This document shows positions 1-64,000 of a DNA stretch of 64,000 nucleotides, one piece after another. The DNA comes from Azolla caroliniana (taxonomy: Eukaryota; Plantae; Polypodiophyta). How positions within the stretch are numbered: the stretch's first letter is position 1; every line of letters starts with the position of its first letter. The DNA lies in assembly GCA_043228905.1 (NCBI GenBank), contig JBHGNT010000006.1, positions 21,638,001 through 21,702,000 of the forward strand. The letters are read 5' to 3'. The position numbers were made by a program, and so were the translations under genes. Below the pieces are notes generated by a model. It was not told the DNA's origin and did no database searches. It saw only the letters and a list, made by a program, of their open reading frames with translations.

Positions 1-690
1 CCCTCTCCCGTGGTACCGTCGTACCGATCTTCCGCCGTCGCGTGGGGCAAGTCTGTCTCCTCGGTCTCGGCTTCCGGCCTCGATCTTCCCTCTTCCTCGA
101 GCATCGCTTTAAGAGCTGCGTACGCCTCCGCAATCCTGGTCCCAACGCCGACCCTTGCCGACTCTCTTTGTCGTTCGGCCTCTTCCCGCTGTGATGGCAC
201 GCCGTCGCGTCCCTTCCTCTTAGCCTTCTCGGCTCGCTCATCATCTAGTCGTTGGCACACCCTTCCGACCTTCGACCAGTCCTCCATAAGCCCATTCGCT
301 CCATCATCGTCTTCGAGCTCATTCCCGATGGCCTTCCGTTCCGCTCGGTCGATCGACCGGACGAACAATAGGACCTTGTCCACCCCCACCAAACCTTGTT
401 CCCGCTCTGGGAGCCGAGCAAGCTGTCGCTTGAACTCCCGGAACGCCTTCATCGCGCCCCGGTGGGTCTTTGCTGATGCTATCCACTGGTCGAAGTCGTG
501 TCGTCCCCGGCTTTTCCGCCGTCCTCCGTATGCCTTCAAGAGCGCCTCTTCGAAGGCCTCCCACGAACTATGAGCCTCACGGAGCTCCTTTACTTCCGCA
601 TGCATCTGGACAGCTACGACCCGACGGAAGAACTCCAGCCTCAACGCCTCGTCTACGCCACGCTCCTCCATTTCCGCGTTGTAGGCGTCA
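1..690 (-). mobile_element. Retrotransposon gag-like fragment
   Basis: The minus strand reads ...AYNAEMEERGVDEALRLEFFRRVV...SWEAFEEALLKAY...VGVDKVLLFVRSID..., a helical gag-like sequence with a W-x-x-F-x-x-x-L-x-x-x-Y motif. No LTR is visible in the window. Confidence 0.5.
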
Positions 691-1270
691 CTCCCTTCTT
701 TGCCAACTATGGTTTACATCCTCGCTTCAACATTTCCCTTCCTACCACTTCCGTGAACCCTTCGGCGGAGGATCGCGCCCACATTTTGGAAGAACTACAT
801 CATGATTTATCCTTAGAGCTTAGTCTTGCTAGTGAACGGTACAAGACGCAGGCTGATCACCATTGATCTTCCACTCCACACTTTGTCGTTGGAGACATGG
901 TTTGGTTGTTACGTCGACACATCTCTACTACTCGTCCATGTGCGAAACTTGATTACAAGAAGTTGGGACCATTCCGTATCATCGAGTGCATCAATCCCGT
1001 CGCCTTTCGGCTCGCCCTTCCATCCCACTTCCGGATTCATGATGTTTTTTATGTCTCCCTCCTCGAACCCCATTATGCTTCACAACTCCCAGGATGTCAG
1101 GCCCCACCAACACCACCTGTGCAATTGACGACAGGGGAGGAATACGAGGTCAACCAAATCCTTGACTCGCATTGGCACCGTCAACACTTGCAATACCTCG
1201 TCCTATGGAGGGGTTACCCCATGTCTGAGGCCACGTGGGAACCATCGACAAATTTACAAAATGCCCTAGA
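690..1270 (+). mobile_element. Ty3/Gypsy chromovirus fragment: integrase C-terminus and chromodomain (degenerate)
   Basis: TPFFANYGLHPR, then KLDYKKLGPFRI...IHDVFYVSLLEP (GPY/F region), then EEYEVNQILDS...YLVLWRGY...TWEP (chromodomain). One internal stop. Confidence 0.85.
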
Positions 1271-1955
1271 GGTCGAAGACGGATTGGAGACAGTCAATTT
1301 GGACAAGAGCTGGAACGAGTTGGAAGCAACCAATTCTGAAGAAGAGTTTGATTCAGAGGAGCTGGATCAACTCAAGGCCATATGGACGAGGAGGCAATGG
1401 AAGTCGACACTGATACCGAGGGACCAACGGGTCAAGAAGCGTTGAAGTCGCAACAACAAAGGAGCTAAGAAGGGCCTTATGAGCAGAGAAGCCGATTGAG
1501 AAGGTCGACGAGCGTGGAACCGGACGGGTCGAAGAAAGCAGGACCGGACCGGACAAGGAGCGCGAACTAGGCGGGAGGACGCCAAGAGGAGCCAGAGGAG
1601 AGGACCGTCTACCGCAGACACTAACACTATGATCCGACCTCAAGTTGAGCTTGAGGGGGAGTGTTGAGCGAACAAGCTCAACCGGATCCAGATTGGTCGA
1701 GTAAGCTAGAGCCGGATCAAAGTCTAGAACAAACAACCGGATCGGTGTCCGGATGGTATCTAGAACCAAGAACTGGTTTGGAGAGCCAGATCAGATTGTA
1801 ACCGGTAGGCCGTTAGAGGCCTACAAATCTAGCCTAGTACGTAGGCATATTTTTAGGAGTCAATGTCAGTCGCTCGTATGAGCATTGAAGTACATGTTAG
1901 TACTTCTGTTAGTCCTTTTAAGGACTTGTATAAAAGGTGTTATGTAGGACACCGT

Positions 1956-3481
1956 TGTCACGTGGTTCTTCACACACGATATGAAAAATAGTAAAATAAT
2001 TATTTAAGAGTAGCTTAAAATAGTTTGATATAGAAAGATAGACGTCTTCAAGAGCTTCCAAACGCATTTTACTACACATGAAACGGATAACTAAGTATCA
2101 AGTTATGTGAGTGTGAAGTTTGAGAAGAAGAGGAAAACAAAACTGTGAGATATCCCACATAGATAAGACAACATCGGATCCAATATTATATAAGGAGAGC
2201 CAAAACCTATTACTTTATGTTTATGTGTGAAGCACAAAATGTTCAAGGTGACTTGGGCTAAATTAGTCAAATGGATGGATGTCGCTTAACTACACGTAAT
2301 GGTTTTGGCGACGGAACCGGAACCGAACCGGTTGGATGGAACCAGGCCCGGACAGACCGGATGGGTGACGGTTGAGACAGACGGATCATGCACGGGCCGA
2401 ACTTTACGGATGATAGGATCATGCGACTGAACTAAAGTAAAGGTTATGTGAACACAAAACTGGAGTCCCTTCATGCAAGTGCAAGAAGGGAGGAGAAAAG
2501 CTATCTCTCGATAATCCATAGATCCTAATGGCCCTTAGGGGATCGAAGCCATCTTTTGGGGGAAGAATCCTAATTATCTTATCGAATTCATCTCTCATCG
2601 AAGCCAAAAACCCTAATTTTCTTATCAACGTCAAAAAACCCTAATTTTCTTATCGAAGTCATATCTCCGTTAATCTGCTAATCTATTACTCTATTAATCT
2701 TTGTAAGCTAAAACTTTTGGAATCCCAATTTTGGGATAGATTGTAACTTTCTTTTTCTTTGCTAATGAAAATGATCAAACTTTGTCATTTCGATTAATTC
2801 TTAAAACGTAAATGTATGAATCTAGTATCCTCTGGTCGGAGGCCCCGGGGTCTTGCCTCAAGTTCACGTATCTTCATCGTATTTTCGCGACATCTTTTGG
2901 GATTACAAAAGTTTAGCTTACAAAGGTTGATAGATTGTAATTTTTCTTTTCCTTTCTTAATGAAATTTGTCAAACTTTCTGATTTTCGTTAATTCCTAAA
3001 AGTATAAACGCACGAATCTGATATCCTCTGGTCGGAGGCCTCGGGGTCCTGCCTCAAGTTCACGTATCTTCGTCGTATTTTCGTGACATCTTTTGGGATT
3101 ACAAATTTTTTAGCTTACGAGGTTGATAGATTGTAATTTTTCTTTTCCTTTCTTAATGAAATTTGTCAAACTTTCTGATTTCTGTTAATTCTTAAAAGTA
3201 TAAACACACGAATCTGATATCCTCTAGTCGGAGGCCCCGGGATCCTGCCTCAAGTTCACGTATCTTCGTCGTATTTTCGCGACATCGTTTGGGATTACAA
3301 AAGTTTTAGCTTACGAAGGTTGATAGATTGTAATTTTTCTTTTCCTTTCTTAATGAAAATTTTCAAACTTTCTGATTTCCGTTAATTCTTAAAAGTATAA
3401 ACGCACGAATCTGATATCGTCTAGTCGGAGGCCCCGGGGTCCTGCCTCAAGTTCACGTGTCCTCGTTGTATTTTCACGACA
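1956..3481 (+). mobile_element. Solo-LTR-like insertion with a tandemly amplified 3' end
   Basis: Starts TGTCACG and ends CACGACA (an internal repeat copy ends CGTGACA, the perfect inverse). Flanked by a CCGT direct repeat. Removing it restores the host LTR. Confidence 0.7.
2735..3481. repeat. ~197-bp tandem repeat, about 4 copies, each ending in the LTR terminus
   Basis: GATAGATTGTAA...GGAGGCCCCGGG...GCCTCAAGTTCACG...GACA recurs, ending near 2891, 3088, 3284 and 3481. Confidence 0.9.
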
Positions 3482-4409
3482 CCGTATGTATAGAGTGTTA
3501 TTATTTTGAAATTGAGTTTATTGTTCTGCTCTCTCTGTCTCTCCTGTGTAAGGTTTCCATTAAACTTGTGTATATATTCTTTAGCTATCCAGAGGAGTTG
3601 GTTTTGTCTTAGCTTCCGCAATCATATTCTTTTACAATTAAAGACTTGTCGATTAGTTTAGCGAACAAAGTAAGTTGAGATATGTATGATTACACAAACA
3701 AAGAGAGAGAGAGAGAGAGAGAGATGCTCAAAGTAAGACTATGTTACATTAACCCTTCGAACGCTAGAAGTACATCTATTACAATGTTAGGGCAAGCTTA
3801 TATACTCAAGCCCCAACTCAAGATCGTGGTCACACTTAAGATACAATATATGTAGAAGGAGTCGGTCTTTTATGCTAATAAACTCCCCCGTAAAAGGACT
3901 ACTTTTTCTACATACAGTGATATGGGGTTATCTCCCCCATAAACCTAGATCTCAAATTTAATCTAAAGTTATAATTACAAATCGGTCGGCATATGGCCGA
4001 ACTGGCTGAGGTACAGTCAGGATCTTAGTAGCCTGATTCGGCTAGTTGTCCAAATCATATGCTATCCGGGTCGGCTTGTCAGAGTCGGTCGGATCAACTT
4101 GTTCAAATCGTATTGTGTTCGAATTGGCTCATTTGTCTAGATCAGCTCATGTCCGATTCTGACTCTCAGCCTTGGGTCGATCGTCAACTTTCCGCTCTTG
4201 TGCTCTTCGCTAGATCCTCGATCTGTCTTCAGGTTTGTTCGCCCTTCGATCGTCTCTTCTCCAGTCAGCATGCTTGCTCATTGCTGCGTCTTTAGCCTTA
4301 TGGCATTCCGATTCTATAGACTTTGCCCTTTTGGCTCATCTGATCGGGCTAGTCTTCGACTTATGTTCTGCTCATCGTTTGGTGCTCTCTTGCTTGGTCT
4401 CTTGTCGTA

Positions 4410-4790
4410 GTCCCATTATTGTCCTTAGTGCTCCAAAGCATTGTTCTGGGAGTGACTCATTAGGCAATCGGCGATGTTCACCTCGCTGTCAATCTTCCGA
4501 ACTTCAACCTTCTTGTCTGTTACAAGCTCCTGGATATAATGTAACCGCACCTCAATGTGTTTCGTTTTCGCATGATAGACTGGATTTCAAATGAGATGTA
4601 TTGCACTCTAAGAGTCGCAATAGATAGTCGGCGCTTGATGGTCGTTTCAACTTGTAGTCGAAAAATCAGCGGACAGTCGATGTAGCCAGATTGCTTCTTT
4701 CGTTGCTTCCGATGTTGCTATGTACTCTGCCTTTGTTGTAGACATGGCTATGCACTCTTGAAGCTTCGACCTCCATATTGAAGTGCCTCG
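4410..4790 (-). mobile_element. Copia RNase H fragment (degenerate)
   Basis: The minus strand reads ECIAMSTTKAEYIATSEATKEAIWL...NPVYHAKTKHIEVRLHYIQELV. Confidence 0.8.
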
Positions 4791-4980
4791 GCACTTTTCA
4801 GATGTAGTCAGACTAGGAGTGTCGGAGAGTCCTTGTGGTCCGATTTCGCTCTATCCGCATGCCCAGTCTGGAAGCAAGGGCGATGATGAACAAGACTAAT
4901 GCTTCCAGTGGAAGGTGAACAAACTGTCACGGACACACCAACCGCGGACTCAGACAGAGCATGGATGATGGGGCTACGAG

Positions 4981-5666
4981 TGTTGAACTTAAGAAGTTGG
5001 GAATGACACAAGAGCATGAAGACAAAGATGAAGAGGGAGACAAGATGGATGAAATGAGTGTTAGGAATTTGTCCCTTCTATGGGAGATGTCAACAATCAA
5101 ATCAACAAGGCGAATACATGATGGTCGGTCGGATCGACCAACAAGTCGACTAGTTTTGAAGGAGATAGAGAGTCAACTATGATGGTCGACTCCATTGGAT
5201 GGATGCTCCAAGAAGAAGACAAAGTCAACAAGTCGGGCCGATTAATTAAATTATATACATTATATATAAATAATAGCAACTATATTTGTAATATAGTCCA
5301 TATTGTGTATGAGTATAAATAACCTTAGGGCAACCATTATGATGGTGTGATGAGTGTAGAGCTTCTGTAGTTGAGTGTAGAAGAGAATGTAACAGAGAGT
5401 AGGAAGAGACACGCGAGAGAGGCAGAGTTTAGTGAAACTTGCCGAAACCCTAAGTGGGTATTCCTTGTTTTTATAGAGACTTGTAAATCTTTCTTTTGTA
5501 CCTCTGTTCATAGTGAAAGCCTGTTGTCCCGTGCTTTTTCCTGTTTTAGGGTTTCCACGTAAATACTGTGCACTACTTTATTCTATGTCGATTTGTTGTT
5601 TCTGTTTTTCGCATTGTGTACTATTTCAGTCTATCTTTCTCAGAGATCTACGGTCCGAACTCAACA
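4981..5666 (+). mobile_element. Copia-type LTR remnant
   Basis: TGTTGA...TCAACA ends, a TATAAATA box near 5314, and the motif TTTTAGGGTTTCCACGTAA shared (reverse complement) with the LTRs at 21403 and 43705. No matching TSD. Confidence 0.5.
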
Positions 5667-5859
5667 CAAACTTCAATCAATGTTGTGGAGGAGAAAAACA
5701 AAAAGCTAGAGAGCTTTTTATTTTTTTACTTCCATTTATTTTTCTGTATGTACAATACATATATTGAGAGCCCAAGAAAATACTATACATAATATATGTA
5801 TATGTTATGTATATATGTACATATTGCGACCAAGCAAAAACCAAAAGAAAGCACAGAAG

Positions 5860-6300
5860 AGTTGTGGGCCGTTGGATCCATGATCAGATCGTGCGGTTGT
5901 GGATGAAACGGCTCTTACAGAATAATGCTCTTTCTTATCCTTCCCTCCCCCCATAAAGAGAAACAGGGGAGGCTCTCCTCTGCTCTGAAATCAGAGAACA
6001 GAGCAGGGAAACCCTAAATTTCCATTCAGAATTACCCTAGATTTCTATACAGAGGATCGTGGGGAGGCGCTGAAATCAGAGAACAAAACAGAGAAACCCT
6101 AAATTTCCAATCAGAGTTACCCTAGGTTTCCACACAGAGGATAGAAACCCTACATCCCTATCTTCCGGAATCACTCACGAATTCTCTGTCAGAGAAAACG
6201 CGGCCTTTTTCTCCATGCTTGCTTGTTGACCTACCCATTAGCGTTTATTAATCATAGAAACAGAGGGAGGAAACAGAGGCAAGAGTCGGAAACCCTAAAG
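5860..6300 (+). promoter_or_regulatory. Putative promoter/5' region of the DedA-family gene, with telo-boxes
   Basis: AAACCCTA at about 6008, 6094, 6146 and 6291; two of these lie in an ~85-bp duplication. TGGGCC (site-II-like) at about 5865. Confidence 0.4.
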
Positions 6301-6894
6301 TTCCATCAGAAACTCTCTAATCCACTACCATCTCTTCCTAATTTTCTTGATGCCCTTCAGATCTTCTTCTTTTAATCTTCACATAAATAGATGAGAGAGG
6401 TAGAGACGGAGAAAGAAAGCCCTAAACAACCACCAGGAGCCCTAACCCTTTTAACAAATCTTGGGGATTTCCCTGGGTCTCATCCTATTTGTTTGATGTC
6501 CATCGGATCAGTTTTTACCTTAAAACAGGGGAGAACAGAGAAACATAATAAGCAGATAGGAAACCTTAAAAACCTATCAACAACCCCATCTTCATTCATA
6601 TCAATTCTTGCATCTTTATCACCTCTCCCTATATTTTCTTGATAAGGCCTATCAGATCCATTCTTTTTGACCTTTTAATCATCTTTGGATAATATCCTCA
6701 TAACAATACCTCAAATTTTGGTCAAAACTATAAAAGTCTGGCAGAATCCTGGCCTTTTTCATCTAGTCATGGAAATTTGCTAGTATTTATTTGATGCGCA
6801 CCAGGCTGAATTCATCCTGATTCATCTTTCCATTATCATCGTGCCAAGAATTTGACCAAAAATTTCTCATTTCTCAAATTGGAAGATCCCTAAC

Positions 6895-9471
6895 ATGGAA
6901 ACACGAATATCAGTAGGTTCTAGTCTTTTCTCATTCTTAAGGATTACCCTCACCAGCAAAAGCTCTAGCGTCGGAAATAGTACAAAGCGGTCAGGAGATC
7001 ACGTTTTGGATACTCATCCTGAAGGCGGATTTCCTATCACTCGAGTCGGAGCAGTGGTGGGAACTTCAATTTTCGCCCTCTTTTTTGGCGTTTTGGTTCT
7101 TATCTACCTCACGATGCCTAATTTGGATCCTCAAGTTCTTAAGATACCCAAGGATCTTCGTGATCTTCAGATCATGAAGTAAGTCTATTTTGTTTTCCTT
7201 CCTTTAATCTTTCTAAAATGATGAAATGCATTAATTGATCAATTACTGAATAAAATAATGTTGATACTTGATTGAGTTGCAAAAACACCAGATTGATCCC
7301 TTTTATTGATTGTTTTTAATTGCTTTTGGTGCAAATTTTGGGTCCTTAGTAGTGGTTTTGCAGTACAAATTGAATCCCCTTTATTGTTTATGAAACACAA
7401 ATTAGGTTATTTTATTGCCTAAATGGCATGAATCGGATTCTTTCTATTGCATTGTGGTATGAACTGCATCCTTTGTAACAGAAATTGAGTTCCTTTTTTA
7501 TGCCCCCAACCAAGGCCACTATTTGATCCCTTTAATTGGCTTTGTGGCTTAAAATATGCCCTTGTGGAATGAAGTGGCTACCTTTTTTTGGCATTTGAAG
7601 TTTCATTGTTGATGAGCTTTAGAATGATGGCTCTTCACTTTGCCCTCAGCATATTAAAATGTATTTCATTTTCTTCAAACAACAGAAGCTTTTCTTTTCA
7701 TGATGTCTGGAGAGACTGTAAATTTGCTTCGCCGTTCATGGAAGTTTAAAGCTTCTCCTTAGGATGAGTGCTGATCATATTTCCCTTCAGCTTGTCCTAA
7801 CGAGTTTGAAATACATGTATTCCAACATATTCAAAATTCATGCATTTCATTGCATTAAAAGAAACCATGTTATTTTGTTATGTTCAAAATCCATGTATTT
7901 CCATTATGTGCATAATCCTTGCATTTCATTTTGTTATAAGGATGAACTTTTGCAGAAAATTGCATGATGCATTTTGCACTTTGGTTCATCATATGCAATG
8001 GCATTGATTGGGTTCTAGCTGTATTTCAGGGAACACATTTCTCTATATACTCAAGATTATACTCTCCAAGTCCTTGTGGGCTATGTGGCAGTATATATAT
8101 TCATGCAAACCTTCATGATTCCGGGGACAATATTCTTTTCGTTGTTGGCTGGGGCCTTGTTTGGTGTATATAAAGGAGTTCTCTTGGTCATCTTCTCTGC
8201 TACTTCTGGTGCTGCTTGTTGTTTTTTAATGTCCAAGTCATTTGGCACACCGATAGCTCTTTGGTTGTGGCCTCAGCAAATAAGGTTCTTCCGAGCTGAG
8301 GTACACAATATCATTCATCTTTTTAACGATACTTGTAAGATAAGAGTTTTTGTCAAATGAGTTTATTTAGGATAAGGAGTATATCAGTTTCTGACGTAGA
8401 TGTCGATTCACCACCCCTACTATAGATCTTTAGAAATATCATGGATGGAATGCCATAAGAACTGATTCATATTTGAAGGATAGTACACAGAAATTATTGA
8501 AGGAACTCTGAATCTATGCAGTACGATTAACAAACAAGATACCAATTAATTGTTAGCATGCCATGGCACTTTAATTTGAGGTTGCCTATGTATAGGCCAA
8601 ATACAATGTGGAAGTTCATTGGCTTCTCTTGTTGTACGTTTGGACTGCACAAATATCTGGCATTATGAGCTTCTTTAGGCTACATGTATGTTATTGGTTT
8701 GGACCCTTATGGCTCTTTAAGAAAAAAGTCAGATCAATTAGCCCGCACCTTAGGTGCTACAAAAATGGCGATAGAAAAAGAACTCCATGTTGTTTCAATT
8801 TGTCAATTAGATGATGTGGTTCCTATATATACGCTAGATGATGTGGAGTCTGTTTTCTTCTATGATTCCACAGGTTGCAAAGCGGAAAGGGAAGCTACTC
8901 AACTACCTGCTCTTTTTGCGAGTTACACCCACTCTACCCAATACATTTATAAACTTTGCATCTCCCATAGTGGGCATACCGTATCACACCTTTGTTCTTG
9001 CAACAGCCATCGGGCTTATTCCAGCATCCTTCTTGACTGTGCGGGTGTGCAATCATTCATCTATTTGTGGTTTATTATCTGTTTGTTTTTGTTTATTATG
9101 GAGGCAAAAATAACAGAATACTCCTAATAAATTTGGAGAATATCTCTCAGTTCTCTGAAATGACAAATACCTCTATATAATGTAAAATCTACTACTATAA
9201 ATGGGGACATTATGGATTGGTTGAACTAACAGGGAATTCTTGTAAATGTTAAAAAAAGTCATGGGTGTTCCAGTGTTTTGCCTGATTTCTCATTATTAAT
9301 TACTTGGGTATGTCCTCTGACCAAAGTCTTTATTTGCAGGCTGGTCTTACCCTCGGGCAACTAGAATCAGTGGGTGATCTTTATGATGTGAAGACGGTGT
9401 CAGGTCTCTTTGTTATTGGAGTTTGTTTTATACTTCCAGCTATCTTAAGCCGATCGTCAAAGCCTTCATAG
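6895..9471 (+). CDS. DedA/VTT (SNARE-associated Golgi protein; TMEM41/TVP38-like) membrane protein, 4 exons, ~285 aa
   Basis: Exons 6895-7178, 8030-8300, 8874-9044 and 9340-9471 have GT..AG introns in consistent phase and total 858 nt. Motifs YIFMQTFMIPGTIFFSLLAGALFG and FLRVTPTLPNTFINFASP. The start codon is the least certain part. Confidence 0.9.
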
Positions 9472-11477
9472 ATCAGTTTGGACCTTGTCATTATGTTCCA
9501 ACTCTATGTTGTACTTGCATTTGATCAAAACTTTGCCTCCATTCATCATTGGCTTGAATGTCCAAGGAAAAAAGAAACAAGATGTGGTGTGTCATACAAC
9601 TTGATTGATTTGTCTGGAGTTGCAAACCCTGTGGCATGCTATATTATGGTAAAAAGTAACCTGTAAATATTTCTGATAACATGTTGTGCAACCATTTGAA
9701 TCTAATAAATAAGATCACAGCTTTCATAGCTTCTATATTGTGTTAGAAACGTCCTTGTAATCTTATTTTTAGAAGGATGATCTGTTCCTTCCACTTATTA
9801 TGGTTGGTTGGAGGTTTCTTTGGAGCGATTGAACATAAAAAATTGTTTAGCTACAAGGTACAAGGTTATCTGTAGCATTGTATCGTTGATTGATCCAGTT
9901 TATTGCACGTAGGTGGCCCACTGGATCAGTCCTAGATTGTGATAATCTCCATTCTTGTTCAGAGTTCTAGATTGTGGTAATTTCCATTCTCAATCAGGCC
10001 TAGACTCTGATAACCTCTGGTCGATGAGCCATTTATAGATTTTTGTTGCATCCAAAAGATAACGTGGTATAAAGAAGTATGGTATCAGAGGACTTAATTC
10101 GCATATGAGACTTTTATGGTACTTGCAATAGATCACTCAAAATAAAGCGACATCTTTTCAGAAGATATTTTCAAACCAGAATTTGCTGCATCTCGTGAGC
10201 ATATCCTACTTCTATGCAAAGCATATCCTACTTATAAAAGATCACTCGACATAAAGAATTATGTGTTTGGAGAATCTCATGTAACTGTCCAAAAGATCAC
10301 TTGACATAGAAAAAAGTGCACTTTTGGACTTCTCATTTACAAATTAGAAGTTTATGGATCTCTATAACGGATCCCTGAAAAGTTACTTAATCTGCGGTTA
10401 GCGTAAAAAATTGTAAACACCCTGAAGTTCTGCTTTAACTCTGTTTGTTTGTGAAATCAACAATTGCATCTTACATCTGACACAGGTTCCGCCCATTTTC
10501 CCATCTGCCACCCTCTCATAATGTATTCACTCTTGGCATGCCCACGGCCAGGTAGGCGTGAATTCTTCCAGTCTATGCCATTGCCATCCAATCATGTAGT
10601 CTGTTACATATATATAGGTGAATACGCACGCCCAGAAACCGCGGCATTCTCTGCCCCAGCACTATGAACAAACTGCCATGAGTACAGAGGATGGAAAGGT
10701 AATGGACAAACAGATATGTTGGCATCAGGATCCAAAATTTGTCGATAGATGAGAAAAAACGTTTGTCATAAAATACTCAATCCGAGAAAGAGAGCCCTTA
10801 TCAGGAGTGGGGATTTCTCTTTATTTGAAAGGAGAGGCTTTTGACAAAATCGTGGAAAAGAGAGAAATCTGGGAAATTGGGCAACCTAATTCTGGGGTTC
10901 TCTTCCCGAAAGGAGCTCCAGAAAAGACCATTCGAAAGATGAAAATCTGAAGATTTCTCTGAAAAATCACATGCTTCGTGAAAGTCGTCCATCTCTTACT
11001 GATTACCCATGAAAGGAAAGATATAGAGGCTCGACAGCATTTTAGGTAACTGCCCAAAAGATCACTTGATGTGAAGAAAGTCTGTTTTTGTATGACTTCA
11101 TTCACAATCTAGAAATTTATGCGTCTCTGCAAGCAACTTAGAATGTCTGGAATGCCTGTCGTCTTATTTAAAACACTTTTTTGGAGGCAAGTGTGAAATT
11201 AAATACAGCTATTTTATCATATTACAGTTTCATTATACTATATATCTTAGAACAAAGAAAGAAAGAAAATAGGCTAAACTATCTAATTCTTCTTGATACT
11301 CATCTTTATAATAAATGAGAATCCTATTATTTTGGAACTTTTTAAATTATTCTTATACAACTATATTATTTTTTTCAATGTATTTGTTTTTTGTGGACTT
11401 GCATGATAAGTTTTCTTTTAAACGATTATAACTTCAATTGAAGGTATACATTAAACATCACAAATGCCATAATCCCT

Positions 11478-13455
11478 TCAAGAACTATCAACAAGTAGGA
11501 GATCTTGTCCTTTTCCGATCATGATCGATTCTCTTAGGGAATTACACCATGTTGCAAAAGAGGAATTCAAGTCGAGGAATTCTTTGACACTATCAGGAGA
11601 CTTCATATAATCCTTGAAGAACTTCTCTCTATCGAAGAGTGGCAATGTGTTTATCAATGCGATGAAATCACTATGCAATGAACAGAAATCAATAGTCAGA
11701 AACTTGGGCGCATGTGAAGGATAAATTGTTTGCATCACTGGTAGCCAAGTTGTGATGAGGGCAAGCCGTGACTGCCGCGGCAGAAGGACATACCCATTCT
11801 GAATAGCCTTCATCATGGATGTCAACAAGTAGATTAGCGCACCAAAACATTCTGTGCTCTTCCTATCAGATGACCAGATTTGTCCAAAACCAACTAGCAA
11901 AGAGGATAATGTATCATCCTTAGAAAATGCATCCATAACAATGTCCCCAACATGTAATGCTTTTAATGACGAGAACATCCAAGAGAGGGTTGAGATGGCT
12001 GACTTCACATCATTCCACATAACTTCTTTCCGATCCAGGTAAACATGCTTTGGGTCAAGGCTATGCTTAAACTTTTCTTTAACCAAATCCATGTTTGCAT
12101 TCCATACTTCTAAAACCATCGATTCTGGAATTGGCCTCGATGGGTCGATATTTTGATGTCGCGGAGCACAGGTACTCTTGACACCTTTATATGACTCTTG
12201 AAGCACGTGGAGGAGCATTCTTCTCATGATGAGAAGAGAACTTTCCATCGCAGAGTTCACATGGTTAGGGATGTTCATTCTTCTGGCAAGGTCAGGGTGA
12301 ACACGCGGAAGTTGCAATGAAGAGAGAACTGATTTGATCGAAGCTTCTTCCGATTGAGTCCATGAAGGCAACATTTCGAGATATTGCATACAAGCATCAA
12401 TACAGTCGTGGAAGAGAAGCTGGGCAGCAACCCGTAATATTTCAAGGGCATCTTGGACACCGGACAAAACCCAACATGTCGTGCGGACAAATTCGGCCTG
12501 TGGCACATACATCAGCTTCAAGCATTGTATATAAATATGAGGTGCTGAATCATCATACATCGTTATGTCTACTCTGTAATGTACATTGGATCCACAATTA
12601 GCTTTTTACATAATGACCATAATGTTAGCTAGCTACTCCGTACATAGCATCATATATAAATATGATGCTGCCGAATCATCATACATTGTTATGCCTACTC
12701 TGTAATGCATATTTGAACCACAATTCGCTTTTTACACAATGATCATAATGTTAGCTAGCCACCCTATACATAGCATCCAGGACATTACCGTTCCCTTCAC
12801 CATGGACATCAATTAGGAGAAAAAATTGAGGTGGACATTAAGAAATAGAATGTCAGGCAATGAAGAAACTAGCAAGGCGAAGATAAGTTACCATGAAAAA
12901 TTAATTGCTGAGACAATGGATCAGATAACCAAATGAAGAAGAAGAAGACCAAAAGAGACATCAAGAAAACTGGAAAAGCAAGGCAACTGCATACAAACGA
13001 GAGCTGCAAAAGTATATCAGAATAATGGCGAAATAAACAAGGCCATATATAACAAATCATGAACACGGAGATAAAGCATGAAACAGAAACATGACCTAGT
13101 TTGACAAAAATGAACCTGAAAGACAAACATGGAACCATGAACATGACAATGGATAGGAAAACATAAGCATGAACGATGAGAAGATAAACAGAAGACATTA
13201 AGGATGAAGCGAAGCATTCAAAAGATGGATCTATTTTTCTTCTTTTGTTTACCTCATTAGGGGTGCTGGTGATGGTGATGGTGATGGTGATGCCCATCGT
13301 TCCGAGAGAAGAATTGAAAAGAACTCTGAGCGATGCTGAAGAAGCTCTGAATGCACAAGAAACGTTTGAACCTCTGCAGAAGAAGAAGAAGAAGAAGGCA
13401 GAAGATGAACCATGAGGTCCCCTTCTCCTTCCATTTCAACCATAGGTTCAAACAT
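11478..13455 (-). CDS. Plant BTB/POZ domain protein, 2 exons, ~432 aa
   Basis: Exon 1 (13455-13253) reads ...TFLVHSELLQHRSEFFSILLSERW.... A phase-2 intron GTAAAC..TTACAG leads to exon 2 (12573-11478): YIQCLKLMY...VQDALEILRVAAQLLFHDCIDACMQYLEMLPSW...RLALITTWLP. Total 1299 nt, open. Confidence 0.85.
12529..12777. repeat. 126-bp tandem duplication spanning the BTB intron/exon-2 boundary
   Basis: ATATAAATATGA...AATCATCATACAT...ACTCTGTAATG...CCACAATT.GCTTTTTACA...TACATAGCATC occurs twice. Confidence 0.9.
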
Positions 13456-13719
13456 ACACTCTTCTGTCTCTTCCTTCTCCAATCCACCTCTTCTTCTTCC
13501 GTATCTATATATTGATGATTAGGAAACCCTAATCTTGGGTGAATTAGAAATGAAAAAAATTCCTTCCCTGACAGGAATAGAGCTTTCTGTTTTTTCTGAA
13601 ACTTCCATAAATCTAAGCTTTTCAAGGCGATTAAGAGGAGCCACAATGGGCTCCATGCTCTCTCTCTCTCTCACACACACACCCACATACACATGGATCA
13701 TCACATATGCTGCATGTGA

Positions 13720-14007
13720 TGTGTCTCCATGTATGTATGTATGTATGTAGGTAGGTAGGTAGGTATGATATGACTTATATGCATGCATGTATGTATGCTA
13801 TGTTATGATAAGTCATGTATGTACATATGTAGCCTTGTAGGTATGTAGGTAGGTTGGTATGTATGATATGTGACTTATATACATGCATATAAGTCATATC
13901 ATACATACATACATGGAGACTTATATGATATAGGTAGGTAGGTATGTATGGTATGACTTATATGCATGCATGTATGTATGCTATGTTATGATAAGTCATG
14001 TATGTAC

Positions 14008-14038
<31 letters not shown>

Positions 14039-14144
14039 TGTATGTATGTATGTATGCATATAGGATGTAAGTAGGTAGGTATGTATGGTATGACTTATAT
14101 GCATACATGCATGTATGCTATGTTATGATAAGTCATGTATGTAC

Positions 14145-14175
<31 letters not shown>

Positions 14176-14420
14176 TGTATGTATATAGGATGTAAGTAGG
14201 TAGGTATGTATGGTATGACTTATATGCATGCTGATATAGCCCTCCAAGTGCCTCAAACACCTCATGGGAATGAACAAGATGACCCATGTAGTAGTGTGCG
14301 CAAGCGTCATAAGTGAACCTAGGCTTGTCTTAGTCAATAGAGGGAGGCATACCATAAATTTCAAAACTCTTGAAAGCATGTATGCTATGTTATGATAAGT
14401 CATGTATGTATGTCTATATG
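13720..14420. repeat. Compound (ATGT)n/(AGGT)n microsatellite with ~120-bp higher-order units
   Basis: Runs of TATG/GTAG, with GCTATGTTATGATAAGTCATGTATGTA recurring at about 13797, 13980, 14117 and 14384. Confidence 0.9.
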
Positions 14421-14484
14421 CAACGTGTCTATTTGCACCTAAATAAAAAATAGGGTTGGCGACAATTTACAATATTTTGAACCT

Positions 14485-14650
14485 CTATGTGATTGGCGGG
14501 GGAAACAACCATTTTGGCAGCTGAAAATGCCAATAAGGAGTGCCATAATTGGATGTCAAGAATGGAGTAGCTGTCCAGATACTAAGAAATTGACTCCCTT
14601 GAGCAATTTTAGCATCAGAATCTCCAACTATACCATCCCATTGACCTTTT
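14485..14650 (-). mobile_element. LINE ORF2 C-terminal relic, distal half (continues at 38401-38915)
   Basis: Joining across the Copia insertion gives ...VYHIWKARCSLIFQ...IWLDIVHTLK|GQWDGIVGDSD...PKWLFPPPIT*. Confidence 0.6.
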
Positions 14651-14798
14651 TGTTGAGCGGCAAGCTCAACTGGAGCCGAATAGGCTGGATAAGCCTGAGA
14701 TGGTGAGCGAGACGGATCGGTAAGTCGGTGAGCAACCGAGCCGGCAAGCAACAGAGCCGGTGAGTTGGGGAGCCGGTTAGTCGGATCCAATCGGTAAC

Positions 14799-15340
14799 TA
14801 GGGATCGGCAATGGTTCGGTTTAGGCTTAGCCGGTTTGGCCTGATCCAAGCCAAACCGGCTAAGCCTAAACCGTTTACAGGATCTCAAACCTGAGCCGAG
14901 CCGAGCCGAGCCGGTTCACAAACCGGTTTAGGCTAAACCGGTTTATGCTAAACCGGTTTGTGAACCGGCTTGGTAAACGGCTTGTAAACCGGTTTCCAAA
15001 CTGGCTTGGAAACCGGTTTAGAAACCTCCGTCTCTCTCTCTCTCTCCCTACCTCCCTCTCTCTCTCAGATGATCCCTCCCACTCTCTCTCACATCTGTGG
15101 TCTCGACTCTCTCTCCCTCTCCCTCTCTCTCCCCTCTATGTAAATCCTCTCTCTCTCCCCTCTATGTAGTTCCTCTCTCTCTCTCTCTCTCTCTCACGTC
15201 TATGGTCTCGACTCTCCCTCCCTCTCTCTCTCTCTCCCCTCTATGTAGTTCATCTCTCTCTCTGTCTCCCCTCTATGTAGTCTCTCTCTCTCTCCCCTCT
15301 ATGTAGTTCCTCTCTCTCTCTCTCTCTCTCCCCTCTGTGT

Positions 15341-15380
<40 letters not shown>

Positions 15381-15819
15381 CTCTGTGTAGTCTCTCTGTC
15401 TCTCCCCTCGATGTAGTTCCTCTCTCTCTCTCTCTCTCTCCTTATATGTTGTCTCCCTCCCTCTCTCTCTCTCTCCTCGTTTGTGTAGTCTCTCTCTCTC
15501 TCTCTCTCCTTATATGTTGTCTCCCTCCCTCTGTCTCTCTCTCCTCGTCTATGTAGTTCTCCCTCCCTTTCTCTCTCTCTTTCCCCTTGTCTGTTGTCTC
15601 TCTCCCCCTCTCTAAAGTTTATAAACGGCTTAAACGGTTTATCCGGCTTAGCCGGCTTGAGCCGGTTTGGCGAGGCTCAAGCCAAGCCGAGCCGAGCTCA
15701 AACCGTTAAGGCAAGTTCAAGCCTAAACCGAGCCGAGCCGAGCTGCTAAGCCGTTAAGCCGTTTTCAAGCCGGCTAAGCCAAACGGTTTAGGCTTGAGCC
15801 GAGCCGTTGCCGATCCCTA
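14799..15819. mobile_element. Non-autonomous hAT element (MITE-like), 1021 bp, in the A1 5' LTR
   Basis: TIRs TAGGGATCGGCAA(T/C)GG and an exact 8-bp TSD TCGGTAAC. Subterminal AAACCGG/AAACGG/GAGCC repeats, (CT)n-rich core. Absent from the 3' LTR. Confidence 0.92.
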
Positions 15820-17504
15820 TCGGTAACCGGAAGCCTAGTATTAGTTTAGACTACTAGGCAGTTATAGTCTCGTAGTAAGTGTCAGATACTCGTGTGAGCA
15901 TTGAAGTATGCGGTACTTCTGTCAGTCCCACGAGGAGTTGTATAAATAGTGCTACTGAGCACAGCTGTAGAAATATATAGTGTTTTTATCGTTTTTGAAT
16001 ATAGCTTTTACGTTCTGCTCTTTCTGTCTCTCCCGTGTACTCTATGTATTCTCTGATTTCTCCGTTTTCTAACGCTTCCGGAAGTAATCGTTTACATGGT
16101 ATCAGAGCACGAGGGTTGAGAACCTCTACAACCGACAAACGCTTGAAAGCAAACCCTAACAGGTCGTAAGAACAGCAGACAGAGAAGTGATGGATAGAGG
16201 AATGACTAGCTCGCTCCTAGTGGAGAAACTCGATAGATCCAACTACGCATCTTGGTCGTACAAGATGCACTAGTACCTACTTGGGCATGGCTATTGGAGT
16301 TTCGTCGAAGGAACCAACGAAATAGCACCTGATGCGACACATAAGGATTTCCCAGTGTGGGAATAATCGGCAAGCAGAGTGATGTACTACTTCGCGTCCA
16401 GTGTCAAAGACCAGCTGCTGAGCCACATCCGAGACGCCAAGACACCGAAGGAGGCTTGGGGAAACCTGAAGAAGGTATTCGCAGTGAGCACTACAACCCA
16501 GAAGCTGCAACTCCGACAGGAGTTGAGCAATGTCCGACCATAGTTCCTAATATTCGCGTACGTCCAATTTATTGGACGTACGCGAACGTTTGCAAACGTA
16601 CGCGCATGATACGCGATATTCGTTTGCCATTTTTTTTAAATTTTTTGGTTTTTTTAAAAAAAATTTTGGGGTTTTTTTTTGGGTGTTTTTTTTGGGGGTT
16701 TTTTTCTGATGCGTGCACACTGCAGCGTTAACGAGAGTCGAGAGTGAACAGTGAGAGTCGAGAGTGAACAGTGAGAGTCGAGAGTGAACAGTCGAGAGTC
16801 GAGACTGAGCAGTGAGTCGAGAGTGAACAGTGAACAGTCGAGAGTCGAGAGTCGAGACTGAGTCTGAGTCTGATTTTCTGAGAGTCTGAGTCTGAGAGCT
16901 AGAACTTAGAAGCAGAGGCACACAGAGAGAGATTTCTCTCAGCAGCGCAGCAGCAGCCACGGCCCACAGGTATGTACTATGTACTCCCACCTTCCCATTC
17001 GTCTGGACTCTGCACTTACTGAGCAATATGCTGTCACGTAAATTGTAAATTGTAATATGTATTTGCTTGCATGGGCGCTTTCATTGTATTAATTGTCTGT
17101 TGTAAATTGTAATTGCACGGTCGTGCCATATTGATAATAAAATCTGTCTTTTCAATTGTCTCTTTGTGTTCTTGAATTGTAAATTTGTATGTGCATTCTC
17201 TGTATATTAGGCACTGCACTCGACATTAAACCTAATTAAGAAAAGTCTTCAATCAACCACACAAAGCTTTACTTCTGATTTATAGGGTTAATCACAATTA
17301 TAATTCCAAAAAACGTAAAAGCCCTATATGCCCATATGGAGGCTAATGCATTCGGTGATCATGCATTAGCCTTTATAATGTGGAAAACTATATGTAACTT
17401 GTAATTTTAGACTCTAGAGTGGTTGTCTTTAGATGTCTACTTCATTAAAGGAAGTCCTTAGCTAATGAATGCACATGTTTTTGTCTTTTCATCTCATCAT
17501 GAGT

Positions 17505-17770
17505 CCTGTGCAATATGCTGTGCAATTTCTCCGAAATTGAGCAATATGCTGTGCAATTTCTCCGAAATTGAGCACTATGTTGTGCAATTTCTCCGAAATT
17601 GAGCAATATGCTGTGCAATTTCTCCGAAATTGAGCAATATGTTGTGCAATTTCTTCTTCATTTTACACAATCTAAGTGCAATTTCTCCGAAATTGTGCAA
17701 TATGCTTTGCAATTTCTCCGAAACTGAGCAATATGCTGTGCAATTTCTTCTTCATTTTACACAATCTAAG
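17505..17770. repeat. 31-bp minisatellite inside the hAT element
   Basis: GCAATATGCTGTGCAATTTCTCCGAAATTGA repeated about 6-7 times with variants. Confidence 0.85.
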
Positions 17771-18356
17771 TGGAGTCGTGGACTGAGGTGAAAAACAAAA
17801 AAATGCAAAGATGTGTATATATTGTTTGATCAAGTTGTTTTAAATTTACAAGTGTGTATATATTCTCTTAAAATGTGCAAGATGGCTCACTAAATTTTAC
17901 AAACCATGAGGGAATGAAGTTTCCATTGTCTCAATTTTCAAAGCTATCTTCATTGCTTTTAAAAAATCATGTCATCTTTATTTCAAAGAAAGATCAAATA
18001 ATAAGGCATGCATACTTTGATGTGTACATCTTCCGCTTCGCCTTAAGCTTTGGCAAAAGATGTTTTTGTGTATGTACTATGGACAATTTGTTTGCAAATC
18101 TCCTTGGAAGGACATGTTTGCAATTATCATACCAAACAAATTTCACCTTGTTCAAATGTTTTAATATTTGCATTCCAAGGTGAGAGAATCATTCTAAACT
18201 TTGAGAAGGAAAAGCACTTCAAAAGGATTGTAGTTTTATTAAATCAATGTAATTGTAGTTTTCTAATGTTTTTTTTTATATATTCATATCAATGTGATTG
18301 TAGATTTATTAACTCACTTACTAAATTGTTGATTTATAAATCAATGTGATTGTAGT

Positions 18357-20417
18357 ATGGGCAAAGCAAAGAGCTTTTTATGGGACCACGTTATCGTCGT
18401 GAAGAGAAACGATAAAGGAATGCATATAAATGAATGCAAACATTGCAAGCACGTGTTTGCTGGTGGTCCACACCGAATCAAAGCCCATCTTTTGGGGCTA
18501 AAAGGACAAGGTGTGGATAAATGCCGCAAAGTCACTGGAGCAATAAAAGATGAGATAAAGAAATTGATATTGGATGTGGATGCTCATGAAAGTACTAATG
18601 CTAATGAAAATTCTATTGCAGAAAGTGAGAATAATGTCGATGTAAGTACATCTAATGCCAATGTTGTGCCACCTACTTGTGCATCTGTAGTTGACATGTC
18701 ATCTTCATCATGTAAGAAGAGGACAATGGAGAATACTAGTGGATCCTTACAAATCTCTTGGCAAAAAAGTTTGAATAAGAATGCCGATGAATCAGTGAGA
18801 AGATTCTTTTTTGTAGAGGATATTCCACATCTTAAGGTTGATAGTACCTTTTTTCATGATATGGTTCAAGCAATTGCAAAGGCTGGTCCGTCATATAAAC
18901 CACCAAGTTCTTTCCAATTGGGAAAGAGGCACTTAGATGAAGAAGTAAAAGTTGTTGAAGATAAACTTTCATGCATCAAAGAGAAATGGAAAATATATGG
19001 ATGCACTATAGTGAGTGATGGTTGGTCAGATACTAGAAGTAGACCAATAATTAATGTTCTAGCTTCATCAATGTTTGGTTCAGTGTTTTTGAGGTCGGTG
19101 GATACAAGTGGAGAATGTAAAACGGGGGAGTATATCTTTAATATTCTAAAAGCTACCATTCTTGAAATTGGCCCAACAAATGTTGTGCAAGTATGCATGG
19201 ATAATGCATCAAATTGTGTGGCAGCCGGACATATGATAGAGAAAGAGTGGCCCATGATATTTTTTACTCGATGCACATGTCATTGCCTTGATTTGTTGTT
19301 TGAGGATATAGGAAAATGTGCTTGGGTTAATGATGCTTTGAGATTAGGTATGAAGGTTACTACATTCATCACAAGAAAGCTATATGTGCTTGCAATGTTT
19401 CGCAAGTTTAGTAAAAAGGAATTGTTGAAGCCTTCTACTACAAGGTTTGCTTATAGTTTCATTGTGCTATCAAATTTGTTGGATGATAGAGTGTATAGTG
19501 GTTTAAGAAGAATGGTAGTTAGTGAAGAATGGTGCCAATGGAAGGGATCTAAAACTCAACATGCAGAAGAAGTAGTTTCGATAATATTGAATGCTTCCTT
19601 TTGGTCAAATGTAAAGATGATAGTGGAAATATGCTCACCAATTTTAAAAGTGTTGCGATTGGCGGATAGAGAAGGTGCAACAATGGGGTTGATATATGAA
19701 TGTACACGAAGAATGATAGAAGAAATAAATAAAATGCAAGGAATCAATAACATGTTGCTTGATGAAATTAGAGGATTATGCATGGATAGATGCAAAATGT
19801 TACATTCACCATTACATGCAATTGGATACCTCTTACATCCAATTTGGTGGGAAAATTCTCAAGTTTTTGATAATGTGGTGAATGCTAGTTGGATAGACAC
19901 CATTATGCGAAATGCAAATGGTGACATTAAGATGCAAGGTAATTTATTAGATGAGTATCATGCTTATAAAACTAAAGAGAAGGGTATTTTTCAACTTCCA
20001 CCTTCAAATGATCCTACTAGAATGAAAGATGGTGTTAAGTGGTGGGAATTATTTGGAGGAGAAACCCCAAATTTAAGTAAACTTGCAATACGAGTGCTTT
20101 CTCAAGGTACTTGTGCATCTCCATGTGAGAGAAATTGGAGTACCTTTTCATTGATACACACTAAGAGGAGAAATAGGTTGAGTCATGATCATATAGAGAA
20201 GCTAGTATACTTGCATACAAACCATCGTCTATTAAAGAAAGTCAAAGAAAGAGATTCATGCCGTATAGAAGTGACTTTGGATATGATTAATAAAGAAGAA
20301 GATGATGATAGGCTTTTGGTATTGCAAAGTCAACATGCAACTATGGTTAATGAGGATTTTGACGAAGATGATGATGATGGGCAAGATGTTAACTTTGACA
20401 ATGCACCTCAAGAGTAG
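18357..20417 (+). CDS. hAT transposase, 686 aa (BED finger, DUF659-type core, C-terminal dimerisation domain)
   Basis: CKHC..H..C finger, SDGW, MDNA, CTCH, WWELFG...LAIRVLSQ...ASPCERNWS...RRNRL. Uninterrupted ORF. Confidence 0.93.
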   Translation: MGKAKSFLWDHVIVVKRNDKGMHINECKHCKHVFAGGPHRIKAHLLGLKGQGVDKCRKVTGAIKDEIKKLILDVDAHESTNANENSIAESENNVDVSTSNANVVPPTCASVVDMSSSSCKKRTMENTSGSLQISWQKSLNKNADESVRRFFFVEDIPHLKVDSTFFHDMVQAIAKAGPSYKPPSSFQLGKRHLDEEVKVVEDKLSCIKEKWKIYGCTIVSDGWSDTRSRPIINVLASSMFGSVFLRSVDTSGECKTGEYIFNILKATILEIGPTNVVQVCMDNASNCVAAGHMIEKEWPMIFFTRCTCHCLDLLFEDIGKCAWVNDALRLGMKVTTFITRKLYVLAMFRKFSKKELLKPSTTRFAYSFIVLSNLLDDRVYSGLRRMVVSEEWCQWKGSKTQHAEEVVSIILNASFWSNVKMIVEICSPILKVLRLADREGATMGLIYECTRRMIEEINKMQGINNMLLDEIRGLCMDRCKMLHSPLHAIGYLLHPIWWENSQVFDNVVNASWIDTIMRNANGDIKMQGNLLDEYHAYKTKEKGIFQLPPSNDPTRMKDGVKWWELFGGETPNLSKLAIRVLSQGTCASPCERNWSTFSLIHTKRRNRLSHDHIEKLVYLHTNHRLLKKVKERDSCRIEVTLDMINKEEDDDRLLVLQSQHATMVNEDFDEDDDDGQDVNFDNAPQE

Positions 20418-22068
20418 AGAGGCGTGGATTAACAATTAGTACTATAAATTTAGAGGTTAGAGCTACTTTCTAGGTTAATGTTCATGTTTGAAGTTTTGAA
20501 CTTTGGATAAATTTTGGTTCATGTTTAGAACTTTGGATGCTATTTTGTTAGTTTTCAATGAATTTAAGGTCTTGATTTTTGTCTATAAAAATCTTGATTA
20601 TTTTCTATTTTTCATATTTTTTAAAAAAAATTTAGAGTAATAAAAATAAATATAAATATAAATATAGACGAATGGATTCCAATCATACTTGGAACCATTT
20701 CACGTATGAGTATGATACGAATATTCACGTATGAGTATGACACGTTTGAGACGTATGGCTAGAACTATGTGTCCGACAGAAGGACATGTCGGTGGCGGAT
20801 TACACGGCCCGGATCAAAGAGATCTGTGACTCGCTTGCCTCTATCAATGTTACCGTAGAGGAAGACGAGATGGTACAGGTCTATCTTGGGGGCTTGGTGT
20901 CTAAGTTCAGAGCGTTCCGAACGGCGGTTTGTACGAGGGAGAATACGCCGTCACTCCTTGTAGAGGAGAACCACGCTGGTGCGTCAACTAGCGCACCCAT
21001 TGAAAACCGAATGTTGTACACGGAAGCGGATCGGTCCCGTGGGTGTGGTGGAAGAGGCGGGTCGGCACACAATGGAAGCGGCCGGCAAGACTTGGAACAA
21101 AGGCACAGAGAATGTGCTGACAACAGTTCCGGACCCTCCGGGAGCAGGGGGAGTCATGGCGACATCGGAAGATGGCAAGAGAAAACTGCAACGGAATGTT
21201 GGTACTGTGGCAAAAAGGGCCATAGAGAAAGCGAGTGCTGGAGAAAACGTGTCGATTCAGACAAATCCGGATCCGGCAAGGCCGACAAGGATGGCTGGCA
21301 AAGCTCGCACTACGCGAAGGGATCGGGAGGATCCAAGAACAGTAACGGGCCAGCCTGGGTGATGAAGCACGAGGCGAACTCGATGAAGAAGACCACTTCC
21401 AATGGGAATCGACGTTTCGATTCTCCTTCGTCTCTTCGGCCACAACCGAGTAAGCGCGAATCAATGCAGCAGAAAAATAGGAAACCACAGAGAAAGACAC
21501 GATACACAGGGATTAACGTGGAAAACCCTAAACGGGAAAAACCACGGGAGTACAAGACTCCAAACCACTATACACAGAGAAGTATACAATGGCGAGCTAC
21601 AAGGCGACGACCTTGAGCTCACTGTCTTCGCCACAGGCGGCGGTAATACACAGAGGCGTCGACCTCTTCCTTTCTCTCTCTCTCTCTCTCTCGGCTGCTC
21701 TCACTTCGCTCCCTCTAAGTGGAAAAACAGAAAATGAGCAACAACTTACAGCAGCAATAAACAGTTTGCCCTAAGTCATATTTATACACATATGACTTTC
21801 GGGCTATTTACAAATATAGCCTCAAGGGCCCTTGGCAAACATATTCACAAATATGTCCCCGCATCCGGATCTCTCTCTCCGGGTACATTCGTCATCCGGC
21901 TCCGTAACCGGGATCTTCATCATCCGGCTCCGTAACCGGGGTCTTCATCATCCGGCTCTGTAGCCGGGTACTCTTCATCCTCCGGTTCCGTAACCGCAAC
22001 CGGGCTTGCCGTCATCCATCTCCGGACATCCCATCCGGAGGGACCGTAAATCCCAACAAACTCCCCCT

Positions 22069-25000
22069 TCACTTCGGCATGGGATGTCTTTCCAGTCCGA
22101 CCCTCTTCCGGCACGCTTCTAGCTTGTCGGGTGTGAGCACTTTGGTCAGCATATCTGACCCGTTCTCGTCCGTGTGGATCTTCGTCAGCACGAACTCCTG
22201 GTCTTCTATCCTTTCCCGGATCCAGTGATATCTTCGCTGGATGTGCTTCGTCCGGGAGTGATAGGCCGCGTTCTTCGCAAGGTGGATGGCACTCTGACTG
22301 TCGCAGTAGAGTCGGTACTCCTCCTGCCGGATACCGAGCTCTCTAATGAAGTCCTTCATCCATATTATTTCCTTGCCGGCTTCAACAGCCGCCATGTACT
22401 CCGCCTCCGTGGTTGACAATGCAACCGTCTTCTGCAGCCTCGACTGCCATGAAACAGCTCCCCCTGCATACGTCATCACATACCCTGATGTGGACCGGCT
22501 GGTATCTGCATCAGCCGACATATCCGAATCGGTGAAACCGTCGAGTTCGGGCTTTCCGGAGCCGAATCGGAGGCACACGTTTGCCGTGCCCTTCAGGTAT
22601 CGGAGTATCCATTTGACCGCGTTCCAATGCTCTTTGCCGGGATTGCTCATGTACCGGCTAACCACTCCAACTGCATATCCTATGTCTGGTCGGGTACACA
22701 CCATTGCGTACATCAAGCTCCAGACGGCAGAGGCATATGGTACTTTCATCATGTCCTCCTTCTCAGCCTTTGTCTTGGGGCTTTGCTTGCTGGACAGCTT
22801 GCAGTTTGTCGGGAGTGTTGACCCGACCGGTCTTGCCTCCGACATGTTGAACCGGTGAAGCACCTTTGTCACGTACTTCTCCTGTGACAGCCACAACTGC
22901 TTCTTCTTCCGGTCCCGGATGATGTGCATCCCTAGTATTTGCCTCGCCGGACCCAGGTCTTTCATTGAGAAGGTTCGGTGAAGGGCCTTCTTAAGCATCC
23001 GTATCTTGGCCTGGTCCCGTCCGACGATCAGCATGTCGTCCACGTACAGGAGGAGTATTAGAAAGTCTCCTCCTTCGAACTTCTTCACAAACACGCAGTG
23101 ATCGGACTGCGTTTTGTGGTACCCTTCGTCTGTCATGAAGGAGTCGAACTTCCGGTACCATTGCCGGGGAGCCTGCTTTAGACCGTAAAGGCTCTTCTTC
23201 AACCGGCATACCAGGTGCTCCTTCCCTTTCTTCTCGAATCCTTCCGGTTGCTGCATGTAGATCTCTTCTTCGAGGTCACCGTGAAGGAATGCCGTCTTCA
23301 CGTCCATCTGTTCTACCTCGAGGTCCATGCTTGCCGCTATGCTCAGCACCGTCCGGATGGAGGTCATCTTCACTACCGGGGCAAATATCTCGTCGAAGTC
23401 GACGCCCTTCTTCTGCTGAAACCCCTTCACCACGATCCTGGCTTTGTATCTCGGGGGGTTTCCGGCATCTCCCGGTTTCAGCTTGAACACCCACTTGTTA
23501 CGGAGTGCCCGTTTTCCTTTCGGCAACTCCACAAGTTCATATGTGTGGTTCTCATGCAGGGAATCCATCTCCTCCTGCATGGCACTCAACCACCTGCGGC
23601 TCTGGGTGTCATGCTTTGCTTCTTCAAAGCTCTCCGGCTCCCCCTCGTCGGTTAGCAGCACGTGCTCTGGTTCCGGAAATCTCCGGGGGGCCCTTCTCTC
23701 TCTTAGAGGATATCTCCGTTCCGGGGCTTCGGTAACCGGCTCCTCCGTTTCCTCTTCATCCGAATCCATTTCGGGATCGGGGCCGGTTCCGGTATCAGTT
23801 TCATCTTCCTCGGCCGGTTCTGTTTCTTCACCGTCTTCGGCCGGATCCTCGAGTGCTAACCGGTCCCTTGCCGGTCGGGATTGCTCCTCGTAGAGTTGAT
23901 TCTCACCGGTCGGCTTGGAGCTCTTCATCTTCTTCTCCGACTCCCAGTCGGCGAGTGTCTTGTCCTCCATGAAGATGATATCTCGACTCCTGAATATCTT
24001 CTTGTCGACCGGGTCCCATACTCGGTAGCCGAACTCGTCGTCGCCGTAACCGAGGAATATGCATGGCCGGGTCTTTGGATCTAACTTTCCTCTCCGGTCC
24101 TTTGCCACATGCACGTATGCGAGACACCCGAACACCTTCAGATGCCGGTAAGATACTTCCCTACCGGTCCACACTCTCTGCGGCGTGTCTCCGTCCAAAG
24201 GTACTGAGGGTGATCTGTTTATCACGTACGTCGCCGTCGACATTGCCTCAGCCCAAAACCCCTTGGGTAATTTCGCATGCGCCAGCATACTCCGGACCCT
24301 CTCCATTATGGTCCGGTTCATCCTCTCGGCCAGCCCGTTCAGTTCCGGCGTCTTTGGCACAGTAAACTCGAGTCGGATTCCCTTCGAGCGACAGTACTCC
24401 TGGAACTGCCCCCGGTATTCCCCTCCGTTATCCGCTCGTATCGCTTTCAGCTTCTTGCCGGATTCCCTTTCCACTCTCGCGTGGAGTTCTTTGAAGACGC
24501 CCAACACTTGGTCCTTTGTCTTCAACGGTGCCGTCCACAGCTTCCGGCTGTGATCATCAATGAATGTCACGAAGTACTGGGCTCCGCCATGTGACTTCGT
24601 TTCTACTTGACACACGTCAGTGTGCACCAGCTCCAATGGTGCACTACGTCTCGTCGGTGGCCTTGAGTGGAAGGAGGTCCGGTTTTGCTTACCGGCCAGG
24701 CAGTCGGTGCACTTCTCCAGGTGCACATGCTTCACTGGAATAAGGTTGTCTTCTGCAAGCCTCTTCATCCCCTTCTCACTCATGTGGCACAGTCTCTTGT
24801 GCCACAGCTCACCGGCAGTGTCAGCTGCCACGTTCAACTCTTCCGGACACAACCGGGCATTCATAAGGTACAGTGTGTTGACTTTCCGGGCCCGAGCCAC
24901 TATCAGGCTCCCCTTGCTGAACTTCATTACGCCGTTCCGGATGCTACCTGTGTAGCCTTCATCGTCTAGCCTCCCGGCCGAAATCAGGTTCAATCGAACC

Positions 25001-26142
25001 TCCGGAACGTGTCGGACATCCTTCAGCAGCATTTTGCATCCGGTTGATGTCATCAGCCACACGTCTCCTATGCCGGCAATCCGGCACGTACCTTCATTTC
25101 CCATCCGGACACAGCCATGCACTCCGGCTGTGTAGGATGAGAAGTATCTTCTCTCCGGGGTCAGGTGGAACGATGCTCCGGAATCGACCACCCAGGTCGT
25201 CTCATCGCCGGCAACGTTTAGTTCACCTTCTTCGGTGATGAGCATGATCTCTTCTTCACTTGCCGCGAGTGCCGTCGTTCCTTTCCGGTCCTGCCCTCGC
25301 CGATCCGGACCTCTCCGGTCCGTGGATCCCCGGTATGCACCGTTTCGTTCCGGTGACTTCTTCGAATCGGTGTCGTCGGCTCCGTTGTCTTTTCGGTAAT
25401 GCCGACAATTCTTCCGGAAGTGCCCCGGCTTCCCACAGTGGAAGCATGTGGGTCTTCCTCTTGACTGCGACCGGGTCCCCGACTTCTCCCGTCTTTGCGG
25501 ACTCCGGTTCCATTGTCTTCCCCGATCCGATTCGGTAAGCAGCGCCTTCGGGTCGGAGGCCGGTTCTTTATCTCTCCGGCGCGCTTCTTCGTTCAAAATA
25601 CTTGTCTTTACCGTTTGTAGAGACAAGTTATCTTCGGTGCAGGAGGTGCTGAGAGTCACCACCAAGTTCTCCCAGCTTTCCGGCAATGTACACATCAGAA
25701 TGATGGCTTGCATTGCATCCTCCAGCGGGAACTTGATCGCCGCAAGCTGGTTCACGAATCCCATGAACGTGCTTACGTGTTCCACCATACTCTCGCCATC
25801 CCGGTACTTGAGGTTCACTATCTTCCTCATCAGGGAGGTCCGGTTCAACGCATTCTTCCTCTCGTAGAGGCCCGACAGCTTCCGCCACATCTCGTATGCG
25901 TTGGTGTCGTTCGCCACATGTTGTAGAACGCTCACGTCGACGTATTGCCGGATGGTTGCAACGGCTTTCCGGTTCAGAAGCCTCCATTCCGTCTCAAGTA
26001 CCCCCTTCGGTATTTCCGACCTGTCAATCGGTTCGTACAGGTCCCGAACAATCAGAAGATCCTCCATTTTGATCTTCCAGTCGGCGTAGTTCTGCGCATT
26101 CAGCACCATCATCCCCGGCTGCCCGCTGCTGCCGCCTTCCAT
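22069..26142 (-). CDS. Copia Gag-Pol polyprotein, 1357 aa from the first ATG (gag, Zn knuckle, PR, IN, RT, RNase H)
   Basis: CFHCGKPGHFRKNC, WVVDSGASFH, WHKRLCH..CTDC, HTDV/FIDD/ADNGGEY/NGLAER, MDVKTAFLHG, LYVDDML, ALSTTEAEY, RTKHI. No stops. Confidence 0.96.
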   Translation of the reverse strand: MEGGSSGQPGMMVLNAQNYADWKIKMEDLLIVRDLYEPIDRSEIPKGVLETEWRLLNRKAVATIRQYVDVSVLQHVANDTNAYEMWRKLSGLYERKNALNRTSLMRKIVNLKYRDGESMVEHVSTFMGFVNQLAAIKFPLEDAMQAIILMCTLPESWENLVVTLSTSCTEDNLSLQTVKTSILNEEARRRDKEPASDPKALLTESDRGRQWNRSPQRREKSGTRSQSRGRPTCFHCGKPGHFRKNCRHYRKDNGADDTDSKKSPERNGAYRGSTDRRGPDRRGQDRKGTTALAASEEEIMLITEEGELNVAGDETTWVVDSGASFHLTPERRYFSSYTAGVHGCVRMGNEGTCRIAGIGDVWLMTSTGCKMLLKDVRHVPEVRLNLISAGRLDDEGYTGSIRNGVMKFSKGSLIVARARKVNTLYLMNARLCPEELNVAADTAGELWHKRLCHMSEKGMKRLAEDNLIPVKHVHLEKCTDCLAGKQNRTSFHSRPPTRRSAPLELVHTDVCQVETKSHGGAQYFVTFIDDHSRKLWTAPLKTKDQVLGVFKELHARVERESGKKLKAIRADNGGEYRGQFQEYCRSKGIRLEFTVPKTPELNGLAERMNRTIMERVRSMLAHAKLPKGFWAEAMSTATYVINRSPSVPLDGDTPQRVWTGREVSYRHLKVFGCLAYVHVAKDRRGKLDPKTRPCIFLGYGDDEFGYRVWDPVDKKIFRSRDIIFMEDKTLADWESEKKMKSSKPTGENQLYEEQSRPARDRLALEDPAEDGEETEPAEEDETDTGTGPDPEMDSDEEETEEPVTEAPERRYPLRERRAPRRFPEPEHVLLTDEGEPESFEEAKHDTQSRRWLSAMQEEMDSLHENHTYELVELPKGKRALRNKWVFKLKPGDAGNPPRYKARIVVKGFQQKKGVDFDEIFAPVVKMTSIRTVLSIAASMDLEVEQMDVKTAFLHGDLEEEIYMQQPEGFEKKGKEHLVCRLKKSLYGLKQAPRQWYRKFDSFMTDEGYHKTQSDHCVFVKKFEGGDFLILLLYVDDMLIVGRDQAKIRMLKKALHRTFSMKDLGPARQILGMHIIRDRKKKQLWLSQEKYVTKVLHRFNMSEARPVGSTLPTNCKLSSKQSPKTKAEKEDMMKVPYASAVWSLMYAMVCTRPDIGYAVGVVSRYMSNPGKEHWNAVKWILRYLKGTANVCLRFGSGKPELDGFTDSDMSADADTSRSTSGYVMTYAGGAVSWQSRLQKTVALSTTEAEYMAAVEAGKEIIWMKDFIRELGIRQEEYRLYCDSQSAIHLAKNAAYHSRTKHIQRRYHWIRERIEDQEFVLTKIHTDENGSDMLTKVLTPDKLEACRKRVGLERHPMPK

Positions 26143-26665
26143 TTTCTGCACTGCCGTCGCTCTGATACCAATTTGTTGGGAATCGACGTTTCGATTCTCC
26201 TTCGTCTCTTCGGCCACAACCGAGTAAGCGCGAATCAATGCAGCAGAAAAATAGGAAACCACAGAGAAAGACACGATACACAGGGATTAACGTGGAAAAC
26301 CCTAAACGGGAAAAACCACGGGAGTACAAGACTCCAAACCACTATACACAGAGAAGTATACAATGGCGAGCTACAAGGCGACAACCTTGAGCTCACTGTC
26401 TTCGCCACAGGCGGCGGTAATACACAGAGGCGTCGACCTCTTCCTTTCTCTCTCTCTCTCTCTCTCGGCTGCTCTCACTTCGCTCCCTCTAAGTGGAAAA
26501 ACAGAAAATGAGCAACAACTTACAGCAGCAATAAACAGTTTGCCCTAAGTCATATTTATACACATATGACTTTCGGGCTATTTACAAATATAGCCTCAAG
26601 GGCCCTTGGCAAACATATTCACAAATATGTCCCCGCATCCGGATCTCTCTCTCCGGGTACATTCG

Positions 26666-27994
26666 TCATCCGGCTCCGGGTACGTTCAGCTCTTCCGGAC
26701 ACAACCAGGCATTCATAAGGTACAGTGTGTTGACTTTCCGGGCCCGAGCCACTATCAGGCTTCCCTTGCTGAACTTCATTACGCCGTTCCGGATGCTACC
26801 TGTGTAGCCTTCATCGTCTAGCCTCCCGGCCGAAATCAGGTTTAATCGAACCTCCGGAACGTGTCGGACATCCTTCAGCAGCATTTTGCATCCGGTCGGG
26901 GTTGTCAACCATACGTCTCCTATGCCGGCAATCCGGCACGTACCTTCATTTCCCATCCGAACACAGCCATGTTCACCGGCTGTGTAGGATGAGAAGTATC
27001 TCCTTTCCGGGGTCAGGTGGAACGACGCTCCGGAATCGACCACCCAGGTAGTCTCATCGCCGGCAATGTTTAGTTCACCTTCTTCGGTGATGAGCATGAT
27101 CTCCTCTTCACTTGCCGCGAGTGCCGTCGTTCCTTTCCGGTCCTGCCCTCGCCGATCCGGACCTCTCCGGTCCGTGGCTCCCCGGTATGCACCGTTTCGT
27201 TCCGGTGACTTCTTCGAATCGGTGTCGTCGGCTCCGTTGTCTTTTCGGTAATGCCGACAATTCTTCCGGAAGTGCCCCGGCTTCCCACAGTGGAAGCATG
27301 TGGGTCTTCCTCTTGACTGCGACCGGGTCCCCGACTTCTCCCGTCTTTGCGGACTCCGGTTCCATTGTCTTCCCCGATCCGATTCGGTAAGCAGCGCCTT
27401 CGGGTCGGAGGCCGGTTCTTTATCTCTCCGGCGCGCTTCTTCGTTCAAAATACTTGTCTTTACCGTTTGTAGAGACAAGTTATCTTCGGTGCAGGAGGTG
27501 CTGAGAGTCACCACCAAGTTCTCCCAGCTTTCCGGCAATGTACACATCAGAATGATGGCTTGCATTGCATCCTCCAGCGGGAACTTGATCGCCGCAAGCT
27601 GGTTCACGAATCCCATGAACGTGCTTACGTGTTCCACCATACTCTCGCCGTCCCGGTACTTGAGGTTCACTATCTTCCTCATCAGGGAGGTCCGGTTCAA
27701 CGCATTCTTCCTCTCGTAGAGGCCCGACAGCTTCCGCCACATCTCGTATGCGTTGGTGTCGTTCGCCACATGTTGTAGAACGCTCACGTCGACGTATTGC
27801 CGGATGGTTGCAACGGCTTTCCGGTTCAGAAGCCTCCATTCCGTCTCAAGTACCCCCTTCGGTATTTCCGACCTGTCAATCGGTTCGTACAGGTCCCGAA
27901 CAATCAGAAGATCCTCCATTTTGATCTTCCAGTCGGCGTAGTTCTGCGCATTCAGCACCATCATCCCCGGCTGCCCGCTGCTGCCGCCTTCCAT
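26666..27994 (-). CDS. Gag+protease-only ORF, 442 aa (array copy)
   Basis: Same ATG as gag-pol, with knuckle and DSGAS intact. Ends ...EELNVPGAG* in the downstream truncated LTR. Confidence 0.8.
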   Translation of the reverse strand: MEGGSSGQPGMMVLNAQNYADWKIKMEDLLIVRDLYEPIDRSEIPKGVLETEWRLLNRKAVATIRQYVDVSVLQHVANDTNAYEMWRKLSGLYERKNALNRTSLMRKIVNLKYRDGESMVEHVSTFMGFVNQLAAIKFPLEDAMQAIILMCTLPESWENLVVTLSTSCTEDNLSLQTVKTSILNEEARRRDKEPASDPKALLTESDRGRQWNRSPQRREKSGTRSQSRGRPTCFHCGKPGHFRKNCRHYRKDNGADDTDSKKSPERNGAYRGATDRRGPDRRGQDRKGTTALAASEEEIMLITEEGELNIAGDETTWVVDSGASFHLTPERRYFSSYTAGEHGCVRMGNEGTCRIAGIGDVWLTTPTGCKMLLKDVRHVPEVRLNLISAGRLDDEGYTGSIRNGVMKFSKGSLIVARARKVNTLYLMNAWLCPEELNVPGAG

Positions 27995-28517
27995 TTTCTG
28001 CACTGCCGTCGCTCTGATACCAATTTGTTGGGAATCGACGTTTCGATTCTCCTTCGTCTCTTCGGCCACAACCGAGTAAGCGCGAATCAATGCAGCAGAA
28101 AAATAGGAAACCACAGAGAAAGACACGATACACAGGGATTAACGTGGAAAACCCTAAACGGGAAAAACCACGGGAGTACAAGACTCCAAACCACTATACA
28201 CAGAGAAGTATACAATGGCGAGCTACAAGGCGACAACCTTGAGCTCACTGTCTTCGCCACAGGCGGCGGTAATACACAGAGGCGTCGACCTCTTCCTTTC
28301 TCTCTCTCTCTCTCTCTCGGCTGCTCTCACTTCGCTCCCTCTAAGTGGAAAAACAGAAAATGAGCAACAACTTACAGCAGCAATAAACAGTTTGCCCTAA
28401 GTCATATTTATACACATATGACTTTCGGGCTATTTACAAATATAGCCTCAAGGGCCCTTGGCAAACATATTCACAAATATGTCCCCGCATCCGGATCTCT
28501 CTCTCCGGGTACATTCG

Positions 28518-29846
28518 TCATCCGGCTCCGGGTACGTTCAGCTCTTCCGGACACAACCAGGCATTCATAAGGTACAGTGTGTTGACTTTCCGGGCCCGAG
28601 CCACTATCAGGCTTCCCTTGCTGAACTTCATTACGCCGTTCCGGATGCTACCTGTGTAGCCTTCATCGTCTAGCCTCCCGGCCGAAATCAGGTTTAATCG
28701 AACCTCCGGAACGTGTCGGACATCCTTCAGCAGCATTTTGCATCCGGTCGGGGTTGTCAACCATACGTCTCCTATGCCGGCAATCCGGCACGTACCTTCA
28801 TTTCCCATCCGAACACAGCCATGTTCACCGGCTGTGTAGGATGAGAAGTATCTCCTTTCCGGGGTCAGGTGGAACGACGCTCCGGAATCGACCACCCAGG
28901 TAGTCTCATCGCCGGCAATGTTTAGTTCACCTTCTTCGGTGATGAGCATGATCTCCTCTTCACTTGCCGCGAGTGCCGTCGTTCCTTTCCGGTCCTGCCC
29001 TCGCCGATCCGGACCTCTCCGGTCCGTGGCTCCCCGGTATGCACCGTTTCGTTCCGGTGACTTCTTCGAATCGGTGTCGTCGGCTCCGTTGTCTTTTCGG
29101 TAATGCCGACAATTCTTCCGGAAGTGCCCCGGCTTCCCACAGTGGAAGCATGTGGGTCTTCCTCTTGACTGCGACCGGGTCCCCGACTTCTCCCGTCTTT
29201 GCGGACTCCGGTTCCATTGTCTTCCCCGATCCGATTCGGTAAGCAGCGCCTTCGGGTCGGAGGCCGGTTCTTTATCTCTCCGGCGCGCTTCTTCGTTCAA
29301 AATACTTGTCTTTACCGTTTGTAGAGACAAGTTATCTTCGGTGCAGGAGGTGCTGAGAGTCACCACCAAGTTCTCCCAGCTTTCCGGCAATGTACACATC
29401 AGAATGATGGCTTGCATTGCATCCTCCAGCGGGAACTTGATCGCCGCAAGCTGGTTCACGAATCCCATGAACGTGCTTACGTGTTCCACCATACTCTCGC
29501 CGTCCCGGTACTTGAGGTTCACTATCTTCCTCATCAGGGAGGTCCGGTTCAACGCATTCTTCCTCTCGTAGAGGCCCGACAGCTTCCGCCACATCTCGTA
29601 TGCGTTGGTGTCGTTCGCCACATGTTGTAGAACGCTCACGTCGACGTATTGCCGGATGGTTGCAACGGCTTTCCGGTTCAGAAGCCTCCATTCCGTCTCA
29701 AGTACCCCCTTCGGTATTTCCGACCTGTCAATCGGTTCGTACAGGTCCCGAACAATCAGAAGATCCTCCATTTTGATCTTCCAGTCGGCGTAGTTCTGCG
29801 CATTCAGCACCATCATCCCCGGCTGCCCGCTGCTGCCGCCTTCCAT
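28518..29846 (-). CDS. Gag+protease-only ORF, 442 aa (array copy)
   Basis: Translation identical to 26666-27994. Confidence 0.8.
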   Translation of the reverse strand: MEGGSSGQPGMMVLNAQNYADWKIKMEDLLIVRDLYEPIDRSEIPKGVLETEWRLLNRKAVATIRQYVDVSVLQHVANDTNAYEMWRKLSGLYERKNALNRTSLMRKIVNLKYRDGESMVEHVSTFMGFVNQLAAIKFPLEDAMQAIILMCTLPESWENLVVTLSTSCTEDNLSLQTVKTSILNEEARRRDKEPASDPKALLTESDRGRQWNRSPQRREKSGTRSQSRGRPTCFHCGKPGHFRKNCRHYRKDNGADDTDSKKSPERNGAYRGATDRRGPDRRGQDRKGTTALAASEEEIMLITEEGELNIAGDETTWVVDSGASFHLTPERRYFSSYTAGEHGCVRMGNEGTCRIAGIGDVWLTTPTGCKMLLKDVRHVPEVRLNLISAGRLDDEGYTGSIRNGVMKFSKGSLIVARARKVNTLYLMNAWLCPEELNVPGAG

Positions 29847-30369
29847 TTTCTGCACTGCCGTCGCTCTGATACCAATTTGTTGGGAATCGACGTTTCGATT
29901 CTCCTTCGTCTCTTCGGCCACAACCGAGTAAGCGCGAATCAATGCAGCAGAAAAATAGGAAACCACAGAGAAAGACACGATACACAGGGATTAACGTGGA
30001 AAACCCTAAACGGGAAAAACCACGGGAGTACAAGACTCCAAACCACTATACACAGAGAAGTATACAATGGCGAGCTACAAGGCGACGACCTTGAGCTCAC
30101 TGTCTTCGCCACAGGCGGCGGTAATACACAGAGGCGTCGACCTCTTCCTTTCTCTCTCTCTCTCTCTCTCGGCTGCTCTCACTTCGCTCCCTCTAAGTGG
30201 AAAAACAGAAAATGAGCAACAACTTACAGCAGCAATAAACAGTTTGCCCTAAGTCATATTTATACACATATGACTTTCGGGCTATTTACAAATATAGCCT
30301 CAAGGGCCCTTGGCAAACATATTCACAAATATGTCCCCGCATCCGGATCTCTCTCTCCGGGTACATTCG

Positions 30370-31698
30370 TCATCCGGCTCCGGGTACGTTCAGCTCTTCC
30401 GGACACAACCAGGCATTCATAAGGTACAGTGTGTTGACTTTCCGGGCCCGAGCCACTATCAGGCTTCCCTTGCTGAACTTCATTACGCCGTTCCGGATGC
30501 TACCTGTGTAGCCTTCATCGTCTAGCCTCCCGGCCGAAATCAGGTTTAATCGAACCTCCGGAACGTGTCGGACATCCTTCAGCAGCATTTTGCATCCGGT
30601 CGGGGTTGTCAACCATACGTCTCCTATGCCGGCAATCCGGCACGTACCTTCATTTCCCATCCGAACACAGCCATGTTCACCGGCTGTGTAGGATGAGAAG
30701 TATCTCCTTTCCGGGGTCAGGTGGAACGACGCTCCGGAATCGACCACCCAGGTAGTCTCATCGCCGGCAATGTTTAGTTCACCTTCTTCGGTGATGAGCA
30801 TGATCTCCTCTTCACTTGCCGCGAGTGCCGTCGTTCCTTTCCGGTCCTGCCCTCGCCGATCCGGACCTCTCCGGTCCGTGGCTCCCCGGTATGCACCGTT
30901 TCGTTCCGGTGACTTCTTCGAATCGGTGTCGTCGGCTCCGTTGTCTTTTCGGTAATGCCGACAATTCTTCCGGAAGTGCCCCGGCTTCCCACAGTGGAAG
31001 CATGTGGGTCTTCCTCTTGACTGCGACCGGGTCCCCGACTTCTCCCGTCTTTGCGGACTCCGGTTCCATTGTCTTCCCCGATCCGATTCGGTAAGCAGCG
31101 CCTTCGGGTCGGAGGCCGGTTCTTTATCTCTCCGGCGCGCTTCTTCGTTCAAAATACTTGTCTTTACCGTTTGTAGAGACAAGTTATCTTCGGTGCAGGA
31201 GGTGCTGAGAGTCACCACCAAGTTCTCCCAGCTTTCCGGCAATGTACACATCAGAATGATGGCTTGCATTGCATCCTCCAGCGGGAACTTGATCGCCGCA
31301 AGCTGGTTCACGAATCCCATGAACGTGCTTACGTGTTCCACCATACTCTCGCCGTCCCGGTACTTGAGGTTCACTATCTTCCTCATCAGGGAGGTCCGGT
31401 TCAACGCATTCTTCCTCTCGTAGAGGCCCGACAGCTTCCGCCACATCTCGTATGCGTTGGTGTCGTTCGCCACATGTTGTAGAACGCTCACGTCGACGTA
31501 TTGCCGGATGGTTGCAACGGCTTTCCGGTTCAGAAGCCTCCATTCCGTCTCAAGTACCCCCTTCGGTATTTCCGACCTGTCAATCGGTTCGTACAGGTCC
31601 CGAACAATCAGAAGATCCTCCATTTTGATCTTCCAGTCGGCGTAGTTCTGCGCATTCAGCACCATCATCCCCGGCTGCCCGCTGCTGCCGCCTTCCAT
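30370..31698 (-). CDS. Gag+protease-only ORF, 442 aa (array copy)
   Basis: Translation identical to 26666-27994. Confidence 0.8.
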   Translation of the reverse strand: MEGGSSGQPGMMVLNAQNYADWKIKMEDLLIVRDLYEPIDRSEIPKGVLETEWRLLNRKAVATIRQYVDVSVLQHVANDTNAYEMWRKLSGLYERKNALNRTSLMRKIVNLKYRDGESMVEHVSTFMGFVNQLAAIKFPLEDAMQAIILMCTLPESWENLVVTLSTSCTEDNLSLQTVKTSILNEEARRRDKEPASDPKALLTESDRGRQWNRSPQRREKSGTRSQSRGRPTCFHCGKPGHFRKNCRHYRKDNGADDTDSKKSPERNGAYRGATDRRGPDRRGQDRKGTTALAASEEEIMLITEEGELNIAGDETTWVVDSGASFHLTPERRYFSSYTAGEHGCVRMGNEGTCRIAGIGDVWLTTPTGCKMLLKDVRHVPEVRLNLISAGRLDDEGYTGSIRNGVMKFSKGSLIVARARKVNTLYLMNAWLCPEELNVPGAG

Positions 31699-32221
31699 TT
31701 TCTGCACTGCCGTCGCTCTGATACCAATTTGTTGGGAATCGACGTTTCGATTCTCCTTCGTCTCTTCGGCCACAACCGAGTAAGCGCGAATCAATGCAGC
31801 AGAAAAATAGGAAACCACAGAGAAAGACACGATACACAGGGATTAACGTGGAAAACCCTAAACGGGAAAAACCACGGGAGTACAAGACTCCAAACCACTA
31901 TACACAGAGAAGTATACAATGGCGAGCTACAAGGCGACGACCTTGAGCTCACTGTCTTCGCCACAGGCGGCGGTAATACACAGAGGCGTCGACCTCTTCC
32001 TTTCTCTCTCTCTCTCTCTCTCGGCTGCTCTCACTTCGCTCCCTCTAAGTGGAAAAACAGAAAATGAGCAACAACTTACAGCAGCAATAAACAGTTTGCC
32101 CTAAGTCATATTTATACACATATGACTTTCGGGCTATTTACAAATATAGCCTCAAGGGCCCTTGGCAAACATATTCACAAATATGTCCCCGCATCCGGAT
32201 CTCTCTCTCCGGGTACATTCG

Positions 32222-33550
32222 TCATCCGGCTCCGGGTACGTTCAGCTCTTCCGGACACAACCAGGCATTCATAAGGTACAGTGTGTTGACTTTCCGGGCC
32301 CGAGCCACTATCAGGCTTCCCTTGCTGAACTTCATTACGCCGTTCCGGATGCTACCTGTGTAGCCTTCATCGTCTAGCCTCCCGGCCGAAATCAGGTTTA
32401 ATCGAACCTCCGGAACGTGTCGGACATCCTTCAGCAGCATTTTGCATCCGGTCGGGGTTGTCAACCATACGTCTCCTATGCCGGCAATCCGGCACGTACC
32501 TTCATTTCCCATCCGAACACAGCCATGTTCACCGGCTGTGTAGGATGAGAAGTATCTCCTTTCCGGGGTCAGGTGGAACGACGCTCCGGAATCGACCACC
32601 CAGGTAGTCTCATCGCCGGCAATGTTTAGTTCACCTTCTTCGGTGATGAGCATGATCTCCTCTTCACTTGCCGCGAGTGCCGTCGTTCCTTTCCGGTCCT
32701 GCCCTCGCCGATCCGGACCTCTCCGGTCCGTGGCTCCCCGGTATGCACCGTTTCGTTCCGGTGACTTCTTCGAATCGGTGTCGTCGGCTCCGTTGTCTTT
32801 TCGGTAATGCCGACAATTCTTCCGGAAGTGCCCCGGCTTCCCACAGTGGAAGCATGTGGGTCTTCCTCTTGACTGCGACCGGGTCCCCGACTTCTCCCGT
32901 CTTTGCGGACTCCGGTTCCATTGTCTTCCCCGATCCGATTCGGTAAGCAGCGCCTTCGGGTCGGAGGCCGGTTCTTTATCTCTCCGGCGCGCTTCTTCGT
33001 TCAAAATACTTGTCTTTACCGTTTGTAGAGACAAGTTATCTTCGGTGCAGGAGGTGCTGAGAGTCACCACCAAGTTCTCCCAGCTTTCCGGCAATGTACA
33101 CATCAGAATGATGGCTTGCATTGCATCCTCCAGCGGGAACTTGATCGCCGCAAGCTGGTTCACGAATCCCATGAACGTGCTTACGTGTTCCACCATACTC
33201 TCGCCGTCCCGGTACTTGAGGTTCACTATCTTCCTCATCAGGGAGGTCCGGTTCAACGCATTCTTCCTCTCGTAGAGGCCCGACAGCTTCCGCCACATCT
33301 CGTATGCGTTGGTGTCGTTCGCCACATGTTGTAGAACGCTCACGTCGACGTATTGCCGGATGGTTGCAACGGCTTTCCGGTTCAGAAGCCTCCATTCCGT
33401 CTCAAGTACCCCCTTCGGTATTTCCGACCTGTCAATCGGTTCGTACAGGTCCCGAACAATCAGAAGATCCTCCATTTTGATCTTCCAGTCGGCGTAGTTC
33501 TGCGCATTCAGCACCATCATCCCCGGCTGCCCGCTGCTGCCGCCTTCCAT
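32222..33550 (-). CDS. Gag+protease-only ORF, 442 aa (array copy directly behind the full 5' LTR)
   Basis: Translation identical to 26666-27994. Confidence 0.8.
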   Translation of the reverse strand: MEGGSSGQPGMMVLNAQNYADWKIKMEDLLIVRDLYEPIDRSEIPKGVLETEWRLLNRKAVATIRQYVDVSVLQHVANDTNAYEMWRKLSGLYERKNALNRTSLMRKIVNLKYRDGESMVEHVSTFMGFVNQLAAIKFPLEDAMQAIILMCTLPESWENLVVTLSTSCTEDNLSLQTVKTSILNEEARRRDKEPASDPKALLTESDRGRQWNRSPQRREKSGTRSQSRGRPTCFHCGKPGHFRKNCRHYRKDNGADDTDSKKSPERNGAYRGATDRRGPDRRGQDRKGTTALAASEEEIMLITEEGELNIAGDETTWVVDSGASFHLTPERRYFSSYTAGEHGCVRMGNEGTCRIAGIGDVWLTTPTGCKMLLKDVRHVPEVRLNLISAGRLDDEGYTGSIRNGVMKFSKGSLIVARARKVNTLYLMNAWLCPEELNVPGAG

Positions 33551-36500
33551 TTTCTGCACTGCCGTCGCTCTGATACCAATTTGTTGGGAATCGACGTTTC
33601 GATTCTCCTTCGTCTCTTCGGCCACAACCGAGTAAGCGCGAATCAATGCAGCAGAAAAATAGGAAACCACAGAGAAAGACACGATACACAGGGATTAACG
33701 TGGAAAACCCTAAACGGGAAAAACCACGGGAGTACAAGACTCCAAACCACTATACACAGAGAAGTATACAATGGCGAGCTACAAGGCGACGACCTTGAGC
33801 TCACTGTCTTCGCCACAGGCGGCGGTAATACACAGAGGCGTCGACCTCTTCCTTTCTCTCTCTCTCTCTCTCTCGGCTGCTCTCACTTCGCTCCCTCTAA
33901 GTGGAAAAACAGAAAATGAGCAACAACTTACAGCAGCAATAAACAGTTTGCCCTAAGTCATATTTATACACATATGACTTTCGGGCTATTTACAAATATA
34001 GCCTCAAGGGCCCTTGGCAAACATATTCACAAATATGTCCCCGCATCCGGATCTCTCTCTCCGGGTACATTCGTCATCCGGCTCCGTAACCGGGATCTTC
34101 ATCATCCGGCTCCGTAACCGGGGTCTTCATCATCCGGCTCCGTAGCCGGGTACTCTTCATCCTCCGGTTCCGTAACCGCAACCGGGCTTGCCGTCATCCA
34201 TCTCCGGACATCCCATCCGGAGGGACCGTAAATCCCAACAGATGAACGTATTACACGTTTCGAGAATCACGAAAAACCTGGTGTCGGTCAGACAGATCGT
34301 CGACCAAGGGATGCAGGTGCGGTTTACGCACCTTGGGTGCTTCATCGAGGAAGAGGGCTAGATTATTGCGCAAGGGCGCAGAGACAGGAGGATGTTTATC
34401 CTCTACACCAATGACGTCGGCACCACTCTGTTTGCAAAAGGACAGAAGGTCGAATCGGACATCGACCTATGGCACAAGCGGATAGGCCACGTCAATTACC
34501 GGAGGCTTCAAGACTTGCAAACCAAACAAGTTGTTTTCGGTTTGCCGAAGTTCAGCGGCCGGAAGGCCCAAGTATGTGACGCCTACCAACTCGGGAAGCA
34601 ACACCGGCTTCCATCCCCTACCGAACGTAACCGGAGCCGTAACAAGCTCGACCTTATCCATTCGGATGTGTGGGGACCGGCACAGAATGTTAGTCTTCGC
34701 AGGAATCGATACATCGTCTCCTTCATCGACGACTACCTCATTGAGCGGAAGAGTGAAGTCTTCGAGTGTTTCCGGAGTCTCCAAAGCATGGTGGAATGGG
34801 AATCGGAGAGGAAGATCAAATGCTTGCGGTCGGATGGCGGGAAAGAATATTTTTCTGGCCAATTCAACAGTTATCTGCAACAAAAGGGAATTCGGTGAGA
34901 GTTCAGCTGCAGATACACACTGCAATAGAACGGTGTTGCCGAGAGGAAGAACCGGTCGATTATTGATGCGGCAAGGGCAATGCTGAAGGAGAAGAGCATG
35001 CCCAAATTCTACTAGGCGGAGGCAGTACGAACGGCTGTCTACATCTAGAATCGGATCGGTGACAAGGTGTCAGCTCACGAACTGTATTTCAGGCGCAAGC
35101 CGAATTTGAGAGACCTTAAGATCTTCGGCAACATTGCATATGTGCATGTACCGGATGAGAAGCGGAGGAAGTTGGATGCAAAATCGGAAAAATGCATCCT
35201 AATCGGCTATGCTCAAGAGCAAAAGGGGGTTATAAGTGTTATAACCCCCGGACAAAGCATGTCCGAGTTAGTCGAGATGTCGAGTTCGATGAATCGGCAT
35301 CGTGGTACTCCTTACCGACTCCGATTTGCGAATCCGACCCGATGCCGGTGGATGAGGCTAGTGAGCCTGAACCGGCCCAGGTAGATGATGATGTAGCGTG
35401 GACTCAGGATGAGAGTCCGGAATCGTTTCGGTTGAGCGGGCCGAATGAGAGACTGAGTCAATCAGACAAGTCCGATGAGGAACCCGCGAGTAGTGGAGAC
35501 TATGCCGTGCTCTCCCCGCGCAAGGAACCGAGGAGACGGTTCACGCGCAAAGAGAAAGGGAAGAAAAAGATGCCGGAATTTGAAACCGGCAACGATGAGT
35601 CGGATTGGTGTGCATCCGACTCCGGCAAGGAGAAAGGCGGCATCTTCCGCAACGAAAACCGAACCGGCCAAGAAAGGCCTTAAACCGGGTAACGGTGAGT
35701 TACGCTGGTCCACCCGCCAGAAGGTTCCCATCATGCGGTATGGGTACAATGAGTACATGGCGCATCACTATGCATACATGACTAAAGTGGCGGAAGTATG
35801 TGAGCCGGAGAGCTACACAGAAGCGGCAAAGGACGCAAATTGGCGTGCCGCTATGGAGGAAGAAATGCGGACACTTGATGTCAACGAGACATAGGACCTA
35901 GTTGACCCTCCCCGTCACTGTAAACCGATCGGATGCAAGTGGGTGTACAAGGTAAAGTACAACGCTGACGGTTCAGTTAACCGATACAAGGCCCGGTTAG
36001 TGGCGAAGGGATACGCGCAAACCCACAGAATCGACTACGACGAAACCTTCGCTCCTGTAGCTAAGATGACGACGGTTCATGTGGTGCTGGCGGTTGCTGC
36101 AACAAGAGGGTGGCATCTTCACCAGATGGATGTGAAGAATGCGTTTCTTCAGGGTGATCTTGAAGAAGAAGTCTTTATGACTCCGCCCCCCGGTTTTCAA
36201 TCGGAGATGAAAAAGTCGGCGGTATGTTGGCTGAAGAAGTCGTTGTACAGCCTGAAGCAAGCCCCTCGAGCTTGGAATGCAAAGATCACGTACCAGTTGC
36301 GTAAGATGGGGTTTGCGGTCTCCAAGTCCGACTCTTCGTTGTTCATCCGGCAAGGCTCAGCCGGTCCGGTATGTATCCTGTTGTATGTTGATGATCTAGT
36401 CATCACCGGACCGGGTCTTCCAGAAGTCAACCGCGTCAAGTCCTAGTTGTTGGACGCATTTGAGATGAAGGACCTGGGGGACCTTCATTATTTTCTTGGG

Positions 36501-38400
36501 ATCAAGGTGATCCGAACCCCTGATGGCATATTGCTCTCACAACGACATTACGTCTTGAATATGCTGTACAAGTTTGACATGACAGAATGCCGACCTAGCT
36601 CCACACCCTTGGACCGGAACCAGAAGCTTCGTCCCAACTCCCAGACCGGCCTGCAATGAGAAACGGTTCCGACAAATTGTCGGAAGTCTTGTATTTGACC
36701 ATCACCCGACCCGACATCAGCTATCCGGTCGGAGTGATAAGCCAGTTCATACAAAAGCCGACCGTGGAGCACCTTCAGTGCGCGCAGCGGATTCTGCAAT
36801 ATGTAAGCAGCACGAAGGACCGGGGCTTGTTATACCGGCGCGGTATACCCGAAGAGCTGGTCGGTTACACAGATGCCGACTAGGCCGACGATGCATCAAA
36901 TCGCCGATCAACCTCCGGTTACATGTTTTCCCTAGGTAGCGCGGTTGTTGCGTGGAGCAGTAAAAAGCAGCCAACAGTTGCTCTGTCGAGCACTGAAGCT
37001 GAGTATCGGGGCGCTACCATTGCAACCTATGAAGCCATTTGGATTCGGCGATTGCTGCAAGACCTACGGATTGAGGTACCGACCCCGATTCTGGTCTACT
37101 GCGACAACATAAGCAGCATGCAACTCGCCAAGAACCCCGTATTCCATGCTCGCACAAAGCACATAGAAGTGCACTATGACTTTGTGCGTGAGCGTGTCCT
37201 GAGCGGTGAGGTCGAACTTCGGTATGTTGACACGGATCGGCAAGTTGCCGACATCTTCACCAAACCGCTTGGATTGGACAAGTTGCAGCACTTCACCGAA
37301 ATGCTTGGTGTTCAGCATCTCGACGTGCCACACTTGAGGGGGAGAACGGGCAAAGACACGGGCAAAGACACCGGAACGGGCAAAGGCAAAGAGACTGCTG
37401 ATTGCGCCGGTGAGGGAAGAACCGACAAAGGGAGAGTCAAGAAGAAGAAAGGAGTTGAGTCGACAAGCAAAGTCGACACGTTCGAACAAGTCGGAACAAG
37501 CGGCAGTGACGACAGAGTCAAGAAGGACAGAGCCGTCCGAAGGAAGAAGGCCAAGACCCGGACATGGTCCAATGTGATGAAGGGCCTGGAACCAGAAGAC
37601 GAATCGGGAGCAATCGATTCGGACAAGAGCTGGAACGAATCGGAGACAGTCGATTTGGTTCAAGAGACAGATTCGGAAGAACCGGATCAATTCAAGGCCA
37701 AGAGGATGAGAAGGCAGCGAAAGTCGATGCCAACACGAAGGAATCGGCAAACCGGAACGCGCCGAAGTCACAGCAGCAAGGGAGCTGAATTGGGCATGTT
37801 GAACAGACAAGCCGACCGAGGAGGTCGAGGCGCGCAGAACAAGAGGGGTCGCCGCAAATAGAACCAGACCGGACGAGGAGCGCGCAAGCAAGGCGGAACG
37901 ATGCCAGGAGAAGTTGGTTGGAAGAACCGACTGCCACAGAGGCTGACACTAGGATCCAACCTCAAGTTGAGCTTGAGGGGGAGTGTTGAGCGGCAAGCTC
38001 AACTGGAGCCGGATAGGCTGGATAAGCCTGAGCTGGTGGGCGAGATGGATCGGTAAGCTGGTGAGCAACCGAGCCGGCAAGCAACAGAGCCAGTGAGCTG
38101 GGGAGCCGGTTAGTCGGATCCAATCGGTAACCGGAAGCCTAGTATTAGTTTAGACTTCTAGGCAGTTATAGTCTTGTAGTAAGTGTCAAATACTCGTGTG
38201 AGCATTGAAGTACGCGATACTTCTGTCAGTCCCATGAGGACTTGTATAAATAGTGCTACTAAGCACAGTTGTAGAAATATATAGTGTTTTTATCATTTTT
38301 GAATATAGCTTTTACGTTCTGCTCTCTCTGTCTCTCCCGTGTACTCTGTGTATTCTCTACTTTCTCTGTTTTCTAACGCTTCCGCAAGTAATCGTTTACA

Positions 38401-38915
38401 CTTTCAAAGTATGAACTATGTCTAACCAAATCCTTGATACCACTTTAGCTAGTGGTGTTTTAATTTGTTGGAAAATGAGAGAACACCTTGCCTTCCAAAT
38501 GTGATATACTACAGTACTACTCAATATCTCCCATACTGGTTGGACTTCCTTCATTACTCCTGAAAACTGTAATGACAGCAGCGGTAATTTATGAACACTT
38601 CCATATTTAATGGAAAAACCATGGTCCATAGATTCATTGTCATAATGGAACACATTTTGTCATATTTTTTAAACGAGACTGTCAGGGTTTTGTGGAGGGA
38701 AAACTAAATCTTCATCGCCACCTACTTGCTGCATTGGTTGGTATTGTTTTTGTTTCTACTTTTTCTACAAATGTTTTATACTGGAAATCATAGTATGAAC
38801 CATATGTACCATACATGCATAAATTTGCATTTGAGAATGATTCAATCATTCGAGTATGGTAAACACCCTCAGAGTATGATAAATACCATACTTTTGGATT
38901 CATTATTTACTATAA
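38401..38915 (-). mobile_element. LINE ORF2 C-terminal relic, proximal half
   Basis: WEILSSTVVYHIWKARCSLIFQQ matches the W-x-x-R-(N/C)-x-x-x-F motif of L1-type ORF2 C-termini. Contiguous with 14650 once A1 is removed. Confidence 0.6.
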
Positions 38916-39099
38916 GGTAAAAAATTTCCAAGGTAAAAAAGTTAACAAAATTCCTAATCTTCATTCAAGTTGATATCATCTTCAAAATCATCTTCATCTT
39001 GTGCATTATCATAAAGATATAAGTCATCACACTGGTGAAGCTCTCATTTTCATCAACTTCTTGAACTTCTTGTTCACTTTGTAACACCAATTTCTTGAA

Positions 39100-39615
39100 C
39101 TTTCTGTAATACATACTACATAAGTCCCTAAATTAATGTAATTTCTGTAATATCAAAATCTACTTATGTGTGTATAATTTCTGTAATACATACTACATAG
39201 TACATATACTACATAAGTCCCTAAATTAATGTAATTTCTGTAATATCAAAATCTACTTATGTTTGTATAATTTCTGTAATACATATTACATAGTACGTAT
39301 ACTACGTAAGTCCCTAAATTAATGTAATTTCTGTAATACCAAAATCTATTTATGTGTGTATAATTTCCCTAAATTAATGTAATTTCTATAATATCAAATC
39401 TATTTATGTGTGTATAATTTCTGTAATATATACTACATAGTACATATACTACACAAGTCCCTAAATTAATGTAATTTCTATAATATCAAAATCTATTTAT
39501 GTGTGTATAATTTTTGTAATATATACTACATAGTACATATACTACACAAGTCCCTAAATTAATGTAATTTCTATAATATCAAAATCTATTTATGTGTGTA
39601 ATATATATAATTTCT
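39100..39615. repeat. 93-bp AT-rich tandem repeat, about 5.5 copies
   Basis: AAGTCCCTAAATTAATGTAATTTCT at about 39122, 39215, 39308, 39455 and 39548, plus a truncated copy near 39366. Confidence 0.9.
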
Positions 39616-40071
39616 CTATACTACAACTTTAAACCCTAAATTATTAACCGTAAACATACACGGATGGGAGAGGAGGGGAGCGTAATGTTGCACTTGTGTT
39701 GATGTGTAGAAATTGATGGCATAGTGTTGTGTTGATGGGAGAGGAGGGGAGTGTAGTGCTAATGTGTAGGCAGCAGATCGTTCACGGTTGGATGGGAAGA
39801 GTAGCTTGGCATTATGTGATGGCGGGAGATGTAGAACGTTCATAGCTTAGCTCCTCTGTGAGCAAGAAAAATGGTAAGTAAAAAAAAATGCACAAATGTT
39901 TGGATAATATACACATTCTTTTGCCATCGTATGAAAACAAAAGTTTGGGCAGATGAACGCGTATATTACGTACTATGTTGGAAAACAAAAGTTTGGACAA
40001 ATGAACGCGTATATTACGTACTATGTTGGAAATCATATTTTTCATGAAAATGGTTTCGAAATTGGACAACA

Positions 40072-40600
40072 CTTATTGTTGGATATGCTCAACTTGGTGA
40101 GACTGAAAGCGCTTTGGATTTATTCAATGACATGGTATTAGAGGGCATTGTCCCTAATGTGGTTACTTGTTTTGTGAGTTCATGCAGTCATGCAAGTCAC
40201 GTGGAGGAGGGACAAATGTTTTTTGATGATATGGACAATGTTTAGTGTCTCAAACCTACTTTAGAACACTATGCTTGCATGGTAGATCTTTTTGGTTCCA
40301 TACACGTATGGCATTTCGAGAAAGCAATGGTGGCTATTGAGAAGGTGCCACCATATGACAATCTTCAATTATGGTCGGATGTTTTAGGTGCTTGCCAAAA
40401 ATGGTTAAAAATAGAGCTTGGGAGGTGTGCCTTTGATTAGTTAGTAAAGCTGGATGAAAAGTGTGTAACTGCATATATCTACATGGGAAACATATATGCA
40501 GCTGCTAGAATGCAACAGGAAGCTTCTGAGCTTGACACCCAAAGACTAAAAAATGGAGCATGGAGTGTCCCAGGATGTTATTGGTGGATTGATGCCAGGG
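40072..40600 (+). pseudogene. PLS-class PPR pseudogene fragment (last PPR motifs and E domain)
   Basis: LIVGYAQLGETESALDLFNDM..EGIVPNVVT...SCSHA..VEEG...KPTLEHYACMVDLFG...WSDVLGACQKW...AYIYMGNIYAAA...PGCYWWID, with in-frame stops. Confidence 0.85.
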
Positions 40601-41359
40601 ACTAATGTGATTGGATAGAAGAAATGATAGGTGCATCTAGGTTTCACTCATGTAATCGAGCCTTAGAACTTGATTCAAAACACATGAGTTCCCCTATTGA
40701 TGTTTTACTCATAGATTTGAGTACACTACATCTTTGCGCACAACACCACCACCACTATATCATTTTGTGGCTTATGTCGCAATTGTGCAAATTACAATCA
40801 CCATATTGGGATGGATAATATGTGCATACCTCACACCATCCATTTATTTGTGGGATTTATTTTAGTAGGCAACACATGGTTTTTTTTAAATCTTGTTTTC
40901 GTCACTTCTAAACTCTTATAGGTAGTGACTTATTTAAATATCTTTTTTTTCATAACATTTGCTTGTTACTCGCAAGACTAGAATACAGCTTGTGAGTGCA
41001 CTTGTTTTACACATAATGCACTTTCTCAACCATATCAGTACATGCTCAGTTGGCATTTTAATTATAAGGCTACCTAGGAAATTACGTTGATGCTAGAACC
41101 GTGGTTGAGCCTCGGGGAACCACCATGATTATTCAAGATACTGATACGAGAAAGACATCTTAGCTATGTTTTCCCCCATGGTTTTTAAAAAACCATAGTG
41201 CTACCATAGTTATCGGATCTAGAATCACATCTCATATGTCTAGAGGGGTAAAGACATGAGATGTTTTCTTGGACAACGTTCTTCCGATCCAACTTTCAAG
41301 CATTCATTTTGCTTGCATATTTCCTAAACCTCCTTATTTATATTGCGTACACACAGCTT

Positions 41360-43285
41360 GCATCATGGAACAAGTTTTGAACATTGTTGGAGCGATATCT
41401 CCGACCGAGACCTCTCAACTCCAATATGTATCTTGCACACAAGCTGAGATCACTATTGAGCATTTTCTCACTAATATCTTGAATCAATTGGCCGAAATGA
41501 GGAAAACCAATATGGCTTTGGAAAAGAAATTCCAAGAATTAACTATTGAGTCCAAGAAAGAAGGTGAACCTTATTTCATGGTCACGCTATTGAAGGGAGA
41601 TAAGAAAGAAAGAACCGAGGAGGCCATTAGCACTTGGCTTGGTCGTTGGGAGTCTCACTTTGAGCTCCATCCCAAGCCAAATGCTGCAAAATTTGGTTAT
41701 GTCGGTCGTGAGTTAGGTGGTTGAGCTACTGCTTGGCGGCGTGGCGTAAGGAATGCAAAGAACTTACCCACAACTTGGGAAGGTTTCATCGATGTTTTCA
41801 AGAAATAGTTATTGCAGCCACCTTCTCCAACCGAACATGCTCAACACTTGATCACATTGTCGAGTAAGCCATTTACCTCTCTCGAGGATTATGTGCATCA
41901 TGCTCAGACCCACATCCAAAAATCAGGACTTATGGGTGAGAATTGATTTGTCACTTGTTTTTTGAATGGTATTCCCAATGGGGATTACCATTGGATTGTC
42001 CATGACAAGGACCCCACAACTTTTGAGGAAGCAATCAACATTGTACTTCAGTACCATAGGATTTCCAAGAAAGACCACAATAAACTTGAGTTCGCCAAAA
42101 CTCAGAATGTCAAGTTCATTGGGAAACATAAACAATCCAATGACACTCGTGACTGCAACTCAAAGAAACCAAACCTGTTCTGTGCGTATTGCAAGAAGGG
42201 GGGTCACAGAGGAAGTCAACAAACACCCCTCCTCAAGACCAATCTAGAGTCACACAAGTGAGTCCTTTGATGTTATTGAAGTTCATACCAACCACTTAAG
42301 CTCATGTGAATGCACTTTTCCTTCACGTTTACTTGGACCTAATGATTTACTTCGAGCACTCAGGTATATCAATGGAACACAAGATCATTTCTTGTTTGAT
42401 TCTAGTAGTTCTCACAATTTTCTTAATGATCACTTGGTGCAGTAAATGCAACTCCACATAAACGCAAGTGATCCTATCTATCAAGTTCACATGGCAAATG
42501 GAGGTGTCCAATACATTAGTGGCATTGTTTTTTAACTGCCAATTCAAATAGATACCTATATGGAGAAGCTTGACTTTCATGTTATGAAACTACAATCCGT
42601 AGATGTCATTTTAGGACACCCTTCGTTTTTTAATAAAAACCCCTCTTGTCCATTGATTGGGTTAATCACTCAATCACATTTGAACTTAATAATTGTAAAC
42701 ATTTTATTCAATGTTCCAAACTTCCTTCTCGTTCACTTGTGTCTTACAAATCTTTAAGTGAGTATTCTAGTTCATTAATTTATTTGTGCATAATTGATCC
42801 CGCGCTTCAATTTTATTATTTTAATTTTGACACCATGCAATTACCACATTATGAATGACAATTATTCGACTCTATTTTAGATGATTTTTAAGATGTGTTT
42901 CCTAATTATGTGCCGCTTAATTTACCACCACAACATAATGTGGACCATCAGATTGAACTCATTCCTAGTGCTACTCCTATGAGCATTCCACCTTATCGAT
43001 GTTGTGGATTAGAAGAGGATGAGATCACTAAACAACTTAAGGAATACTTGAGTATGGGCCACATTGGGTATAGTTAGTCACCTTGGGGTGCACCGATTCT
43101 TTTAGTTAAGAATAAGGAAGATTCATGGCAAATGTGTATTAACTATTGCCATTTGAATACCATGATAGTTAAAAATGTATATCTGTTACCTCGTGCCGAT
43201 GATTTGATTGATCGTTTGCATGGGGCCCAATATTTTACGAAAATTGACTTACAAACAGGTTATCATCAGATTCGCATTCTTTCAA
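41360..43285 (+). mobile_element. Degenerate Ty3/Gypsy gag-PR-RT fragment
   Basis: CAYCKKGGH knuckle, VDVILG protease end, VDHQIELIP...PYR, SPWGAPILLV, FTKIDLQTGYHQIRI. Many stops, truncated. Confidence 0.8.
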
Positions 43286-43991
43286 TCTAACTTGAATTTT
43301 GGGCAGTCTCCGTTTAGGTGGTGTTGTCTTAACGGATGGGTGATGGGATGCGTATGTATTGGTTGACACACCACCATTTTCAGTGGATATCCCAACCTTT
43401 TTACATTGCGATACATCAAATGGACACAGGTTAAGACCTAAACAAATAAAATTATGTCACGTACTAAAAAAGCATGAAAGGTTCATACTTACGTAAGAAT
43501 CCAATCTAGATGCAATCTTCTTCTTTAGCATCTCCATCCGTTCTTCCTTTTTCGAGTCGTAGATGGCCATCTCCTACTCAATAAATTTGGCTACGAAATC
43601 TACCTCGGTATCCAATTGGAGTTCAAGGGGAGTGGAGTTGAACTTTGAAACAACTTTAACCGTCGACATATAGACATGTGAATGCTTATTTCTATGGTAC
43701 TTTATGTTAGGATCGGAACCGGCCACAACCGGTTACTCGTTGATATGTTCGAGTGCTAAGAATCGACAATGACTGTGCATTGACAAAAAGAATAGAAAAA
43801 AACGAGAAACCAAAAAAAGAGACACAGATATTTAACGTGGAAAACCCAAAAGGGAAAAAACCACGGGATTCCTCAAACTCCAAAGAAATAGATCACTATG
43901 TAGAGATAGATAGAGAGATAGATTATATTATCGTCTTCGGAGGTCAAATATGACCCATGAGACCAAAAATATTACATTTCACGTGATACGT

Positions 43992-44686
43992 TGTCGTGGT
44001 GTTTTTTGTCCATGGTGAGAAAACCGAGTGGGATAGAGAAAACGGAGATGTGCAACATTGCACATGAACTTAGGGAAATTGTAACATATGGACAAATAAG
44101 CAAATGTAAAGTGTAAGGAGTTAAGGTGCTCTACAAAGTTGTTAAGAGTAAATGTGATGTGTACTTTGTGGACTAGAGGGAGGTACATAGAGAATGAGTG
44201 TAAGAGTGATGGGCATTGAGTAGGACGGCTAGAGGAGAGAGAGTTAAGGCCCATCAATCTCAAGATCGGGGCAAATATTCTCCTTTGAATGAAAGGGGAA
44301 TTGACCACTCCTATTGTATTGTGCCTCACCCCTTACCACTATAAAAGGGAGTGAGGGGTCCCTTTTGAAGGGTTGCCTATTTTGCGTATGAGAGGTATAC
44401 CACTTAGTCTAGAGTTCTTACCGTTTTAGGGTTAGGGTTTCGTTCAGGGTTTCCTTATTCATCCTCGGTTAGGGTTTTGTCATAGTCGTTTGGTGTGGCC
44501 CATGCGGCCACCATTGTTGTAATCATTCGTTTGTTTTAATATAACTTGTTGAGTATCTTGCCTCTGCCGATCTCTCCTTCTATGCCATGGTCTTATTCTT
44601 TCCTCTTCTCCTCTTGAGCTAAGCTTCCATATCATATCGTATTCTTTCTCCTCTACTCCCTAGTCCGAGACCCCCGTGGTCCCGCA
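43992..44686 (+). mobile_element. LTR-like insertion (solo-LTR candidate)
   Basis: Starts TGTCGTGG, has CTATAAAAGG near 44339, TAGGGTT motifs and a CT-rich 3' part. Termini and TSD not confirmed. Confidence 0.45.
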
Positions 44687-45140
44687 ATGCACGTGAGCTA
44701 AGTCACATGGAAGCAATGGTTTGAATGGTAGATAACGGTATGGGCTCTAACATGTATCGATGTGTACGATTTCCCTGTTCCGCAAAGAATATGGTTTTGT
44801 AGTTAGGTGCAACATGTGTAGTATAATGTGTGAAGCGCGAGCCTCCACATTTGTCCCATGTCATGATACATTGACATTGCAAAAATGCCTCATTTACAGA
44901 GGAATCTAATGATGCATCATGAAGCAAGTGTCTCGCATCCCATCTACCAAACCATTTTTCTATATCTTGCATCCAACCGGAACACAAAAGTTTGCTTTTA
45001 TGTGTCTTTTGGATCTTTTTGCTTGCTTCCCACGCAATTCTAGGAAGTCGATCTGAGGGACTTTTTTGAACCTTAAGCATGTATTCAACAACCCTTTCCA
45101 TGGCCATGATCTCAATGAGAAGCGATCCCATCTCAAAGAG
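44687..45140 (-). mobile_element. RTE-like LINE C-terminal fragment
   Basis: RLPRIAWEASKKIQKTHKSKLLCSGWMQDIEKWFGRWD is homologous to the translation of 59020-59140. Confidence 0.65.
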
Positions 45141-46754
45141 AGAGGAATACAATGAGACTCGCAAGCACCGATCTCGCGCTTGTTCTCGTCTAGCGGATGG
45201 CTGCTGAGTTACAACTCACTCTCACTCTCTCTCTCTCACTCTCCCTAGTTATAGAGGCAACTACCTTTTGTGTAACTATCCAACAATAATGATCAACTCC
45301 ACTACCATAAAGTTTGCCCTAGTTGTATTTATACATATACAACTTTCTGGCTATTTACATACATAGCCCACAAGGGGCACATTCAAACTATTTACAAATA
45401 TAGTCTCTCGAATCGGTTATAAAATCGATTTTGATTTTGATTTCCCATTTCCCATTTCCGATTTTCGATGTCCGATTTCGGCCTCAACCGAAATACTCAT
45501 AAACTACATGGGAATCGGTTCTCCCCTTTTCCTCGATTCGAGCATCACTTCCCATCCGGGGGGACCTATTTCCCAACAAACTCTCCCTTCACTCCAGTAG
45601 GGGGACTTTACCAATCTGACCCTCTGTCGGCATTTGTTTAGCTTCTCTATAGACAACACTTTTGTCAGCATGTCCGATCCATTTTCGTCCGTGTGGATCT
45701 TCATCAGAGCAAACTCCTTTTCTTCTACTCGCTCTCGGAGCCGATGATCTCCTCTAAATGTGCTTGGTCCTCAAGTGGTAGGTGGCATTCTTTGCAAGGT
45801 GGATGGCACTTTGATTATTGCAATGGAGTTAGAATTCCTCTTGCCAACTTCCTGACTCTCCGATGAACTCCCCCATTTAATTACTTCCTTGCCGGCTTCC
45901 GCTGCGACCATGTACTCGACTTCCATGGTCGACAATGCCACAGCCTTTTGCAACCTCGACTACCACGGGACAACTCCCCATGTATAAGTCATCACGTATC
46001 CGGACGTAGATCGGCTGGTATCCGCATCACCTGACATGTCTGAATCAGTATAACCTTCCAATGTGGGGTTAACTGAGCCAAATCAGAGACACGCGCTCAA
46101 GGTGCCTCATAGGTGTTGAAGTATCTACTTGAGCCCAATGTTCTCTTACGGGATTGCTCATATATCGGCTAACCACTTCGACTGCATAAGCGATGTCCGC
46201 TCTGGTGCAAACCATTGCATACATCAAGCTTCCGACTACCGAGTCATAAGGAACTTTTGACATCTCGGCCTTCTCGGCTTTTGATTTCGGACTCTAGCTT
46301 CCGGATAGTTTACAGTTTGTCAGCAGTGTCGAGTCGACCGATTTCGCGCTTTCCATGCCGAATCTTTGGAGCACTTTTGTCACGTAATTCTCTTGTGACA
46401 ACCATAACAGTTTCTTTGTTTGATCTTGAACAATGTGCATTCCCAAGATTTGTTTTGCCGGACCCATATCTTTCATCGAGAATGACCTACTAAAAGACTT
46501 CTTCAAGCTTCCGATTTTCCTTGGGTCCTGTCCGACAATCAGCATGTCATCAACATACAACAGGAGGATGAGAAAATCTCCTCCATCATACTTCTTGACA
46601 AAGATGCAATGATCAGCTTGTGTCTTGCCGAAACCATGATCCACCATGAAAAATTCGAACTTTCGGTACCATTGCCGAGGTGCTTGCTTCAGCCCATACA
46701 TGCTCTTCCTCAATCGGCATACCAGGTTTTCTTTACCTTTCTCCTCTTTCTCTC

Positions 46755-47294
46755 AAGGAATATCTTTGGCAAAAGGATTTAGACCAAAACACTCCACTGT
46801 GGATCATTTGGTCACATTGAGAGTAATCATGGAATAGAGCTGACTACAAGGAAAAGCACTTTATTGTTGTTTTATTGATTTCAAGAAAGCTTTTGATACC
46901 GTATCACGAAGTGAGCTTTGGAATAGAATGGTAGAGATTGACATACCATTAGAGTACTGAGTGTTTATTGCACGCCTATATGAACAAGTTAAATGCCAAC
47001 TAAAAATGGATAGTGGATTCTCAAAGCACTTTTTAAGTAACATGGGGGTCAAGCAAGGATGTCCTCTATCACCCACACTCTTTGGCTTATGTATTGATAA
47101 ATTAGAAGAAGTGGTGAACAAGGCTGCAAGAGAAGAATGATTGAATGTCCCCAAATTGATGCAACATTTTATCTTATTGCTTCTATATGTAGATAAATGA
47201 TGTGGTACTCTTCTCATATGATGTTGATAGTATATATGATGTTGATAGTATGCAACATTTACTTGGGGTATTAGAAATTTTTTGGCATAGTTGT
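46755..47294 (+). mobile_element. RTE-like LINE reverse transcriptase fragment (continues at 58582-59280)
   Basis: GFRPKHSTVDHLVTL, CFIDFKKAFDTV, GVKQGCPLSPTLF, LLYVD. Contains stops. Confidence 0.85.
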
Positions 47295-47609
47295 TGTCAT
47301 GATATGGCAAGACTCGAACCCATGACCTTATGTTATATGAGTCGAGTTCTTGACCATTACACTATCTATTGTAATACATAGGATATTATGTTCATTTAAG
47401 TTTTACTATAGAAAATTAATGTATATTCCAGATTTCTCTAGAACATTCTAGAAGCTTTAGGACTACTTCTGAGGGCACTATAAAAGGAGGCACAAGGCAT
47501 TATTTTGAACCAAATTGGTTCAATGCCAGTCTTAAGCCTCATAGCTATTTTGTACTTACTCTTCATATAATATATCATCTGTTATCATCATCTCTCTCAC
47601 TCTCTCGTC

Positions 47610-47658
<49 letters not shown>

Positions 47659-50600
47659 TTTCTCTCTTCCTCTCTCGGGAGTCTTACGTAGTCCTGTCCT
47701 CTTAGTATTAATAGTACTTTCCTTCTCTAGTACTAATTCTCTCTGTTTTAGTACTATTCTTGACAGTTTGAACCAATTTTTTCCTCTACTTTTCTTTTCA
47801 GTTTCCCTCATCCTCTTACCCCTTTTATTTCCAATACTATGGCTACTGTTAGCACCCAAGAATATCAATCTGTTTTTTCCGAGCTACAGTGTCTAAAAGA
47901 AAATTTTGTTGCATTGGAACAAGAAAACCAACGATTGTTAGGGGATCTTCAACAAATTGCTCTAGAAAAACAACAAACGCAGCAACAACATGGGGAGTTA
48001 GCGTTATGTGTACAACAACTCGAAGCAACCATCGTAGCGTTGCAACAACAAGGATCAAGTCCCCAAGGATTTCATAAAGAGCCCAAGATTGGACTTCCTA
48101 TGAAATTCGATGGAACGCGATCGCAATTCAAGGGGTTCCTTAATCAAGTACGCTTAGTCATTCAAATGCATCCTTCCTGATACCCCACTGATGCATCCCG
48201 AGTAGGCCTAATAGGCACATTGCTTAGTGGCTCAACCTTGGCATGGTTCGCTCCACTTCTAGAAAAACAATCGCCCTTGCTTAATAACTTTGAAGTTTTT
48301 ATTAGCGAGTTTAAAGCTTGCTTTGGGGATACAGACAGCATCAGGACGACGATCAACAAAATCCGACGATTGCGTCAAGGCGATCGTCCAGCCTCTGCCT
48401 ACGCGGCAGATTTCCGTCTACTCACCTCAGATATCCCCTGGGATGATCAGGCACTAATGGAGCAGTTTCGCTACGGCTTGTGAAACGATGTCAAAGATTT
48501 ACTTTTAACCTTCCCCTAAGAACCAAAGTCTCTTATAGAGGCAATCAGTCGAGCAGTCCGATGCGACAACTGCCTCTTCGAACCACATTCGGAATGTCAA
48601 TTACAAGTACCACACCCTAGGCCAGAGCCCACATATGCCTCTGTCGCAGCTAAACTGTTTGCACGAGATGTATCTCAGGCAAATACTCCGACATCGATGG
48701 GGATCGACACCATGCGTCAACGTGGCCCGTTATCGGAAGAAGAAAAGCAATGACGACGTGCAAATCGATTATGTCTTTATTGCGGTGGACTAGGGCATAT
48801 TGCAGTCAATTGTCCCCATAGGCCAAGAAGACAGGTAAATCAAATTGTAGCTTGTACTAAACCCGAGTCAATTCCCTTAGGAGTGTTTGATAGTATTAAT
48901 AGTACTGATAGCCCAGGAATCTCAAACAAATTTGAAATCCTTAGTCAATTAGAAGAAGAGTTAAACGACTGAGTCCAGCCAAAATAGGAGCCATTTGGTT
49001 GGACAGCCCTAGATATGTGCAGCCCATTAGTGGTTCCATTCCCTCTAAGCAAGTTAGCAATGTGTTCTTAGCCCAAGTCATGGTTAGTACTAAAACTACC
49101 CCTCCAGTGCACGTCTTAGCACTTTTAGATTCCAGAGCCAATTCCTATTTCATGGATCGGAATATATCCTTAAGAAAACTTCCTTGCCCCACATTTGTAG
49201 TAGTCATTGATGGTCATCCTATTGCTTCCGAGAATATTATAGAAGAGTCAGAACCCATTCAGGTTGTCCTAGGTAGCTTTGTATGTGTGGTATCATTTAA
49301 TATAATTAGTAGTCCAGAGCATCCCATTGTCCTGGGATTACCTTGGTTTGAATTACATAATCCAGACATAGATTGGAGAACAAGAGAAGTCCGGTATCGA
49401 CAACCCCGAGAATCTACTCATCGAGTTTCGACCATTTCACTCCATCAATTACGCGAAGAAGGATGCAACGAGGCAATGTTTCTATTTGCAATATCAGTAC
49501 ATCCTTCCAGCAATACTAAGAAGGAATCCTTAGTTCAACTTCCGACGAAATATCATCCTTATGCCGATGTATTTGACAAGGTAAAAGCCGGTACTCTTCC
49601 TCATCATTGTCCCATCGATTTACAACCAAGAATAGAGCCACCATGGGGACCAATTTACAGCTTGTCACCAACCGCGTTAGAAGTCCTTCGAGTCTACATA
49701 GAAGAGAATTTGGCAAGTGGGTTTATTCGTCAATCAAAATCTCCGGCCGGTGCACCCATTTTCTTCGTCAAGAAGAAAGATGGATCACTTCGTCTCGTCG
49801 TTGATTACCACAGCTTGAATAAGGTCACCATCAGGGATAGGTATGCACTTCCCCTTATATCAAGTGTTTTAGAGTGAGTAAATGGTGCCAAGTTTTTTAC
49901 AAAAATTGACCTACGAGGAGCGTGTAACCTCGTGCGGATCCAACCAGGAGATGAATGGAAGACCGCTTTTCGCACCCAATATGGGCATGTCGAGTATACC
50001 GTTAGGCCATTCGGTCTAACCAATGCGCCCACAGTCTTCCAGCACATGGCAAATGATATATTCAGAGACCTCTTGGATATCTGTTTGATCATCTATCTGG
50101 ATGATCTATTAATTTATTTGAAGACCTAGGAAGAGCATGATTCTCATGTACTATTAGTACTAAAATGACTCCGAGAGAATGGTCTTTATGCCAAACTGGA
50201 AAAATGTAGCTTTGACTGCAAGCAAGTGGAATTTCTAGGCTACATCATCTCCTCAAAGGGCATCTCCATGGATCCAGTTAAAGTCAAAATTGTGCTAGAG
50301 TGGCAAACTCCACGTTCGTTACGAGATGTAAAATGTTTCCTAGGCTTTGCTAACTTCTACCGCAAGTTTATACAAGATTACTCGAAGATTATTTGGCCTC
50401 TCACACAGCTTACCAAGAAGGGATAGGCATTTCTTTGGTCTAATGAAGTGGACATGGCTTTTATGCATCTTAAGAAAGCCTTTACATCAGCTCCTATTCT
50501 AGCTCATGTGGATACAAACAAACCATTCATCATGGAGGCTGACACATCGGATTTCCCCCTCGGTAGCATCCTTTCACAACAAGGAGATAAAGAAAAGTTA

Positions 50601-53600
50601 CATCCTGTGGCTTTCCATTCGCACAAATTTGATGCCGCGAAAATCAACTACAAGATACATGACAAGGAGTTATTAGCCATCGTGGATTCATTTGTGCAAT
50701 GGCAGCACTTCTTAGAGGGCTCTCCACATCAGATCATCGTCTTTAGTGATCATAAAAATCGTGCTTATTTCCAGAATGATCATGTACTAAATCGATGGCA
50801 AGCTCAGTGGGCCCAATTCCTCACGCGTTTTGACTTCAAAATCACATATCGGCCAGGGAAGCAGCAAGGAAAAGCAGATGCACTATCACGATGTTCATAT
50901 CTTGCACCTCATCTAGGTGATCCAACATTTGATAATCAAAAGCAGGTAATCTTGGTACCAACACGTTTGCACACAACACGGATTTTTCACACTCCACTGG
51001 ATTCCCGGATTATCGATGCCATACGTGCCAACTTGAAGACAGACAGTTTTGCTCAAGCTATTCTAGCACAAATTGATACCTCTCGAGCATCATGTTCCCA
51101 GTCTCAACAACTAGGTATGGACTACCGACAATTCTAATATCATGATGGTTTATTATTCTTTAAAAAGCTCGTATATGTTCCCGATTGCTCCTATCGCCTT
51201 CAAATCGTCCAAAATTATCACGACACACATACAACAGGACATTTTGGTAGTGCTAAGACGTTGGATCTAGTTCAACGATCTTTTTGGTGGCCCCATATGC
51301 GACGTTTCGTTGACGACTACGTTCGGACCTATGATGCTTGTTGCTGAGCAAAAATGCCACGACATCATCCATATGGCTTATTGGAATCCTTACCAATTCC
51401 AAGTAAGCCATGATAGTCCCTTTGTCTTGATTTTATCACAGATCTTCCAGTCTCGAAGGGTTTCGATGCTATCTTAACCATCGTTGATCGATATACTACG
51501 ATGGCACATTTTGTGCCTTGTACTAAGGCCATCACAAGTGAAGAAACCACCACCCTTGTCATGCATGAGGTATTTCGGCATCATGGCCTCCCAGACAGTA
51601 TCATCAGTGACCAAGGACCTCAATTTGTCTCCAAATTTTGGAAGCATCTCTTTAAGATGCTCAAAGTCTCTTGCGACCTCTCCTCCGGCTACCATCCCCA
51701 AACTGATGGGCAAGCGGAACGATGGGCAGGCGGAACGAACAAATCAAACGCTGGAACAATACCTCTAATGTTTTCTAAGCTACCAACAGGACGATTGGGC
51801 TGATATTCTCAACTTTGCGAAGTTTGCTTATAATAATGCTATTCACTCCTCGACTCGAGTCTCCCCATTTTACGCCTATACCGGTTCTCATCCTCGTTGG
51901 TCTGTGATCGACACCCCAGAGCTACCTACCAGATTCAAACGGATCTATCTACTCATCTTCGTCATGCTCAACACACACAGAAGACTTATGGCTCTTACGT
52001 CGTCACATCAAGACTACTCGATCGTGCGACAAATTGGACTATCGAAGACTCGGTCCTTTCCGTATTACCGATAAGATTAATGATGTCACATTCCGCCTTG
52101 ATCTTCCTCTGCACCTTCAGATACATCCGGTCTTCCATAGTTCTCTTCTTGAACCTTATCAGGCTAACACTATTCCCAATCGTGTTACACCACCGCCGGC
52201 CCCGCTTGAGTTGGACGCCGGCCCGGAGTATGAAGTTGTTGTCGTCCTCGACTCCAAGTTCGTTCACAACAAACTTTATTATTTGGTCGATTGGCTTGGC
52301 TATAGTCCGAGCAAACGTACCTGGGAACCCGTCGAGTATGTCGCCAATGCTCAGAATCTTCTTGCTGATTTCCACCGACAATATCCGGACAAACCCGGTC
52401 CTCAATCAACGCTGACTCGTTCCACTCGTCGTCTTAAGGGAGGGATAGTGTCATGATATGGGAAGACTCGAACCCATGACCTTATGTTATATGGGTCGAG
52501 TTCTTGACCATTACACTATCTATTGTAATACATAGGTGTTGAGCGGCAAGCTCACCCGGATCCGGATAGGCATCCAGAAGGATGAGCCCGATTGGTGAGC
52601 CGGTGAGTTGGGGAGCCGGTTAGTTGGATCAAGCAGTAACCGGAAGCCAAGTAGCAGCTAGTCTACTAGGGAGTTAATATCTCGTAGTTAGTGTCAGACG
52701 CTCGTGTGAGCATTGCAGTACACCGTACTTCTGTCAGTCCGGATGGACTTGTATAAAAGTGTTCACTGAACACATACGATGTACAGACTGAGCAATATTT
52801 TTTGAATTGAGTTTCTGTGTGCTCTCTATGTCTCTGTCTCTCCCGCGTACTGTTAAGATCTCCATTAGACCTTTTTTCTGCTTTCTATTTTCTATTGCTT
52901 CCACACACTATTTGTTTCTACATGGTATCAGAGTGCGAGGGTTGAAGACCTTTGCAGCCGACATTCACTTTCGCAAGACAAACCCTACAGGTTGTGAGAA
53001 CAGAACAGTAGACAAAAAAAAATGGACAGAGGAATGGCCAGCTCGTTCCCAGTGGAGAAGCTCGACAGAACCAACTACACATCTTGGTCTTACAAGATGC
53101 ACCAGTACCTACTTGGGCATGGGTACTGGAGCTATGTTGACGGAGCTAACGACATAGCACCTAATGCGGCACACAAGAACTTCCCGGTGTGGGAACAATC
53201 GGCAAGCAGAGTGATGTACTGCTTTGCGTCTAGTGTCGGAGACCAGCTATTGAGCCACGTCCGAGATGCCAAGACGTTGAAAGAGGCTTGGGGAAACTTG
53301 AAGAAGGTGTTCGCCGCAAGCACTACAGCCCAAAAGCTGCAACTCCGACAAGAGTTGAGCAATGTCCGGCAGAAGGACATGTCAGTGGCTGATTACACGG
53401 CCTGAATCAAAGAGATCTGTGACTTGCTTGCCTCTATCAACGTAACGGTAGAGGAAGACGAGATGGTACAGGTCTGTCTTGGGGGCCTGGTGTCTAAGTT
53501 CCGAGCTTTCCGGGCAACAATATGTACGAGGGAGAATACACCATCATTTTTCGACTTACAGTCGATGCTCCTCGTAGAGGAGAACCACGCCGGTGCGTCA

Positions 53601-56600
53601 ACAAGTGCACCCAACGACAGCCGGATGCTATACACGGCGGCAGATCGGCCCCGTGTGCGTGGTGGACGAGGCGGGTCGGCACACAATGGAGGCGACCGGC
53701 AAGGGCAAGACCGACGGCACAGAGACCGTGCCGACAGCAGTTCCGTGCCGACAGCAGTTCCGTTCCGGCGCCGGAGGCCGGCAAGACAAATCCACCACAG
53801 AATGTTGGTACTGTGGCAAAAAGGGCCACAGAGAAAGTGAGTGTTGGGAGAAGCGCACCGATTCGGATAGATCTGGATTCGAAAAAACCGGTCGGGAGAA
53901 CCGGCAAAGCTTGGACTACGCGCAAGGATCGAAAGGATCCGGAACCGGGAAGACCGGTAAGGGGCCAGCCTTGGTGATGAAGCACGAGGCAAATTCGATG
54001 AAGAAGACCACTTCCAAATCGGAGGAAGTGTAGTACGTTGATTCTGGTGCATCAAATCACATGACGAACCACAAAGAGTGGTTCCCCTTCCTGGAGAAAC
54101 CGGAGACGACACTCCTCACCCAATCGTGCATGTCGGAGAAGTCCCTTTGAGCCGCGTCGGATAGAGGGGGAAGCTGATGAACGTATTACAGGTTCCAACT
54201 ATGACGAAGAACTTGGTGTCAGTTGGACAGATCGTTGACCAGGGAATGCAGTTGCGGTTTACGCACCTCGGCTGTTCATCGAAGAGGAGGGTCAAATTAT
54301 TGCGCAAGGGCGCAGAGATGGGAGGATGTTCATCCTCAACACCAATGACATCGGCACCGCTTTGTTCGCCAAAGGACAGAAGATTGAATCGGACATCGAT
54401 CTCTGGCACAAGCGGATCGGCCACGTCAATTACCGGAGGCTTCAAGACCTGCAAATGAAACAAGTTGTTTTCGGTTAGCCGAAGTTCAGTGGCCGGAAGG
54501 CCCAAGTATGTGAAGCCTGCCAACTCGGGAAGCAACACCGGCTTCCATTCCCCACCGAACGAAACCGTAGCCGTAACAAGCTCGACCTTATTAATTCGGA
54601 TGTATGGGGACCGGCACAGAAAGTGAGTCTTGGCGGGAGTCGATACTTTGTCTCCTTTATCGACGACTATAGCCGGCACACATGGATCTACCTCATTGAG
54701 TGGAAGAGCGAAGTCTTTGACTGTTTCCGGAACCTCCAAAGCATGGGGGAAGGGGAATCGGAGAGGAATATCAAGTGCCTGCGGTCAGATGGCGGAAAAG
54801 AATATTTTTTCGGCCAATTCAACAGTTATCTGCAACAAACAGGAATTTGGAGAGAGTTCAGCCACATATACACACCAGAACAAAACGGTGTGGCCGAAAG
54901 GAAGAACCAGTCACTTGTCGACGCAGCAAGGGCAATGCTAAAAGAGAAGAGCATACCCCATTTCTACTAGGCGGAGGCAGTCCGGACGACCGTCTACATC
55001 CAAAACCGGATTGGTGACAAGGTGTCCGCGCATGAGCTGTATTTCGGGCGCAAGCCAAATTTGAGACACCTTCGGATTTTCGGCAGCATAGCATATGTGC
55101 ATGTGCCGAATGAGAAGCGGAGGAAGCTAGAGGCAAAATCGGAGAAGTGCATCCTCGTCGGCTACTCACATGAGCAAAAGGAGTATAAGTGTTATAACAC
55201 TCGGACGAAGCAGGTCCGAGTTAGCCGCGATGTTGAGTTTGATGAGACGACATCATGGTATGCCTTACCGGCTCCGACTTCCAACCCCGACCCGATATTG
55301 GAGGATGAGGCTAGTGAGCCTGAACCGGTCCAGATAGAAGATGATGAATCTGGGACTCAAGAAGAGAGTCTGGAATCGTTTCGGTTGAGTGGGCCGAACG
55401 AGATCCTAGGTCAATCCGACCAGTCACAAGAGGAACCGGCGAGTAGTGAAGACACTGCCTTGCTCTCCCCACGCAAGGAACCGAGGAGACGGTTCACGCG
55501 CTAAGAGAAGGGGAAGAAGAAGATGCCGGATTATGAAACCGGTAATGATGAGTCGGATCAGAGCGGATCCAACTCCGGAAAGGAAAATGACGGTCCTTCG
55601 GCACCGAAGACCGAACCGGCCAAGAACGGCCTCAAACCGGGTAATAGTGGGTTACGCCGGTCAACCCGCCAGAAGGACCCTGTTAAGCGGTATGAGTACA
55701 TGGTGCATCACTATGCGTACATGACCAAGGTGACGGAAGTGCGTGAGCCGTAGAGCTACACAGAAGCAGCAAGGGATGCACATTGGTGTGTTGTAATGGA
55801 AGAAGAGATGCGGGCACTTGATGCCAACGATACATGGGACCTGGTTGACCCTCCCCATCACTGTAAACCGATCGGATGCAAGTGGGTGTACAAGGTAAAG
55901 TACAACGCTGACAGTTCAATTAACCGGTACAAGGCCCGGTTAGTGGCAAAGGGATACGCGCAGACCCACGGAATCGACTACGACGAGACCTTCGCTCCGG
56001 TAGCGAAGATGACGACAGTTCGTGTGGTGTTGGGGGTTGCTGCGGCAAGGGAATGGCATCTTCACCAAATGGACGTGAAGAATGCATTTCTTCAAGGCGA
56101 TCTAGAAGAAGAGGTCTTTATCACCCAACCTCCCGGTTTTCAGTTGGAGATGAACAAGTTGGTTGTATGCCGACTAAAGAAGTCACTTTATGGCCTGAAG
56201 CAAGCCCCCCGAGCTTGGAATGCAAAGATTACGCACCGGTTGGGTAAGTTGGGGTTTGCGGCCTCCAAGTCTGACTCTTCGTTGTTCATCCGGCAAGGTC
56301 CAGACGGTATGTTGATGATCTAGTCATCACCGGACCCGGACTCGATGAAATTTGCCGAGTCAAGTCCCAACTGTCGGATGCATTTGAGATGAAGGACCTG
56401 GGGGACCTTCACTATTTCCTTGGGATCGAGGTGATCCGAACCTCCGACGGCATATTGCTCTCACAAAGACACTATGTGTTGAATATGTTGTACAAGTTTG
56501 GCATGATGGAATGTCACCCTATTTCTACACCCTCCGACCGGAAACAGAAGCTCTGTCCCAACTCCGGATCGGCCTGCGATGAGACCCAGTTCCGACAAAT

Positions 56601-58580
56601 TGTTGGAAGCCTTATATTTTTTACCATCACCCGACCCGACATCAGCTATCTGGTCGGTGTGATTACTCAATTCATGCAGCAACCGACCGTCGAGCATCTT
56701 CAGTGCGCGCACCGAATACTGCGGTATGTGAGCGACACGAAGGACTAGGGACTGTTATACTGGCGATGTATGACCGAAGAGCTAGTCGGCTACACGGATG
56801 CCGACTAGGCCGGCGATGCATCAGATCGTCGTTCCACTTCCGACTATATGTTTTCCCTTGGTAGTGCGGTTGTTGCGTGGAGCAGCAAAAAGCAGCCAAC
56901 AGTGGCTTTGTGGAGCACTGAGGCTGAATACCGGAGCGCTACCGTTGGCACCTGTGAAGCCATTTCGCTTCGGCGACTGCTGCAAGACCTGCGGATTGAG
57001 GTGCCGACCCCGATCCTAATCTACTGTGACAACATAAGCAACATGCAGCTCGCCAAGAACCCCGTATTCCATGCTCGCACAAAGCACATCGAAGTGCACC
57101 ACCACTTCGTGCGTGAGCGTGTCCTGAGCGGTGAAGTCGAACTTCGGTATGTTCATACGGATCGGCAAGTTTCCGACATCTTCACCAAACCGCTCGGATC
57201 GGACAAGTTGCAGCACTTCACCGAAATTCTTGGTGTTCAGCATCTCGACGTGCCACACTTGAGGGGGAGAATGGGCAAAGACACCACCGAAACGGGCAAA
57301 GGCAAAGAGACTGTCGATTGCGCCAATGGGGGAAGAACTGACAAGGGGAGAGACAGGAAGAAGAAAGGAGCCGAGTCGACAAAGGAAGTTGACACATCCG
57401 AACAAGTCGGAACAAGTGGCAACAGAGGCAAAGTCAAGAAGGATAGAGCCAACCGGAAGAAGAAGGCCAAGACCCGGACATGGTCGGATGTGGTGAAGGG
57501 CCTGGAACCAGAAGACGAATCGGGAGCAACCGATTCAGACAAGAGCTGGAATGAATCGAAGACAGCCAATTCGGTTCTACAAAAGGATTCGGAAGAACCG
57601 GATCAATTCAAGGCCAAGAGGACAAGAAGGCAGCAAAAGTGGACGCCAACACGAAGGAATCGGCGAATCGACAAGAGTCGAAGTCACAGCAGCAAGGGAG
57701 CTGAATTGGGCCTGTTTAGCAGAAAAGCTGACCAAGGAAGTCGAGGTGCGCAGGAATAGAAGGGTCGCGGCAAACGGGACTGGACCGGACGAGGAGTGCG
57801 AGCGAGGCGGAGTGACGCCAGAAGGAGCCAGGTGGAAGGACCGGCTGCCATAGAGACTGACACTACGATCCGACCTCAAATTGAGCTTGAGGGGGAGTGT
57901 TGAGCAACAAGCTCAACCGGATCCAAATCGGCTGAATAAGCCTGAGCCGGATCGGTGAGCCGGTGAGCAAGTGAGCGGGTGAGCTGGGGAGCCGGTTAGC
58001 TGGATCAAGCAGCAACCGGAAGCCAAGTAGCAGCTAGTCTACTAGGGAGTTAATATCTCATAGTTAGTGTCAGACGCTCGTGTGAGCATTGAAGTACTCG
58101 TACTTCTGTCAGTCTGGATGGACTTGTATAAAGTGTTCACTGAACACATACGATGTACAGACTGAGCAGTATTTTTTGAATTGAGTTTCGGTGTGCTCTC
58201 TCTTTGTCTCTGTCTCTCCCGCGTATTGTTAAGCTCTCCATTAAACCTGTTTTCTACTTTCTGTTTTCTATTGCTTCCGCACGTTATTTGTTTCTACAGT
58301 AGGATATTATGTTCATTTAAATTTTACTATAGAAAATTAATGTATATTCCAGATTTCTCTAGAACATTCTAGAAGCTTTAGGACTACTCCTGAGGGCACT
58401 ATAAAAGGAGGCACAAGGCATTATTTTGAACCAAATTGATTCAACACCAGTCTTAAGCCTCATAGCTATTTTGTACTTACTCTTCATATAATATGTTATC
58501 TGTTATCATCATCTCTGTCACTCTCTCGTCCTCGCTATCGCTCTCTCTCTCTCTCTCCTTTTCTCTCTTCCTCTCTCGGT
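47295..58580 (+). mobile_element. Ty3/Gypsy chromovirus (Tf1/sushi- or Tcn1-like), degenerate; 3' LTR interrupted by Copia A2 and truncated
   Basis: 5' LTR 47295-47765 (TGTCA..TGACA). gag from 47839 (PMKFDGTRSQFKGFLNQ, CLYCGG.GH), PR LLDS, RT (KTAFRT, YLDD), RH, IN, chromodomain at 52230-52400, PPT at 52436-52448. 3' LTR at 52449-52536 and 58304-~58580. Confidence 0.9.
52537..58298 (+). mobile_element. Ty1/Copia element A2, full-length but degenerate, paralog of A1
   Basis: LTRs 52537-52922 and 57898-58298, PBS TGGTATCAGAG at 52923, TSD ATAGG/GTAGG. gag-PR-IN-RT-RH order with stops and frameshifts. Confidence 0.93.
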
Positions 58581-58581
58581 A

Positions 58582-59280
58582 GTGCAAACCATCAAACCTC
58601 ATCATTACCCTATGCTCACGTATAGAGGAGAACATATACAATTTGTTCGAAGCTTTAAATATCTTGGTATTGACGTACCCGCCACAAATAAATGGAGTGC
58701 ATGCTTTGATTCTAGGCTCCAAGCCGGTTGGAAATCGTATTACCTTTTGGAGAACCAATGCAACCAAAGTGATACTTGTGGATGGGAAGTAAAACTAATG
58801 TTGGCCAATGCCATGGTAACTCAAGTATTGCTTTATGGAGTAGATGTATGGGGTGGCACCATCTCTCTTAATGCATGGAATGAGATTGAGAAAATTCAAA
58901 AGATGTTTTTAAGGAGGCAATTAGGAGTTAAATGCACTACCTCTTACCAAATTATGCTCTTGGAAACATGTGTTCGAGTATATAAATACTTTACAAAAGT
59001 CAAGAATATGATGAATCATCGATTGTAACCACATCTTGCTTGGAATGTTGGATGTAAGCTACAAAAGAATCATAAAAGTAAGATTCTCTCATCCGGTTGG
59101 GTTGTTGACGTAAGGAAATGGTTTAGAAGATGGGATGTGGATGATCTTTTAGAGCTTTCGGGCAATGCTATGCAGTATGTAATGATTGAGGAAAGATTGG
59201 TGGAATCATTAAGGATGAAGTGGGAAGATGCTAAGAGGACAAAGCTAGAATACTACATTGCAAATGTCAACCCTAAATGT
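58582..59280 (+). mobile_element. RTE-like LINE RT C-terminal half
   Basis: IQFVRSFKYLGI, VTQVLLYGVDVW, EKIQKMFLRRQLGV, IMLLET. This continues 46755-47294. Confidence 0.8.
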
Positions 59281-59309
59281 TGGTCTCGGTAAACAATCGG
59301 ATGGATTCT

Positions 59310-59326
59310 GTGCAGTGGAAGAATTG

Positions 59327-59376
<50 letters not shown>

Positions 59377-62116
59377 TTACGATTACAGAAAATTAGAAAA
59401 CTGTATTACAAAGAAAGCAAGAACAACCAACTACTACAACGAGAGGGAGAAGGTGCTTATGTAGTCACCTTCTCTCTAAGTTCTCTCACTAGTACAGCCT
59501 CTTGGGAAAGAGGTTGTGTCTTAACTACCCAAGGAATGTGTCATAAGACATTAACTTCTATGACACACTATCTACTATACAAGGAGGTGGGGTGTTGACA
59601 CATTTGAGTATCCTAGAGTGTGTTCCCACTCACGGGATTTGAGTTTGATTCTCAACACGCCCCTTCAAACACAACTTCCCAATGGTTGGTTCGGATTGGT
59701 CTTCGGGTCGTCACGAATACGGTGACTTGGCTTTGGCTTCAAATGGTCGGTTGTAGTCCTACCGTTCCCCCTCAAGTTCAGTTGGTCGATGGTCAAAAGA
59801 CCCAGGTTGGTCGAGAACTGCCACAACTTGTCAACTCCCAGGGCCTTGGTGAAGATGTCGTCTATCTACAGGTTTGTACTGATGTATTGTAGGTCGACCT
59901 CCCCGGCCAGAGCACGCTCTCGGATGAAGTGATAGTGCACTTCAATGTGCTTAGTTAGAGAATGGAAGACTAGGTTCCGAGTGAGGTCACTACTGCTCAT
60001 GTTGTCGAAGTAGAGGAGAATTGGATCCTTGATGGGAATGCCTAGATCCTTCAAGATTCTCTTGAGCCAAACGGCTTTGCATGCGACTATGGGTGCGCCC
60101 CTGTATTCGGCTGCAGTGTTCGACAATGCCACCGTTGGTTGTTTCTTACTACTCCACGATATGGTACCACTGTCAAGATAAAAGACAAATCTGGATGGAT
60201 GTCAATCGTCGGTCGGCTCTGTAGTCGGCCCAATCGGCATCGGTATAACCTTCGAGTCGTATTAGTGTGGTCGATTTGTAAAGGATGTCAAAATCCATGG
60301 TTCCACTCACATACCTTAGCACTCGCTTAGCACAGTCGAGATGAATGTGTCACGGAGTTTGCATAAACTGGCTGAGGCCGACTGGGTATCTCAGGTCGGG
60401 TTGGGTAATTGTGAGGTAGATGAAGCTTCCGACTAGTTGACGATAATGCGTCGGCTCACACTCTCTAGTGCCTAAGTCGATATCTAGCTTTAGATTTTGA
60501 TCAAGAGGAGTAGTGACAGGCTTACACTGTGTCATCCCAAACTTGTAAAGAAGATTGAGGATATAGTGCTTTTGAGAGCGCATGATGTCATCTGGAGTCC
60601 GAATTACTTCTATTCCTAGAAATTAATGGAGCTCCTTCATATCAGTCATTTCGAATCAGCTGGAGAGGAGCTTCTTGATGTGCTCAATATCCGCTAAATG
60701 CTCTCCTTCTATGACCAAATCATCCACATAAATGATGATAAGTACCTGTCCTCTGGAGTCGCTCCAGATGAATAGAGAGTTGTCGGACTTGGACATGTTG
60801 AAGCCGACTTGATGAACATATTGCGTTATCTTCGAATGACATGCTCTTGGCGCCTACTTCAAGCTGTAGAGAGGCTTTTTGAGTCAGCAGACATCAATAG
60901 GATGCGCAGTCGACACGAATCCGAGTGGTTGCACCATGTACACCTCTTCTTTTAGCTCGCCTTGCAGAAATGCGTTCTTTACATCCATTTGGTGGAGGTG
61001 CCACCCTTTTGCTGCTACAAGCGCGATCATGGTTCATATTGTAGTCAACTTTGCCACAAGGGCAAAGGTCTCCATTTTGCTGAGGTGTGTGTTGGCAGGT
61101 AAACTCCCGCTGATTCCTTCTTGTCGAAGATATGTTGTAAAGGCGTCGGCGATGGAAGGCATCGGACATGCCGACCGGTTGCCTTTTCAACTTTGTTTTT
61201 GAACCTTCGAAAGTGTACGAACACTTCGTTTTTCTACCACATGGGGTAGATCCAGGTATGTCTAGAAGTCGTCAATGAACGTTACATAGTATCGGCAACC
61301 ACCGAATGTTTTCATCTGGGTTGGTCCCCATACATCTGAATGTATTACATCCAGGATTCCTTTGCTTGTGTTCCTCTCCTTTGGGAACGGTTGTCAGTGT
61401 TGTTTGCCGAATTAACAAGCTTCGCACACACCTGCAATTTCCTTTTTCGTGAAGGTCAGGAGTGCAGTGACAACTCCTTTTGACTGCATTCCCTTGAGCT
61501 TTTGGAAATTGATATGGCCTATCCTCTTGTGCCACAACTCTATGTCGGTGTCGGCTCTCTGGCCCTTGGCATACATTGCCAAGTTCATCTTGTGAGAGTC
61601 GAGGGTGAACATCCGCCCTTCTGTTCGACACCTAACGATGAGTCGGCCTTCTTTTTCAATGAAGAGTCCTCCATTGTTGAAGCGGGCTTGCATGCCTTGT
61701 TCGACTATCTGGCCAACTGAGACCAGGTTCTTTGCTATTGTAGGAACATGCAAAAATTTATTGATGTATGTTTGGTTGCCTTCTTCCCCAAATGGGACGT
61801 TACCGATATGTTGAATGGGGTGAATTGTGTCATCCCCAGTTTCCACATAGCCAGGTCGTTCGGGTTTTCATAGCTCCTTGAACCAATCCTCGTGGGATGT
61901 CATGTGGTTCGATGCACCCGACTCGGCAAACCATACATCTTCTGGTTTGGAGGTGTTGGTCGGGTCTGAGGCTGTCATCGAGTGCGTTCTGTGCCTCATC
62001 AAAAACATTTCGCCATGATTACTGTAGTCAGAGTTGGAGGCATAGTTTGTGAGTTGTCAGCTTGTGGAGGCCACTCACTCTTCTTTTTCCGACACTCTAC
62101 CTCACAGTGGCCGAAT
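59310..62116 (-). mobile_element. Degenerate, internally deleted Copia element C (3' LTR ~59310-59657)
   Basis: ESGASNHM protease, [44 protein letters not shown]. The integrase core is missing near 61080-61260. Confidence 0.8.
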
Positions 62117-62208
62117 TGTTGGGAAATCAGTCTCTCCGAATGGGATCCGGTGAGAACCGGAAGAGATCCGGAAACCGGAGGAGACCTGGTGAGAACTAGA
62201 AGAGAAGA
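62117..62208 (+). mobile_element. Start (U3) of a Tork-like LTR, interrupted by the next element
   Basis: TGTTGGGAAATCAGTCTCTCCGAATGGGA resembles the 5' termini of the LTRs ending at 34240 and 45578. Confidence 0.5.
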
Positions 62209-64000
62209 TGTTAAGTAATTAGGTAATTAACTAGGGTTAATTAGAGACTAATTATATGGTTACGTTAAGCAGCGGAAGATTAGTATGATATGCGCGTGAG
62301 AGTGTGTGAGAGGAAGAGAGAGAGAGAGGAAGTTACACTTGAACACAAAGATAAATGAGGGATGATTGACTATATTGAAAAGTGTCATCAACATACAAAA
62401 ATACCCACAATGAGGTATATATACAACCCATGTGCAAAGGTGCACACGTGTGGGTAGAACATAGGTACTTATGTGTAAGTCCTACATTAAATGTACTAAG
62501 GAGTGGAGGATCTAGAATATCCCACTTAAGTATAAGGTCCTATTTAAAGGCTTAAGGTCAACACATTAACTAGATTCAATCTAGGTAACTACTAAGTTAC
62601 ATGTGTTGACTAACTAGATTAAACTAGTTGAGCTTGATATCTCAACACGCCCCCTCAAGCTCAAGTGTGAGGCGTCCAATGTCCGGTTTAGCTTCCTTCG
62701 CATTCGTCGGCATCGGTACGGCTTGCGGCTTTCTTTGCAGCGTTGCGCGGCTCTCCGCGGCTTTGTTGCGCGGCTTTCTTCGCGGCTTCGCGGCTTCGTT
62801 GCGCAGTTCTCCGCGGCTTTGTTCTCCCCCTCAAGCCTGTGACGAAGGCTTGGATCCTCGGGCTCTTGTTCGGCCACTACCTTCATCGCGAGGGCATAGT
62901 GATGGGCCATATACTCGTTGTAGGCGTAACGAGTGACTTGGGTCTTCGCTCGTGATGAGCGGCAGAGTTTCTCGTTTGTTGATGTGAGCGCCTTCTTTAC
63001 TCCAGGTGTCCTCATGATGGGTACACCGAACTCACTGTCTAGTGAGCGAGCTGAATCATCCGAATCACGATCGTCGGGGTGGACCTCGACTTCGTATTCG
63101 GGCATCTTACCTTTGCCTTTGTCTAGTGTCGGACTTGTCCGCGATGTGCTTTCATCGCGTGGAGGCTCTTGTGGGCCAATTAGCTCGGTAGAGCTTGGAT
63201 TGTCCTTCGGTGGAGGACTTGGCCGAGTTTCATCGTCTGAGTTGGCGTTCAACTCTTCCTCGATCGGGTTGGATGGAGTCGCATCGGGCTTATAACAAGA
63301 TGCCGATTCGTCGAAAACGACGTCGCGACTTATCCGCACCGCTCGGATCGAAGGGTTGAAGCACTTGTACACCTTTTTCTCGGACAAGTATCCTATGAGG
63401 ATACATTCTTCCGACTTCGCGTCGGGCTTCTCTCAACTTTCGTTCGGGATGCGTACATTCGCAATGCTTCCGAACACCTTGAGGTGCGAGAGGATGGGCT
63501 TTCTTCCAACGAAGATCTCGTATGGAGTAAGCTTGTGCACGCTATTTGTGGTGCATCGATTCATGAGATAGACGGCCATGGATGCCGCTTCCGCCCAATA
63601 GAAGTTCGGCATGTGTTTCTCACGCATCATGGCGCGTGCTACCTCGAGTATTTGCCGATTCTTTCTCTCGGCTACTCCGTTTTGTTGGGGAGTGTGTTGG
63701 CATGAGAATTCTCTATGAATGCCTTCACCTTGGAGGTAGGAGGTGAACTCGTCGGAGAAGTACTCCTTTCCTCCGTCCGATCATAGGCATCGAATGTGCC
63801 GACCGGTTTCTTTCTCCACTTGGCTTTTGAGCCTTTGAAAGTGGGAGAGCACTTCGATCTTCTTCTTCATCGGGTATATCCACGCGTAGCGCGAGTGGTC
63901 GTCGATGAAGGTGACGTAGTAGTGGCATCCGCCGAGCGTCGGCGTTTGAGTCGATCCCCATACATCCGAGTGTATGACGTCGAGGAGGCCTTTGCTTGCG
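62209..64000 (-). mobile_element. Copia element D: 3' LTR 62209-62647, RT/RH deleted, integrase running off the window
   Basis: PPT TTGAGGGGGCG next to TGTTGAGA. IN motifs HSDVWG, FIDD, YWAEAA, SRDVVFDE. The IN-RT linker (EYMAHHYA..EQEPE) is joined directly to the 3' tail. Confidence 0.8.

What the first reader, a model, noticed from the sequence alone, without database searches (positions are those of the whole stretch)
24830..34240. Copia element carrying four extra LTR-PBS-gag-protease cassettes in front of its gag-pol (possible Gag amplifier or regulator)
Seen on the - strand: full 5' LTR, then four repeats of [PBS, gag+PR ORF, U3-truncated LTR], then PBS, intact gag-pol, PPT and 3' LTR. 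The period is exactly 1852 bp. Each cassette keeps an open 442-aa ORF that ends just after the protease and before the integrase zinc-binding region, using a TGA inside the next LTR. The internal LTRs lose ~150 nt of U3 (most of the 27-bp repeat array) but keep TATAAATA, R and U5, so each unit could be a self-contained transcription unit with no PPT. Established: Copia elements have one ORF yet need excess Gag, usually via spliced or prematurely polyadenylated RNA. Gag-only non-autonomous elements (TR-GAG), tandem TRIM arrays and truncated-Gag restriction (yeast Ty1 p22) are known. Inference: this locus could hard-wire a 5:1 gag:pol dosage, or act as a dominant-negative or siRNA source. The only complete promoter now drives a Gag-PR-only unit, not gag-pol. 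It may equally be a neutral accident.
Basis: partly seen in the sequence, partly recalled or inferred. Interest (0 to 1): 0.82.

Follow-up and report, generated by a model that had tools for sequence, protein, structure and literature searches.

The report
Gag-protease tandem array inside Copia element
A very young plant jumping gene carries four near-identical extra copies of its front end (promoter core, shell gene and protease) ahead of its full coding region; the first extra copy likely arose from a copying slip between two family members and was likely multiplied by unequal recombination, with no sign that it is a selected way of making more shell protein.

Summary
The structure is real: 5' LTR, four 1852-bp units [PBS, gag-protease ORF, U3-truncated LTR], then PBS, open gag-pol, PPT and 3' LTR. 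(1) The cassette ORF is a mosaic: 22 of its 23 differences from the element's own gag-pol lie in the last 500 bp before the junction, mostly synonymous (pN/pS 0.14), so two functional family members contributed. (2) The junction sits on microhomology with U3. (3) The 3' LTR lacks its last 3 bases, there is no TSD, and about 158 bp of target is missing. Best reading: one template-switch accident, probably in the cDNA, then expansion by unequal recombination. This is the LTR-internal~LTR seed known from maize CRM4TR, here reaching through gag-protease and still attached to gag-pol. Nothing supports a selected Gag amplifier: the copies are too young to show selection, a stop follows in every frame, and ordinary progeny would not inherit the array. 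Untested: other loci with this junction, transcription, true copy number. The scan noted a related integrase-deleted Copia array in another genome (e1-7240541). Boldest open reading: a PPT-less defective RNA hitch-hiking on gag-pol (about 12%).

The parts
33582..34240 (-). Full 5' LTR, 659 bp, TG...CA; 28-bp U3 repeat array at 34070-34178; TATAAATA at LTR position 273
33567..33578 (-). PBS (initiator-Met type, label recalled); identical copies at 31715, 29863, 28011 and 26159
32222..33550 (-). Cassette 1 gag-protease ORF, 442 aa, stop inside the next LTR
32237..32734 (-). Block from a second family member, abutting the junction: 22 differences from 24829-25326; same block in all four cassettes
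32229..32243 (-). Protease-to-U3 junction; 13 of 14 bases match LTR positions 169-182, then the sequence continues from LTR position 155; repeated every 1852 bp
31730..32234 (-). Internal LTR 1, LTR positions 155-659 (same allele as the outer LTRs at 31939)
30370..31698 (-). Cassette 2 gag-protease ORF
29878..30382 (-). Internal LTR 2 (outer-LTR allele at 30087)
28518..29846 (-). Cassette 3 gag-protease ORF
28026..28530 (-). Internal LTR 3 (derived allele at 28235)
26666..27994 (-). Cassette 4 gag-protease ORF
26174..26678 (-). Internal LTR 4 (derived allele at 26383), directly upstream of gag-pol
22069..26142 (-). Open gag-pol, 1357 aa: gag, zinc knuckle, protease, integrase, RT (RVT_2), RNase H motifs; Copia order
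22061..22070 (-). Polypurine tract, the only one in front of an LTR
21403..22058 (-). 3' LTR, 1 difference from the 5' LTR in 656 bp, last 3 nt missing, no TSD
14651..38400 (+). Older, different Copia element that received the insertion (LTR pair 94% over 281 bp); about 158 bp around its protease motif is absent at the insertion site relative to the paralogue at 54018-54175

Best explanation
The array is likely a neutral accident of one very young Copia insertion: a template switch likely joined the end of the protease region to the middle of U3 over a short microhomology while two different family members were being copied, and unequal recombination likely expanded that one unit to four. Shown: architecture, mosaic block, microhomology, damaged U5 end, near-identity of units. 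Inferred step 1: the nascent strand used two parents, one for the last 500 bp of the cassette and one for the same stretch of gag-pol, and slipped from U3 to the protease end, giving LTR-gag-PR~LTR-gag-pol-LTR. I favour reverse transcription of two co-packaged RNAs (about 60:40 over chromosomal break repair) because the same insertion also has an intact U3 end but a clipped U5 end, no TSD and a target deletion, as in uncoordinated integration of an abnormal cDNA. Inferred step 2: the 1852-bp direct repeat grew stepwise; one LTR mutation shared by units 3 and 4 but not 1 and 2 marks at least one duplication after the first. Predicted behaviour if not silenced: each LTR core would start a ~1.8-kb gag-PR RNA ending in the next LTR, and internal LTR 4 would start a normal genomic RNA whose progeny are ordinary single elements without the array.
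For: Mosaic: 1 difference in the first 850 bp vs 22 in the next 497 (Fisher p=3e-9), pN/pS 0.14 in that block (p=2e-6), so the second parent was a functional member, not a decayed copy or sequencing error. At 4 of the 5 block sites listed, alleles other than the gag-pol one make up 1-60% of summed family depth in three DNA runs, consistent with the cassette alleles being standing family variation. Junction microhomology: 5 of 6 bases before the joint, chance about 0.5% for a random joint. Youth: 1 difference between outer LTRs, about 60 thousand years (95% range 1.5-330) at an assumed, recalled 1.3e-8 per site per year. End damage and missing target; a retroviral provirus with a clipped CA end and an abnormal target junction is described in PMC2857682 (passages). 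Precedents: pairwise recombination between co-packaged Copia members (PMC5668417, passages); three-LTR template-switch complexes (PMC1950507, whole text); LTR-UTR~LTR seeds that expand locally (PMC3648361, parts 1-4 of 6); polymorphic tandem LTR elements (PMC11899658, parts 1-4 of 6).
Against: No whole genome was held, so uniqueness of the junction is untested. Template-switch complexes as described keep their TSD; this one has none, so the single-integration origin rests on LTR identity only. The break falls in the short stretch between protease and the integrase zinc finger (codons 398-447 of 1357, about 4% of the ORF), which is tidy, though not remarkable for one event chosen for looking tidy. 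Which parent is the recombinant cannot be fixed: the data fit either the cassette or the gag-pol copy carrying the foreign block.
Confidence: 0.66

Rival explanations
1. PPT-less hitch-hiker: the unit is a defective-interfering-like RNA (R-U5-PBS-gag-PR-truncated U3-R) that can prime minus strand but has no PPT and no left attachment site, so it spreads only by being chained in front of a full genome through repeated R-to-R strand transfers or read-through RNA; this locus is one product.
For: The order of parts is exactly what such chaining predicts: all units upstream, one PPT at the far end, outer LTRs near-identical. The conserved promoter core is kept. The damaged U5 end points to an odd cDNA. 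Weak terminators and tandem transcripts are proposed in PMC11899658; concatenated transcripts are reported for Cassandra (passages).
Against: Four units plus gag-pol in one round needs many templates or a 12.8-kb RNA against 5.4 kb normally. One locus only. Among 57 contigs of relatives, 17 run past the junction codon into the pre-integrase region and none shows LTR-like DNA right after gag-PR, but these are distant relatives on short contigs.
Confidence: 0.12
2. By-product regulator: the array arose by accident but its RNAs supply excess Gag-protease or small RNAs that damp the family, like yeast Ty1 p22.
For: Four open ORFs with likely promoters. CRM4TR monomers that keep the TATA box give polyadenylated RNA. 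p22 restriction exists (PMC4599808, PMC4551931; search listing only).
Against: [quoted passage not shown] The family is large and diverse (14,120-33,377 contigs laid per DNA run), so four more gag copies change little. The locus is nested in other transposons.
Confidence: 0.07
3. Selected Gag amplifier: the element hard-wires a 5:1 gag:pol dosage to improve particle formation.
For: Single-ORF Copia elements need excess Gag (PMC5580714, passages); all four frames are open and end before the integrase zinc finger.
Against: No divergence among units on which selection could be seen; stops follow in every frame; protease is amplified too; progeny from internal LTR 4 would not carry the array, and Gag acts in trans, so selection on the element has no handle (inference).
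Confidence: 0.04
4. Assembly inflation: the unit exists but the number four is wrong.
For: Units 1-2 and 3-4 are identical pairs; no read spans the array in the data seen (one search holds short contigs only); sequencing platform unknown.
Against: A novel junction plus a 22-site, mostly synonymous haplotype cannot be made by an assembler; the LTR variant splits the units 2+2, so at least two distinct units exist unless that base is an error; no N and no indels between units.
Confidence: 0.1

Closest known systems
Maize CRM4TR / CRM1TR retrotransposon-derived tandem repeats (PMC3648361; parts 1-4 of 6 read)
   Same: Monomer starts inside the LTR (CRM4TR in U3, keeping the TATA box) and ends in the internal region; seed is an internal~LTR illegitimate junction; local expansion; some monomers carry an end segment from a sister subfamily; TATA-containing monomers are transcribed.
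   Different: Those are Gypsy, non-coding (LTR+UTR), tens to about a hundred monomers, 1-4 My old. Here Copia, the monomer holds a whole open gag-protease frame, only four units, and the parent gag-pol is still attached.
Tandem LTR-retrotransposons sharing internal LTRs (PMC11899658, parts 1-4 of 6) and template-switch complexes (PMC1950507, whole text)
   Same: Alternating LTRs and internal regions, near-identical outer LTRs, one insertion, internal regions from slightly different parents.
   Different: Described units have complete internal regions and complete LTRs and typically a TSD. Here four units lack IN-RT-RH, PPT and 154 nt of U3, and there is no TSD.
TR-GAG and GAG/PROT non-autonomous elements (PMC4350172, PMC13570524; passages)
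   Same: Coding content reduced to gag (TR-GAG1 ORF 433 aa) or gag plus protease.
   Different: Those are dispersed multi-copy elements with two LTRs, PBS, PPT and TSD. These units have no PPT, no left LTR end and are known from one locus.
Tandem Cassandra TRIM arrays (PMC7215508; passages) and integrase-independent Tf1 tandems (PMC11042837; passages)
   Same: Head-to-tail units sharing LTRs, formed by template switching, cDNA recombination into resident copies, or unequal exchange; Tf1-Tf2 hybrid tandems are mosaics.
   Different: Cassandra is non-coding with PPT; Tf1 tandems are mostly whole elements in yeast.
Copia subgenomic gag RNA (EVD shGAG; PMC5580714, passages)
   Same: An RNA that would give Gag without integrase and RT.
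   Different: Made by splicing out the protease and premature termination from one element, not by DNA copies; protease is excluded there and kept here.

Membership tests
Ty1/Copia LTR retrotransposon | Single ORF with gag-PR-IN-RT-RH order, RVT_2-type RT | tested here: met
   Pfam; motifs
Ty1/Copia LTR retrotransposon | LTRs, PBS, PPT | tested here: met
   3' LTR lacks its last 3 nt
Ty1/Copia LTR retrotransposon | 5-bp target-site duplication | tested here: not met
   Flanks differ and about 158 bp of target is missing; concerns this insertion, not the family
Tork / Tnt1-like lineage | RT phylogeny with reference Tork elements | not tested
   Only a hint: several homologues are named 'TNT 1-94' by their sources; lineage label recalled
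Tandem LTR-RT sharing internal LTRs | Alternating internal regions and LTRs, starting and ending with an LTR | tested here: met
Tandem LTR-RT / template-switch complex | Complete internal regions, flanking TSD | tested here: not met
   Four of five internal regions end at the protease; no TSD
Template-switch complex | Outer LTRs near-identical | tested here: met
   1 difference in 656 bp
Retrotransposon-derived tandem repeat (CRM4TR type) | Monomer = 5'-truncated LTR plus start of internal region, joined by an illegitimate junction, homogeneous and head-to-tail | tested here: met
Retrotransposon-derived tandem repeat (CRM4TR type) | Restricted to one or two loci | not testable with these tools
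   No genome held
TR-GAG / GAG-PROT non-autonomous element | PPT before a complete 3' LTR, own TSD | tested here: not met
   No purine run of 8 or more before any internal LTR; U3 end missing
TR-GAG / GAG-PROT non-autonomous element | Dispersed copies of the same structure | tested here: inconclusive
   0 of 57 relatives' contigs show it, but they are distant and short
Truncated-Gag restriction factor (Ty1 p22 type) | Expressed truncated Gag that inhibits transposition in trans | not testable with these tools
   No RNA of this locus seen; Gag here is whole, not truncated

The most novel reading that the evidence does not exclude
The 1852-bp unit is a defective-interfering Copia RNA without PPT or left attachment site that supplies Gag and protease and survives only by being chained in front of a full gag-pol genome during reverse transcription, giving insertions with variable numbers of units: a non-autonomous element that parasitises its helper in cis.
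Probability: 0.12. Interest if true: 0.75.

Novelty: new variant of a known kind. Interest (0 to 1): 0.36.

Why it matters
As a neutral accident it is a clean, very early snapshot of how an LTR retrotransposon seeds a tandem repeat: the junction, both parents' sequence, the damaged integration end and the first duplication steps are all still readable, and the monomer is protein-coding. That bears on the open question of whether LTR tandems form during retrotransposition or afterwards (left open in PMC11899658). If the junction recurs at other loci, it would be a new way for a PPT-less element to spread.

Tried and rejected
Whole-genome search: no genome held. Sequencing runs: 21 listed, best share 0.60, no RNA holder on record; no evidence on expression either way. 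Contigs of X1, X4, X5, X18 laid on 32150-35000: no listed piece bridges the junction or the insertion site, but only 32 pieces were shown, 69,464 were not, and contigs drop rare variants, so this says nothing about absence. X18 (RNA is a guess) gave 21 mostly 90-95% pieces, i.e. other family members. Protein search (126 hits, 120 listed): ordinary Copia gag-pol fragments; I did not check their C-termini for LTR-derived tails. Relatives' loci (57): L001 stops in the protease region and L007 just past it, followed by unrelated DNA, not an LTR. Earlier scan notes: nothing near this place, by sequence, or with all seven words. Autointegration circle rejected: the internal LTRs start at U3 position 155, not at an LTR end. 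Plain tandem duplication of this element alone rejected as sufficient: it cannot give the 22-site block. Decayed-copy donor rejected: pN/pS 0.14. A crude splice-donor and AT-content scan found no difference between cassette and gag-pol and no clear intron signal; inconclusive. A TSD control on neighbouring elements was attempted but not completed. No fold or complex prediction was run; the proteins are standard.
Full report
Observation. The window is transposon-rich plant DNA with no N. On the - strand lie a 659-bp 5' LTR (33582-34240), four units of 1852 bp, a 1357-aa gag-pol (22069-26142), a PPT and a 3' LTR (21403-22058). Each unit is PBS, a 442-aa ORF with Pfam gag, zinc knuckle and protease domains, and LTR positions 155-659. 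The ORF follows gag-pol to codon 438, ten codons before the integrase zinc finger, and stops in the LTR. The host plant is not identified; earlier scan notes on this genome point to a fern and to mosses (e1-10619883, e1-10619271; unchecked).

Age and reality. The outer LTRs differ at 1 of 656 sites. The four units differ from each other at one site, in the LTR, with units 1-2 carrying the outer-LTR base and units 3-4 a derived base. With an assumed, recalled rate of 1.3e-8 this gives about 60 thousand years (95% range 1.5-330 thousand; about twice that at 7e-9). An assembler could miscount identical units but could not invent the junction or the haplotype below, and the 2+2 split argues for at least two real units.

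Two parents. Cassette and gag-pol differ at 23 sites over the shared 1347 bp: 1 in the first 850 and 22 in the last 497, directly against the junction (Fisher p=3e-9). In that block pS is 0.125 and pN 0.017 (ratio 0.14, p=2e-6), the signature of divergence between two functional members. Contigs from three DNA runs show a large, diverse family (14,120-33,377 contigs laid per run). Of the 40 variant sites displayed (131 more hidden), five are cassette-versus-gag-pol sites; at all five the listed family variant is the gag-pol base, and other bases make up 1-60% of depth at four and under 0.1% at one. At five displayed sites in the shared 5' gag and two in U3 the window's base is often the minority too. 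So either copy could be the recombinant; summed contig depth is not copy number.

Junction. The protease end shares 5 of 6 bases with U3 positions 169-174 and then follows U3 175-182 (13 of 14 overall) before continuing from position 155 over a repeated 5-mer. A random joint shows such a match about 0.5% of the time. This is the mark of a template switch or microhomology-mediated joining. A parent whose U3 had one more short repeat would explain the second slip; U3 length variants are common in the family (joints table).

Insertion site. The element interrupts an older Copia. Its U3 end is precise, but the U5 end lacks the last 3 bases, there is no TSD, and about 158 bp is missing relative to a paralogue elsewhere in the window. 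For so young an insertion, a later deletion ending 3 bases inside the LTR is unlikely (inference), so the damage probably dates from integration. A retroviral provirus with a clipped CA end and an abnormal target junction, and deletions from uncoordinated integration, are described in PMC2857682 (passages). Two rare features in one insertion favour an abnormal cDNA, but break repair that copied an ectopic member cannot be excluded.

Promoters. Among 13 of 57 relatives' loci with a PBS and enough upstream DNA, 4 match the window's LTR around the TATA box (188-311), 2 match the first 34 bases, and 0 match 35-154. The internal LTRs keep the conserved core and lose the variable repeat array and the left attachment end. 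Each unit could therefore be transcribed, and so could gag-pol from internal LTR 4. That RNA would be a normal genome whose progeny regain two full LTRs and lack the array (inference from standard reverse transcription). Only a 12.8-kb read-through RNA or repeated strand transfers could pass the array on.

Why not a Gag amplifier. Open frames are the default at this age. After the joint a stop comes within 19, 4 and 26 codons in the three frames. Plant Copia elements already obtain excess Gag by splicing out the protease and terminating early (PMC5580714, passages); whether this family does was not resolved. Gag acts in trans and the array is not inherited by ordinary progeny, so selection on the element has little handle. 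Of 57 relatives' contigs, 17 run past the junction codon into the pre-integrase region and none shows an LTR after gag-PR; they are distant (at most 93% protein identity) and short, so this is weak.

Comparison. The monomer has the form of maize CRM4TR: U3-truncated LTR with TATA plus the start of the internal region, seeded by an illegitimate junction, expanded locally, sometimes with an end segment from a sister subfamily (PMC3648361, parts 1-4 of 6). Tandem elements sharing LTRs are common and polymorphic, and their origin is left open (PMC11899658, parts 1-4 of 6). Template-switch dimers (PMC1950507, whole text), pairwise recombination in Onsen (PMC5668417, passages), Cassandra arrays (PMC7215508, passages) and Tf1 hybrid tandems (PMC11042837, passages) supply each step. 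TR-GAG and GAG/PROT elements (PMC4350172, PMC13570524; passages) share the coding content but need a PPT and disperse; the units fail that test. Ten literature searches listed no report of an array of PPT-less gag-protease units in front of an open gag-pol; I read only some of the listed papers, no supplements (the tandem tables of PMC11899658 could hold such cases), and subscription journals are mostly absent. The scan's own notes include a tandem array of integrase-deleted Copia copies in a fungus (e1-7240541) and a gag-protease-only element (e1-7275771); these gave leads to two papers and are not independent support.

Verdict. A real, young, single-locus-looking tandem amplification inside a Copia element; a new variant of retrotransposon-derived tandem repeats, most likely neutral (0.66). 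Left open: whether the junction occurs at other loci or in other samples, the true unit number, and expression. The hitch-hiker reading (0.12) is decided by one genome search.

Noticed in passing
window 18357-20417 (+): Open 686-aa hAT transposase ORF (DUF659 and hAT dimerisation domain) nested in the 5' part of the host Copia element.
   Followed up: partly
window 52449-58576: Second, older copy of the host Copia family (77-84% identical), used as the empty-site comparison.
   Followed up: partly
window 45311-46746 (-): Decayed RT-RNase H and LTR fragment of a more distant relative of the array-bearing family (73-80% DNA identity).
   Followed up: no
window 14911-15613 and 13729-14231: A (TC)n-rich tract with short repeats interrupts the host element's 5' LTR; an (ATGT)n-rich tract lies upstream.
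   Followed up: no
window 2735-3485, 17507-17772, 39113-39600: Local tandem repeats of 196, 31/94 and 93 bp.
   Followed up: no
window 11478-12560 (-): 360-aa ORF with no Pfam match.
   Followed up: partly
L001, L003, L009, L024, L026: Contigs of relatives read pol end, one LTR, then gag: collapsed LTRs in short-read assembly, one-LTR circles or true tandems; not distinguished.
   Followed up: no
L005:2851-3583: A related gag stops after the zinc knuckle and is followed by a decayed tandem repeat of about 138 bp.
   Followed up: no
window 21403-38000: CpG observed/expected is about 1.0-1.1 in the young element and in the older host element alike, so there is little CpG decay here.
   Followed up: no
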